From positions 60,001-92,000 of the forward strand of contig DXJG01000004.1 of the NCBI GenBank assembly GCA_019056805.1: a DNA stretch of 32,000 nucleotides, written 5' to 3'. Every line of letters starts with the position of its first letter. Position 1 is the stretch's first letter. Both the position numbers and the translations under genes were made by a program. Below the pieces are notes generated by a model. That model was not told the DNA's origin. It made no database searches and was given only the letters and a program-made list of their open reading frames with translations. Source of the stretch: Candidatus Baldrarchaeota archaeon. GTDB lineage: Archaea > Asgardarchaeota > Baldrarchaeia > Baldrarchaeales > DXJG01. Below are positions 1-32,000 of the stretch, piece after piece.

Positions 1-111
1 ATCCCCCTAAAATTAGAAAAAATATCGAAAGAGTACTATGGAGAATCCCCTGTATCAGAATACGTAAAACTACTTATATTTTTCCTTTTTTTAAAGATTC
101 TGCCAAAATAG
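1..111 (+). CDS. 3' end of an upstream gene (partial, hypothetical)
   Basis: Frame +1 is open from base 1 (IPLKLEKISKEYYGESPVSEYVKLLIFFLFLKILPK) to TAG at 109-111, 5 nt before the next ATG; no motif recognised. Confidence 0.4.
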   Translation: MPLKLEKISKEYYGESPVSEYVKLLIFFLFLKILPK

Positions 112-116
112 GAAAT

Positions 117-476
117 ATGGTCTCAGTTAGTGAAATGAAACGGTTGATAGAGTCGGTTGGGGGCTATTGCTTTAAAATTTCTAAGCTTGTACCTATCAAG
201 GACTGGATGCATCAAGAAATTTTCCATTTATTTAAAACAAATATTGAGGAGAAAGTTAACAAGTTAAATTTACTTTTAGATAATCTGACAAAAAAACTAA
301 AAAGAGGGGAGATTGATAGGAAAGTAGCTCTTAAAAACCTCTATGAAATAAAGTTTCGTTTTCAGGGACTATTTTCATGCGCAATATTTCTGAAAAAATG
401 GTTAAAAATAGATGAAACAACCAACCTACAAAAAATTAAGAATAAGATAAGTAAAGTAAAGCAGATATTACAATGA
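117..476 (+). CDS. Hypothetical protein, 119 aa, basic and probably helical
   Basis: ATG-start ORF closely following the upstream stop; no family motif recognised. Confidence 0.55.
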   Translation: MVSVSEMKRLIESVGGYCFKISKLVPIKDWMHQEIFHLFKTNIEEKVNKLNLLLDNLTKKLKRGEIDRKVALKNLYEIKFRFQGLFSCAIFLKKWLKIDETTNLQKIKNKISKVKQILQ

Positions 477-744
477 ATTTTAATTTAGAGACAGTTTATT
501 CAATATGGAATAAATGGTCGTGGAAGTTTAATATCTCAACTATCAAATGCAGCATGTTCTTACACCCTAGTTAGATAAATTTAGTGACAGATACAAATTC
601 TCCTTTTAAAAGTCTAAAAGAAATTATTTCAATAGTTTTCCTTCTAATTCAAAAACTACTGGAGCAATTTTACGCTTTTTTACAAGTTTTAATAAAGGTG
701 TCAATGATAACAAATTTACCATATTTCCGAATTGTCATTCGAGT

Positions 745-761
745 TAAATAAAGTATAAATA
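745..761 (+). promoter_or_regulatory. Putative BRE/TATA promoter of the micro-ORF at 794
   Basis: TATAAATA at 754-761 preceded by purine-rich TAAATAAAG; GGTGA ribosome-binding motif at 784-788. Confidence 0.55.
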
Positions 762-793
762 TATGTGTCATGCTTTTTCTTGTGGTGATGAAA

Positions 794-853
794 ATGGCAA
801 AGAGAAAGGGGAGGAGGAAAAGAAGGAAGAAGAAAAAGGAACCCGGTGAATAA
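794..853 (+). CDS. Micro-ORF encoding a 19-aa very basic peptide, MAKRKGRRKRRKKKKEPGE (below the ORF-track cutoff)
   Basis: Translated by hand; GGTGA 5 nt upstream of ATG 794, TATA box at 754-761, TAA at 851-853, T-rich tract downstream; in-frame alternative ATG at 788. Confidence 0.6.
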   Translation: MAKRKGRRKRRKKKKEPGE

Positions 854-985
854 AAGTCCTAAAAAATGAAAACACAACTTTTGTCGTATTTTTAGTTTAG
901 GTTTTATGAAAAACTATATAAAACGACATTTTAAATTTCTCTGCTATACTGGTAGAAATTTGAGTATCAAAAGATATTATTGATC

Positions 986-1030
986 TTTATATGCTGTATA
1001 TTGTTTTAACAATTCCTATTGGCTAGGTGA
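986..1030 (+). promoter_or_regulatory. Putative TATA box and ribosome-binding site of the hydrolase-GCS2-ATP-grasp operon
   Basis: TTTATATG at 986-993; AGGTGA at 1025-1030, 6 nt before ATG 1037. Confidence 0.45.
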
Positions 1031-1036
1031 AATATT

Positions 1037-1951
1037 ATGGAAGATAACACAGTTTTGTTCTTTGAAGTTTTAAAGCTTTACACCGAACTTGTTGAACTTG
1101 AAAAAAGATTATCCACGGAGAAAAATATGCAACATGAATTAATACAAAATATCATGAGAAGAATTAAACGACTTAATAAGCTAAATAAAGATAATTGGAT
1201 TTTCTTCATCAAAAGTTTACCTTTGGAATTTTTCCTTTCCAGTTCTACAGATTTTACATCAAAAGATAATTTTATGAGATTTGTGAGAATATTTCGTAAA
1301 CATCTAGAGAAAAATATTGCTTACTCTCGATATTCATCAAAACTACATTTAAAAGATGCTATTTTTAAAGAAAACAAACTTCAACTACTTTTCCCCATGG
1401 AAGAGTTCAATCCAGGCTATTTATACAAAGAAGGATGGAAACCTGTTTTAATTACAGTTCCTCACGCAACTCCACCGTTCTCAGATAAAAATGTGGATAA
1501 AATAGCTTTACAAACAGCCAAATTATCTGGAGCACATGTCCTTATTTCAACAATTTCAAGAATATATGTGGACCCCAATAGACCTGAAGCTAGAATTACA
1601 CCGTTTAGAAGGATAATAGAGCGTCTAACATTACGAGAAGGAAAAATAAAAGTTATTTTGGATTTGCATGGCACTTTAAGAAGCGATGAAGAAATTGATG
1701 TTGAGATAGGGGTCTTTAGAAAACTTACTGCCGATGAGGAAATTATAGAGAAGTTGCTTACTCATTTTCAAAAAAGAGGGTTGAAATGTGAACTTGAAGT
1801 GAACAATTTTATTGGTGGCGATATTATTTTGCATCATTCCTTAGTTCCAGATATTCAGGCAATTCAAATTGAATTATATCCTAAAGCAAGAAATATACTA
1901 CGTAGAAATGTGATCGAAGCACTAACTGAATTTATAAAAGATTTTAAATAG
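1037..1951 (+). CDS. N-formylglutamate amidohydrolase / poly-gamma-glutamate hydrolase-like Zn hydrolase with an unknown ~135-aa N-terminal domain
   Basis: C-terminal half carries VLITVPHA, SRIYVDPNR, ILDLHG and IQIE motifs typical of the FGase-like Zn-carboxypeptidase fold. Confidence 0.7.
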   Translation: MEDNTVLFFEVLKLYTELVELEKRLSTEKNMQHELIQNIMRRIKRLNKLNKDNWIFFIKSLPLEFFLSSSTDFTSKDNFMRFVRIFRKHLEKNIAYSRYSSKLHLKDAIFKENKLQLLFPMEEFNPGYLYKEGWKPVLITVPHATPPFSDKNVDKIALQTAKLSGAHVLISTISRIYVDPNRPEARITPFRRIIERLTLREGKIKVILDLHGTLRSDEEIDVEIGVFRKLTADEEIIEKLLTHFQKRGLKCELEVNNFIGGDIILHHSLVPDIQAIQIELYPKARNILRRNVIEALTEFIKDFK

Positions 1952-1958
1952 GTGAAAG

Positions 1959-3428
1959 GTGAGAAATTTGTCAAGAGCGGAAGATTTTGTTTCTAAATAT
2001 GAAATAAAAATCGGGATTGAGGAAGAAGTTTTCATTGTTAACAAAAAAGGCTTTCTTTCACCTTTCTCTGAAGAACTTGTTTCAACCCTGATAAAAATGA
2101 TTGGAGAGGAGAATCAATTACTTGAGAACGCAAGAAGATGGCTTCTTGGACTCCAATGGGAACCTAATCCAAGTCAAATAGAATATGTTACTAGAGCAGT
2201 AAAGTATTGGAAAGTTAAAGATGCCATAAAATTTGGAAGAAAACTTCTTGGACAAGCAGCTAAGAAAATATCTCATAGAATATTTTTAGGTAGTATGCAT
2301 CCTATACAAAGCGATCCTCTCCCAATTAATGGTACACATATTAACATTTCTTTTAAGCCTGTAAATAAAAAGAAAATCTCTAAAGAACTTCTTACATATG
2401 TTTTCAACCACGTTAGAAATCATATACCTGAAATAATTGCTATGACGGCTAATACTCCGCTTATGGGAGGGAAACCTAGTGGTTATGCTAGTTCTAGGTT
2501 GGCGTTTAGCAGAGTTTTGAAACCTTCTAACTTTGCAGTTGTTAAAAGAAAACCTGTGACGGTTATTCCAAGGGAAATGCGTAGCTTTACAAGATACGGA
2601 GTCCTATTTGAGAAGCTTAAAAAATATAAAGCTAGAATAATCACTAATCCTCTCGGAGTAAGATTATTAGATATTACTCCAAGAGGACCTGACACGAACA
2701 TTGTAGAAGATATGAGAACAAGTGTAAGTACGAGTAGAATAGAAATTAGGGTTATTGATAATCAAATAACAGAGGAATATCTTTCAGATATAGTAAAAAT
2801 ACTTTTGGCTCTTTCAGTTGAAGCTATCTTCAAATTTGAGAAAGAAGAAAAGGTAACTGAGAGGAAAAAACTTTTAAGAAACAGAGATAGGGCAATTAAA
2901 AACGGTACTGCTGCTATTTTTATTAATGATGATGGAACCACTATTAATGCAAGGGAATCCATTATTAAACTAATGGAAAGAATATCACCGTTTCTTGACG
3001 CCTTGAATCTCAAGCTTGAAACTAAGCTTGAGTTAGGCATACCTGAAATTGAGGTTTTCGGAAGTCCTGATATCATTGACGAATATGAAGCCCTTTCAGA
3101 ACTAGAAAATAAGGGAAAAATATGTGTTGATGTAAGACTGGAAGGTAAAAGGCTTTGTAAGACTCTTTTTGGAGAAGCAGTTGAAATTGGAGAAATGAAG
3201 AAAGTCTCTGGACTTCTTTTCCCAGAATACCAATGTACATGGACCTACACAGGGAATGGTCTTATAAGAAACTTTAATAAAATAATTGTTAAGCATTGGC
3301 TGGCTACGAAGAATGGATATATTCCGATCTTCAAGAATGATAAAATCGAAAGGTGTAGAAATCCACTAACTCATCTATCAAGCATCTTTAATACTATTGG
3401 AAAACGAGTAATCTATCAATTTGCATAA
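1959..3428 (+). CDS. Glutamate-cysteine ligase family 2 (GCS2/YbdK-like) carboxylate-amine ligase with a C-terminal extension
   Basis: IGIEEE, QIE, MHP, GTHINI, ANTP, SSR and IEIRVID motifs in GCS2 order; GTG start with AGGTGA site, 7 nt after the upstream stop. Confidence 0.85.
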   Translation: MRNLSRAEDFVSKYEIKIGIEEEVFIVNKKGFLSPFSEELVSTLIKMIGEENQLLENARRWLLGLQWEPNPSQIEYVTRAVKYWKVKDAIKFGRKLLGQAAKKISHRIFLGSMHPIQSDPLPINGTHINISFKPVNKKKISKELLTYVFNHVRNHIPEIIAMTANTPLMGGKPSGYASSRLAFSRVLKPSNFAVVKRKPVTVIPREMRSFTRYGVLFEKLKKYKARIITNPLGVRLLDITPRGPDTNIVEDMRTSVSTSRIEIRVIDNQITEEYLSDIVKILLALSVEAIFKFEKEEKVTERKKLLRNRDRAIKNGTAAIFINDDGTTINARESIIKLMERISPFLDALNLKLETKLELGIPEIEVFGSPDIIDEYEALSELENKGKICVDVRLEGKRLCKTLFGEAVEIGEMKKVSGLLFPEYQCTWTYTGNGLIRNFNKIIVKHWLATKNGYIPIFKNDKIERCRNPLTHLSSIFNTIGKRVIYQFA

Positions 3429-3471
3429 AATGTAATCGGGTTAAATTCGCAACTCATAAAGGTGTATAGTC

Positions 3472-4692
3472 TTGAAAACACTAGAAATAAATTTTGACGA
3501 TGTTGAATGGGACAAAGTAGCCATGTACCCATATGCAGGTTTAGATTTCCTCTTAGGTAAGGATGAAAAACTATATTTTATTGAGGCAAACGCCATACCA
3601 ACAGGCATATTTTTTATCGAAACCATCTCAAAATATGTAGAAACCTTTTTGCCACTGAAAATGAAACCATTCATAAAATGTAACAAGGAAATCATCAAAA
3701 ACTTTGTTAAAATGTGTCTCAAATACTGCTATTATAAAAGTGGGAACAAACGGCCTTCAAATGCAGGAATAACTATTCCTGTAGACTGGCCAGGTTTTAC
3801 CTCAACAGAAAGAACACGAATAAAAGCAGCTTTTGAAGAAATAGGAATAAAATGCTACCTTATAAGAAAAAATGATTCCCAAAAAATAGGTTCAACATTG
3901 CATGTGAACATAGAGGGTCAAGATATAGTTCCAGACCTTATTGTAAGAAGAACTTTCAAATTTCCTAAAGATATAGAACAACCTGTCATAAACCCTGTTG
4001 AAACAGGAAAAATCACAGGAAATAAATGGAAGACATATCTTGCAGTTGAGAAGATTTTAAGCAAAAAGAAGGAACTTAAAAACATTTTTACACAACCTTG
4101 GACGAGAATGACGTATAAACCTGAAGAAATTTTAGAATTTTCCTATGATCTCCTTGATGCGGGTAAAGAAGTCGTCATTAAACCTTTAAATAGATTTGGA
4201 GGAAAAGAAATACTCTTTGTTAGGAGTAAAAGAGAGGCGGAAAATAAAATAGAATGTTATCTAAAGAAAAATGGGGATACGGACCCCGAGAGTAACGAGT
4301 CTTTTATAGTTCAAGAGAAGATCGATGTTATGCCTTTTCATGGCAGTGATAAAAAATTTTATGCTTTCGACCTACGAGTATTTGGTTTTCTTGGCAAACT
4401 AGCAGGAGGACAGATAAGGAGAGCTCCTTATCCACTTGATGCTAAAAGAGTTCCACTTGAGAAAAAATTAATTAGTAATATTTCATCTGGAGGAGTATTT
4501 GTTTTCCTTCTGTTTGGAGGAGAAAAGAACTTCACAACTTATTCTATTAAAGAAAAAATCTTTACTTTTCAAACCAGAGAACTAAAACTTGATGGTCACG
4601 TAGCCATAATTGGAGGTGAACTATTAGAAAAACTTAAGATAGCGACCCGAGAAATCATATCAGCAATAAATAAAGCAGCCTTAGCTTCCTAA
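3472..4692 (+). CDS. Circularly permuted RimK-like ATP-grasp ligase
   Basis: DLIVRR, INP..GNKWKT, VVIKP..FGGKEI, FIVQE, DLRVF, R..SNISSGG in canonical order, but the normally C-terminal YAGLD...FIEAN..P segment lies at residues 21-43; TTG start with upstream AGGTG. Confidence 0.85.
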   Translation: MKTLEINFDDVEWDKVAMYPYAGLDFLLGKDEKLYFIEANAIPTGIFFIETISKYVETFLPLKMKPFIKCNKEIIKNFVKMCLKYCYYKSGNKRPSNAGITIPVDWPGFTSTERTRIKAAFEEIGIKCYLIRKNDSQKIGSTLHVNIEGQDIVPDLIVRRTFKFPKDIEQPVINPVETGKITGNKWKTYLAVEKILSKKKELKNIFTQPWTRMTYKPEEILEFSYDLLDAGKEVVIKPLNRFGGKEILFVRSKREAENKIECYLKKNGDTDPESNESFIVQEKIDVMPFHGSDKKFYAFDLRVFGFLGKLAGGQIRRAPYPLDAKRVPLEKKLISNISSGGVFVFLLFGGEKNFTTYSIKEKIFTFQTRELKLDGHVAIIGGELLEKLKIATREIISAINKAALAS

Positions 4693-4716
4693 AATCAAAG
4701 AAAATAAAGTTTTATG

Positions 4717-6402
4717 TTAGATATTTGTGGTTTTTGTCTTTAAGAGGTCTCTTATTGTTATGATTTTTCGTTCTCCTGTTTTCTCATTTTCCAGAATTAT
4801 GGCTCTGTCTGTACATGAGTAGCATGGGTCTATACTTGTAACTATTGTTGGTATATCTGCGACCGTATATCCTTTAAGCATGAAAGGTAGACCTGCATTG
4901 TTTCTATAGCTTGGAGTTCTAATTCTTACAGTATTTGGAATGTGAGGATTCTCCTCTCCACTCTTCACATAGTAGAAAAGTTCTCCTCTTGGAGCTTCTA
5001 CTTTTCCAACAGCTTCCTTATTAGGTTCAGGTTCCTCAATTTCCACCTGTATAGGTCCACCAACTTTTCTTAAAGCTTCAACACACTGAAGACATATTTC
5101 ATAAGCTTGCAATAATTCATAAGTTCTAACCATAAATCTTGCATAGCAGTCTCCGCCGGGGTATGTAACAACATCCCAAGATACCCAGTCCATATCGTAA
5201 GCAGCAAAGGGATCATCTTTCCTAACATCTATCTTAAATTCCGAGCCTCGAGCAGTGGGTCCAACGAGTCCTATATCTCTTGCCTCTTTCCTTGTTACAA
5301 CTCCTACATTTTTCAAACGTTTCTTACAAACTGGATGATCAGCTATCGAGGTAGCTATTTCAAATCCTTCTGGGACGGTTTCTTTAAGTACTTTCTCTAT
5401 TTTGTCAAGCTTTTCATTGTCAACATCGAGTTTTACACCGCCAATGAGAATCATGCCGTGGGTAACTCTGTTCCCCGTAATCAATTCCAAAATATCCATT
5501 ATGTTTTCTCTTAATCTCCACATGTGATGGAATCCTGTTAGGAATCCCATTACATCAGCCCATAGACCTAAAATGAGGAAGTGACTATGTAACCTGTCAA
5601 GTTCTAAAAGTAAGGTTCTGATTAGACGCGCTCTATCTGGTATATCTACTTCTAAGAGATTTTCTATAGTTGTTGCGTAAGCTATTTGGTGGGAAGATGA
5701 GCAAATTCCACAAACCCTCTCAACAAGATATAGATTTCTCCAATAATTTCTTGATTCAGCTAGTTGCATAACTCCACGGTGATTTAGTCCTGGCTTAATA
5801 TCAACATCCAATATAACTTCATCTTTAACTTTACATCTGAAGAATATGTTTTCAACCAACATAGGGTGATACGGGCCTATTGGTATAATCACACCCACCG
5901 AGTCAGCTGGCTTCCTAGGAATAGAAGTTACAATCTCTACTTTGTCTTCTCCTGATTTTTTTACAGCTGATTCTACTTCCTCTGGCCATTCATAAGGTAG
6001 AAATAGATGTCTAGGATCTGGATGACCTACAAATTCTATACCGAGAAGTTCCGCCATCTCCCTCTCTGCCCAAGAAGCCTCATAAGTAACGGTTGATACA
6101 CTGTCAATTTTAGGGTCTTCACGATCCACTATAGCCTTGAAAGTTACATGATATTTCGGCTCTATATGCTCAAAAGAATAGTGATATGCTACTTCGAAAC
6201 CATCTGCCCCAAGATCGCTAACAGTTACATGAACAAGCCTTGCATCCCATTTATCTTTCATATATTTTGCAAGATCAACTACAATTTTCTTATCTATCAA
6301 TATAAAGTGTTTTTTACCTCTGATAACGTAATCTCCAATATATGATGGTCCCAAGAAGCTTTTTATATCCTCTATAACATCTTTAATAGTTACACTCTGC
6401 AT
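4717..6402 (-). CDS. Group 4 [NiFe]-hydrogenase large subunit, NuoC-NuoD fusion (HycE/HyfG-like)
   Basis: N-terminal NuoC-like EREMAELLGIEFVGHPDPR; L1 motif ERVCGICSSSH; L2 motif DPCYSCTDR followed by a C-terminal extension; EAPRGE and RIRTPS; TAATG overlap with hdrB. Confidence 0.92.
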   Translation of the reverse strand: MQSVTIKDVIEDIKSFLGPSYIGDYVIRGKKHFILIDKKIVVDLAKYMKDKWDARLVHVTVSDLGADGFEVAYHYSFEHIEPKYHVTFKAIVDREDPKIDSVSTVTYEASWAEREMAELLGIEFVGHPDPRHLFLPYEWPEEVESAVKKSGEDKVEIVTSIPRKPADSVGVIIPIGPYHPMLVENIFFRCKVKDEVILDVDIKPGLNHRGVMQLAESRNYWRNLYLVERVCGICSSSHQIAYATTIENLLEVDIPDRARLIRTLLLELDRLHSHFLILGLWADVMGFLTGFHHMWRLRENIMDILELITGNRVTHGMILIGGVKLDVDNEKLDKIEKVLKETVPEGFEIATSIADHPVCKKRLKNVGVVTRKEARDIGLVGPTARGSEFKIDVRKDDPFAAYDMDWVSWDVVTYPGGDCYARFMVRTYELLQAYEICLQCVEALRKVGGPIQVEIEEPEPNKEAVGKVEAPRGELFYYVKSGEENPHIPNTVRIRTPSYRNNAGLPFMLKGYTVADIPTIVTSIDPCYSCTDRAIILENEKTGERKIITIRDLLKTKTTNI

Positions 6403-7277
6403 TAGCCAGTCTCCTCCTCTATCTTCTCAACTACACCATCTGCAGGTATTCTATGCAAATATATGCCAAAATCATCAGGATCTATGTCCAAAGCTAAAGC
6501 CAAAAGTTCAAAATAGTTCAAGATCGGAATACTAAAGTTAATGCCTCTGCTTCGAAGATCTAATTGACCTTTTTCTAATCTATCATAACATGCAGGACAG
6601 AAAGTAACAATACAATCTACATTCACTGATTGAACACTTTCCAGCTTTTTCTTGGTTCTTTCCATAAGAGAAAATTCGGCATCAACGTATAATGCTGGGA
6701 CTCCACAACATAAACGAATCAATGGATAGTCAATGATTTGGGCACCCAATGCTTTAACTAATGCTGTAAACTTTTCAACAAGTTTCTTTTCATCATCATG
6801 ATATAGTCTGCATCCAGGTTGCAAAGCTACTCTTAAATTTTTAAGAGGTTTTACAACAGCTTTAGAAATCGTATCTAAACCTATTTCATCGTGCAAAACC
6901 TCTATGGCATGAAGAACTTTTACCGTACCCTTATATTCTTTACCAATTGCTTCTAAATCACGGTTGATTTCATTTTTAAGCTTCTCATCGGCTTTCAAAC
7001 TTTCATTAACCTTATTAAGAGTATCAAAACAACCATTGCAAACAGTCATGATATTTGCATTCAATTTTTCCGCTATTGAAATATTTCTAGCTGCGATGTG
7101 GAGCCACAAATTTTCATCAAATTGTCTACTGATTTCAGGATCCGAGCAACAAGTTGCTCCTTCCATATCAAGTAGTTCTATTCCTAATTTTTCGAACGCT
7201 TTTCTTGTTGCAGCTTCTACATGAAATTGGCTAGCAGGTATGGTGCAACCGAGGAAGAATGCAAACTTTTTCTCCAT
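6402..7277 (-). CDS. hdrB: Heterodisulfide reductase subunit B-like protein (two CCG domains)
   Basis: FFLGC, ATCCS, CNGC, QPGC, LCCG and FCPAC motifs; HdrB-like length and C-terminal PILNYFELLALAL. Confidence 0.85.
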   Translation of the reverse strand: MEKKFAFFLGCTIPASQFHVEAATRKAFEKLGIELLDMEGATCCSDPEISRQFDENLWLHIAARNISIAEKLNANIMTVCNGCFDTLNKVNESLKADEKLKNEINRDLEAIGKEYKGTVKVLHAIEVLHDEIGLDTISKAVVKPLKNLRVALQPGCRLYHDDEKKLVEKFTALVKALGAQIIDYPLIRLCCGVPALYVDAEFSLMERTKKKLESVQSVNVDCIVTFCPACYDRLEKGQLDLRSRGINFSIPILNYFELLALALDIDPDDFGIYLHRIPADGVVEKIEEETG

Positions 7278-7292
7278 GGCTTTTCACCCAGT

Positions 7293-7559
7293 TTAGATTA
7301 ATTTTTTCTTTTTCTCTAAACCAATTTTCTTAGTAAGTTCCTCAAGTTCTTTTACAGCTTCCTTATATTTCCAAGCCGTAGGCGGAACTGGTTCAAGTCC
7401 TATTTCCTCTCTCTCATCAGCTGTAAAATCTGAAAATTGCGGTAAATGAGCACTAGCTAAAAGTGCTTTAATTGCTCCAGCATAAGTTTCTGGGATTTTT
7501 CTTAAAGGTTTACGTAAAGGATAAAGATCTCTATTTTCCTCCAACGACCTCCACCCCAT
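7293..7559 (-). CDS. Stand-alone HdrC C-terminal-like polypeptide with no Cys and no [4Fe-4S] motifs
   Basis: AH.P....EREEIGLEPVPPTAWKYKEAVKELEEL..KIG resembles the methanogen HdrC C-terminus (GHAVP...RKELGL.ELPPTT.K.PEALEEV); lies directly upstream of hdrB; exact start uncertain. Confidence 0.65.
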   Translation of the reverse strand: MGWRSLEENRDLYPLRKPLRKIPETYAGAIKALLASAHLPQFSDFTADEREEIGLEPVPPTAWKYKEAVKELEELTKKIGLEKKKKLI

Positions 7560-8049
7560 ACAATTCTTTCAGTATTTTCCTAGCTTCTTCTCTTGTAACA
7601 AGCTGTAAAGCTCCAGTAGTACAGTACTTTACACATTTCGGATCAATTGTCCCAGTTTCCTTATCGTAGCAAAGGTCACATTTCCATGAAACCTTTGTTT
7701 CAAAATCGAACTGTGGATTTGACAATGGACATGCATAGTTGCAGGATCTACAACCAATACATTTAAGATTATCAATAAATACCCAACCAGTTTCCTTATC
7801 TTTTGTTATTGCATCTACTGGACATGCAGCAGCACAGACAGGTTCTTCGCAATGAGAGCATCTAATGGATTCAAAAACTCCTGGATTATCAGGATCTTCT
7901 ACAACCACGTTACGAGATTTATCATAACTTAGAACACCAAAATGGTGGAAAGAACAAACTATCATACAAACAGTGCATCCAGAACACTTATTCTTGTTAT
8001 GTATAATTACATATGGACCTTTTTCCTTAACAACCTTTAATACACTCAT
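7531..8049 (-). CDS. 4x[4Fe-4S] ferredoxin-like subunit (HycB/CooF/DmsB type)
   Basis: CSGCTVC...C, CSHCEEPVCAAACP, CIGCRSCNYACP, KCDLC...CVKYC; start moved to ATG 8049, which follows GGAGG. Confidence 0.88.
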   Translation of the reverse strand: MSVLKVVKEKGPYVIIHNKNKCSGCTVCMIVCSFHHFGVLSYDKSRNVVVEDPDNPGVFESIRCSHCEEPVCAAACPVDAITKDKETGWVFIDNLKCIGCRSCNYACPLSNPQFDFETKVSWKCDLCYDKETGTIDPKCVKYCTTGALQLVTREEARKILKELYGVEVVGGK

Positions 8050-8060
8050 CTTTTTTCCTC

Positions 8061-8504
8061 CTAATCTTTTGCTAAAGCTTTCTGTATACATTGAGCAATA
8101 CCTACAATTATTGCCTCAGGTTTAGGCGGACAGCCAGGAACATAAACATCCACAGGTATTGCTTTATCAACTGGGCCACCAAAAGTATAGGTAGGATTGT
8201 CATCATCTTTTAGAAAAACTCCTCCAGTCGTTGCACAAGCACCCACAGCGACAACGCCCTTTGGATCTGTCATTTGATTATATACTCTCTTAATAACAGG
8301 CACCATAGCTTTAGGAACTATACCCGTTACAACCATGATATCTGCATATCTCGGGTTATTTGTCAATACGATTCCAATTCTTTCTACATCGTATCTAGGA
8401 GTTAATGCCGCTGCAATTTCTATATCACAGCCATTACAGCCACCACAATGTGCATGAAATATCCATGGACTTCTAGTTCTTGCCCACTTCTTCCAACCCA
8501 ACAC
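8061..8504 (-). CDS. Group 4 hydrogenase small subunit (HycG/NuoB-like)
   Basis: CGGCNGCDIE, PRYADI, GACATTGG and VPGCPP motifs; GTG start after GGAGG. Confidence 0.92.
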   Translation of the reverse strand: MLGWKKWARTRSPWIFHAHCGGCNGCDIEIAAALTPRYDVERIGIVLTNNPRYADIMVVTGIVPKAMVPVIKRVYNQMTDPKGVVAVGACATTGGVFLKDDDNPTYTFGGPVDKAIPVDVYVPGCPPKPEAIIVGIAQCIQKALAKD

Positions 8505-8513
8505 AGATTCCTC

Positions 8514-9095
8514 CTAAACATATTTCCTAGTGTGTAAATTCAATTTTATAGCAAGCTTCTTCCTACAATCTGGACAATAATGTGAAGCAAGCTCTACATC
8601 ATGTAAAATTTGTTCCTTCAAAGCAGAGTCTTCAAGTTTTTCCTTAATTCTATCAATAATCGCCCCAACTTGCTTATCTGGCATAAAATAAGTGCCACAA
8701 TTTTCACATTTTCTTAGATCAATGGTAATAGTAGAAACAACACTATCAACTTTATCGGTTACCAAATTCCAATTTTGAGAAAGCTTAATTGCTTCGTCCT
8801 GCGGGCATATCAATTGACATCTCCCACAGTAAATACACCTACTAAGATATACTGTTAAAACTCTCTTTCCATCCTCATCTACATATTTGATTGCAGAAGC
8901 CGAACACTGCATACTACATGCTACACATCCCATACATTTCTCTTCATCGTACTCAGGTTGTCCTCGAAAGATTGGTGCAACAAAGGCGGGAGGGCCGAAG
9001 GGAAAATCAACTGTTACACATTTTTTAAGTCCAGTTAATGAAACTTTCAAGAGTTTACGTAATGCTCCAACTCTTCTTTCCTTCATTTTGATCAT
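8514..9095 (-). CDS. HycF/NuoI-like 2x[4Fe-4S] subunit with an extra CxxC...CxxC site
   Basis: FRGQP, CMGCVACSMQC, CIYCGRCQLICP, plus CENC and CPDC; ATGA overlap with the NuoH-like gene. Confidence 0.88.
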   Translation of the reverse strand: MIKMKERRVGALRKLLKVSLTGLKKCVTVDFPFGPPAFVAPIFRGQPEYDEEKCMGCVACSMQCSASAIKYVDEDGKRVLTVYLSRCIYCGRCQLICPQDEAIKLSQNWNLVTDKVDSVVSTITIDLRKCENCGTYFMPDKQVGAIIDRIKEKLEDSALKEQILHDVELASHYCPDCRKKLAIKLNLHTRKYV

Positions 9096-10117
9096 CTACC
9101 TATAATTTGTGCAAATGGTATATCAAACCAAGGCATATAAATTAGATAGGCCCAGATTATAGCTAGAATCGAAAACACAAGAGGATACTTAATAAACCAA
9201 GCAAAGGCGTCACTAGGTCTGTATCTCGGCATGAGAACACATATCAACGCCCATATAAAAACTAGAATAAACGTTACCACAATGAAATAAATTATTGTTA
9301 ACCAAGTGAAACTAGTTAATGCTCCTCCTAGCAGGAAGTCTATTATTAACGTAGAAATCAGGAAGAATTTAATGTACCCTTCGATTTTAAACAATCCAAG
9401 AAGTCGTCCACTGTATTCAGCAAGTGGACCGTACACTATCTCATGTTCCGCTTCAACGATATCAAAAGGCTTTACATGCAATTTCCCCAACACTGATAGA
9501 AACAATGCAATTGCAGCAAACGGATTAAGAAACAAAAACCATGCGGGAAGATTTACACCAAAAACATTCAATGTATGTGTCATTTGATAGTTCACTATTT
9601 CCTGTACACTTAAAGTTGCATGCTCGACATGTCCAGCCATCAAAGCAATACTCAGCAAACTCAGTATAAAGGGGACTTCGTACGCTATTAGTAAAAGAAT
9701 TTCTCTCTTACTACCAACAACACCATAAGGAGAACCACTAGAGGCCCCTGCAATCACATAGGCAACTGGAGGACCGTATAAGAGATAAATCAAAAGCAAT
9801 ACGCCAATACTATAGTGTGATAGAGGTGAAAAACCAGCAACCGGAACAAGCCAGATCGCAGCTATAGTACATGCCAGAGCAAAGAATGGTGCAAAATAGA
9901 AGAGTTTTTTCTTTGCAGAAGCTGGTATTTTTGGTTTTTTGCTAAGAAGCTTTAAAACATCAGCAAAAACCTGGTACCATCGCGCGGGAAAATACGGGCC
10001 TCTTCTCATTTGCATTCTAGCATATAGTTTCCTAAACTCGTAGAAGAATAAACAACCTAGTACGAATGCCGCTATAGGTATTAATACAAACTCCAGTATT
10101 GTCCAAATACTCCACAT
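9092..10117 (-). CDS. NuoH/HycD-like membrane subunit of the hydrogenase
   Basis: RKLYARMQMRRGP, ADVLKLLSK, SPYGVVGSKRE, KPFDIVEAEHEIVYGPLAEYSG, PRYR; multiple transmembrane segments. Confidence 0.92.
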   Translation of the reverse strand: MWSIWTILEFVLIPIAAFVLGCLFFYEFRKLYARMQMRRGPYFPARWYQVFADVLKLLSKKPKIPASAKKKLFYFAPFFALACTIAAIWLVPVAGFSPLSHYSIGVLLLIYLLYGPPVAYVIAGASSGSPYGVVGSKREILLLIAYEVPFILSLLSIALMAGHVEHATLSVQEIVNYQMTHTLNVFGVNLPAWFLFLNPFAAIALFLSVLGKLHVKPFDIVEAEHEIVYGPLAEYSGRLLGLFKIEGYIKFFLISTLIIDFLLGGALTSFTWLTIIYFIVVTFILVFIWALICVLMPRYRPSDAFAWFIKYPLVFSILAIIWAYLIYMPWFDIPFAQIIGR

Positions 10118-10163
10118 TTTCTTCCTCTCCTCTCAATGTAGTATATTTTAAGACTACTCACCT

Positions 10164-10481
10164 TTAGTTCTCTTCAGGTTTTTTCCTTGGACTTAACAGT
10201 TCTTCATCACTTATGTAGGGTGGGGCAGCATATCCCCCAGTGAAAATATCTTCTGCACGAACTCTCTTAGGGAATAAAACCGGGATAGCAAGATAAGAAA
10301 CCACTACAACGATCGAGACAATTAAAATTTCAATGAAAATTTCTTCGTACAAGAAGAATTCACCATAATAAAACCTATGTAGGAAAATTCCTAGTAGCCC
10401 GACTATAACCAAAATTGCTGTAACAATAAGGAGAGACTTTCCCAACTCTCTTGACTTAGGATGGGTATCGTTTTTCGTCAT
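10164..10481 (-). CDS. Small two-transmembrane membrane subunit (NuoA/MbhI-like), first gene of the hydrogenase operon
   Basis: Two hydrophobic helices followed by IFTGG, reminiscent of the NuoA/MbhI loop; GGTGA upstream of the ATG. Confidence 0.55.
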   Translation of the reverse strand: MTKNDTHPKSRELGKSLLIVTAILVIVGLLGIFLHRFYYGEFFLYEEIFIEILIVSIVVVVSYLAIPVLFPKRVRAEDIFTGGYAAPPYISDEELLSPRKKPEEN

Positions 10482-10544
10482 CAGAATTTCACCAGCATTT
10501 AGCCCTTAATCTAGTATAACTGTCCTCTATAAGTCAGAAATTCA

Positions 10545-10558
10545 TATATAAATTTTTT
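10545..10558 (-). promoter_or_regulatory. Putative TATA/BRE promoter of the hydrogenase-HdrB operon
   Basis: Minus-strand AAAAAATTTATATA about 65 nt upstream of ATG 10481. Confidence 0.5.
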
Positions 10559-10815
10559 AATCCAAAGAGGTAGCTACACGAAAACTATATTTACTGATTA
10601 ATAGTGTTTTATTGAAGTTTGTAAATCGAAAAGAATGACGAATTTCAATAATATAAACCTACGATATGCAGCAAAAATTTCGTATATCAAGCATAAGAAT
10701 ATGCAAAATGTACTAAATAAATAGCAAGAATGCGCCGCAACCATACCCAAAAAATCCAAAATCGGATTCCGCAAAAAATACGTTTGCAAAATAAATCTTT
10801 AGATCTACTTTCATC

Positions 10816-11322
10816 TTACAAATTTTTTCTTCCATAATTTTCGTAGTAAACAATGTCTTCTAATGCTTTTCTTGACGGAGGTATCGGTATTTTTTCTGGA
10901 TATCCTAATGGTATTACTGTTAGTAAATGAAGACTCTCTGGGACCCCCAATATTTTTTTCGCTTCTTCTCTATCCATTGTTCCTATCCAACACGTTCCAA
11001 GCCCTAACTCCCAAGCTGCAAGCATCAAATTTTGAACCGCGCACGCACCATCAATAAGATGGGCATAGGATTTCTGCGGATCAGTTACAACAGCAATCAC
11101 CACAGGGGCATCAGCTATAAACCAACCATACCTAGCAAGCTTAGCCAACTTACCCTTAGTCTCCTCATCCCTTATAATGATAAACTCCCATGGCTGACTA
11201 TTCTTACTACTCGGAGCCCAGCGTGCAGCATCCAAAACCTTCAACACCAAATCCTTTGGAACATCTTTCTTCAAAAATTTCCTTATTGATCTCCTTTTCT
11301 TAATAACCTCAATAATAGACAT
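10816..11322 (-). CDS. Nitroreductase family FMN-binding protein
   Basis: KKRRSIRKF, ARWAPSSKNSQPWEF, AVQNLMLAAWELGLGTCW, IPLGYP; start moved to ATG 11322. Confidence 0.92.
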   Translation of the reverse strand: MSIIEVIKKRRSIRKFLKKDVPKDLVLKVLDAARWAPSSKNSQPWEFIIIRDEETKGKLAKLARYGWFIADAPVVIAVVTDPQKSYAHLIDGACAVQNLMLAAWELGLGTCWIGTMDREEAKKILGVPESLHLLTVIPLGYPEKIPIPPSRKALEDIVYYENYGRKNL

Positions 11323-11360
11323 GACATATCCCTCAAATACGATTAAATTGCTTAAATGCG

Positions 11361-12362
11361 TCAAATATTTAGGGAAACTAGTTTGTCTTTATACACGAAA
11401 ATAGCTGGTATTCCACCTGTATGAATGAAAATCACATTATCATCTTTTTCAAAGTATCCCTCTTTTATCATACTTATTAGTCCCGTCATAGCCTTCCCTG
11501 TATAAACAGGATCCAGCAATATTCCCTCAGTTTGCGCCACGATCTTAATAGTTTCCTTTATTTCTTGAGTGAGAATTCCATAACCTTCACCAACATAATC
11601 ATATAAGATCTCTACGTCACTTGGACTAAATGAGACATTTAAATCCAGTATTCTAGCACATTCTTTTGCTAAATTGAGTGTAGTTTTTACTAGCTGATGG
11701 TTATCTGGCTCAACACTAATACCTATAACCCTAGTTTTTACATTGAAAGCCTTACTTCCAACTAATAGCCCAGCTTGAGTAGCACCAGAGCCTGCTGCAT
11801 GAACTATATAATCGATTTTAACACCCAAACTTTCAGCTTGATCAATTAACTCTTGGAAAGCATTAACATATCCAACTGCACCTAATGGAGAAGAGGGCGG
11901 TGCATAATATGGATTATATCCTTTTTCCCTGAATTCTTCCATAATATCCTTTAAAATAGATTTCATTTCATGTTGTTTTGCTTGAACAAAACGTATTTCC
12001 GCCCCAAATAACTTGTCTATAAGCAGATTTCCATCATAACTTTGCGGTTTCTCACCACGCAAAACAAGAACAGCCTTAACACCTAATTTTCTTGCAACAA
12101 TTGCTACCGTACGAGCATGATTTGACTGTAGCGATCCTGGTGCAACTATCACATCAGCTCCCTTTTCTAAAGCATCTGCCATAACAAATTCCAATTTACA
12201 CGCCTTATTACCGCCAAAAACCGGTCCCGTTAAGTCATCTCGCTTGATAAACATCCTTGGCCCATTCAAAGCTTTAGAAAGACGGTTCATTTCTTCAAAC
12301 GGGGTCGGTAAATTTGCTAGTTTTACTCTTGGCAAATTATTTATTTTAGCCTTTAAATTCAT
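11361..12362 (-). CDS. dcyD: D-cysteine desulfhydrase-like PLP enzyme (ACC deaminase/DcyD family)
   Basis: KRDD...GGNK, QSNH, LLDPVYTGKA and HTGG; Thr at both positions where ACC deaminases carry Glu and Leu. Confidence 0.8.
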   Translation of the reverse strand: MNLKAKINNLPRVKLANLPTPFEEMNRLSKALNGPRMFIKRDDLTGPVFGGNKACKLEFVMADALEKGADVIVAPGSLQSNHARTVAIVARKLGVKAVLVLRGEKPQSYDGNLLIDKLFGAEIRFVQAKQHEMKSILKDIMEEFREKGYNPYYAPPSSPLGAVGYVNAFQELIDQAESLGVKIDYIVHAAGSGATQAGLLVGSKAFNVKTRVIGISVEPDNHQLVKTTLNLAKECARILDLNVSFSPSDVEILYDYVGEGYGILTQEIKETIKIVAQTEGILLDPVYTGKAMTGLISMIKEGYFEKDDNVIFIHTGGIPAIFVYKDKLVSLNI

Positions 12363-12471
12363 TCTTCCTCCACCCTCTCTTCTTTATCTTCTCTCTTCTC
12401 TTTGAAAAAGTTCTTAAATCAAATATACTAACATTTTTAAAATCATCTGTATTTAAAGCTTATTAATTATA

Positions 12472-13575
12472 ATGGCCAATAACGACTCCAAAGAGTACGA
12501 TGGGTATGGAGAGGATAAAGCGATGAGGAATTTTTTTGCGGAAAAGTTGGAAAAAGCTGAATTAGGTTTAACATTCGATGATGTTTTAGTTAAACCATCT
12601 TATTCTGAAGTTCTCCCCTCAAATATTGATACTTCGACCAAAATTAGTGTAAATATAAAACTAGATATCCCACTTGTTAGTTCCCCAATGGACACGGTTA
12701 CTGAAGCTGAAATGGCAATAGCTCTTGCAAAACAAGGAGGAATAGGCATAATACATAGAAATCTAAGCATCGAGAAAGGGGCAGATGAAGTGAGAAAAGT
12801 AAAAGAAAAGGGATTAAAAGTTGGTGCTGCCGTCGGCGTTTTTGATCAAAAAAGAGTTGAAGCTTTAGTGGATGCAGGAGTGGATTTAATAGTAATAGAT
12901 ACAGCTCATGGTCACAGTAAAGATGTTATTGAAAGTTTAAAACTTTACAAAAAAATGTACGAAGTAGATATTATGGCTGGAAACATAGCTACCAAAGAAG
13001 GTGCAATATCTTTAATCGAAAACGGAGCTGACAGTTTAAGGGTTGGAATCGGTCCAGGTTCTGCATGCATTACAAGAAAAGTGAGTGGAATTGGAGTTCC
13101 TCAACTTTATGCAATAGCATCTGTTGCAGACGTTGCAAATGAATACAATATCCCAGTCGTAGCGGATGGAGGAATAAGAGGTTCTGGAGACATTGTTAAA
13201 GCCATAGTTGCAGGTGCAGACTGTGTAATGATAGGGAACCTGTTTGCCGGGACAGACGAAGCACCAGGAGAAATAATCATCAGAGAAGGGAAGAAGTTTA
13301 AGAAATATAGAGGCATGGGTAGCGAAGAAGTTGTAAAGAAGCTTGACAGATATGCAAAACTTGTTCCGGAAGGCGTAGTAGGCTTAGTTCCATACAAGGG
13401 GAAAGTTGAAGATATTATACGCAAATTAGTAGGTGGATTGAAAACTGGGATGGGATATGTTGGAGCAAAAAACATAAAGGAACTAAAATTGAAGGGAAGT
13501 TTCATAAGAGTTTCCCCTCTCGGAGAAAGGGAAAACCAGCCTAGAAACATTTTTATTGATAAAACTTTTCCATGA
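12472..13575 (+). CDS. guaB: IMP dehydrogenase lacking the CBS (Bateman) domains
   Basis: [27 protein letters not shown] (catalytic Cys), VADGGI, YRGMGS, flap DRY dyad, VPEGV; HRN joins almost directly to VGAAVG. Confidence 0.88.
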
Positions 13576-13645
13576 AACCTTTTTAATCTATAATTTCCTG
13601 GAGAATCGTATAACATTACTAGCAGGTTATGCAGTATTTTGAATA

Positions 13646-13942
13646 TTAGGTATAAGCTAAAAGTTCTTCTTTACCGATTTTTCTTTTCTTTTTCTTTGAG
13701 TTTTCCCAGTCGTTATATATCTTAATTAGCGATTCCACGTATTCTTTTAATTTTTTAGTTCTATCCGCATCTTTTAGTGTTTCTTTTAATTTTGATTCTA
13801 AATCTTGGCACATGTTTGCTGATCCAACTAGACCGTACATATTTACTAAATTTCTAAGGATAAAACCCTTAATTTCATCGCTATTTGCTTTTTCAGCTAG
13901 TTTCAATTGGTTCAAAAGCCATTCAATAACTTGAATACTCAT
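13646..13942 (-). CDS. Hypothetical helical protein, 98 aa
   Basis: ATG start with GGTGA upstream; no family motif recognised. Confidence 0.6.
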
Positions 13943-14112
13943 AATATCACCGCAGAACCAACTTACCTAATTATATTACTTCTTAAGGTATTTAAATTTA
14001 ATAGACCGATAAAACTAGTAAAGCTTAATATAAACGCGCCAAAATAAAATTCTCGAAAAATAGATATATTGTTTTATAAAATATGATAAATAAAAGAGAA
14101 TGTGTGTAAATT

Positions 14113-15705
14113 TTAGTCTGCGAGTATTCTTTCAATTTCCTCTTCTGCAAGTTCGTCGATCGTTGGAATACCAGTAACTCTTCTTGCTCTCTCTGTTAAG
14201 GATGCTAGGTCTTTTCTGTCTAGTAGTTCAAGTTTCCATTTTCTGACTCCAGCCATTAATTGTTGGAGTCCTACGCCGATTCTGTCTACGAAGTAGGTGT
14301 ACAGTCCAATGGCGCCCACAGGTAGTTTCTTGTAGTCTTCACCGAATCTCTTCTTTAATTCTGGGACGGTTACGAAGAATTTCTCAGGATTGTCGCCATA
14401 AAGGCTTGCAAATGTCTTTGGAAGTTTTCCTTTTTCAGCTAGCTCAGCGAAGTAGCTAGCTTTCATTACCGCCGTTATTGGTGCTCTAGCCATTGCAACA
14501 GCTTTTACATAGGGTCCATCACCAAAGTTACTCATTGCGATGGCCTTGAATATTTGAGTCTCGTTTATGAAGCCACCAGCCATGGCTATGTCAGGTATGT
14601 GTTTACCTTTCTTCTTTAGAATTTCGAGACACTTTAACACTTGTGCTTCTAGGTAGACTGTTGGAGTTGCACATTCATCCATCATTGGTACTGGGCTCAT
14701 TCCAGTTCCACCGCCTGCACCATCGAAGGTCACTAGGTCTATCTTTGCTTCTGAAGCAACTTTTAAGGTCCATGCAACTACTTCAGGCCTGTATGCGCCA
14801 GTCTTTAAGAATACTTTCTTTGCACCTTGTTCTCTTAGCCATGCTATGTCTTCAACGAAGTCTTTTAGATTAGGCATGCCTACTCTGCTGTGTCTTTCAA
14901 AGGTTCTGATGATTCCTTCTTTGAAGGCTTCTTGTACTACAGGGTCTTCTGGGTCTGGAATTACAACATATCCACGTTTCTTAAGCATAATTGCCTTGTT
15001 CAGATCACTGATTCTAACTTCTCCACCGATAGCTTTAGCACCTTGTCCCCATTTTCTTTCAATTACATTTACTTCTAGTTTTGAAATTGCATAAACATCT
15101 ACACCGAGTCTCTGGTCTTCTACGTTTGTTTGTACTACTATTTCTCCGTATTTCCCGTCCCACCATTCCTTGAAAGTCTTTACTCTGTATTCTAGGTCTT
15201 TTGAATATGTGACTTTTCCATTGGTAATTTGTGCTTCAGGATCCATTCCACAGACATTTTCTCCGATAACTTGGATTGTTCCTGAGATTGCTGCGCCTAC
15301 TGCTAGTCCGTCCCAGTTTTTCTTTGCTACGTATGTTGAACCTAAAGCTGCAATGAAAACAGGTACTTTAAGAGGTACTCCTCCGACACTTGTCTCTATT
15401 TGAACATTTGGGAAAATAGCAACATCGGGATCAGCTTCGATTCCCTTTGCTCCTCTTACTTCAACCATTATTTGTAAGTGCGACCAGTCTAGGCCAAAGT
15501 CTTTGTTTGCAGCGGCTGTACTGTCACCGAAGTATTCTGGATCTGGGTAGAGAACTTCTCTCCCTCTAAAAGCAGATTTTGAGATCTCACAAAGAACCGG
15601 ACATTCCTTTATACATATTGGGCACATTCCACTGAGGGGAGAAACGTCGGATACTCTGGTTCTAGTATTAGTTGTCGATTTTGCATTTAGCCAGCTTTTT
15701 GTCAT
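14113..15705 (-). CDS. Stand-alone FMN-binding glutamate synthase family protein
   Basis: N-terminal CPICIKECPVLC cluster, KWGQGAKAIGGE, LKTG, DGAGGGTG, AMAGG, MAR; start taken at ATG 15705 (ORF track begins at GTG 15714). Confidence 0.85.
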   Translation of the reverse strand: MTKSWLNAKSTTNTRTRVSDVSPLSGMCPICIKECPVLCEISKSAFRGREVLYPDPEYFGDSTAAANKDFGLDWSHLQIMVEVRGAKGIEADPDVAIFPNVQIETSVGGVPLKVPVFIAALGSTYVAKKNWDGLAVGAAISGTIQVIGENVCGMDPEAQITNGKVTYSKDLEYRVKTFKEWWDGKYGEIVVQTNVEDQRLGVDVYAISKLEVNVIERKWGQGAKAIGGEVRISDLNKAIMLKKRGYVVIPDPEDPVVQEAFKEGIIRTFERHSRVGMPNLKDFVEDIAWLREQGAKKVFLKTGAYRPEVVAWTLKVASEAKIDLVTFDGAGGGTGMSPVPMMDECATPTVYLEAQVLKCLEILKKKGKHIPDIAMAGGFINETQIFKAIAMSNFGDGPYVKAVAMARAPITAVMKASYFAELAEKGKLPKTFASLYGDNPEKFFVTVPELKKRFGEDYKKLPVGAIGLYTYFVDRIGVGLQQLMAGVRKWKLELLDRKDLASLTERARRVTGIPTIDELAEEEIERILAD

Positions 15706-16272
15706 AGTTAACACCCATGTTGAAAAACTTATAGATGGTATATATTAAAATTTCTGTAAATATATTTCAAGAATAATCTATTTATTTTTCAATTATATTG
15801 TGGATTTTGACAAACACCAAATTATACTATGTAAAATTTAAATACCAAAAACTATACAAACTCAACAGCTTCTCTTTCCCTCCCCCAATTCAACCAACAA
15901 AAAAACATAAAACAACAAGTTAAAACATATAAAAACTCAAAACATAAATCATGTGAAATCTATAGAATGATTATTTTTATGGAAATTTTCGAAGCAATTT
16001 TAACGCTATTGTTTCCCAAAGTTCAAACCCTAATCAAGAAATATAACCATAAAACACTTTATTAAAGAACTAAGAGACACCCGATACCAAAATGTTGGAA
16101 AGAGGAAAGCACGAAAACATTCTGCGAGTTAGAGGTGCTATGGTCATCGACAAAGGAAAATTATTGCCTGCAAACCAGAAATAAACCACTAAACATCGTT
16201 TCTATATGCTAAGTTTTTAATGAAACAAAATAATTTAAGGACTTCTACATCAATTTGTTTGGGGAGATTTAG

Positions 16273-17436
16273 ATGAGCATTGAACCTCTGACAAAAGTTG
16301 ACGAAAAATATATTGTTGAGACGTTAAAAAATTTGATTAAAACGAAACCTGTGAACCCTCCAGGACAAGAGGAAGAAGCTGCTCTTGTAATTAAAGAAGA
16401 ACTTGAAAAACTAGGAGCAAAAACAACTTTAGACTACGTAAAGCCGAAAAGACCAAACATAACAGGGACATTCGAAGGCGAAGAGCGAAAAGGAAAAGTC
16501 CTATTGTTTAACGGGCATACAGATGTCGTTCCACCTGGACCAAACTGGACCATAGATCCTTTTGCAGGAATAGTAAAAAACAGTAGAGTTTATGGCCGTG
16601 GAGCTGTAGATATGCTTGGCGGTCTCGCAGCAATGCTAGGTGCAATTAAAGCTGTTGTTGACAGTGGATATGAATTTAAAGGCAAACTTCTGTATACTGC
16701 TGTTATAGCTGAAGAAACTGGAGGAGACGGAGCAATAAAACTAGTTAAAGATGGAATTAAAGCTGACTACGCTTTTGTTAGCGAGCCAAGCGACCTCGAA
16801 GTAGTTATTGCTGAAAGAGGATTAATCTGGTTCAAAATAAAATGCATAGGGAAAGCGGCACATGCATCTATGCCACACCTCGGAATAAATGCGATAGAAA
16901 TCCTTGCAAAAGCACTTCTAGCTATAAAAGATATTAGGTATGATTATGAACCTCATGAACTCTTAGGTTATCATACATTTAATATAGGACTTATTAAAGG
17001 CGGAGTAAAAACAAACGTTGTTGCTCCAGACTGTGAAGCAACCATAGATATAAGAACAATTCCCACCTTATCCTTTGAAACAATAGAAGAAAGAATTAGA
17101 GAGACCCTGAATATCTTTGAGAAAAATTACGGTGTAAAATTCGAGGTTCAGGTTATTGAAAAAGCAGAACCCTTTGAAGTCAGTAAGGATTCGGAAATCG
17201 TAAAACTGACGTGTGAAGCATTTAAAGAAGCATTAAACATGGAACCAAAATTTGGAGGCATGCCTGGAGCAACTGACGGAAGATTTTTCATCAAAGTAGG
17301 AATACCAACAATTATACTTGGTCCTGAGCCACATTTTAATGCTCATAAAGCAGACGAATATGTTGAAATAGAAAGCTTAGTCAAACTAGCAAAAATCTAC
17401 ACCCAAATAATACTAAAAACACTTATCAAACAATAA
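16273..17436 (+). CDS. M20 family metallo-amidohydrolase (ArgE/DapE-like)
   Basis: FNGHTDVVP, GRGAVDMLGG, AEE, EPS, GKAAHAS, ATDGR, AHKADEYV. Confidence 0.9.
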   Translation: MSIEPLTKVDEKYIVETLKNLIKTKPVNPPGQEEEAALVIKEELEKLGAKTTLDYVKPKRPNITGTFEGEERKGKVLLFNGHTDVVPPGPNWTIDPFAGIVKNSRVYGRGAVDMLGGLAAMLGAIKAVVDSGYEFKGKLLYTAVIAEETGGDGAIKLVKDGIKADYAFVSEPSDLEVVIAERGLIWFKIKCIGKAAHASMPHLGINAIEILAKALLAIKDIRYDYEPHELLGYHTFNIGLIKGGVKTNVVAPDCEATIDIRTIPTLSFETIEERIRETLNIFEKNYGVKFEVQVIEKAEPFEVSKDSEIVKLTCEAFKEALNMEPKFGGMPGATDGRFFIKVGIPTIILGPEPHFNAHKADEYVEIESLVKLAKIYTQIILKTLIKQ

Positions 17437-17506
17437 AATCTCACATTTTTCTTCAAAATTTTTATATATTTATTTTTCCGATTATTTAAAGGGAGAGGTG
17501 TTCTAA

Positions 17507-17941
17507 ATGGAATTTTGTTCAGAAGAATATTTGCAAGAAGTTATGAAAAGAACTAATTCTGACGAAGAATACCTAAAACTCGCTAAAGGAGACTATACTT
17601 CTTATACATTCATAATTGAACCAGAACCAGAGAAAGGTGTTAATAAACGGCTTGTTATGGGCTACACCGTTGAAGACGGAAAATTCACCAGCATATGGTC
17701 TGGCGAAAAACCCACCGAGTTTGTCATCTCAGGGAAATATGGAGTTTGGGTTGATATACTAAGAGGTAAACTCGGTGTCACCAGAGCTTTCCTAACAAGA
17801 AAACTAAAAGTTAAGGGCAATTTAATGAAACTATTAAAAATGACAAAATCAACCAATAGATGGCTAGAAATCTTAAGAACCATACCAACAGAATTCCACG
17901 GAGAATATGCACAATATAATATTAAGGGCGAAGAAAAATAG
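17507..17941 (+). CDS. SCP2 sterol/lipid-carrier domain protein
   Basis: WVDILRGKLGVTRAFLTRKLKVKGNLMKLL, the SCP2 C-terminal signature. Confidence 0.8.
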   Translation: MEFCSEEYLQEVMKRTNSDEEYLKLAKGDYTSYTFIIEPEPEKGVNKRLVMGYTVEDGKFTSIWSGEKPTEFVISGKYGVWVDILRGKLGVTRAFLTRKLKVKGNLMKLLKMTKSTNRWLEILRTIPTEFHGEYAQYNIKGEEK

Positions 17942-17971
17942 CAATCAAAATTTAACAAGGATGTAGACCCC

Positions 17972-18793
17972 ATGTATAAAATGCATATTGAAGATTTACA
18001 TATTGATAATTTAAAAGACCAGATTTCCGTTTGCGTACCTAACAAGTATCTAAGTGACAAAATGCTTCGTAAAGGTGTTGAAGAAAAGAAAAAATGGCTA
18101 GAAAAAATGTTAAAGAGTTATGGTTCATGTTCAAAAATTGCTTATCTTAACAATGAACCCATAGGTATGATTCAATTTTACCCTGAAAAAGCCATACCAT
18201 ATAAAGTGGGAGCAAGAGATCAAGTTATAGAAATTTCATGCATATTTATTGGAGACAAATCCTTACAAGGAAAAAGTATTGGTTCAAAACTTCTAAACAG
18301 TTTAATAGAAGACTTAAAGAAACCCTTACCATACTTCAATAATAAACCCTGCAAATTCATAGTTACACATGCCTTCAATGCCGAAAGCGGAATACCACAA
18401 CACGTATTCTATCTGAAAAGAGGATTTAAACAAATACCAGGACTATCAGAAATAGACCTATACTACCCAATAACAGGAGAATACGAACCCCCCAAAACAA
18501 AATCAAGAGAATATAAACCTTTACCGGAGGACTACGGTTCAGCCATAATATTTTATTCCCCCGCCTGCCCATTCTCCATAAAATTCGCAGAACAAATCAA
18601 AGAACTAATAAGAGAAGTCGCAAAAGAAATACCAATCAAAATAATAAACACATGGGAGCATCCAGAAGAAGTAATCAAAAGAAATACACATAACCCAATA
18701 GTTAATGGCAAAGAAATAAAAACATTCTTCATGGACAAAGAAAACTTTCAGAAAGAAGTTAGAGAGGCGCTTAAACACGAATATAAAATATAA
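17972..18793 (+). CDS. GNAT acetyltransferase with a C-terminal YoaP-like domain
   Basis: PIGMIQFYP, ISCIFI...QGKSIGSKLL, FYLKRGF; C-terminal YSPACPF...NGK. Confidence 0.8.
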   Translation: MYKMHIEDLHIDNLKDQISVCVPNKYLSDKMLRKGVEEKKKWLEKMLKSYGSCSKIAYLNNEPIGMIQFYPEKAIPYKVGARDQVIEISCIFIGDKSLQGKSIGSKLLNSLIEDLKKPLPYFNNKPCKFIVTHAFNAESGIPQHVFYLKRGFKQIPGLSEIDLYYPITGEYEPPKTKSREYKPLPEDYGSAIIFYSPACPFSIKFAEQIKELIREVAKEIPIKIINTWEHPEEVIKRNTHNPIVNGKEIKTFFMDKENFQKEVREALKHEYKI

Positions 18794-19110
18794 TTTTGAC
18801 CTTCGTCTAATAAGGTGTTGACTTGTAAACTTATACGTGGTACCGACTCACTGTTTGACGTATTGAATAACTTATCAAACTAAGGTAACAATGTATTATC
18901 AGGCTAATTAAGCCATACATAATTTTAAAGGATGTTTACCATCGCTAATAACTGTTCAAAATACTACAGATTATTTTATCCAAAGAACCAGTCTGTATCA
19001 TTTAATTTTAAAAAGAGCAAATATTTGAAAACATAAAAGTTTACATAAAACTTGATCAGCAATTTTTGCTAAATCACTGAACCTTAGAACGGTCATCTTT
19101 TAAGTTTGAT

Positions 19111-19851
19111 TTAATCGGTGTTTTTCAAGTGTTTATGAATTTTTGGTAGAATTTCTCCAGCTTTTCCTCTTAATGTATACTGGCAGATTGGTGTTAGAGG
19201 CGTGTCTGTTACATTTATTTCGATTAGTGTTCCTCCATGTTCCCTTGTTATAAGTGGTAGTGATGCTGCTGGTTGGACAACGCCACTTGTACCTATTATT
19301 AGCATTACATCGCTTTGAGCAGCGAGTTTAAAAGCTTCATGTAATGCATCCTGCGGTAAAGGTTCATGAAACCATACTACGTCTGGTCTCATAAGACCTC
19401 CACATTTTTCACATATAGGAGGTATCTGACTTGGCGGAGAATTCAACACGGTCTTCCAATTACAATTTACACATTTTATTCTCCAAATGTTGCCGTGAAG
19501 CTCTATAACATTTTTTGATCCAGCCCTAAAATGCAAACCATCTACATTCTGTGTTATAACAGCTTTTATTATACCTTCCTTTTCCATTTCCGCCAAAGTT
19601 ATATGTGCTGGGTTAGGTTTAGCCTTACTAATTAAATCCATTCTCCAAGCATACCATTCCCAAACAAGCCTAGGATTCCTTTGAAACGCAAAAGGAGTAG
19701 CTAAATCTTCAGCTCTATATTTTTTCCAAAGCCCATTCGTACCTCTAAAAGTTGGTATGCCGCTTTCAGCAGATATTCCTGCACCCGTCAATACCACGGC
19801 GTTTTTAGAACTCCTTAAAATATTTGCAACAGTCTTTAAGAGGTCTTCCAT
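19111..19851 (-). CDS. cobB: NAD-dependent protein deacylase, class III sirtuin
   Basis: [22 protein letters not shown] (Y-x-x-R acyl pocket), [11 protein letters not shown], CxxC...Cxx[18 protein letters not shown]. Confidence 0.95.
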
Positions 19852-19926
19852 TCGAACCTCACCATTTAAATTAAATGATCGTTGATATTTTAGTGATTAG
19901 TGTTGATGTAAAGTGGAGGTTTAAAG

Positions 19927-20376
19927 GTGAAAAGAACTGTTCTTGGTATCTTTTTAACATTTATCTTTGCATGTGCAATAGTTTATTTTGAAAAATTTTA
20001 CCAATCTATGGGATTACCAGATGTAAGTGATATTTCAGCTTTACAAACATGGCTATATTCTGTTGCAGAGAAAGTTATACCTTTATTGATAATTCCATTC
20101 ACACTTTTCATGAACGGGGATTATATTCCAATCATAGCTTGGGGGATTGCTGGCTTTGCAGGTGGAGCAATAGCTAAAAGCTACAGCAGAGCGTTCCTAA
20201 TATCTTTGATAAGTGTTGGACTAGTTATATTAATCTTAATGCTTTTACCAACGGGACTCAGTGCAATATATGCTCTTGGAGTAGCTTCAATCGAATATGA
20301 CTGGGGAGTCGCTGTCGCCATAACCTTAATAGCTGCACTAATAGGTTCAAGCTTAACAATGAGCGAAGAAGAATAA
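19927..20376 (+). CDS. Hypothetical multi-pass membrane protein
   Basis: About four hydrophobic segments; GTG start after GGAGG/AGGTG; 18 nt upstream of the HDAC-family gene. Confidence 0.7.
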   Translation: MKRTVLGIFLTFIFACAIVYFEKFYQSMGLPDVSDISALQTWLYSVAEKVIPLLIIPFTLFMNGDYIPIIAWGIAGFAGGAIAKSYSRAFLISLISVGLVILILMLLPTGLSAIYALGVASIEYDWGVAVAITLIAALIGSSLTMSEEE

Positions 20377-20394
20377 ATTAAAGGTGTTCCTACA

Positions 20395-21357
20395 ATGATT
20401 ACAGGGATAATATGGAGCGACCGATATGCTGAAGAGGGACACATGCTTTTAAAAACAAGATTAAAACCAGCATTCAACTATCTTAAAACAATGAAAATTT
20501 TTGAAAATCCAAATATCAAATTATGTGAACCAATACCTGCTTCTGAAGAAATTATCCAAAAAATACATACAAAGGACATGTTAGTAAAGGTTAAAGCAAC
20601 CGGATACTATGAAATCGCAAAACTAACCGCTGGAGGTTGCGCCCTAGCAGGAGAACTTATATGGAAAGGAGAAATAAACAATGCCTTTGCCTTTACAGCA
20701 GCCGCAGGCCACCATGCATCAAGAGATTTCTTCTGGGGCTTCTGCTACATAAACAACGCAGCAGTCCTCGTAGAAACCCTAAGAGAAAAATACAACGTCA
20801 AAAAAATTTTAATTGTCGACACAGATCCTCATTTTGGAGACGGAACATGGGAAATATTCGAAAACGACGAAAACACATTTCACCTAGAGCTTCACGGTGG
20901 TGGACCCTTAGAACCAAAATTCGGAAAAAACTCTGTCAGCATTCCACTTCCATCAGAAAGCAGAGACGAACATATTCTCTACGCTCTCGAAAAACTTCTA
21001 AAACCAATCACAGAAAAATTCAACCCCGAACTCATAATATGGGAATTTGGACATGATGCACACCACCAAGACTACGGCGCATGGCAACTAACAGTACCTG
21101 GATTCACAAAAATAGCCGAAACACTGGTAAAGATATCCAAAGAAACATGTGATGGAAAACTTATAGTTCTCTTAAGCGGCGGCTCAAACGAAAACGTGGC
21201 AAAACTATCAATATACGGCATCATATCAACCCTCGCCGAAATTCCCTTCAAAGTCAAAGACACAAGCTATTTACATGAACAAAACACAGACATTAAGGAA
21301 GAAATTAGAGATATTATAGAGAAAAATACAGAGAAGGTCCTTGAAATTATATCATGA
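20395..21357 (+). CDS. Histone deacetylase family (AcuC/AphA-like) Zn protein
   Basis: GHHA, GFCYINNAA, DTDPHFGDGT, GHDAH..D; SGGS in place of the usual EGGY. Confidence 0.88.
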   Translation: MITGIIWSDRYAEEGHMLLKTRLKPAFNYLKTMKIFENPNIKLCEPIPASEEIIQKIHTKDMLVKVKATGYYEIAKLTAGGCALAGELIWKGEINNAFAFTAAAGHHASRDFFWGFCYINNAAVLVETLREKYNVKKILIVDTDPHFGDGTWEIFENDENTFHLELHGGGPLEPKFGKNSVSIPLPSESRDEHILYALEKLLKPITEKFNPELIIWEFGHDAHHQDYGAWQLTVPGFTKIAETLVKISKETCDGKLIVLLSGGSNENVAKLSIYGIISTLAEIPFKVKDTSYLHEQNTDIKEEIRDIIEKNTEKVLEIIS

Positions 21358-21448
21358 ACTACAATTTTTCCCTAATGTTCCTATTCTTAATTTAGATTTA
21401 ATTCTTCTAGCTTACTATTTTTCTGGGATTGCATTATAGAAGGATACT

Positions 21449-22885
21449 CTACTTACGAGAGGCTCTGACATATACTCTTTTGTTTATATCAGTTTTATAA
21501 TCATTATTTAAGCTATCATTTGCATATGCCCTTGCTCTAATCTTTATTTTACCATTTTTCAAAAATACAAGAGGCACAACTAAAACTTTCCGTTCTACAG
21601 GTTTGATTTCTTCGAGAATGTAGTATCCTTGTGACCAATCTTCTAAAAGTCTAATGGAATTTCTAGGTATTGTATCTTTAAATTCAACTTTAACATTTTT
21701 AAGGGGAATATCCTTAGCATGGTTTTCCAAAATAACTCCAATAGAAGTTTTCTCTCCAACAATATATTCTTTATCGACTTCCATTCTCAATTCGAGTACG
21801 TGGTTTTTTACAGCTTCAAAACTTTTGGAAAGAAGCTTTAAAAACTTATTCTTACCACTAAAATTTTGTCTAATTTTTGTTAGTAGTTTGGTGACTGTTT
21901 TGATAGTTAAATTTGTAGATGAGGTTATAAATTCGGAAAATATTTTAGTTGTAGGATCATTAACATTGTTTAAATATTTCTGGGCAATTTCTAAAGCATC
22001 TGTGAGATTCCATGCTATAAGGTTGAACAGTGCAGCTTTAAAAGCCCAAAAAGCATTTTTAGTGCTTAAGTAGATTTTCTGATATAGTTTTGATGCTTCA
22101 GAATATAAATCTCGGTTAAAATCTTCAGCTAAAACATGCTGTAGTAACATTCCACTTTCTTTAAGGTTAAAGTGTTCTTCAAATCTTTTCAAAAAGTTTA
22201 GAAACATGAAAATATTTTTTATTTTTTCCTCTCCGATGTAAGAACTTGTGGATATGCCTGGAAAGTATTCTGGGAAATGTTTACATTTATCGGGGGTTAA
22301 AATTACAGTTAAAACTTTGCTCCAATATTCTCTACTTTCAATGAATTCTGGTAAAAGTAGATGAAATGCTTCAGAGATCAGGAATGTTTCATAAGGTTTT
22401 TCAAGTAAAGAAACATCAAGAAAAACTTTCTCATTATTCCTAATTAAAATTTTACCTAAATTTTTCTTTAAACTGATTACTGGAACCTTTCTTGGTTTGC
22501 AATTACATAAGTATTTCAGTTTTTCTAAGATTTTTAGAAATTCTTTGTGGATTTTAGCTGAAAGTTCTGGTAGTGTTGGTGGCTTTTCAATTTTTTCTTC
22601 AAAGCGTATCAAAAGTTTGGTTTTTCCTTCTAGTAATTTCTTTATTTTTTCGAAGTCTTTAAGGCTGAATGTATCTGCGCCGGAAAGAAAACCTCCTTGG
22701 AGGAAATAGTATATGCGAACGGAGTTCTCAAAATAACTGATAACAATGTATTCTATAGGTCCAATTTTGTAGTATAGCGTTCCTTTCTTTTTAATTCTTA
22801 AAACTTCTACCCTTTTTGCTCTTTTTGCTTCAAATTCTTCTTTTGCAAACTCTCTTAAACTAAGAAATATTTGTCGTTCAGTCAT
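21449..22885 (-). CDS. Hypothetical multidomain protein, 478 aa (helical middle, beta-rich Ig-like C-terminus)
   Basis: Long ORF; ATGA overlap with the upstream gene; fold guess comes from residue pattern only. Confidence 0.7.
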   Translation of the reverse strand: MTERQIFLSLREFAKEEFEAKRAKRVEVLRIKKKGTLYYKIGPIEYIVISYFENSVRIYYFLQGGFLSGADTFSLKDFEKIKKLLEGKTKLLIRFEEKIEKPPTLPELSAKIHKEFLKILEKLKYLCNCKPRKVPVISLKKNLGKILIRNNEKVFLDVSLLEKPYETFLISEAFHLLLPEFIESREYWSKVLTVILTPDKCKHFPEYFPGISTSSYIGEEKIKNIFMFLNFLKRFEEHFNLKESGMLLQHVLAEDFNRDLYSEASKLYQKIYLSTKNAFWAFKAALFNLIAWNLTDALEIAQKYLNNVNDPTTKIFSEFITSSTNLTIKTVTKLLTKIRQNFSGKNKFLKLLSKSFEAVKNHVLELRMEVDKEYIVGEKTSIGVILENHAKDIPLKNVKVEFKDTIPRNSIRLLEDWSQGYYILEEIKPVERKVLVVPLVFLKNGKIKIRARAYANDSLNNDYKTDINKRVYVRASRK

Positions 22886-23610
22886 AGGGAGGTTCCCTTT
22901 ATCTTTTTGTAAGCTTCAAAAGCTGCATTATAAGTTTCATGCATTTCCTCTTCACTTGTAACCCCAACAGCTACACTGTCCACGTATTTATACACAAATT
23001 CAAAAGCTTCTAAAGGTTTAATTTTACCAGCAGCTAAAGGCTTAATAGCAATTACTGTACGACTACAAGATTTAATAGCTTCCAGAGACTCGTTAAAGTC
23101 TGGATCCATAGCGTAGCCAATTTTGTTAAGGGGAGCTAAAACCACCTCTACGGGAACGTTTTCGTTTTCAACCCATTTTAAAGTTATACCTGGTTGATGC
23201 GTAGCTAAACCTGGAGTGATTCCAAAATCTTCTAAAATTTTAACATTTTTACTCACAACGTCTAGATTTCTTCTATCAGCAATTTCGGCATGAATAGCTA
23301 CAACTTCAGGTTCTAAAGGTTCTAATGTCTTTATTCTAGCTATTAATCTATCATCGGTGAAATCTGTACTATAAACTACAAAAGGTTTAACATTGCTTCG
23401 CTTAGAAGCTTCAATCAAGGCTTTTATAGTTTTATCAGCAAGTAATTGAACAGCTTTAACACCGAATTCAAAACTTTTAATGAAAAGCCTAACCATGTTT
23501 TCAGGCTGCATATAAAACGTCATATAATACTTGAACGCTCTTACACCAAATTGTCCAGCCCCAATAAAAGGACTTGTACCCATCAAAAGTCGAGGCACTT
23601 TAACACTCAT
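22882..23610 (-). CDS. Aldo/keto-reductase-like TIM-barrel protein
   Basis: PRLLMGTSPF, GLATH, LAPLN..G, IAIKPLAAG, VAVG pattern; start taken at ATG 23610. Confidence 0.55.
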   Translation of the reverse strand: MSVKVPRLLMGTSPFIGAGQFGVRAFKYYMTFYMQPENMVRLFIKSFEFGVKAVQLLADKTIKALIEASKRSNVKPFVVYSTDFTDDRLIARIKTLEPLEPEVVAIHAEIADRRNLDVVSKNVKILEDFGITPGLATHQPGITLKWVENENVPVEVVLAPLNKIGYAMDPDFNESLEAIKSCSRTVIAIKPLAAGKIKPLEAFEFVYKYVDSVAVGVTSEEEMHETYNAAFEAYKKIKGTSL

Positions 23611-23752
23611 ACCCAATCCCCAAAATACATAGAATTCCACATCTTAAAAGTTTGTTGAAAGAAAACTAAGTTCATAAAATAATTTTAGCAAGGAAATACT
23701 AAGAATGCGATTCTAAGGACTCTAAAAAGAAGTTGGAAAGGAATTAAATGTT

Positions 23753-24454
23753 TTACAGCTTTTTCTTTACAACCGCCACTGCTATGATTATTATAATAGC
23801 AGCAATTGTGCCACCTGTTACTGGTATGAACCATTCGCTGATTCCTAGATGTACATCTGTGCTTTTAATCTTTATTTCTAGCTCGTAGCCCATGTATTTG
23901 CTATATCCTTCAAGTAAAACTCCTGAAGCTTTATCATACACTAGGTAAAATTTGTTACCATCAGCTGTTTCATTGCCAAATATTATAACATGTCTTGGAA
24001 GACCTAGATAGAAGGCTGCAGAATTCTCTTTAATTAATTGTACATTGTTTTCTCTAGCTGCCTCAGTAATATTGTCCCACACGGGTTGGACCACTAAACT
24101 TAAGCTGAAGGGCCAGAAACCTATTGCAAGGTTAAAGCCGATTATAGATAAATCGACATTTTCGGCTGTTAAATTACCAATTATAATATCCGCGTAAGCC
24201 TTTGTCTCCGTGATATTTGTGAAAGTTAATGCTATAGTGTCTCTAGCTGAAATATTAACTTTAACAAGTCCTGTACCTGGGTCCCACCACCATAGAAGAT
24301 CTTCCATGCATTTTACAACTTCCCACTCTACCGTTTGACCTACTTCTACACGCCAACTTGATGCTGCAGCTACGCTATAAAATGCAGTGTAGGTTAGAAT
24401 AAGGGCGGAAAATGCAAATAGTAACGTTATTTTCATATACTTCCCAATTTTCAT
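23753..24454 (-). CDS. Secreted, C-terminally membrane-anchored surface protein
   Basis: N-terminal signal-like hydrophobic stretch; C-terminal transmembrane helix plus KKKL; start at ATG 24454 after GGAGGT. Confidence 0.75.
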   Translation of the reverse strand: MKIGKYMKITLLFAFSALILTYTAFYSVAAASSWRVEVGQTVEWEVVKCMEDLLWWWDPGTGLVKVNISARDTIALTFTNITETKAYADIIIGNLTAENVDLSIIGFNLAIGFWPFSLSLVVQPVWDNITEAARENNVQLIKENSAAFYLGLPRHVIIFGNETADGNKFYLVYDKASGVLLEGYSKYMGYELEIKIKSTDVHLGISEWFIPVTGGTIAAIIIIIAVAVVKKKL

Positions 24455-24494
24455 TTTTCTACCTCCAATTTCCATTTTAAAGTGTTAAATTTAT

Positions 24495-24956
24495 TTAGTA
24501 GGAGAGTAGTTTTGTTATGTTTGAGAATTGTGAGGGCCAATATTTCCATTCAACAATATCATCGCTGTTTAGATAGTATTTGTTTGCTGCTACCATTGGA
24601 AGTTCTCCATTAACCCAGTACTGCCACCACATATTGTTATTATTCTCGTTGTTTCTAACGCCATTTATGGCGTCGATAAAGACATAGGGACCTTCATAAT
24701 GATATTCTACGCTAGCTACTAGCAATAAGGCATGTAAAACTGTTGTATTAGGTGGATCTAAGTTAATTCCCGTAAATTTTTGAGTACTTCCATTTCCGTA
24801 ATCGATTATAATTGTAATGTTATAAGCTGGCTTGATTTCATGTTGAGGATTTTCTATTGGAGAGTATTCTGGTGCCAAATACATCAATATTGTAAGAGCT
24901 GACACGTAGACAATTACCATGAGGAGAAGTAGGGTTATGGTGAGTTTTCTTTCCAT
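24495..24956 (-). CDS. Membrane-anchored DUF4430 (transcobalamin C-terminal-like) protein
   Basis: N-terminal transmembrane helix; TVLHAL, FIDAING, WWQYWVNGE, GAANKYYL-like segment (VAANKYYL) and DIVEWKY. Confidence 0.82.
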   Translation of the reverse strand: MERKLTITLLLLMVIVYVSALTILMYLAPEYSPIENPQHEIKPAYNITIIIDYGNGSTQKFTGINLDPPNTTVLHALLLVASVEYHYEGPYVFIDAINGVRNNENNNNMWWQYWVNGELPMVAANKYYLNSDDIVEWKYWPSQFSNITKLLSY

Positions 24957-25528
24957 TTAATTTCCTCCGTTACTCCGTTGCCTATACCTAGAACGTTTTT
25001 CAATGCTTTTGACACAGGGATTAATAGTGCTCCGAAGATCATTGTGTTACTTATAACGTGTACAATTGAAAACCATGCCCCTGCTATTAAAACGAGAAGA
25101 AGCTGATGTTCCAATCCAAAAGCTATGGCGTATGCGAAATTCGTGGCCAAATCATATATGATTGTAAGTATACCTCCTAAAGCGGCGGCTCTCAACATTT
25201 TCTCCGAGTTATGGCTGGAAACGTTTAAAATTCTGTTTGCTACACCGCCAATTGCACCGATAAATGCCATACAACTTACTTGTGCAGCAAAAATAGGTGG
25301 AACTGGTCCGCCCCAAGGATTCCATGCTGCATAAATACTCATTGCTATGAGCCCTACTAGGGTTCCAATGTATGAACCATAGAGATATCCAGTTATGAAA
25401 ACCATAAAAGTCATTAGTTCAATGTTTGGAATCATCGATAATGTATATGCGGATGCTATTGCCATACTAGCAAATATAGCTGTTATGGAGATTCTTCTAC
25501 TTTTCAATTTAGTCGATGAAGTATCCAT
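24935..25528 (-). CDS. ECF transporter S component, CbrT-like (probable corrinoid uptake)
   Basis: IPNIELMTFMVFITGYLYG, about six transmembrane segments, HVISN; adjacent DUF4430 gene; start at ATG 25528 after GGTGAGG. Confidence 0.72.
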   Translation of the reverse strand: MDTSSTKLKSRRISITAIFASMAIASAYTLSMIPNIELMTFMVFITGYLYGSYIGTLVGLIAMSIYAAWNPWGGPVPPIFAAQVSCMAFIGAIGGVANRILNVSSHNSEKMLRAAALGGILTIIYDLATNFAYAIAFGLEHQLLLVLIAGAWFSIVHVISNTMIFGALLIPVSKALKNVLGIGNGVTEEIKWKENSP

Positions 25529-25543
25529 GCCCTCACCCAAACA

Positions 25544-25585
25544 TGTAGGATATTTTATCCTACAATATGAAAATCAATATTTATA
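25544..25585 (-). promoter_or_regulatory. TATA box (25578-25585) and perfect 21-bp palindrome (25544-25564) upstream of the ECF operon
   Basis: TGTAGGATA-TTT-TATCCTACA; minus-strand TATAAATA about 28 nt upstream of the palindrome centre. Confidence 0.6.
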
Positions 25586-25705
25586 CTTTACGATCAAGAA
25601 AAATCTACGATAACCTGTAATTTTTCCAGAATGTTAATAGCATCAAGTTATAATATCCAATAAAAAAAATAGGAGATTAAGATTTCGAATCCTACGTCTT
25701 AGAAG

Positions 25706-26644
25706 TTACGTTACATTGTCTTGAAATGTAAATGAGAGTTCTCCGACACCTTGTATGTTCGTCCTAACATCTATCCTATGAATCCCCGAAGGTAATTTTG
25801 TTCCGCTAACCATAATTGTCATTTTATCGTTTTCTTTAAATGTTAACGGATTTGAAAACGATATATCGCTGGATTTTACTTCTTTGCCACCAATGTTGAT
25901 ATATGTTGCGTTAACATCCATTAATATCCCGTCTACTTTCAATTCTATTGGTGCTATGAGTACAACGTCCCCAACATTGTTGTGGAATGTTAGTTCAAAT
26001 CCGTTTTTAACGTTTTTTAGTGTTCCAGGTACATATATTCTTGAAATAATTGCTGGCATCATTGTTCTGACTGTTTCTGGAATTATTACAGGAGGAACTG
26101 ACATCATCTGAGGGATTGTTGGTTGAGGCGGCTTTGCCTCTGGAACTTTTGGAACTTCACTTACTGGTTCCATACTTCTTAACCTAGCAAAGTCTATAAT
26201 TATTGATATTTCCTTACCAACAGAGATCTTTGCAGAAATAAAATCAGGATTTTCTGGTAAATTAATCGTACTTCCTATGGTTTCTATATATCCTTGTGGA
26301 ATAGTATCACTCCACCTTTTTAGGAGAGCAGCTATTTCTTTTCCCTTCATATCCTTCTTAATGGGTTCAAAAGTAGCTCTGTATGTGCGTCTTTCAACTT
26401 CGTATGCTGCTCTCCAAAGAGCACCTTCAATTCCACCGTACATTGCCCCTTTTGCAACTCTAGCGACACTTGCGACAGTTTTCAATAACCCAAATCCACC
26501 TTTTTTCTTTGCTCTAAAAGTGAATTTATAATTTCCCTCTCCATGCCCTGGTTCTAACAACTCGTCTACATGATAGGTAGAATTGTCGTTTTTCATTTTT
26601 TCAGCTGCTTCATTCAGTTTCTTAGCTAATTCCTCAACTCTCAT
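25706..26644 (-). CDS. Hypothetical two-domain protein with a Pro-rich linker and a beta-sandwich-like C-terminal domain
   Basis: Long ORF; linker EPVSEVPKVPEAKPPQPTIPQMMSVPPVIIP; C-terminal RIYVPGTLKNVKNGFELTFHN...LKVDG. Confidence 0.7.
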   Translation of the reverse strand: MRVEELAKKLNEAAEKMKNDNSTYHVDELLEPGHGEGNYKFTFRAKKKGGFGLLKTVASVARVAKGAMYGGIEGALWRAAYEVERRTYRATFEPIKKDMKGKEIAALLKRWSDTIPQGYIETIGSTINLPENPDFISAKISVGKEISIIIDFARLRSMEPVSEVPKVPEAKPPQPTIPQMMSVPPVIIPETVRTMMPAIISRIYVPGTLKNVKNGFELTFHNNVGDVVLIAPIELKVDGILMDVNATYINIGGKEVKSSDISFSNPLTFKENDKMTIMVSGTKLPSGIHRIDVRTNIQGVGELSFTFQDNVT

Positions 26645-26651
26645 AAAGACT

Positions 26652-26728
26652 TCCCCTATTCATCAATTATGAATGCTAAGAAGGGAGTATATCTCCCCTC
26701 TCAGCACTCAAGACAATAGGGAGCATTC
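26652..26728 (-). promoter_or_regulatory. Structured 5' leader: 18-bp hairpin plus anti-RBS pairing
   Basis: Arms 26670-26687 and 26693-26710 pair fully on the minus strand (15 Watson-Crick, 3 G-U); 26715-26722 is complementary to the RBS region 26653-26660. Confidence 0.6.
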
Positions 26729-26871
26729 TTATCTAAATAGTGGGTTTAAAGTCGTATTTAAATTTTGCTTTATCTAAATGAAGAATTAAATTTTGAACCT
26801 AAAATAGGGCTTCGCTAAAAACAAGTGATCAATCCTAATGATGAAAAATTATTAAATATTGTTAGTAAAAT

Positions 26872-27900
26872 CTATTTCTTCCTTATAGTTTGTCTAAAGT
26901 CTCCAAGAATTGCTGAGGGTGGAGGTAGATCTATCATTGTAACAAGACCTGGTTTTGCTTTAAGAACTCGTGGAATCATGTTAACAACCATTGCAACCGT
27001 TGCTAAATCCCCTGGAGTTCCCATACTATTCCTCCAATGTAACCTTGGATTACCTTCTATTACAACTTCTTCGTAATCTTCAGCTCCCACAGCAGCTACA
27101 AGCTCCAATTTAATAACCTCCTCCCCATTAATATATCCTAGTCCTAATCCTCGTATTCCAGCAACCTCTCCAGGCTTCACCTTAAAATACTCCGTTTCTA
27201 AGGTTTTTTCAGCAATTACTGGTTCTTGAACCTCTTCAATTTTATCAATTTTCCACCCTAAAGCAGTGGCGACTAACATAATTGATTCAGCATAACCTAC
27301 ATGAGCTGTAATTTCTCCAGCATCAAGCTTCCGCTTAAACTCCTCTGGACTAAGACCCAAGCCAATTTTCTTTTGAAAAGAATATCTACGTTTTGCAGCA
27401 TCAAGAGATCTTACAGCTTTTATATTTTCAACGGTTTCGCAAACCCCGGTAAAAGTAGCAACTAAAGTATCAAATATGAAACCAGGATTCACGCCAGATC
27501 CTAGCACAGTTACACCATACTCTTTAGCCAACTTATCCAATTTTTCACTAAGCTCTGGATATCTGTAGTATGGATAAGCCAAAGTTTCACACGTGGAAAT
27601 AACGCTTGAGCCAGCTTTAACAGCTTGAACTATTTGAGGATATACTTTGTCTAAGTAAGAGCCGGTGGCATGCAATGTTATATCTGGCTTACTTTCAGAA
27701 AAAACTAAGGAAGCATCACTGGACACTACGACACCTAGTTTTTCTTCTAACCCCAAAATGTCTCCAAGATCTCTACCAACTTTTTCAGGAGAAACATCTA
27801 TGGCTCCAACAATCTCAATACCCTTTTTTGCGAGTATAAATTTAGCTATACGAACTCCTATAGCTCCAACACCATAAATAACAGCACGTACATTTTCCAT
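26872..27900 (-). CDS. 2,4-diaminopentanoate dehydrogenase (Ord)-like NAD(P)-dependent amine dehydrogenase
   Basis: IYGVGAIG Rossmann motif, GSGVNPGF, HVGYAESI, GDLATVAMVVNMIPRVLKAKPGL..MIDLP. Confidence 0.8.
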   Translation of the reverse strand: MENVRAVIYGVGAIGVRIAKFILAKKGIEIVGAIDVSPEKVGRDLGDILGLEEKLGVVVSSDASLVFSESKPDITLHATGSYLDKVYPQIVQAVKAGSSVISTCETLAYPYYRYPELSEKLDKLAKEYGVTVLGSGVNPGFIFDTLVATFTGVCETVENIKAVRSLDAAKRRYSFQKKIGLGLSPEEFKRKLDAGEITAHVGYAESIMLVATALGWKIDKIEEVQEPVIAEKTLETEYFKVKPGEVAGIRGLGLGYINGEEVIKLELVAAVGAEDYEEVVIEGNPRLHWRNSMGTPGDLATVAMVVNMIPRVLKAKPGLVTMIDLPPPSAILGDFRQTIRKK

Positions 27901-27926
27901 TGAACAACCTCCAACAATATAAGATG

Positions 27927-27991
27927 GTTGTATAAGACATTAAAGTTGTAGACTTAAATTGATGTCGTTGTCTGCATATATCTTAGTTGTA
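27927..27991. repeat. Four GTTGT(A/C) direct repeats about 20 bp apart in the promoter region of the Ord-like gene
   Basis: GTTGT begins at 27927, 27945, 27967 and 27986 (spacings 18, 22, 19). Confidence 0.4.
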
Positions 27992-28036
27992 TCAGCTTAA
28001 AATATAATAATAAAAAGAACTGTTGGCGTGTGTTGT

Positions 28037-29200
28037 TTATTTTATTGTCTTAGCAACAAGTTCTACTACATCATACACCTTTAGATTTGTTTTTTCCTTG
28101 TTAATAGCTTCCACAAAATTGTATTTGCAGAAGGGGCATGCACTCACCAAAGCATCAACTTTCATCCCTGATACTTTCTTTATCTTCTCTGAACCAATTT
28201 TCACCGCGAGTTCTCCTTCCAACAGTTTTAGTCCTCCACCAGCGCCACAACACAAGGAAAACTGCCTATTAGGTGTCATTTCCACAAGTTCCAAATTTGA
28301 AATTTGTTTTAGAACATCTCTAGGTTCCTCGTAAACCAGTCCATGTCTACCTAAGTGACAAGGGTCGTGATAAGTAACTTTCATGTGTTCAGGCAATGTG
28401 TTTAACTCTATTTTCCCTTCTTTCAGAAGTTTATCGAGAAATTGTGTTGTATGAAGTACCTCGAAACTCGTATCACCTAGAATTTCGGGGTAGTCGTATT
28501 TTAATGCGCGAAAACATCCTGCACAACTAGTTATCACAGTTTTTGCTCCAGTGTTCTCAATGGCTTTAACTACTTTTTCGGCGGTCTCAACAGCTTTTTC
28601 CCGAAAACCTATACGTAAAAGTATTGATCCGCAACACCATTCATCTTTAAGAATTGTGAAATCCACATTTGCTGAACTTAATATTTTCATTGTTGCTTTA
28701 CCAATTTCAGGAGTTCTAAGAGAAGTGGTACAGCCAACAAAATAAACTGTTTCAGCTTCTGTAGGCATCTTTGATAACTCTTCTCCCAACCATTCAAACC
28801 TCTTGTCTGAAGGAGTTAAATAAGGATTACCGTATTTTTCAATACTTTCAACGATTGCTGCATGTTTTTCCGAAACAAGAATCTTGCTGCTAACAAATTC
28901 TCTAACTTTCTCAAAGAGTTGCGATACTTCTAGCTCTGCGGGACAAATTGTGCCACAATTATTACATAATGTGCATCTATACAGATTTTTAGCTACCTCT
29001 GGGCTAAGTTCTAATTTTCCTTGAAGAAGGGCTAACGCTATTTGTATTTTTCCACGTGCAAAATCTGTTTCAAAACCGGTAGAATTTTTCCAAACTGGAC
29101 ATGCGCCATCAATGCCATGCTCTATATCTACGGGGTCTCTGCATAATCCGCATCTACGACACATTAACAATTCGGATATGATTTCCTCAACTTCTTCCAT
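28037..29200 (-). CDS. GlcF/HdrD-like Fe-S protein (ferredoxin-like domain plus two CCG domains)
   Basis: CRRCGLC, CTLCNNCGTICP, YFVGC, WCCG..SCAGC, YHDPC, LCCGAGG..ACPFC. Confidence 0.88.
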   Translation of the reverse strand: MEEVEEIISELLMCRRCGLCRDPVDIEHGIDGACPVWKNSTGFETDFARGKIQIALALLQGKLELSPEVAKNLYRCTLCNNCGTICPAELEVSQLFEKVREFVSSKILVSEKHAAIVESIEKYGNPYLTPSDKRFEWLGEELSKMPTEAETVYFVGCTTSLRTPEIGKATMKILSSANVDFTILKDEWCCGSILLRIGFREKAVETAEKVVKAIENTGAKTVITSCAGCFRALKYDYPEILGDTSFEVLHTTQFLDKLLKEGKIELNTLPEHMKVTYHDPCHLGRHGLVYEEPRDVLKQISNLELVEMTPNRQFSLCCGAGGGLKLLEGELAVKIGSEKIKKVSGMKVDALVSACPFCKYNFVEAINKEKTNLKVYDVVELVAKTIK

Positions 29201-29202
29201 CT

Positions 29203-30627
29203 TTAGTCCTCCAGAAAAACTCCTGGATTCATAATATTATTTGGATCCAAAAATTGCTTAATTCTACGTAGAAAACCATAGTACTCTTTTAGTTTTTTAA
29301 GTTCTCCAACCCAGTAAGGCGCCAGCTTAAAAGGTACACATCCAATTTCTAAAAGTTTACTAGCAAGCTCCGCATGAGCCTCCTTAACCTTCTCAAAAGC
29401 CTCTTCGTCCTCAACTTCAAAATAGAGATGTGGATAAAAGTTATACGATCTACCTGACATAAGACCGGAAGTATGTCCCATTAAACCATGCTTGTCTAAG
29501 ACTTCTCGAATAGCTTTTGCAGCTTTATCCCACCTCATAATCGGAGCATGATGATAAAGTATCCTCCAATAATATGGATGCATGTAGCTCGCTTTTGCAT
29601 ATACCCTCATTCTATCTGTCCATTCTCCTTTAGGAAACTGTGGAACATCAAGATTTCTTCCACCTATACGAGCGACTATCGACTCCATCAATTCATAATC
29701 ATGTTCAACAATGTCTTTACGTCCCCCTATTGTTAATGATACAACATATGGAGGCCATTCTATTTGAGGTATACCGTATTCTTCGCCAAGAAAATCTATG
29801 AAGAAAGCGAGAATATCTCCCTCATAAATACATGCGTGAAGAACAGATATATTATGGAGCAGAAGTTGTCTTAAGAACTCCATTGCCCCCTTAGCTTCTT
29901 CAAAACCATAAGTCACATACTTAAATTCTTCTGGACGCTTATATATCTTCAAAGCAACCTCTGTAATTATCCCAAAAGCTCCAAGAGAACCTATAAAAAG
30001 CCCAGTAAGATCTGGTCCAAAAGCATACCTCAAATAGTGCCCTGGTGAATTAGGATTCGCCATACTTCCAGTAGTAATTATTTCACCCGTAGGTAACACA
30101 ACTTTTAAGCCTAAAACTTGCTCGCCAGTACAGCCGTAGAGAGCCGAACCAGGCCCCGCACCGTTTACCGCAACATTTCCAGCTACAGTTGCTGAAAGAG
30201 AGCTCTCAGGATAAATAGGAAACCACAAACCCTTCTCCATCAATATTTTATCCAATTTTCCAAAAGTTATACCAGCCTCCACCGTAACCGACAAATTTTC
30301 CTCATTAAGATCTAACACCTCATTCATCCTAGTTAAATCTATGATTATACCTCCTCTTCTCGCTAAAGCCTCTGCTTGAAGTCCTGTTCCTCCACCTCGA
30401 GGAATAATTGGAACCTTATATTCATTTGCTAATTTAACGATTTCAGCAACTTCTTCGGTAGTTCTCGGTCTTACAACAAGGTCAGGCATGTAAGAATCAA
30501 ATCCTGTAGAAGCTGTCACACTATAAGTAAGAAGCACATCAATGCTATCTGAAACATATTCTTCGCCAACAATGTCCTTTATTCTCTTAGCTATTTCCTT
30601 AATTTTCATATCTTTAGACAAAAACAA
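29203..30627 (-). CDS. GlcD-like FAD-linked oxidoreductase (VAO/PCMH fold), substrate unknown
   Basis: PRGGGTG, ATVAGNVAVNG, FIGSLGAFGIITE, LDPNNIMNPG; 2 nt from the GlcF-like gene; exact start uncertain (TTG 30627 or 30621). Confidence 0.85.
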   Translation of the reverse strand: MFLSKDMKIKEIAKRIKDIVGEEYVSDSIDVLLTYSVTASTGFDSYMPDLVVRPRTTEEVAEIVKLANEYKVPIIPRGGGTGLQAEALARRGGIIIDLTRMNEVLDLNEENLSVTVEAGITFGKLDKILMEKGLWFPIYPESSLSATVAGNVAVNGAGPGSALYGCTGEQVLGLKVVLPTGEIITTGSMANPNSPGHYLRYAFGPDLTGLFIGSLGAFGIITEVALKIYKRPEEFKYVTYGFEEAKGAMEFLRQLLLHNISVLHACIYEGDILAFFIDFLGEEYGIPQIEWPPYVVSLTIGGRKDIVEHDYELMESIVARIGGRNLDVPQFPKGEWTDRMRVYAKASYMHPYYWRILYHHAPIMRWDKAAKAIREVLDKHGLMGHTSGLMSGRSYNFYPHLYFEVEDEEAFEKVKEAHAELASKLLEIGCVPFKLAPYWVGELKKLKEYYGFLRRIKQFLDPNNIMNPGVFLED

Positions 30628-30654
30628 CCCTCCAACACAGCTAAATATTGTGAA

Positions 30655-30996
30655 TTACTTGAATATTTGTTTTAATTTTAATACATCGCTAAGAGATCCT
30701 TTGACTTTCATTTTTCGTCTAATTAGAGCCCATGCAGCACTTTTTGTGCCTTCAAATAACCCTATTAATGTCTCTCTATCTATTTCAATTCTCATATCAG
30801 GATTTTCAACTTCTCCTTCTTTTACCGTTATGTTGCCATCTTTAACCTCAAATATATATTTTTCACCAGATTTCAAAGTTAATTGAACAATGCGGTTCCA
30901 TCCTTCAATTTTCTTCTTTGTTTCCGGATCCTGCAATCCTTCGTCAATTTTCTTTTGCATATAGCTTAGAAGATCTATTTCTTCACCCTCACCCAT
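30655..30996 (-). CDS. SCP2 sterol/lipid-carrier domain protein (second copy in the window)
   Basis: FEVKDGNITVKEGEVENPDMRI, ALIRRKMKVKGSLSDVLKL; start taken at ATG 30996 after GGTGA. Confidence 0.85.
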   Translation of the reverse strand: MGEGEEIDLLSYMQKKIDEGLQDPETKKKIEGWNRIVQLTLKSGEKYIFEVKDGNITVKEGEVENPDMRIEIDRETLIGLFEGTKSAAWALIRRKMKVKGSLSDVLKLKQIFK

Positions 30997-31176
30997 CCAA
31001 ATCACCACATAACATTATTATCACTTACGATATGTAAATTGAAATATCGATTTCCGCATCCTTAATCTTTTCGGAACTTGAAAACAGAAATCGAAAATTA
31101 AAATTGAAGGTATATGACTTAAAATGTCATTAATTTCCAAAACTATTTTTATAACGTTTTAATTTTATTCTACTAA

Positions 31177-31998
31177 CTAAGACGGTTTCTTAAGTTTCTT
31201 AATGAACGTGTTTAGTGGATGAATATCAGTTTTAACCTTTATTCCTTCGAACTTCAATCCGTAGCTTATTAGAGATTCTATAGCAGCACATGCAGGAAAC
31301 ACGTACGGTGCATATCTGATAGGCCCATATATGATGAAATCTGCCCCAGCCAGTTGAACCATAGTTATTACAGCTGTATGAAAGGTTCTGAAGGAACCAC
31401 GCTTAAAAGGCCAGTTTTCACGGGATGTAAAAGATGCATTACATGGAGCACAACCGCATGGGAGTCCTAACTTACTCTTAATCTCACCTATAGCTTTTAC
31501 TACGAGGGATGTGGTTAAAAGATCTAAAACAGGAGCATCTATTAAAGGCTTTGTAATTCCAGCTTTAACACTTGCTGGAAGCAAAGTATCCTCAAGTACC
31601 TTTAACGTTCCGTTTGGAAAAGGGTTTGAAGTATTTAAAGCAAGTAAAACAGCTGCATCAATACCAAGTTCTCTTATTTTCTCAATTTCTTCATCATTTA
31701 TACGCGGACCTAAAGAATTATAGATAATTCTATCTTTCTCTCCGATTTCAATAGCAAATTTACATCCTTCAATTATGGTGTTAAAATTCGGAGAATCAAC
31801 TAAAATAGGAGCATCAGTTATCTCAAATATAAAAGATAAATAGTTTTTCATTGCTTCTGGTGTTTCAGCAATAACATCAACAGCATGAGGACAACCTGTT
31901 CCAGCGGAATATTTTTCCTGTATTTCAACTAACCTTTTAGCTTTAGTTTTATCGAATAGCCCCTTTTTGTGGTCAAAAACTACTTTGTGACCTTTAAA
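31177..31998 (-). CDS. mtrH: MtrH-like pterin-binding methyltransferase (5' end lies outside the window)
   Basis: Frame stays open past the listed ATG to the window edge (FKGHKVVFDHKKGLFDK...GTGCPHAVDVIAETPEAM); PILVDS, IIYNS, KPLID, GLPCG, GADFIIYGPI. Confidence 0.85.
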   Translation of the reverse strand, partial: FKGHKVVFDHKKGLFDKTKAKRLVEIQEKYSAGTGCPHAVDVIAETPEAMKNYLSFIFEITDAPILVDSPNFNTIIEGCKFAIEIGEKDRIIYNSLGPRINDEEIEKIRELGIDAAVLLALNTSNPFPNGTLKVLEDTLLPASVKAGITKPLIDAPVLDLLTTSLVVKAIGEIKSKLGLPCGCAPCNASFTSRENWPFKRGSFRTFHTAVITMVQLAGADFIIYGPIRYAPYVFPACAAIESLISYGLKFEGIKVKTDIHPLNTFIKKLKKPS

Positions 31999-32000
31999 AA

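What the first reader, a model, noticed from the sequence alone, without database searches (positions are those of the whole stretch)
3472..4692. ATP-grasp ligase with a clean circular permutation and RimK-type motifs
Seen: the metal-binding GxD...ExN strand pair (G23-D25, E38-N40) is at the N-terminus, and the protein ends with the helix (ELLEKLKIATREIISAI) that precedes that strand in RimK. Established: eukaryotic glutathione synthetase, glutathionylspermidine synthetase and the CP-ATP-grasp families are similarly permuted but usually carry R-x-D here. This protein has the RimK/LysX-like AGLD. Inference: either an independent permutation from an archaeal RimK/LysX/CofF-like ancestor or an intermediate relevant to the origin of permuted glutathione synthetases. 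The adjacent GCS2 gene makes the second option worth testing.
Basis: partly seen in the sequence, partly recalled or inferred. Interest (0 to 1): 0.7.

Follow-up and report, generated by a model that had tools for sequence, protein, structure and literature searches.

The report
Circularly permuted RimK-like ATP-grasp ligase
This archaeal gene encodes an apparently functional ATP-dependent peptide-bond-forming enzyme whose chain starts with the piece that normally comes last, cut at a different place from the well-known permuted glutathione-type enzymes, and it sits in a conserved three-gene operon of unknown product.

Summary
ORF 3472-4692 (+, 406 aa) is a real ATP-grasp ligase. Its Mg-ATP-binding strand pair (D25; E38-x-N40) is at the N-terminus, and its last helix is the one that precedes that strand in RimK.

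- **Family:** it belongs to a small archaeal family, 27 cluster representatives at E<1e-30 among 1.84 billion. D25, E38 and N40 are invariant in the ten aligned members and in 40 aligned permuted N-termini.
- **Re-permutation test:** moving residues 1-60 to the end turns two out-of-order matches to a conventional RimK-like profile into one collinear 81.7-bit match.
- **Cut site:** the AlphaFold2 model (pLDDT 84) aligns with conventional ATP-grasps over residues 96-400. It aligns with GspS, eukaryotic GS and CP_ATPgrasp structures only over about 9-350, where those chains end. Only PDB 3k1t (GshA, PF08886) aligns end to end. The cut therefore differs from the classical permuted clade.
- **Sequence affinity:** matches are to RimK, MptN, YheCD and TTL models, not to the permuted families.
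- **Origin:** phylogeny cannot settle whether the permutation arose independently.
- **Context:** the gene lies with a GCS2 ligase and an FGase-like amidohydrolase in 12 of 13 informative loci. The substrate is unknown.

Verdict: a new variant of a known kind, of moderate interest.

The parts
3472..4692 (+). Permuted ATP-grasp ligase gene (406 aa, TTG start, stop included)
   Evidence: family alignment; AF2 model pLDDT 84.3, pTM 0.83
3459..3465 (+). Shine-Dalgarno-like AAAGGTG just upstream of the TTG start
   Evidence: read directly; function inferred
3526..3594 (+). Residues 19-41: the two beta-strands with the metal ligands D25 (3544-3546), E38 (3583-3585) and N40 (3589-3591). In conventional ATP-grasps this segment lies near the C-terminus.
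   Evidence: invariant columns; profile hits to the C-terminal D..ExN of TTL, Ddl and BC; strands E21-29 and E34-41 at pLDDT ~90; out-of-order HMM match
3604..3756 (+). Residues 45-95: three helices. The first corresponds to the usual C-terminal helix; the rest join the old C-terminus to the old N-terminus.
   Evidence: secondary structure of the model; conventional structures start aligning only at residue ~96
3757..4521 (+). Residues 96-350: N-domain, central (lid) domain and the first half of the C-domain. Contains R159-R160, K185, K237, a G-rich loop, Q281-E282, D300, R302, R316-R317 and N336-x-S-x-G340-G341.
   Evidence: Pfam ATPgrasp_YheCD 183-341; invariant residues; collinear with RimK, LysX, ArgX and GshB from their residue 1
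4522..4614 (+). Residues 351-381: beta-hairpin insert between the NxSxGG strand and the last helix
   Evidence: model strands E355-358, E362-366 and E369-381; absent from RimK at this point in the sequence. The ~300-aa relatives were not examined for it.
4615..4686 (+). Residues 382-405: C-terminal helix, equivalent to the RimK helix (to residue 241) that precedes the D strand
   Evidence: VIA-align model 96..400 to RimK 1..241; RimK sequence
1959..3428 (+). GCS2 / YbdK-type carboxylate-amine ligase (489 aa), 43 nt upstream, same strand
   Evidence: Pfam GCS2 38.3 bits (cut-off 21) and NCBIfam YbdK family; adjacent in 12 of 13 informative loci
1037..1951 (+). FGase-like (N-formylglutamate amidohydrolase family) protein, 304 aa, with an unassigned ~120-aa N-terminal part
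   Evidence: Pfam FGase 39.1 bits (cut-off 28.9); adjacent in the same loci

Best explanation
The gene encodes a catalytically intact ATP-grasp carboxylate-amine ligase of RimK/MptN/LysX-like sequence type whose chain is circularly permuted.

Chain order:
- The two strands that hold Mg-ATP (D25; E38-x-N40) come first.
- A helical linker (45-95) leads into the normal N-domain.
- Then follow the lid domain (K237, glycine-rich loop, hinge Q281-E282) and the phosphate/substrate loops (R302, R316-R317, N336-x-S-x-GG).
- The chain ends, after a beta-hairpin insert, with the helix that in RimK runs straight into the D strand.

Inferred mechanism: it should work like any ATP-grasp ligase. ATP is clamped between the lid and the sheet completed by the N-terminal strands, a substrate carboxylate is activated as an acyl phosphate, and an amine attacks it.

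Cut site: the cut lies immediately before the D strand. That is one helix plus one strand later than in GspS, eukaryotic GS and CP_ATPgrasp, and apparently the same as in PDB 3k1t (GshA, PF08886). It is therefore best read as a separate permutation of a RimK-like enzyme.

Inferred role: in the conserved operon FGase-like / GCS2 / ATP-grasp it most likely performs one of two successive amide ligations on a small molecule or peptide. The likeliest reaction is addition of an amino acid, probably L-glutamate, through its alpha-amine. The FGase-type amidohydrolase would trim or reverse the product.
For: Shown:
- Real ORF, with independent contigs covering the 5' junction.
- All ATP-grasp catalytic residues are invariant in the family.
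- Confident model.
- Three-way split of structural alignments. About 35 conventional ATP-grasps align to model ~95..400 from their residue 1. All CP-type chains (3n6x, GspS, YgiC/YjfC, GS, homoGS, Cp1B, trypanothione synthetase) align to model ~9..350 and end there. 3k1t aligns 7..406 to 32..422, Z 18.3, 324 residues. The Atlas PF08886 cluster aligns 10-406.
- CP-type sequences end about 10 residues after NxSxGG, and Gss after the corresponding strand.
- Re-permutation test and N-terminal motif profile.
- Relatives show the swap directly in Pfam coordinates. For example, P0085 residues 2-32 match RimK profile 139-168, and P0042 residues 143-289 (of 295) match RimK profile 1-143.
- Sequence affinity is to alpha-L-glutamate ligase models (MptN, rimK_fam, LysX, CofF).
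- The three genes lie together, on the same strand, in 12 of 13 informative loci from Asgard and Thermoproteota genomes, in two gene orders.
- A conventional RimK fused to an FGase domain exists (P0111).

Inferred: the acyl-phosphate chemistry (established for ATP-grasp enzymes), glutamate as nucleophile, and the hydrolase's role.
Against: - No substrate evidence of any kind, and no expression data.
- The model rests on a 10-sequence alignment, and I could not inspect coordinates. That D25/E38/N40 face the nucleotide is inferred from ordered superposition on ligand-bound GspS, not measured.
- The identity of the cut with 3k1t rests on alignment ranges only. I could not obtain a PF08886 sequence to check its N-terminal motif.
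- The tree is unresolved at depth, and AU tests do not reject a single clade of all permuted forms.
- GCS2 is also the fusion partner of CP_ATPgrasp proteins, which could point to common descent.
- One Bathyarchaeota locus has the gene without the partners.
Confidence: 0.72

Rival explanations
1. It is a divergent branch of the established permuted assemblage (eukaryotic GS, GspS/YgiC/YjfC, CP_ATPgrasp_1/2). On this view there was one ancient permutation, the chain ends later shifted, and the GCS2 partnership was inherited from that ancestor.
For: Foldseek and VIA-align rank permuted structures first: 3n6x at Z 16.9 with 305 of 342 residues aligned, linker included. An Atlas cluster fuses GCS2 to CP_ATPgrasp. 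A tree with all permuted rows held together is not rejected (p-AU 0.83).
Against: The cut site differs by a strand, a hairpin and a helix. Getting from one to the other needs a second permutation anyway. R-x-D is replaced by G-L-D. No significant CP, GSP_synth or GSH_synth_ATP Pfam match in 10 members. The family profile prefers RimK (28.6 bits) to YgiC (11.2) and Gss (2.6). Sequential structure aligners favour any permuted target regardless of descent. The tree kept linker columns shared only by permuted rows, which biases towards grouping them.
Confidence: 0.28
2. It belongs to the same permutation event as the bacterial GshA family (PF08886, PDB 3k1t, annotated glutamate-cysteine ligase), and may therefore do a gamma-glutamylcysteine-synthetase-like job.
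For: 3k1t is the best structural match and the only end-to-end one: Z 18.3, model 7..406 to chain 32..422. The Atlas PF08886 cluster aligns 10-406 with TM 0.63/0.65.
Against: The PF08886 model finds nothing in this genome or in P0001 at E<=1. The A1 profile reaches 3k1t only at E 1.2, in the lid region. Identity is 12%. The N-terminal motif profile does not hit 3k1t at E<=10. A GCS2 ligase, the usual candidate for the gamma-Glu-Cys step, is already in the operon.
Confidence: 0.25
3. The ligase tags a protein or ribosomal peptide, with RimK- or TTL-like C-terminal glutamylation, rather than building a small metabolite. The FGase-like enzyme would be the de-tagging peptidase.
For: The nearest sequence models (RimK, TTL, YheCD, LysX) mostly act on protein or peptide C-termini. 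A 19-aa Lys/Arg-rich micro-ORF ending in Glu lies upstream at 794-853.
Against: The micro-ORF is not found next to the module in any of the other loci, and no conserved small carrier gene was seen. The GCS2 partner is typical of small-molecule amide synthesis.
Confidence: 0.15
4. The apparent permutation is an artefact: a misassembly, a wrong start, or a chance motif on a pre-ATP-grasp N-domain.
For: None found. It was considered because a short GxD...ExN pattern can arise by chance.
Against: The same architecture occurs in 27 or more cluster representatives and 13 loci from different genomes. The motif residues are invariant. The motif matches are statistically significant. Independent contigs are identical across the junction.
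Confidence: 0.02

Closest known systems
RimK / MptN / CofF / LysX-ArgX alpha-L-glutamate(-type) ligases (PF08443, TIGR00768) and the neighbouring YheCD, ATPgrasp_ST and TTL families
   Same: Closest by sequence. Same catalytic residues and G-x-D...E-x-N motif. Residues 96-400 superpose on RimK 1-241 and on ArgX or LysX 1-230 (Z 13-14, rmsd 3.0-3.6 A).
   Different: Chain order is permuted, with the last ~50 residues of RimK order coming first. There is an added helical linker (45-95) and a beta-hairpin insert (351-381). No model reaches its curated cut-off (rimK_fam 17.6 against 143 bits). Operon partners are GCS2 and FGase-like instead of S6, LysW or cofactor genes.
GshA family PF08886, PDB 3k1t (Methylobacillus flagellatus, annotated glutamate-cysteine ligase; structural-genomics entry)
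   Same: Best and only end-to-end structural match (Z 18.3, 324 residues, model 7..406 to chain 32..422). It therefore apparently has the same chain order and cut site.
   Different: No significant sequence similarity. It is bacterial (Pseudomonadota) rather than archaeal. I could not check its motif residues.
Classical circularly permuted ATP-grasps: eukaryotic glutathione synthetase, GspS / trypanothione synthetase / YgiC / YjfC, CP_ATPgrasp_1/2 (PDB 3n6x), fungal Cp1B
   Same: The D...ExN strands precede the N-domain and lid domain. Model 9-350 superposes on their last ~320-350 residues (Z 12-17). They are also linked or fused to GCS2 ligases.
   Different: Their chains end about 10 residues after the NxSxGG strand (Gss after the corresponding strand), and they have 90-300 residues ahead of R-x-D. 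Here the chain starts at the D strand and ends with the helix. G-L-D replaces R-x-D. There are no significant HMM matches.

Membership tests
ATP-grasp superfamily | Lid-domain Lys on a beta-strand plus glycine-rich loop, hinge Glu, and the D/E...E-x-N metal ligands | tested here: met
   K237, G244, Q281-E282, D25, E38 and N40 are invariant; Pfam ATPgrasp_YheCD 35.1 bits > 26.8
ATP-grasp superfamily | Three-domain ATP-grasp fold | tested here: met
   AF2 model pLDDT 84; Z 10-18 to more than 50 solved ATP-grasps
RimK family (PF08443 / TIGR00768) | Match to the family model above its curated cut-off | tested here: not met
   TIGR00768 17.6 bits against cut-off 143.4. PF08443 is not among P0001's hits. 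The own-genome PF08443 scan finds three other genes, not this one.
RimK family (PF08443 / TIGR00768) | Conventional domain order (D...ExN strands after the lid domain) | tested here: not met
   Out-of-order HMM matches; collinear only after re-permutation
CP_ATPgrasp_1/2 (PF04174, PF14403), GSP_synth (PF03738), eukaryotic GSH_synth_ATP (PF03917) | Significant match to the family models | tested here: not met
   None at E<=1 for P0001. Among 10 members there is a single PF14403 hit at E 0.056.
CP_ATPgrasp_1/2, GspS, eukaryotic GS | Cut site: chain ends just after the NxSxGG strand, with the pre-D helix N-terminal to R-x-D | tested here: not met
   Those chains end at model residue ~350, while this protein has 56 more residues. 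C-termini of YgiC, P0159 and P0129 lie ~10 aa after the GG, and Gss ends after the corresponding strand; all carry R-x-D except P0129. Here the motif is A-G-L-D.
GshA (PF08886) | Match to the family model | tested here: not met
   No match in the genome nor in P0001 at E<=1
GshA (PF08886) | Same chain topology as 3k1t | tested here: met
   End-to-end alignment 7..406 to 32..422 at Z 18.3; Atlas PF08886 cluster 10-406. This rests on ranges only, not on residue-level inspection.
GshA (PF08886) | Glutamate-cysteine ligase activity | not testable with these tools
   Needs an enzyme assay

The most novel reading that the evidence does not exclude
There may be a second, separately arisen class of circularly permuted ATP-grasp enzymes, cut immediately before the Mg-binding D strand. 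It would unite this Asgard/Thermoproteota family, about 60 further clusters of ~300-400-aa RimK-like proteins now annotated as ordinary ATP-grasps, and perhaps the bacterial GshA/PF08886 family. I found no description of it in the papers I could search. Its archaeal FGase-GCS2-ligase operon would make and trim an unknown glutamylated or gamma-glutamyl compound.
Probability: 0.4. Interest if true: 0.65.

Novelty: new variant of a known kind. Interest (0 to 1): 0.5.

Why it matters
Circular permutation in ATP-grasp enzymes is a textbook case of a 'rare gene permutation event', known from eukaryotic glutathione synthetase and its relatives. A second cut site, found in proteins that by sequence are RimK-like, would show that the fold has been re-threaded more than once. 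It would also give a natural pair of permutants for studying how such rearrangements arise and are tolerated.

On the practical side, these proteins are currently annotated as ordinary or partial ATP-grasp domains, because models match only the middle of the chain. Recognising the permutation would fix their annotation.

The conserved three-enzyme operon in Asgard and TACK archaea points to an undescribed small amide or peptide metabolite in lineages whose low-molecular-weight compounds are almost unknown.

Tried and rejected
- **Re-permuted family HMM against the hits.** This was uninformative, because HMMER sums domains regardless of order. I replaced it with a conventional-order HMM scored against native and re-permuted sequences. 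A first run mis-cut P0001 at a chance E-I-N at residues 5-7, corrected. A control cut at residue 130 also improved scores, since it too moves the motif to the end, so only the cut at 200 is a true negative control.
- **Maximum-likelihood tree of 97 re-permuted and conventional sequences.** Deep nodes are unresolved. AU tests reject neither grouping. Linker columns were not removed, which biases towards grouping permuted rows.
- **PF08886 sequence.** I could not obtain one to check its motif. The family is absent from the own genome, from E. coli and from the 14 control genomes, and a record handle cannot serve as a search centre.
- **Literature.** The comparative paper I remember on ATP-grasp and GCS2 amidoligases (Iyer et al. 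2009) is not in the held library. No held paper mentions 3k1t or PF08886 in this sense. So 'undescribed' means only that I did not find it.
- **Fused forms.** No fused forms of 712 aa or more were found; this is weak evidence.
- **Expression.** No RNA holder is listed among public runs, so nothing can be said about expression.
- **Upstream micro-ORF (794-853).** Tested as a conserved substrate and not found near the module in other loci.
- **ADP-forming acyl-CoA-synthetase-like neighbour.** Adjacent or near in some lineages only. The own genome has five paralogues elsewhere, so it was not counted as part of the module.
- **Profilin search as an Asgard marker.** It rang nowhere, controls included, and is uninformative.
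- **Complex prediction was not run.** I make no binding claim.
Full report
**1. The gene**

The ORF listing gives one ORF at 3472-4692 (+), 406 aa, TTG start. An in-frame TAA at 3457-3459 bounds it upstream, and a GGTG motif precedes the start. It follows a 304-aa gene (1037-1951) and a 489-aa gene (1959-3428) on the same strand, with gaps of 7 and 43 nt. It converges on a hydrogenase operon on the other strand.

**2. What the sequence models see**

Pfam and NCBIfam recognise only the middle of the protein. ATPgrasp_YheCD covers residues 183-341 and profile positions 10-161 of 255. There are weaker hits to ATP-grasp_3, ATPgrasp_ST, prokaryotic GSH-S_ATP, MptN and rimK_fam. The last ~95 positions of the YheCD model find no partner downstream. 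No permuted-family model (PF04174, PF14403, PF03738, PF03917, PF08886) appears at E<=1.

The neighbours are a GCS2/YbdK-type carboxylate-amine ligase and an FGase-family amidohydrolase, both above their Pfam cut-offs.

**3. The family**

- A word-indexed search found 9 relatives of 391-436 aa at 32-40% identity.
- In their alignment D25, E38, N40, K237, Q281-E282, D300, R302, R316-R317, N336 and G340-G341 are invariant.
- An exhaustive profile search of 1.84 billion cluster representatives found 241 proteins at E<=1e-3, 66 at 1e-10 and 27 at 1e-30.
- The 27 are collinear full-length relatives, and all start with the y-a-G-l-D-f...f-l-E-a-N block within about 50 residues of the N-terminus.
- Unexpectedly, most of the weaker hits do the same. 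Of 107 further hits, 47 carry the motif within their first 40 residues and ahead of the lid domain, and only 15 have it in the conventional place. Another 13 had been set aside earlier as permuted.
- Pfam coordinates show the swap directly. P0085 residues 2-32 match RimK profile 139-168. P0075 residues 7-54 match YheCD 202-251 of 255. P0042, P0055 and P0073 end at RimK profile position 143 of 188, or at rimK_fam position 230 of 276.

So the window's protein belongs to a small long-form family inside a wider, unrecognised set of RimK-like proteins with the same permutation.

**4. Statistical tests of the permutation**

- A 52-position profile of 40 permuted N-termini hits the C-terminal D...ExN segment of conventional ATP-grasps in the PDB. 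Examples are TTL at 310-337 of 380 (E 3e-6) and Ddl at 257-276 of 306. TTLL6 and biotin carboxylases are also hit. None of the solved permuted enzymes appears.
- The whole-family profile gives two out-of-order stretches on pyruvate carboxylase and on RimK.
- Against an HMM built from 14 conventional-order RimK-like proteins (E. coli RimK, the genome's own three RimK paralogues, and conventional hits), native P0001 gives residues 19-70 to HMM 247-280 (23.3 bits) and 161-344 to HMM 77-226 (59.4 bits).
- With residues 1-60 moved to the end, it gives one domain of 81.7 bits over HMM 77-280.
- The best single-domain score rises in 32 of 33 long forms (mean 74.6 to 92.5 bits) and in 33 of 33 short forms (76.2 to 107.3).

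**5. Structure**

AlphaFold2 on the 10-sequence alignment gives pLDDT 84.3 and pTM 0.83. Strands 21-29 and 34-41 are at about 90. Foldseek and two VIA-align runs split the solved ATP-grasps into three groups.

- About 35 conventional enzymes (RimK, LysX, ArgX, GshB, Ddl, TTL/TTLL, PurK, CPS and others) align from their residue 1 to model residue ~95. They stop at model ~400, which is RimK 241, ArgX 230 and GshB 266: the helix before the D strand.
- All classical permuted enzymes align model ~9-17 through ~347-355 and stop because their chains end. These are 3n6x (to residue 472), GspS (to 618 of 619), YgiC (386), YjfC (387), human GS (474), homoGS, Cp1B and trypanothione synthetase.
- 3k1t (GshA, PF08886) alone aligns end to end, 7..406 to 32..422, Z 18.3, 324 residues. 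In the ESM Atlas the PF08886 cluster likewise covers 10-406, whereas CP clusters cover 12-351.

The sequences agree:

- Gss reads G-R-M-D-F...E-Y-N at 316-332 and ends after the strand that follows its R-strand.
- YgiC has R-L-D...E-N-N.
- The CP_ATPgrasp_2 protein P0159 has R-I-D...E-L-N and ends about 10 residues after N-V-S-S-G-G-G.
- P0001 continues past N-I-S-S-G-G for 60 residues, through a hairpin to the helix.

The offsets put D25/E38/N40 on GspS D318/E330/N332. From my recollection of the GspS structure paper, those are its Mg ligands. I could not inspect coordinates, so this placement is inferred from ordered superposition.

**6. Independent or shared origin**

Favouring a separate permutation of a RimK-like enzyme:

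- The different cut site.
- G-L-D in place of R-x-D.
- Every significant family match goes to conventional models. All 10 members hit ATPgrasp_ST and YheCD, nine hit TTL and GSH-S_ATP, and one hits CP_ATPgrasp_2, at E 0.056.
- The family HMM scores RimK 28.6, GshB 13.8, YgiC 11.2 and Gss 2.6 bits.

Against certainty:

- A 97-sequence tree is unresolved at depth.
- Constrained trees with (a) all proteins of this cut type or (b) all permuted proteins as one clade were both slightly better than the quick free tree, and neither is rejected (p-AU 0.81 and 0.83).
- Linker columns, shared only by permuted rows, were not removed.
- GCS2 is also fused to CP_ATPgrasp in an actinobacterial cluster.

My odds are about 0.55-0.6 for a separate origin from the GS/GspS/CP clade and about 0.3 for common descent. 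Whether 3k1t shares the same event is open, at about 0.25.

**7. Context and likely role**

tblastn of the three window proteins on all fetched loci shows FGase-like, GCS2 and the ligase adjacent and co-oriented in 12 of the 13 loci with enough flank. Six have the order FGase-GCS2-ligase and six ligase-FGase-GCS2. One short contig shows two of the three, and one Bathyarchaeota locus has the ligase next to Mre11/Rad50 genes only. Several loci come from closely related genomes, so the number of independent lineages is nearer seven.

Named hosts are Bathyarchaeota, Methanodesulfokora, Nitrososphaerota/Thermoproteota MAGs and Njordarchaeota.

In a sample of 201 genomes of that phylum the gene occurs in 10, in 3 of 59 genera, and not in the three other genomes of the own genus (82-91% complete). 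The distribution is patchy.

A conventional RimK fused to an FGase domain (P0111) independently links the two enzyme types. The best sequence models are alpha-L-glutamate ligases, and FGase-family enzymes hydrolyse N-acyl-glutamate. I therefore commit to a two-ligase build plus one-hydrolase trim pathway, in which this enzyme adds an amino acid, probably glutamate, to a carboxylate. That it is a ligase in such a module: about 0.8. That the amine is glutamate: about 0.3. Protein tagging is the main functional rival.

**8. Reality of the DNA**

Contigs from two further metagenome studies are identical over 3300-3525 and 3300-3599. That range spans the end of GCS2, the spacer and the first 18-42 codons.

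**9. Verdict**

This is a new variant of a known kind, an uncharacterised family, and a so far unannotated second permutation site in the ATP-grasp fold, with 3k1t as its only solved example.

Noticed in passing
window 794-853 (+): A 19-aa Lys/Arg-rich micro-ORF (MAKRKGRRKRRKKKKEPGE) with a GGTGA motif upstream, between an unassigned 119-aa ORF and the operon. No comparable micro-ORF lies next to the module in the other 14 loci.
   Followed up: partly
L009:3380-3415 and L011:5481-5516: An 11-aa ORF, M-[VI]-KKRRVHPRR, starts 4-7 nt after the ligase stop codon in two Thermoproteota loci. It could be a conserved micro-peptide or just shared ancestry of two related genomes.
   Followed up: no
L004:123-1679, L013:4340-5896, L012:4345-5901, L010:3067-4617, L011:218-1624, L003:489-2024: A 519-aa CoA_binding / Succ_CoA_lig protein, like the alpha part of an ADP-forming acyl-CoA synthetase but lacking an ATP-grasp domain. 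It lies directly upstream of the module in Njordarchaeota-type loci and in one Thermoproteota locus, and 4 kb away in L003. The window's genome has five paralogues, none adjacent.
   Followed up: partly
L021 (GCA_016783545.1 contig, 10.9 kb): A short (295-aa) permuted RimK-like gene sits in a cluster with three more ATP-grasp genes, an F420_ligase-like gene and several unassigned genes. This is a different multi-ligase context for the same permutation type.
   Followed up: no
P0111 / L023:66-1559: A conventional-order RimK domain fused to an FGase domain in one 497-aa protein. It is a fusion counterpart of two of the three operon genes.
   Followed up: partly
window 1037-1400 and 3070-3428: The FGase-like protein has an unassigned ~120-aa N-terminal part. 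The GCS2 protein has a ~120-aa C-terminal extension beyond the usual ~370-aa YbdK length. Neither matches any model.
   Followed up: no
ESM Atlas rows 1-2: Two clusters of ~480-aa hypothetical proteins (699 members, mostly Bacteroidota; 86 members, mostly Promethearchaeota) align with the whole model 1-406 better than any named family. They are possibly further members of this permutation class.
   Followed up: no

Follow-up and report, generated by a model that had tools for sequence, protein, structure and literature searches.

Positions 10481 to 4717 on the minus strand of the window (the whole stretch of 32,000 nucleotides of Candidatus Baldrarchaeota DNA that was analyzed) hold eight tightly packed genes that form an operon for a membrane-anchored [NiFe]-hydrogenase with an HdrB subunit. 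On balance, the product appears to be an eight-subunit H2:disulfide oxidoreductase of the Drh type, reversible and free of antiporter-driven pumping, in which the antiporter was lost independently of Drh and the disulfide would be one other than CoM-S-S-CoB.

Gene organization and hydrogenase core

All of the genes listed in the original prediction were found on the minus strand by Pfam searches and translation (Table 1), and the two overlaps that it described, ATGA at 9092-9095 between the NuoH-like and HycF-like genes and TAATG at 6402 between hdrB and the large-subunit gene, are real; the 88-aa gene and the ferredoxin gene also overlap, by 29 nt. The first ATG (10481) is immediately preceded by GGTGA, and the promoter-like element lies ∼65-75 nt upstream of it, inside the 334-nt gap behind the upstream nitroreductase gene; at the other end, 24 nt separate the T-rich tract from the end of the convergent gene. 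These promoter-like and terminator-like signals are consistent with a single transcription unit, and the gene spacing suggests that the eight genes are co-transcribed. A second Baldrarchaeota lineage carries the eight genes in the same order, with 75-96% amino acid identity, and the operon is therefore not an assembly artifact; the nearest homologue, also from a Candidatus Baldrarchaeota (82% identity), has an identical gene order. Purifying selection acts on all eight genes, with dN/dS values of 0.02-0.11 relative to the second lineage.

Table 1. Positions of the genes and putative signals of the hydrogenase-HdrB operon in the window
Feature	Position	Strand	Basis
T-rich tract, putative archaeal terminator, after last stop	4690..4716	-	read from sequence
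Fused NuoC-NuoD [NiFe] large subunit, 561 aa	4717..6402	-	Complex1_30kDa + NiFeSe_Hases + Complex1_49kDa
HdrB, 291 aa, two CCG domains	6402..7277	-	PF02754 twice
Free-standing HdrC C-terminal segment, 88 aa, no Fe-S motifs	7293..7559	-	family profile
HycB-like four-cluster ferredoxin, Fer4_11, 186 aa as ORF	7531..8091	-	PF13247, E 1.4e-22
HycG/NuoB-like small subunit, Oxidored_q6, 147 aa, GTG start	8061..8504	-	PF01058, E 4.8e-32
HycF/NuoI-like 2x[4Fe-4S] subunit, 193 aa	8514..9095	-	Fer4 families + translation
NuoH/HycD-like integral membrane subunit, NADHdh, 341 aa	9092..10117	-	PF00146, E 5.5e-65
2-TM membrane subunit (tm), 105 aa, two hydrophobic helices	10164..10481	-	translation + alignment A3
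BRE/TATA-like element AAAAAATTTATATATG, putative archaeal promoter	10545..10560	-	read from sequence

The large subunit, whose best solved relative is Escherichia coli HycE (7z0s_E, E 1.3e-81), carries the motifs RVCGICSSSH and DPCYSCTDR with all four Ni-binding cysteines (C231/C234/C527/C530) in columns that are invariant in alignment A1, and the 28-residue C-terminal extension past DPCYSCTDR is a substrate for HycI-type processing; the genome also contains HycI and two copies of HypD. Of 39 positions that are invariant in its family, the NuoH-like subunit retains 35 (dN/dS 0.055), the HycF/NuoI-like subunit bears an additional C-terminal CxxC...CxxC, and Cys motifs are evident in the translation of the HycG/NuoB-like subunit. 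The HycB-like ferredoxin has four Cys motifs, with HycB and FdnH-type subunits among its PDB matches; translation probably begins at M15 (8049), giving a protein of 172 aa, and the L058 orthologue is 172 aa long. The operon resembles that of E. coli FHL-1 (HycBCDEFG-FdhF, 7z0s) in the NuoC fusion and C-terminal extension of the large subunit and in having HycB-, HycD-, HycF-, and HycG-like subunits, but it lacks FdhF and HycC, the formate dehydrogenase partner being replaced by HdrB and the HdrC tail, and none of the subunits listed for FHL-1 corresponds to its 2-TM subunit.

HdrB, the HdrC segment, and the 2-TM subunit

HdrB matches the solved methanogen HdrB (8rvu_b, 5odc_B) over residues 4-288 with an E of 4e-64, and all ten cluster-binding cysteines are aligned. 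The 88-aa protein has no match in a Pfam search, but a single-sequence search matches it to HdrC residues 123-171 (E 0.005) and the family profile, A2, to residues 122-184 of 185 (E 5e-15), so that it was rightly called an HdrC fragment in the original prediction; the region matched is the part of HdrC that touches HdrB in solved Hdr structures, and the dN/dS of the gene is 0.11.

The 105-aa tm protein likewise has no match in a Pfam search. PF00420, which the window copy does not match, matches 4 of 12 members of the tm family (best E 2.5e-4), and NuoK chains head the list, not significantly, in a PDB search; the subunit is probably NuoK/ND4L-like, as judged from these sub-threshold matches. 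Alignment A3 reveals an invariant Glu (E51) in TM2 of the family, and the dN/dS of the tm gene is 0.08. The family HMM matches 24 of 24 loci of the Ehd/Ehe/Drh clade discussed below and only one marginal locus elsewhere, and tm is a signature subunit of this clade. Prediction of a complex of the NuoH-like subunit with tm gave a median score of 0.52 (best control, 0.05), the runs having a contact agreement of at least 86% and a partner pLDDT of at least 61. Among 80 solved complexes, 58 reached the mark used, as did 2 of 110 mismatched pairs, and those that did so with scores of 0.60 or less were only 7 of the 80 solved complexes but both of the passing mismatches (2/2), counts that hold only roughly here because custom alignments were used; the prediction weakly supports an association of the two subunits.

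Relationship to known HdrB-linked hydrogenases

Phylogenetically, the large subunit belongs to the HdrB-associated group 4 hydrogenases of the Ehd/Ehe/Drh clade, lying in a quick tree inside a 28-row HdrB-linked clade (98*), and the comparison with Ehd that had been proposed is therefore apt; the reading of the architecture as a membrane-tethered group 4 core like that of FHL, partnered by HdrB and lacking an antiporter, was also correct. Ehd, Ehe, Drh, and Ehg have already been described, Drh without an antiporter (PMC9723716). Drh is the “disulfide-reducing hydrogenase” of Methanocellales (Lyu and Lu 2015, via PMC6046458 and PMC9723716), and it is up-regulated in syntrophic cocultures of Methanocella conradii (PMC6046458).

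The window operon is like Drh in encoding a HycB-like ferredoxin, an HdrC C-terminal segment, HdrB, a 2-TM subunit, a NuoCD large subunit, and NuoH-, NuoI-, and NuoB-like subunits with no antiporter, and the large subunits, which belong to the same clade, are about 39-40% identical. The gene order of Methanocellaceae Drh is Fd4-tail-HdrB-tm-Large-H-F-G, with no antiporter gene (ANTI) and eight subunits as in the window, whereas the Baldrarchaeota operon starts tm-H-F-G, and the hosts differ, the Baldrarchaeota genome being that of a non-methanogen in which McrA was not found. Unlike the Baldrarchaeota operon, Methanocellaceae Drh nests within homologues from Methanomicrobia that keep the antiporter, and the two are not orthologous by descent. 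In a careful tree the Baldrarchaeota sequences form a clade (100/100) on a long stem, and AU tests, for which the groups were defined after inspection of the tree, reject their grouping with Methanocellaceae (p 4e-8) and with L081/L074 (p 8e-5). The antiporter-like subunit, which is kept in nearly all relatives, is lost in the Baldrarchaeota lineage, and because the phylogeny rejects a shared origin with Methanocella Drh, this loss of the pump was independent.

In the synteny comparison, which spanned 89 loci, the gene order is Fd4-tail-HdrB-tm-ANTI-Large-H-F-G in Odin and tm-ANTI-Fd4-tail-HdrB-Large-H-F-G in Methanomethylicia Ehd; Methanomicrobiales have the same genes with ANTI last. Ehd (Methanomethylicia/Methanosuratincola) and Ehe (Culexarchaeia) share with the window the Fd4-HdrC tail-HdrB set and the NuoCD, NuoH/I/B-like, and 2-TM subunits (PMC9723716), with large subunits that are 44-47% identical to that of the window, but both operons carry a PF00361 antiporter-like subunit of ∼500-520 aa that the window lacks. 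The tail and tm of Ehd also have C-terminal extensions that are absent from those of Baldrarchaeota, and the neighbors of Ehe also include SdhA, CdhA, and GcvH.

The accessible text of a preprint (Appler et al. 2024; 10.1101/2024.07.04.601786) reports Mbh-like group 4 hydrogenases (4l/4q) with a peripheral heterodisulfide reductase domain in Baldrarchaeia, Odinarchaeia, Hermodarchaeia, and Asgardarchaeia, and the window operon almost certainly belongs among them. That text makes no mention of antiporter loss in the Baldrarchaeia version; in the Odin and Hermod homologues analyzed here the antiporter-like subunit is retained, whereas the window does not have it. The novelty implied in the original prediction therefore does not hold, since the same eight antiporter-less subunits occur in Methanocella Drh and Hdr-linked group 4 hydrogenases of Baldrarchaeia had already been reported. 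A match to a described complex, which the original prediction named as part of what would count against it, is borne out by Methanocella Drh (PMC9723716, PMC6046458).

Electron transfer, direction, and coupling

Electrons would pass from the [NiFe] site in the NuoCD large subunit to the HycG cluster and the two HycF clusters, and from these through the four clusters of the HycB-like ferredoxin to the two non-cubane clusters of HdrB, which the free-standing HdrC segment would clamp. The membrane part would consist only of the NuoH-like and the 2-TM, probably NuoK-like, subunits, and H2 oxidation would be coupled, reversibly, to disulfide reduction without antiporter-driven ion pumping. We infer the H2:disulfide function, and with it the route of the electrons, the direction of catalysis, the substrate, and the lack of pumping.

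It is possible, although unlikely, that the complex is mainly an H2-evolving redox vent that disposes of fermentation electrons rather than an H2 consumer, with reduced ferredoxin delivering electrons at the HycB-like subunit, or a reduced dithiol being oxidized at HdrB, for transfer to the [NiFe] site and protons. The characterized group 4 enzymes (FHL, Mbh, and Ech) mostly evolve H2, and the closest solved relative is from FHL; for Asgard carriers of group 3/4 hydrogenases, Liu et al. (2020) predict fermentative production of H2, the HycB-like subunit is a general-purpose module for electron input, and standard potentials suggest that a low-potential dithiol (dihydrolipoyl) would permit evolution at low H2. 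However, with typical disulfide couples, H2 formation from thiols is endergonic unless H2 is kept very low, and the published models of Ehd and Drh are of the uptake type, from H2 to heterodisulfide (PMC9723716, PMC6046458); the sequence itself dictates neither direction.

Less probable still is that the complex remains an ion pump, employing a NuoLMN-type antiporter from C17 or one encoded in the unassembled 9% of the genome, or pumping with no membrane subunits other than the NuoH-like and NuoK-like ones. The retention of family-invariant residues in the NuoH-like subunit under strong purifying selection would fit this, as would the invariant membrane Glu of the 2-TM subunit, as in NuoK, and the 91% completeness of the genome. 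Against it, the operon contains no PF00361 antiporter-like gene, as had been claimed for it, and the window contains no remnant of one (tblastn, E ≤ 1); no remnant is present in the Baldrarchaeota relatives, the second lineage has no antiporter gene in the 8-10-kb flank on its assemblies, and the antiporter gene of other relatives is always inside the operon. The only three antiporter-like genes in the genome, all on C17, sit inside a separate, self-sufficient 11-subunit complex-I-like hydrogenase locus (NuoABCDHI/JKLMN) with its own NuoH, J, and K and a D subunit that retains the NiFe motifs. Because they belong to this complete second hydrogenase complex, the “borrowed pump” of the original prediction is unlikely. 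We know of no complex-I-type enzyme that pumps without an antiporter-like subunit.

CCG domains also occur in the non-Hdr enzymes SdhE/TfrB-type, GlcF, and LutA, and the genome encodes about ten CCG proteins of varied architecture, including an HdrD-like protein within the window that adjoins an FAD-linked oxidase, but a role for the HdrB-like subunit other than disulfide reduction, with CCG clusters that act on another substrate (perhaps an organic acid or a membrane-soluble acceptor), is very improbable given its full-length match to the HdrB of CoB-CoM heterodisulfide reductase, the HdrC segment that partners HdrB alongside it, and the methanogen orthologues in operons of this type. Among the paralogues of the window HdrB, the closest is the HdrB of an HdrA/MvhD-HdrB locus (39% identity), which a GcvH-family gene adjoins.

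McrA, ComA, and DsrC were not found in the genome, a MAG (91% complete) that most likely belongs to Baldrarchaeia (Asgard). The ComA search used PF02679, which likewise has no match in a Methanosarcina control, and the absence of ComA is compatible with the presence of CoM because other CoM pathways exist. Since the host is a non-methanogen in which no McrA was found, CoM-S-S-CoB cannot simply be taken as the disulfide. The operon most likely specifies a non-pumping or weakly coupled H2:disulfide oxidoreductase that acts on a disulfide other than CoM/CoB, and a candidate for its substrate is a dithiol that is bound to a protein or has a low potential, such as a lipoyl carrier of the GcvH/LbpA type.

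The operon and its genomic setting

The operon consists of eight closely packed ORFs, six of which have Pfam matches, and the gene-by-gene content given in the original prediction was borne out in every particular by the ORF calls, Pfam matches and Cys motifs; the ATGA and TAATG overlaps at gene junctions are real in the sequence. The large subunit carries the Ni-binding motifs RVCGICSSSH (N-terminal) and DPCYSCTDR (C-terminal), which fit RxCGxCxxxH and DPCxxCxxR; the four Ni-binding Cys columns are invariant in the large-subunit alignment, and a 28-residue C-terminal extension follows DPCYSCTDR. The group 4 core trio, consisting of NuoB-like, NuoI-like 2x[4Fe-4S] and NuoH-like membrane subunits, is encoded by adjacent genes. 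All ten Cys of HdrB (CXnCCXnCXXC, two non-cubane [4Fe-4S] clusters) align with those of a solved methanogen HdrB (8rvu_b) in a full-length match with an E value of 3.7e-64. On its flanks the operon has a TATA-like element and GGTGA, as well as a T-rich tract resembling a terminator, and the maturation genes of the genome include one match to HycI (PF01750) and two to HypD (PF01924).

Locations of the operon genes and of other features discussed in the text (window positions unless a contig of the host genome, C, or a locus of a relative, L, is named)
Feature	Location	Strand	Description
Whole operon	10481-4717	-	eight genes
2-TM protein, 105 aa	10164-10481	-	two hydrophobic helices, no Pfam match
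NuoH/NADHdh	9092-10117	-	PF00146
Two-cluster Fer4 protein (NuoI-like 2x[4Fe-4S])	8514-9095	-	Fer4 families
NuoB/Oxidored_q6 small subunit	8061-8504	-	PF01058
Fer4_11 protein	7531-8091	-	four cluster motifs; resembles HycB/FdnH-type subunits
88-aa protein	7293-7559	-	no Pfam match, no Cys motifs
HdrB	6402-7277	-	two CCG domains, PF02754 twice
Large subunit	4717-6402	-	fused Complex1_30kDa, NiFeSe_Hases and Complex1_49kDa (Pfam)
PALP and nitroreductase-family genes	10816-12362	-	PALP PLP-dependent, cysteine-synthase-like fold; 4-nt overlap
Convergent trio	1037-4692	+	FGase-like amidohydrolase, GCS2-type carboxylate-amine (Glu-Cys-type) ligase, YheCD-like ATP-grasp ligase
HdrD-like and FAD-oxidase_C proteins	28037-30627	-	HdrD-like (Fer4_8 and two CCG, 387 aa) directly after FAD_binding_4/FAD-oxidase_C (474 aa)
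MtrH-family methyltransferase gene	31177-31851		
Five co-oriented ORFs	21449-25540	-	478, 252, 240, 153 and 201 aa; one Pfam match (DUF4430)
Methanogen-type HdrB, HdrA/MvhD fusion and GcvH/LbpA-family gene	C11:206235-209974 (GcvH/LbpA-family gene, C11:209624-209974)		
Second GcvH-family gene	C6:89601-89966		
Divergent Nuo operons	C17:127700-140100 (L020:5720-18063)		NuoJKLMN on one strand, NuoABCDHI on the other
Methanocellaceae 2-TM ORF	L075:8649-8921		
Peat Methanomethyliaceae operon	L081:6660-12000		Ehd-type
Bathyarchaeia operon	L019:468-7164		

The Ni motifs, the NuoB-, NuoI- and NuoH-like subunits and the maturation genes are shared with other group 4 [NiFe]-hydrogenases, but the usual one or more antiporter-like (PF00361) subunits are absent, and no such gene was found in the operon or the window by Pfam or tblastn. 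The FdhF partner and HycC of FHL are likewise both absent in or beside the operon. The predicted architecture, an HdrB-linked group 4 hydrogenase with no antiporter-like subunit, is therefore supported. The further suggestion of a borrowed pump encoded elsewhere is unlikely after a check of the rest of the genome (1.92 Mb, 18 contigs, 91% complete; the window is C11:60001-92000). PF00361 occurs there in three copies, all on contig C17, and tblastn with 15 antiporter queries found nothing beyond these genes. They lie in a complete pair of divergent Nuo operons whose D subunit retains both NiFe motifs (RICGICSAAH and DPCFACMDR), so that the locus encodes a second group 4, complex-I-like hydrogenase of 11 subunits, NuoH, J and K of its own among them. 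As far as a 91%-complete genome can show, an orphan antiporter or Mrp module is thus rejected, PF00361 being confined to the 11-subunit locus. A search for degraded genes (tblastn, the 15 queries, E<=1) likewise disclosed no credible antiporter remnant in the window, in the Baldrarchaeota relatives, in the Drh loci of Methanocellales or in L081, a peat Methanomethyliaceae locus. It should be noted that an A-type ATPase subunit C gene lies directly 3' of nuoN on C17, that a third hydrogenase in the genome is group-3-like, and that HdrA/MvhD fusions adjoin HdrB paralogues in the genome.

The large subunit has its nearest homologue, at 82% identity, in another Candidatus Baldrarchaeota lineage with identical operon gene order, and this version of the operon is carried by only one congener among 301 genomes of the phylum. 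Comparison with the second lineage gives dN/dS values of 0.02-0.11 for all eight genes (NuoH-like, 0.055; 2-TM gene, 0.08; 88-aa gene, 0.11). The NuoH-like subunit keeps 35 of 39 family-invariant positions, and none of the four changes involves a charged residue. These values do not support a relaxation of selection on the membrane subunits once the pump was lost, and the purifying selection on all genes indicates that the eight-subunit antiporter-free form is maintained as a stable functional design as opposed to a decaying operon.

On its upstream side, the operon is separated from the PALP/nitroreductase pair by 334 nt. The same nitroreductase gene precedes the operon in the 82%-identity relative, so that its position is conserved in both lineages, and a 28%-identical nitroreductase is found about 3.5 kb downstream of the Ehd genes of Methanosuratincola (L018, L079). 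The product of the convergent trio could be a small peptide or thiol; a thiol-synthesis link between these neighbors and the operon was set aside because the genes are convergent, have weak Pfam scores and are not conserved beside the operon of the relative. The more distant HdrD-like and FAD-oxidase_C pair is of the GlcD/GlcF or D-lactate-dehydrogenase type.

The two proteins without Pfam matches

A profile of the 88-aa family matches residues 122-184 of the 185 in solved HdrC (E 5e-15), and in one related locus the protein that matches the family is a full-length HdrC; the 88-aa protein is therefore a free-standing HdrC C-terminal segment. Relative to HdrC, the N-terminal 2x[4Fe-4S] ferredoxin domain is absent and only the HdrB-contacting segment is kept, and the Fe-S role of HdrC is presumably taken by the separate HycB-like Fer4_11 ferredoxin.

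An HMM of the 2-TM family matches the window protein (3.9e-34) and every one of the 24 loci in the HdrB-linked clade described below, and outside that clade it matches only one marginal locus. The 2-TM subunit is therefore a signature of the Ehd/Ehe/Drh clade, a criterion derived in this analysis. Members of the family share an invariant Glu in helix 2 and the conserved motif FP..K....IF.GG...PPY. PF00420 (NuoK/ND4L) is reached by 4 of 12 members (best E 2.5e-4) and NuoK chains head a PDB search, although at non-significant scores. The subunit is probably NuoK-like, a reading that stays at this strength because hhalign of the family against the single NuoK of the genome gave a non-significant match (probability 0.8%, E 0.07). 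Prediction of a complex between the NuoH-like and 2-TM subunits gave a median score of 0.52, compared with 0.05 for the best control, with contacts that agree by at least 86% between runs and a partner pLDDT of at least 61. Among solved complexes, 58 of 80 attain the mark reached, as against 2 of the 110 mismatches; at scores of 0.60 or under it is attained by only 7 of the 80 plus both passing mismatches. These counts hold only roughly, author-built alignments having been used as input. The pairing is therefore weakly supported by the modeling.

Relatives and independent loss of the antiporter-like subunit

When the window proteins were compared with ORFs of 89 related loci, the HycB-like ferredoxin, HdrC-derived segment and HdrB were found in one operon in the window and at least 24 of the loci. 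The comparison with Ehd-type clusters gave the same genes in another order, the antiporter-like gene being absent in Baldrarchaeota.

Gene orders in HdrB-linked group 4 hydrogenase operons (Fd4, HycB-like four-cluster ferredoxin; tail, HdrC C-terminal segment; tm, 2-TM subunit; ANTI, antiporter-like; Large, fused large subunit; H, F and G, NuoH-, NuoI- and NuoB-like)
Lineage	Gene order
Odinarchaeia	Fd4-tail-HdrB-tm-ANTI-Large-H-F-G
Another Asgard family	Odinarchaeia set, ANTI and tm exchanged
Methanomethylicia (Ehd)	tm-ANTI-Fd4-tail-HdrB-Large-H-F-G
Methanomicrobiales	Fd4-tail-HdrB-tm-Large-H-F-G-ANTI
Methanocellaceae (Drh)	Fd4-tail-HdrB-tm-Large-H-F-G
Peat Methanomethyliaceae (L081)	tm-Fd4-tail-HdrB-Large-H-F-G
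Baldrarchaeota (window)	tm-H-F-G-Fd4-tail-HdrB-Large

In a quick tree of 89 NuoD-type domains the window sequence lies inside a 28-row clade (SH-aLRT 98) with those of Odinarchaeia, Bathyarchaeia, Culexarchaeia/Culexmicrobium (Ehe), Methanomethylicia (Ehd) and Methanomicrobia, including Methanocellaceae (Drh). Ehd, Ehe, Drh and Ehg have been described as modular HdrB-interacting group 4 hydrogenases, Ehd clusters including an ion antiporter subunit and Drh lacking one (PMC9723716). Ehd-like complexes are known from further Thermoproteota (PMC12700198), and a preprint (10.1101/2024.07.04.601786) reports group 4l/4q hydrogenases that bear a peripheral heterodisulfide reductase domain in Baldrarchaeia, Odinarchaeia, Hermodarchaeia and Asgardarchaeia. 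A search for literature on Ehd in cultured Methanosuratincola yielded nothing usable; its Ehd cluster contains a 517-aa PF00361 gene that the Baldrarchaeota operon lacks. On the basis of PMC9723716 and the preprint, the enzyme class, its presence in the Baldrarchaeia lineage and the antiporter-free form are therefore not new.

The closest parallel in content is Drh, with no antiporter gene within 9 kb in the Methanocellaceae locus L075. The gene orders and the Methanocellaceae 2-TM ORF show that the window complex and Drh are made up of exactly the same subunits, encoded in a different gene order. However, the two are not orthologous. A more careful tree of 34 rows, calculated with a mixture model, places the Methanocellaceae with Methanoregula (99/99) within an antiporter-bearing Methanomicrobia clade and unites the three Baldrarchaeota sequences (100/100) on a long stem, the deep placement of which it leaves open. 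AU tests, in which the groups were named only after the tree had been seen, reject a clade of Baldrarchaeota with Methanocellaceae (p 4e-8) and one with the peat Methanomethyliaceae lineage (p 8e-5), and with them a common origin with Drh or the other antiporter-less lineage. The latter is represented by L081, from a SPRUCE peat MAG, in which neither an antiporter gene nor a remnant of one lies in the 9 kb to each side of the operon and whose 2-TM protein has an extra C-terminal hydrophobic stretch; it looks like a third independent loss. Together, the trees and AU rejections show that the Ehd/Ehe/Drh family lost its antiporter-like subunit on three or more occasions, in Baldrarchaeia, Methanocellaceae and the peat lineage. 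The Bathyarchaeia locus L019 (large subunit 52% identical) encodes the ferredoxin, an 86-aa ORF, the 2-TM subunit, an antiporter and the hydrogenase core with no HdrB gene, and is the converse variant, in which the pump was kept and HdrB lost.

What appears to be new is that the antiporter is absent specifically in the Baldrarchaeia version, whereas Asgard relatives keep it, that this loss is independent of Drh, that the gene order is unique, that the "HdrC" of these complexes is only the HdrB-contacting tail, and that the 2-TM subunit is a signature of the clade.

Substrate, mechanism and implications

For the Drh of methanogens the presumed substrate is CoM-S-S-CoB, whereas neither McrA (PF02249) nor ComA (PF02679) was found in the 91%-complete Baldrarchaeota genome; CoM-S-S-CoB is therefore an unlikely substrate of the operon's HdrB. 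DsrC was not found in the genome either. The closest paralogue of this HdrB (39% identity), on the same contig, adjoins a GcvH/LbpA-family gene, and a second GcvH-family gene lies on contig C6. GcvH has been proposed as a disulfide carrier for Ehe (PMC9723716), and a lipoyl-protein substrate should be regarded as a lead, not a result.

By analogy with solved FHL and Hdr structures, HycG, HycF and the four-cluster ferredoxin would form the electron path that links the [NiFe] site to HdrB, and HdrB would reduce, or oxidize, a disulfide/dithiol couple. As it has no antiporter-like subunit, the complex is most probably non-pumping, with any ion movement confined at most to the NuoH/NuoK-like part. 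With a low-potential disulfide or low ambient H2 there would be little energy to conserve, which, we infer, would rationalize the repeated pump loss. Expression of the Methanocella Drh rises in syntrophic coculture (PMC6046458), and we read this as reflecting low H2. A stronger proposal, that repeated loss is an adaptive switch from a pumping H2:disulfide oxidoreductase to a near-equilibrium enzyme of low H2 threshold, with the NuoH-like and 2-TM subunits forming a minimal "E-channel-only" complex-I module, is speculative and rather improbable. If it were true, the NuoH-like/NuoK-like module, which retains the invariant Glu in the membrane, might still translocate a single ion per turnover; the enzyme would then allow ion translocation by the NuoH/NuoK region of complex I alone to be tested directly.

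The practical value is modest: this class of enzyme has been described before, and Methanocella in culture is an existing experimental system. HdrB-linked group 4 hydrogenases join methanogen-type disulfide chemistry to complex-I-type membrane enzymes, and finding them in Asgard archaea that are not methanogens leads one to ask which disulfide they serve; beside the Drh of Methanocella, the Baldrarchaeota operon is a second pump-less version of independent derivation.

Follow-up and report, generated by a model that had tools for sequence, protein, structure and literature searches.

A covarying stem-loop in the predicted mRNA leader of a rare Asgard archaeal gene, a candidate cis-acting element

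RESULTS

Locus of the 312-aa orphan protein gene

The window analyzed in this study is a 32,000-nt stretch of DNA from Candidatus Baldrarchaeota archaeon (assembly GCA_019056805.1, contig DXJG01000004.1, positions 60,001 to 92,000). On its minus strand, a gene for a 312-aa orphan protein (25706..26644) lies directly downstream of the leader described below. The upstream gene (26872-27900) encodes an Ord-like 2,4-diaminopentanoate dehydrogenase, and the next gene downstream is ECF-S-like, with its own TATA box and palindrome. This palindrome (25544-25585, minus strand) is perfect, has 9-bp arms and a 3-nt center, sits in the stretch from a TATAAATA box to the beginning of the ECF-S-like gene, and is unrelated in sequence to the leader hairpin. 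A T8 run, likely an archaeal terminator, is located 37 nt past the stop codon of the 312-aa gene (25662..25669, minus strand), and T-runs were found soon after the stop codon in most homologues with readable downstream sequence. The T8 run and the separate TATA box and palindrome of the next gene make the 312-aa gene look monocistronic.

The 312-aa protein has no name in any source examined. It consists of an N-terminal domain, a Pro-rich linker, and a C-terminal beta-sandwich. AlphaFold modeled residues 1-157 as an alpha/beta domain with pLDDT > 90 outside a 40-residue Gly/hydrophobic loop, which is a low-confidence region in the models. Neither of the fold searches with the N-terminal domain gave a clear match; Foldseek had no hit at E ≤ 0.001, and VIA reached a Z of 4.3 at best. 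The C-terminal domain (Pfam PF25653) resembles the beta subunit of C-glycoside deglycosidase (8qvc_B; Z 13.5, rmsd 2.6 over 114 residues). No known RNA-binding fold was recognized in the confidently modeled parts of the protein, which is not evidence against binding. The gene family is rare, being present in 15 of the 400 Asgard genomes searched. Stand-alone genes for the N-terminal domain (~150 aa) occur in Sif- and Borr-archaeota, without the hairpin leader.

The surroundings of the gene differ among lineages. In Njord-like loci, the upstream neighbor is a tRNA or a divergently transcribed gene, and the downstream genes are convergent. As the neighbors vary, the hairpin described below belongs to the 312-aa gene. 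An earlier, sequence-only reading of this DNA had named a 3'-end stem of the Ord-like transcript as one case that would refute a leader element. This possibility was checked and removed, because the upstream neighbors differ among lineages and the hairpin stays with the downstream gene when they change. In the window, neither a terminator-like site nor a T-run was found after the stem. A vitamin riboswitch, suggested by the link to ECF-S-like and DUF4430 genes, was rejected because these genes follow the 312-aa gene in Baldr-like genomes only and because the ECF-S-like gene has its own TATA box and palindrome.

Two homologous loci are irregular. At L051 (2957-3895; identical to L021 and L063), from a Baldrarchaeota metagenome-assembled genome (MAG) of the same genus, the 312-aa orthologue is broken near residue 145 by a TAA and a shift of frame. 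The hairpin in the leader of this interrupted gene forms a perfect palindrome of 12 bp, and ~1.7 kb between the Ord-like gene and the leader contains opposite-strand candidate ORFs of 162 and 272 codons. At L058 (1653-2933 of Ga0180301_10043876; also in protein P0019), ~129 N-terminal residues of the Ord-like protein continue in frame with residue 2 of the 312-aa protein. The two are joined at a short peptide of similar sequence, and the intergenic region is absent together with the hairpin. L058 represents either an assembly chimera or a natural deletion/fusion.

Predicted promoter and boundaries of the leader

The TATA-like box TTTAAATA, claimed in the sequence-only reading, is present at 26762-26755 on the minus strand, 52 nt before the hairpin, and agrees with the generic archaeal TATA pattern at 8/8 positions. 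Judging from the sequence, this box is probably part of the promoter of the 312-aa gene. The usual archaeal spacing between TATA box and start would place transcription initiation at ~26733 (minus strand, within a few nt), which would give a leader of ~88 nt and put the hairpin within the mRNA. All 16 leaders that carry the hairpin (see below) have a TATA-like box 33-64 nt upstream of it, and in the Njord-like leaders the box also matches at 8/8 positions and lies 41-44 nt before the hairpin. As placed from these boxes, which are easily found by chance in AT-rich spacers, the hairpin would begin 3-34 nt into the predicted transcript. This distance is 3-10 nt in a deeply divergent clade and 16-34 nt in Baldr-like leaders.

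The Shine-Dalgarno (SD) motif AGGGG is located at 26657-26653 on the minus strand, eight nt before the ATG at 26644. In the genome as a whole, the frequency of SD-like motifs upstream of ORFs has a sharp maximum at -16 to -9, so that an SD-led leader is normal for this organism. A 16-codon upstream ORF (26676-26726, minus strand) has its AUG ~7 nt from the predicted start and its UAG inside the 3' arm of the hairpin. The idea of a conserved upstream ORF was rejected, since this ORF has no SD and is absent from related leaders; it is probably a chance occurrence.

Structure of the leader hairpin in the window

The central stem pairs 26710-26693 with 26687-26670 on the minus strand in 18 uninterrupted base pairs, with a loop of 5 nt (26692-26688). 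Three of the pairs are G·U on the sense strand, and the same positions are A·C on the opposite strand. The stem, its loop, and this asymmetry had all been noted in the sequence-only reading and were found as described, and the structured sense-strand leader that it proposed between the TATA-like box and the start codon was supported. The 5' arm (26693..26710) is purine-rich, and its conserved core (26705-26698) is common to 15 other leaders. The 3' arm (26670..26687) is pyrimidine-rich, with its conserved core at 26683-26675. The apical loop (26688..26692) is not conserved; the loops of the relatives are 3-8 nt long and unrelated in sequence. The stable hairpin stops ~12 nt upstream of the SD.

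The minimum free energy (MFE) of the 102-nt leader was -42 kcal/mol, compared with -22.8 ± 3.2 kcal/mol for 200 dinucleotide shuffles (z = -6.0), none of which was equally stable. The opposite strand folded to only -26.9 kcal/mol, and shuffled leaders contained a 12-bp stem in ~1% of trials. The hairpin alone reached -29.6 kcal/mol. Both strands of the 1.92-Mb assembly were scanned for uninterrupted stems of at least 11 bp, and among the 620 found this hairpin ranked first. It is also the only one of the 10 most stable hairpins of the assembly that directly precedes a gene. Of the next most stable hairpins, one (G000:C9:83848-83897) has a 21-bp stem and is intergenic, with over 500 nt separating it from the next ORF on its strand; the other (G000:C15:33728-33772) is a 19-bp perfect palindrome within a 423-codon ORF.

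The hairpin occurs once in its own genome according to DNA-level searches and searches with a covariance model (R1) built from homologous leader hairpins, which found the window site and no second copy. R1 gave 16 extra matches in 150 Asgard genomes, all inside coding frames. These were judged to be chance matches, and the idea of a repeat or regulon was rejected. A comparison with Rfam, which had been proposed as a check, identified no family: Rfam 15 gave nothing relevant for 26300-27100 at a permissive E-value, nor for six homologous loci at the gathering score. No consistent copy or complement of either arm was found past the stop codon that would indicate pairing between the 5' and 3' untranslated regions.

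Conservation of the hairpin in Asgard leaders

Searches with the leader DNA in its own genome and 40 relatives returned only chance matches of 15-29 nt, and BLAST found no similar leader in the 40 relatives. Since DNA searches were fruitless, homologous leaders were reached through the protein. Homologues were gathered by protein search only, from Asgard genomes, GenBank MAGs, JGI metagenomes, and Logan/ENA assemblies. In 16 distinct leaders of the 312-aa gene, counting that of the window, a hairpin with 9-18 uninterrupted base pairs was found: 5 Baldr-like, 7 Njord-like, and 4 from the deeply divergent clade. These 16 sequences represent ~5-6 lineages of uncultured organisms. The only interruption among the 16 stems is a single-nucleotide bulge in L030. 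Once three gene calls that were too long had been corrected, 23-34 nt separate the end of the hairpin from the start codon in 13 of the 16 leaders, compared with 33-38 nt in L030 and 44-46 nt in L066 and L067.

About 10 other homologous leaders lack any hairpin, which indicates that the element is dispensable. The hairpin is present on both sides of the deepest split in the protein tree, and 2-4 gains or losses are required to explain its distribution.

Covariation and the conserved lower stem

MAFFT did not bring the full set of 16 stems into register. They were therefore compared in a pair table whose anchor, set by hand and script, was the G-C/C-G base, and the tool-based covariation count was limited to 7 sequences in register. 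In these 7 sequences, 96% of cells pair, compared with 33-54% when the partner arm is slid, and 6 of the 12 pairs are changed on both sides. The covariation score was reached by none of 500 shuffles. Covariation among homologous leaders, which had been suggested as a check, was thus detected, with compensatory changes in half of the pairs. In the anchored table of 16 leaders, a non-standard pair occurs only in the degraded base of L092.

Beyond complementarity, the lower stem keeps its sequence character. Pair 1 is G-C in 10 of the 16 leaders and pair 2 is C-G in 14, and an optional U-A pair follows. In pairs 4-10, the purine is always in the 5' arm and the pyrimidine in the 3' arm, while A-U, G·U, and G-C interchange. 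The conserved lower stem is thus of the GCUAGAAG/CUUCUAGC type, in which 5-7 purine(5')-pyrimidine(3') pairs come after G-C, C-G, and the optional U-A. The upper stems and the 3-8-nt loops are unrelated between lineages; the upper stems are nevertheless always complementary. These results indicate that the leader very probably contains an RNA hairpin that has been selected.

A candidate site for a trans-acting protein

The arrangement most consistent with these results is a cis-acting stem-loop, read by a protein, in the leader of the monocistronic 312-aa mRNA. Taken as a whole, we regard this statement as evenly poised between right and wrong; the protein-bound operator mechanism, which we infer, is more tentative and falls somewhat short of that. 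In such a mechanism, a single 9-18-bp helix upstream of the SD would serve as a sequence-specific site for a trans-acting protein, which could be the product of the 312-aa gene itself or another RNA-binding protein. The bound protein, sitting beside the ribosome-binding site (RBS), would tune the translation and/or lifetime of one mRNA, as autogenous leader operators do. In the window genome only, the hairpin would also cap a longer stem whose lower end is paired with the SD, which would keep basal translation low and would not amount to a ligand- or fold-switching device.

Two findings are those expected of an operator: the hairpin belongs to the leader of one gene and shows compensatory changes, and sequence positions are kept beyond the needs of pairing (pairs 1-2 and the polarity of pairs 4-10). 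A lower stem constrained in both sequence and polarity is the signature of a site for a trans-acting factor rather than of a mere stabilizer. The position of the hairpin just 5' of the SD would suit control of translation initiation and/or mRNA decay. Other points speak against an operator. Ending ~12 nt before the SD, the hairpin alone need not block the ribosome, and its loop is unconserved, unlike those of many protein-recognized hairpins. The models of the product show no recognized RNA-binding fold, and about 10 homologous leaders do without the hairpin.

The hairpin could instead be a passive element that sets constitutive expression, either as a 5'-proximal stabilizer against exonucleolytic decay or as a spacer or insulator of the RBS. 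The loop and the upper stem are free to vary and the stem length ranges from 9 to 18 bp, as if stability alone mattered; the deep-clade hairpins lie very close to the predicted 5' end, and no partner protein was found. However, a pure stabilizer has no need of a conserved lower-stem sequence or a strict polarity, and both persist in lineages whose proteins share only 33-55% identity. Moreover, the Baldr-like hairpins are far from the predicted 5' end for a 5' protector. We therefore consider a passive role improbable.

Strand asymmetry of the wobble pairs

The inverted repeat could also act at the DNA level, as an operator that binds a dimeric transcription factor just past the start site, with the RNA hairpin as a by-product. 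The binding sites of archaeal repressors are often located across or downstream of the start site, and this general tendency would fit an inverted repeat near a promoter. The half-site is conserved and the repeat is perfectly palindromic in several lineages (L051, L062, and L099), and a further palindrome lies in front of the next gene of the window.

The wobble pairs argue otherwise. All 9 independent interior non-Watson-Crick pairs are G·U or U·G on the sense strand, with no A·C and no other mismatch, an outcome expected about once in 500 under a symmetric double-stranded DNA site. Where wobble pairs occur, the antisense strand folds 4-11 kcal/mol more weakly (cases with a strand difference above ~2 kcal/mol). 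That all are G·U and none A·C points to RNA and not to a DNA operator. Furthermore, the repeat is uninterrupted up to its 3-8-nt center, and its inner part differs by lineage yet remains complementary, which a protein-DNA site does not require. The center would lie at about +15 to +45 from the predicted start, and no transcription-factor gene travels with the repeat. A DNA operator is accordingly a doubtful explanation, with little probability. The sequences thus argue that the hairpin is gene-specific, selected as a helix, and selected on the transcribed strand, as RNA rather than a double-stranded operator, and this supports the reading as an RNA stem-loop.

Predicted masking of the ribosome-binding site

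The sequence-only reading had gone further and proposed that the leader masks the RBS and switches between two folds. The 8-bp outer stem on which this idea was based is present: 26722-26715 pairs with 26660-26653 (minus strand) and covers the SD AGGGG. Its 5' arm (26715..26723) was seen as an anti-RBS in the window genome only. The predicted pair probability of the outer stem dropped from 0.98 at 37°C to 0.82 at 80°C, and the SD was accordingly paired, with P(unpaired) of 0.03 at 37°C, 0.13 at 80°C, and 0.29 at 90°C. Among 161 SD-led genes of this genome, whose median is 0.41, the value at 37°C ranks at roughly the 4th percentile.

In most homologous leaders, by contrast, the SD was as open as that of an average gene (P(unpaired) 0.4-0.8), with values of 0.58-0.77 in L051, L060, L099, L103, and L054. 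The outer stem was not seen in the closest relatives, and L092 was the only homologous leader with an SD masked like that of the window. RBS masking is therefore upheld for the window genome but not as a conserved trait. From the folding models, it is best seen as a lineage-specific add-on that is predicted to lower basal translation.

The segment 26722..26728 (minus strand), proposed to form the competing helix, is indeed a perfect 7-nt complement of 26677-26671, but the helix was not predicted to form. Forcing it gave -27.6 kcal/mol against an MFE of -45.6 kcal/mol, a cost of ~18 kcal/mol, and its pair probability was ~0 from 37 to 90°C. Because the competitor is never populated in the ensemble, the proposal of two alternative folds was not borne out. 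A riboswitch was likewise not supported: what is conserved is one uninterrupted helix, no ligand pocket in the form of conserved unpaired nucleotides or a junction was found in the loops and flanks of the 16 leaders, and no Rfam family matched. Nor do the data fit an RNA thermometer, since the outer stem is still 82% paired at 80°C and the SD is mostly unpaired in homologues.

Two relatives have additional hairpins. In L046 (2970-3003, plus strand; Njord-like), a second hairpin of 13 bp with four wobble pairs extends over the SD and start codon (TTG) and has 7 nt in common with the main 3' arm. This is possibly an isolated hint of mutually exclusive pairing in that lineage only, and not a family feature. 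In L048, a smaller hairpin lies over the SD and does not overlap the main hairpin.

A leader that changes between two states, with the RBS masked in one and free in the other (a riboswitch, an RNA thermometer, or similar), could draw on the ~0.97 probability of a paired SD in the window, unusual for this genome, on the masked SD of L092, on the overlap in L046, and on the gradual melting of the outer stem with temperature. Against these observations stand the unpopulated competitor at all temperatures tested, the open SD of most homologues, the missing ligand site and Rfam family, and the fact that the conserved hairpin never includes the SD or the start codon. We consider such a switch very improbable.

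Other ideas were discarded or found no support. RNase III-type processing is unlikely, because a search of the 91%-complete assembly detected no RNase III domain (PF14622). An SD-mimic or anti-SD function was not supported, as in some lineages the 5' arm does not resemble an SD; 16S rRNA, which bears on this idea, is absent from the assembly. A SECIS element for selenocysteine, prompted by a published study (PMC11227280), was rejected because the window ORF has no in-frame stop and the helix has no internal loop. In-frame TGA was absent from all homologues with a full-length match and occurred only in fragmentary, multiply broken G003 matches.

DISCUSSION

In this study, a stem-loop that very stably folds, covaries, and stays with one gene was found in the leader of a rare Asgard gene family. 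To our knowledge, few cis-regulatory RNA elements have been validated in archaea. A literature search found no description of a covariation-supported cis-regulatory mRNA element for Asgard archaea, which among archaea are those most closely related to eukaryotes. The nearest archaeal precedent is the k-turn leader bound by L7Ae. The stem-loop in the 5' leader of archaeal L7Ae mRNA forms a k-turn in the protein's own message, for which translational control has been proposed (PMC5539422; PMC6298567). That element has a 3-nt bulge and tandem G·A pairs, and it folds only upon protein binding (PMC5539422; PMC6298567). The hairpin described here resembles it as a gene-specific stem-loop in an archaeal mRNA leader close to the translation start. 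Unlike the L7Ae element, the helix is uninterrupted, very stable alone, and without G·A pairs, and is therefore not a k-turn. The gene also differs, since as far as the model shows its product is not a ribosomal or RNA-binding protein.

Protein occupancy of a leader hairpin decides ribosome access at the MS2/R17 coat-protein operator and at the iron-responsive element (IRE). In both, recognition depends on a conserved loop or bulge, and the start codon is part of the MS2 operator. The Asgard hairpin is similar to these systems in being a single leader hairpin with some sequence-specific positions, although protein binding is putative here. It is dissimilar in that the loop is unconstrained, the lower stem is the conserved part, and the SD and start codon lie outside the hairpin. 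Bacterial 5' stabilizer stem-loops such as the ompA leader act by structure alone, a few nucleotides from the 5' end. Like the ompA leader, the present hairpin is a stable helix that lies 5' of the SD and close to the (predicted) 5' end of a monocistronic message. It differs from that leader by its conserved lower-stem sequence and polarity and by a predicted 5'-end distance that varies from 3 to 34 nt. Sequestration of the SD in a leader helix, as in riboswitch platforms and the ROSE and fourU thermometers, applies to the window genome only. In contrast to those elements, there is no conserved aptamer, alternative pairing, or SD masking, and the conserved helix is too stable to melt.

The more exciting reading of this locus is thereby corrected, since the evidence supports neither a riboswitch nor a conformational switch. 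The significance of the finding is bounded: it concerns a simple hairpin in front of a gene of unassigned function, and its mechanism is inferred. Within the known cis-regulatory leader stem-loops, the hairpin is a candidate for a new motif, and it is confined to a rare gene family of Asgard archaea. It might, though this is unlikely, be the operator of an unrecognized RNA-protein regulatory pair in Asgard archaea, read through a purine/pyrimidine-polar A-form helix and not through the loop. The partner in such a pair would possibly be the 312-aa product itself, with its N-terminal domain that gave no fold match, and the pair would control the translation of one mRNA, much as an IRE or an autogenous leader operator does.

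The target gene is worth attention in its own right, as it encodes a rare orphan protein whose N-terminal domain gave no match in the fold searches. The locus is a compact, testable candidate, with a helix of 30-40 nt, a defined conserved core, and a single target gene. About six lineages provide natural compensatory variants, and the hairpin-less orthologues would serve as natural controls for the role of the hairpin in this family.
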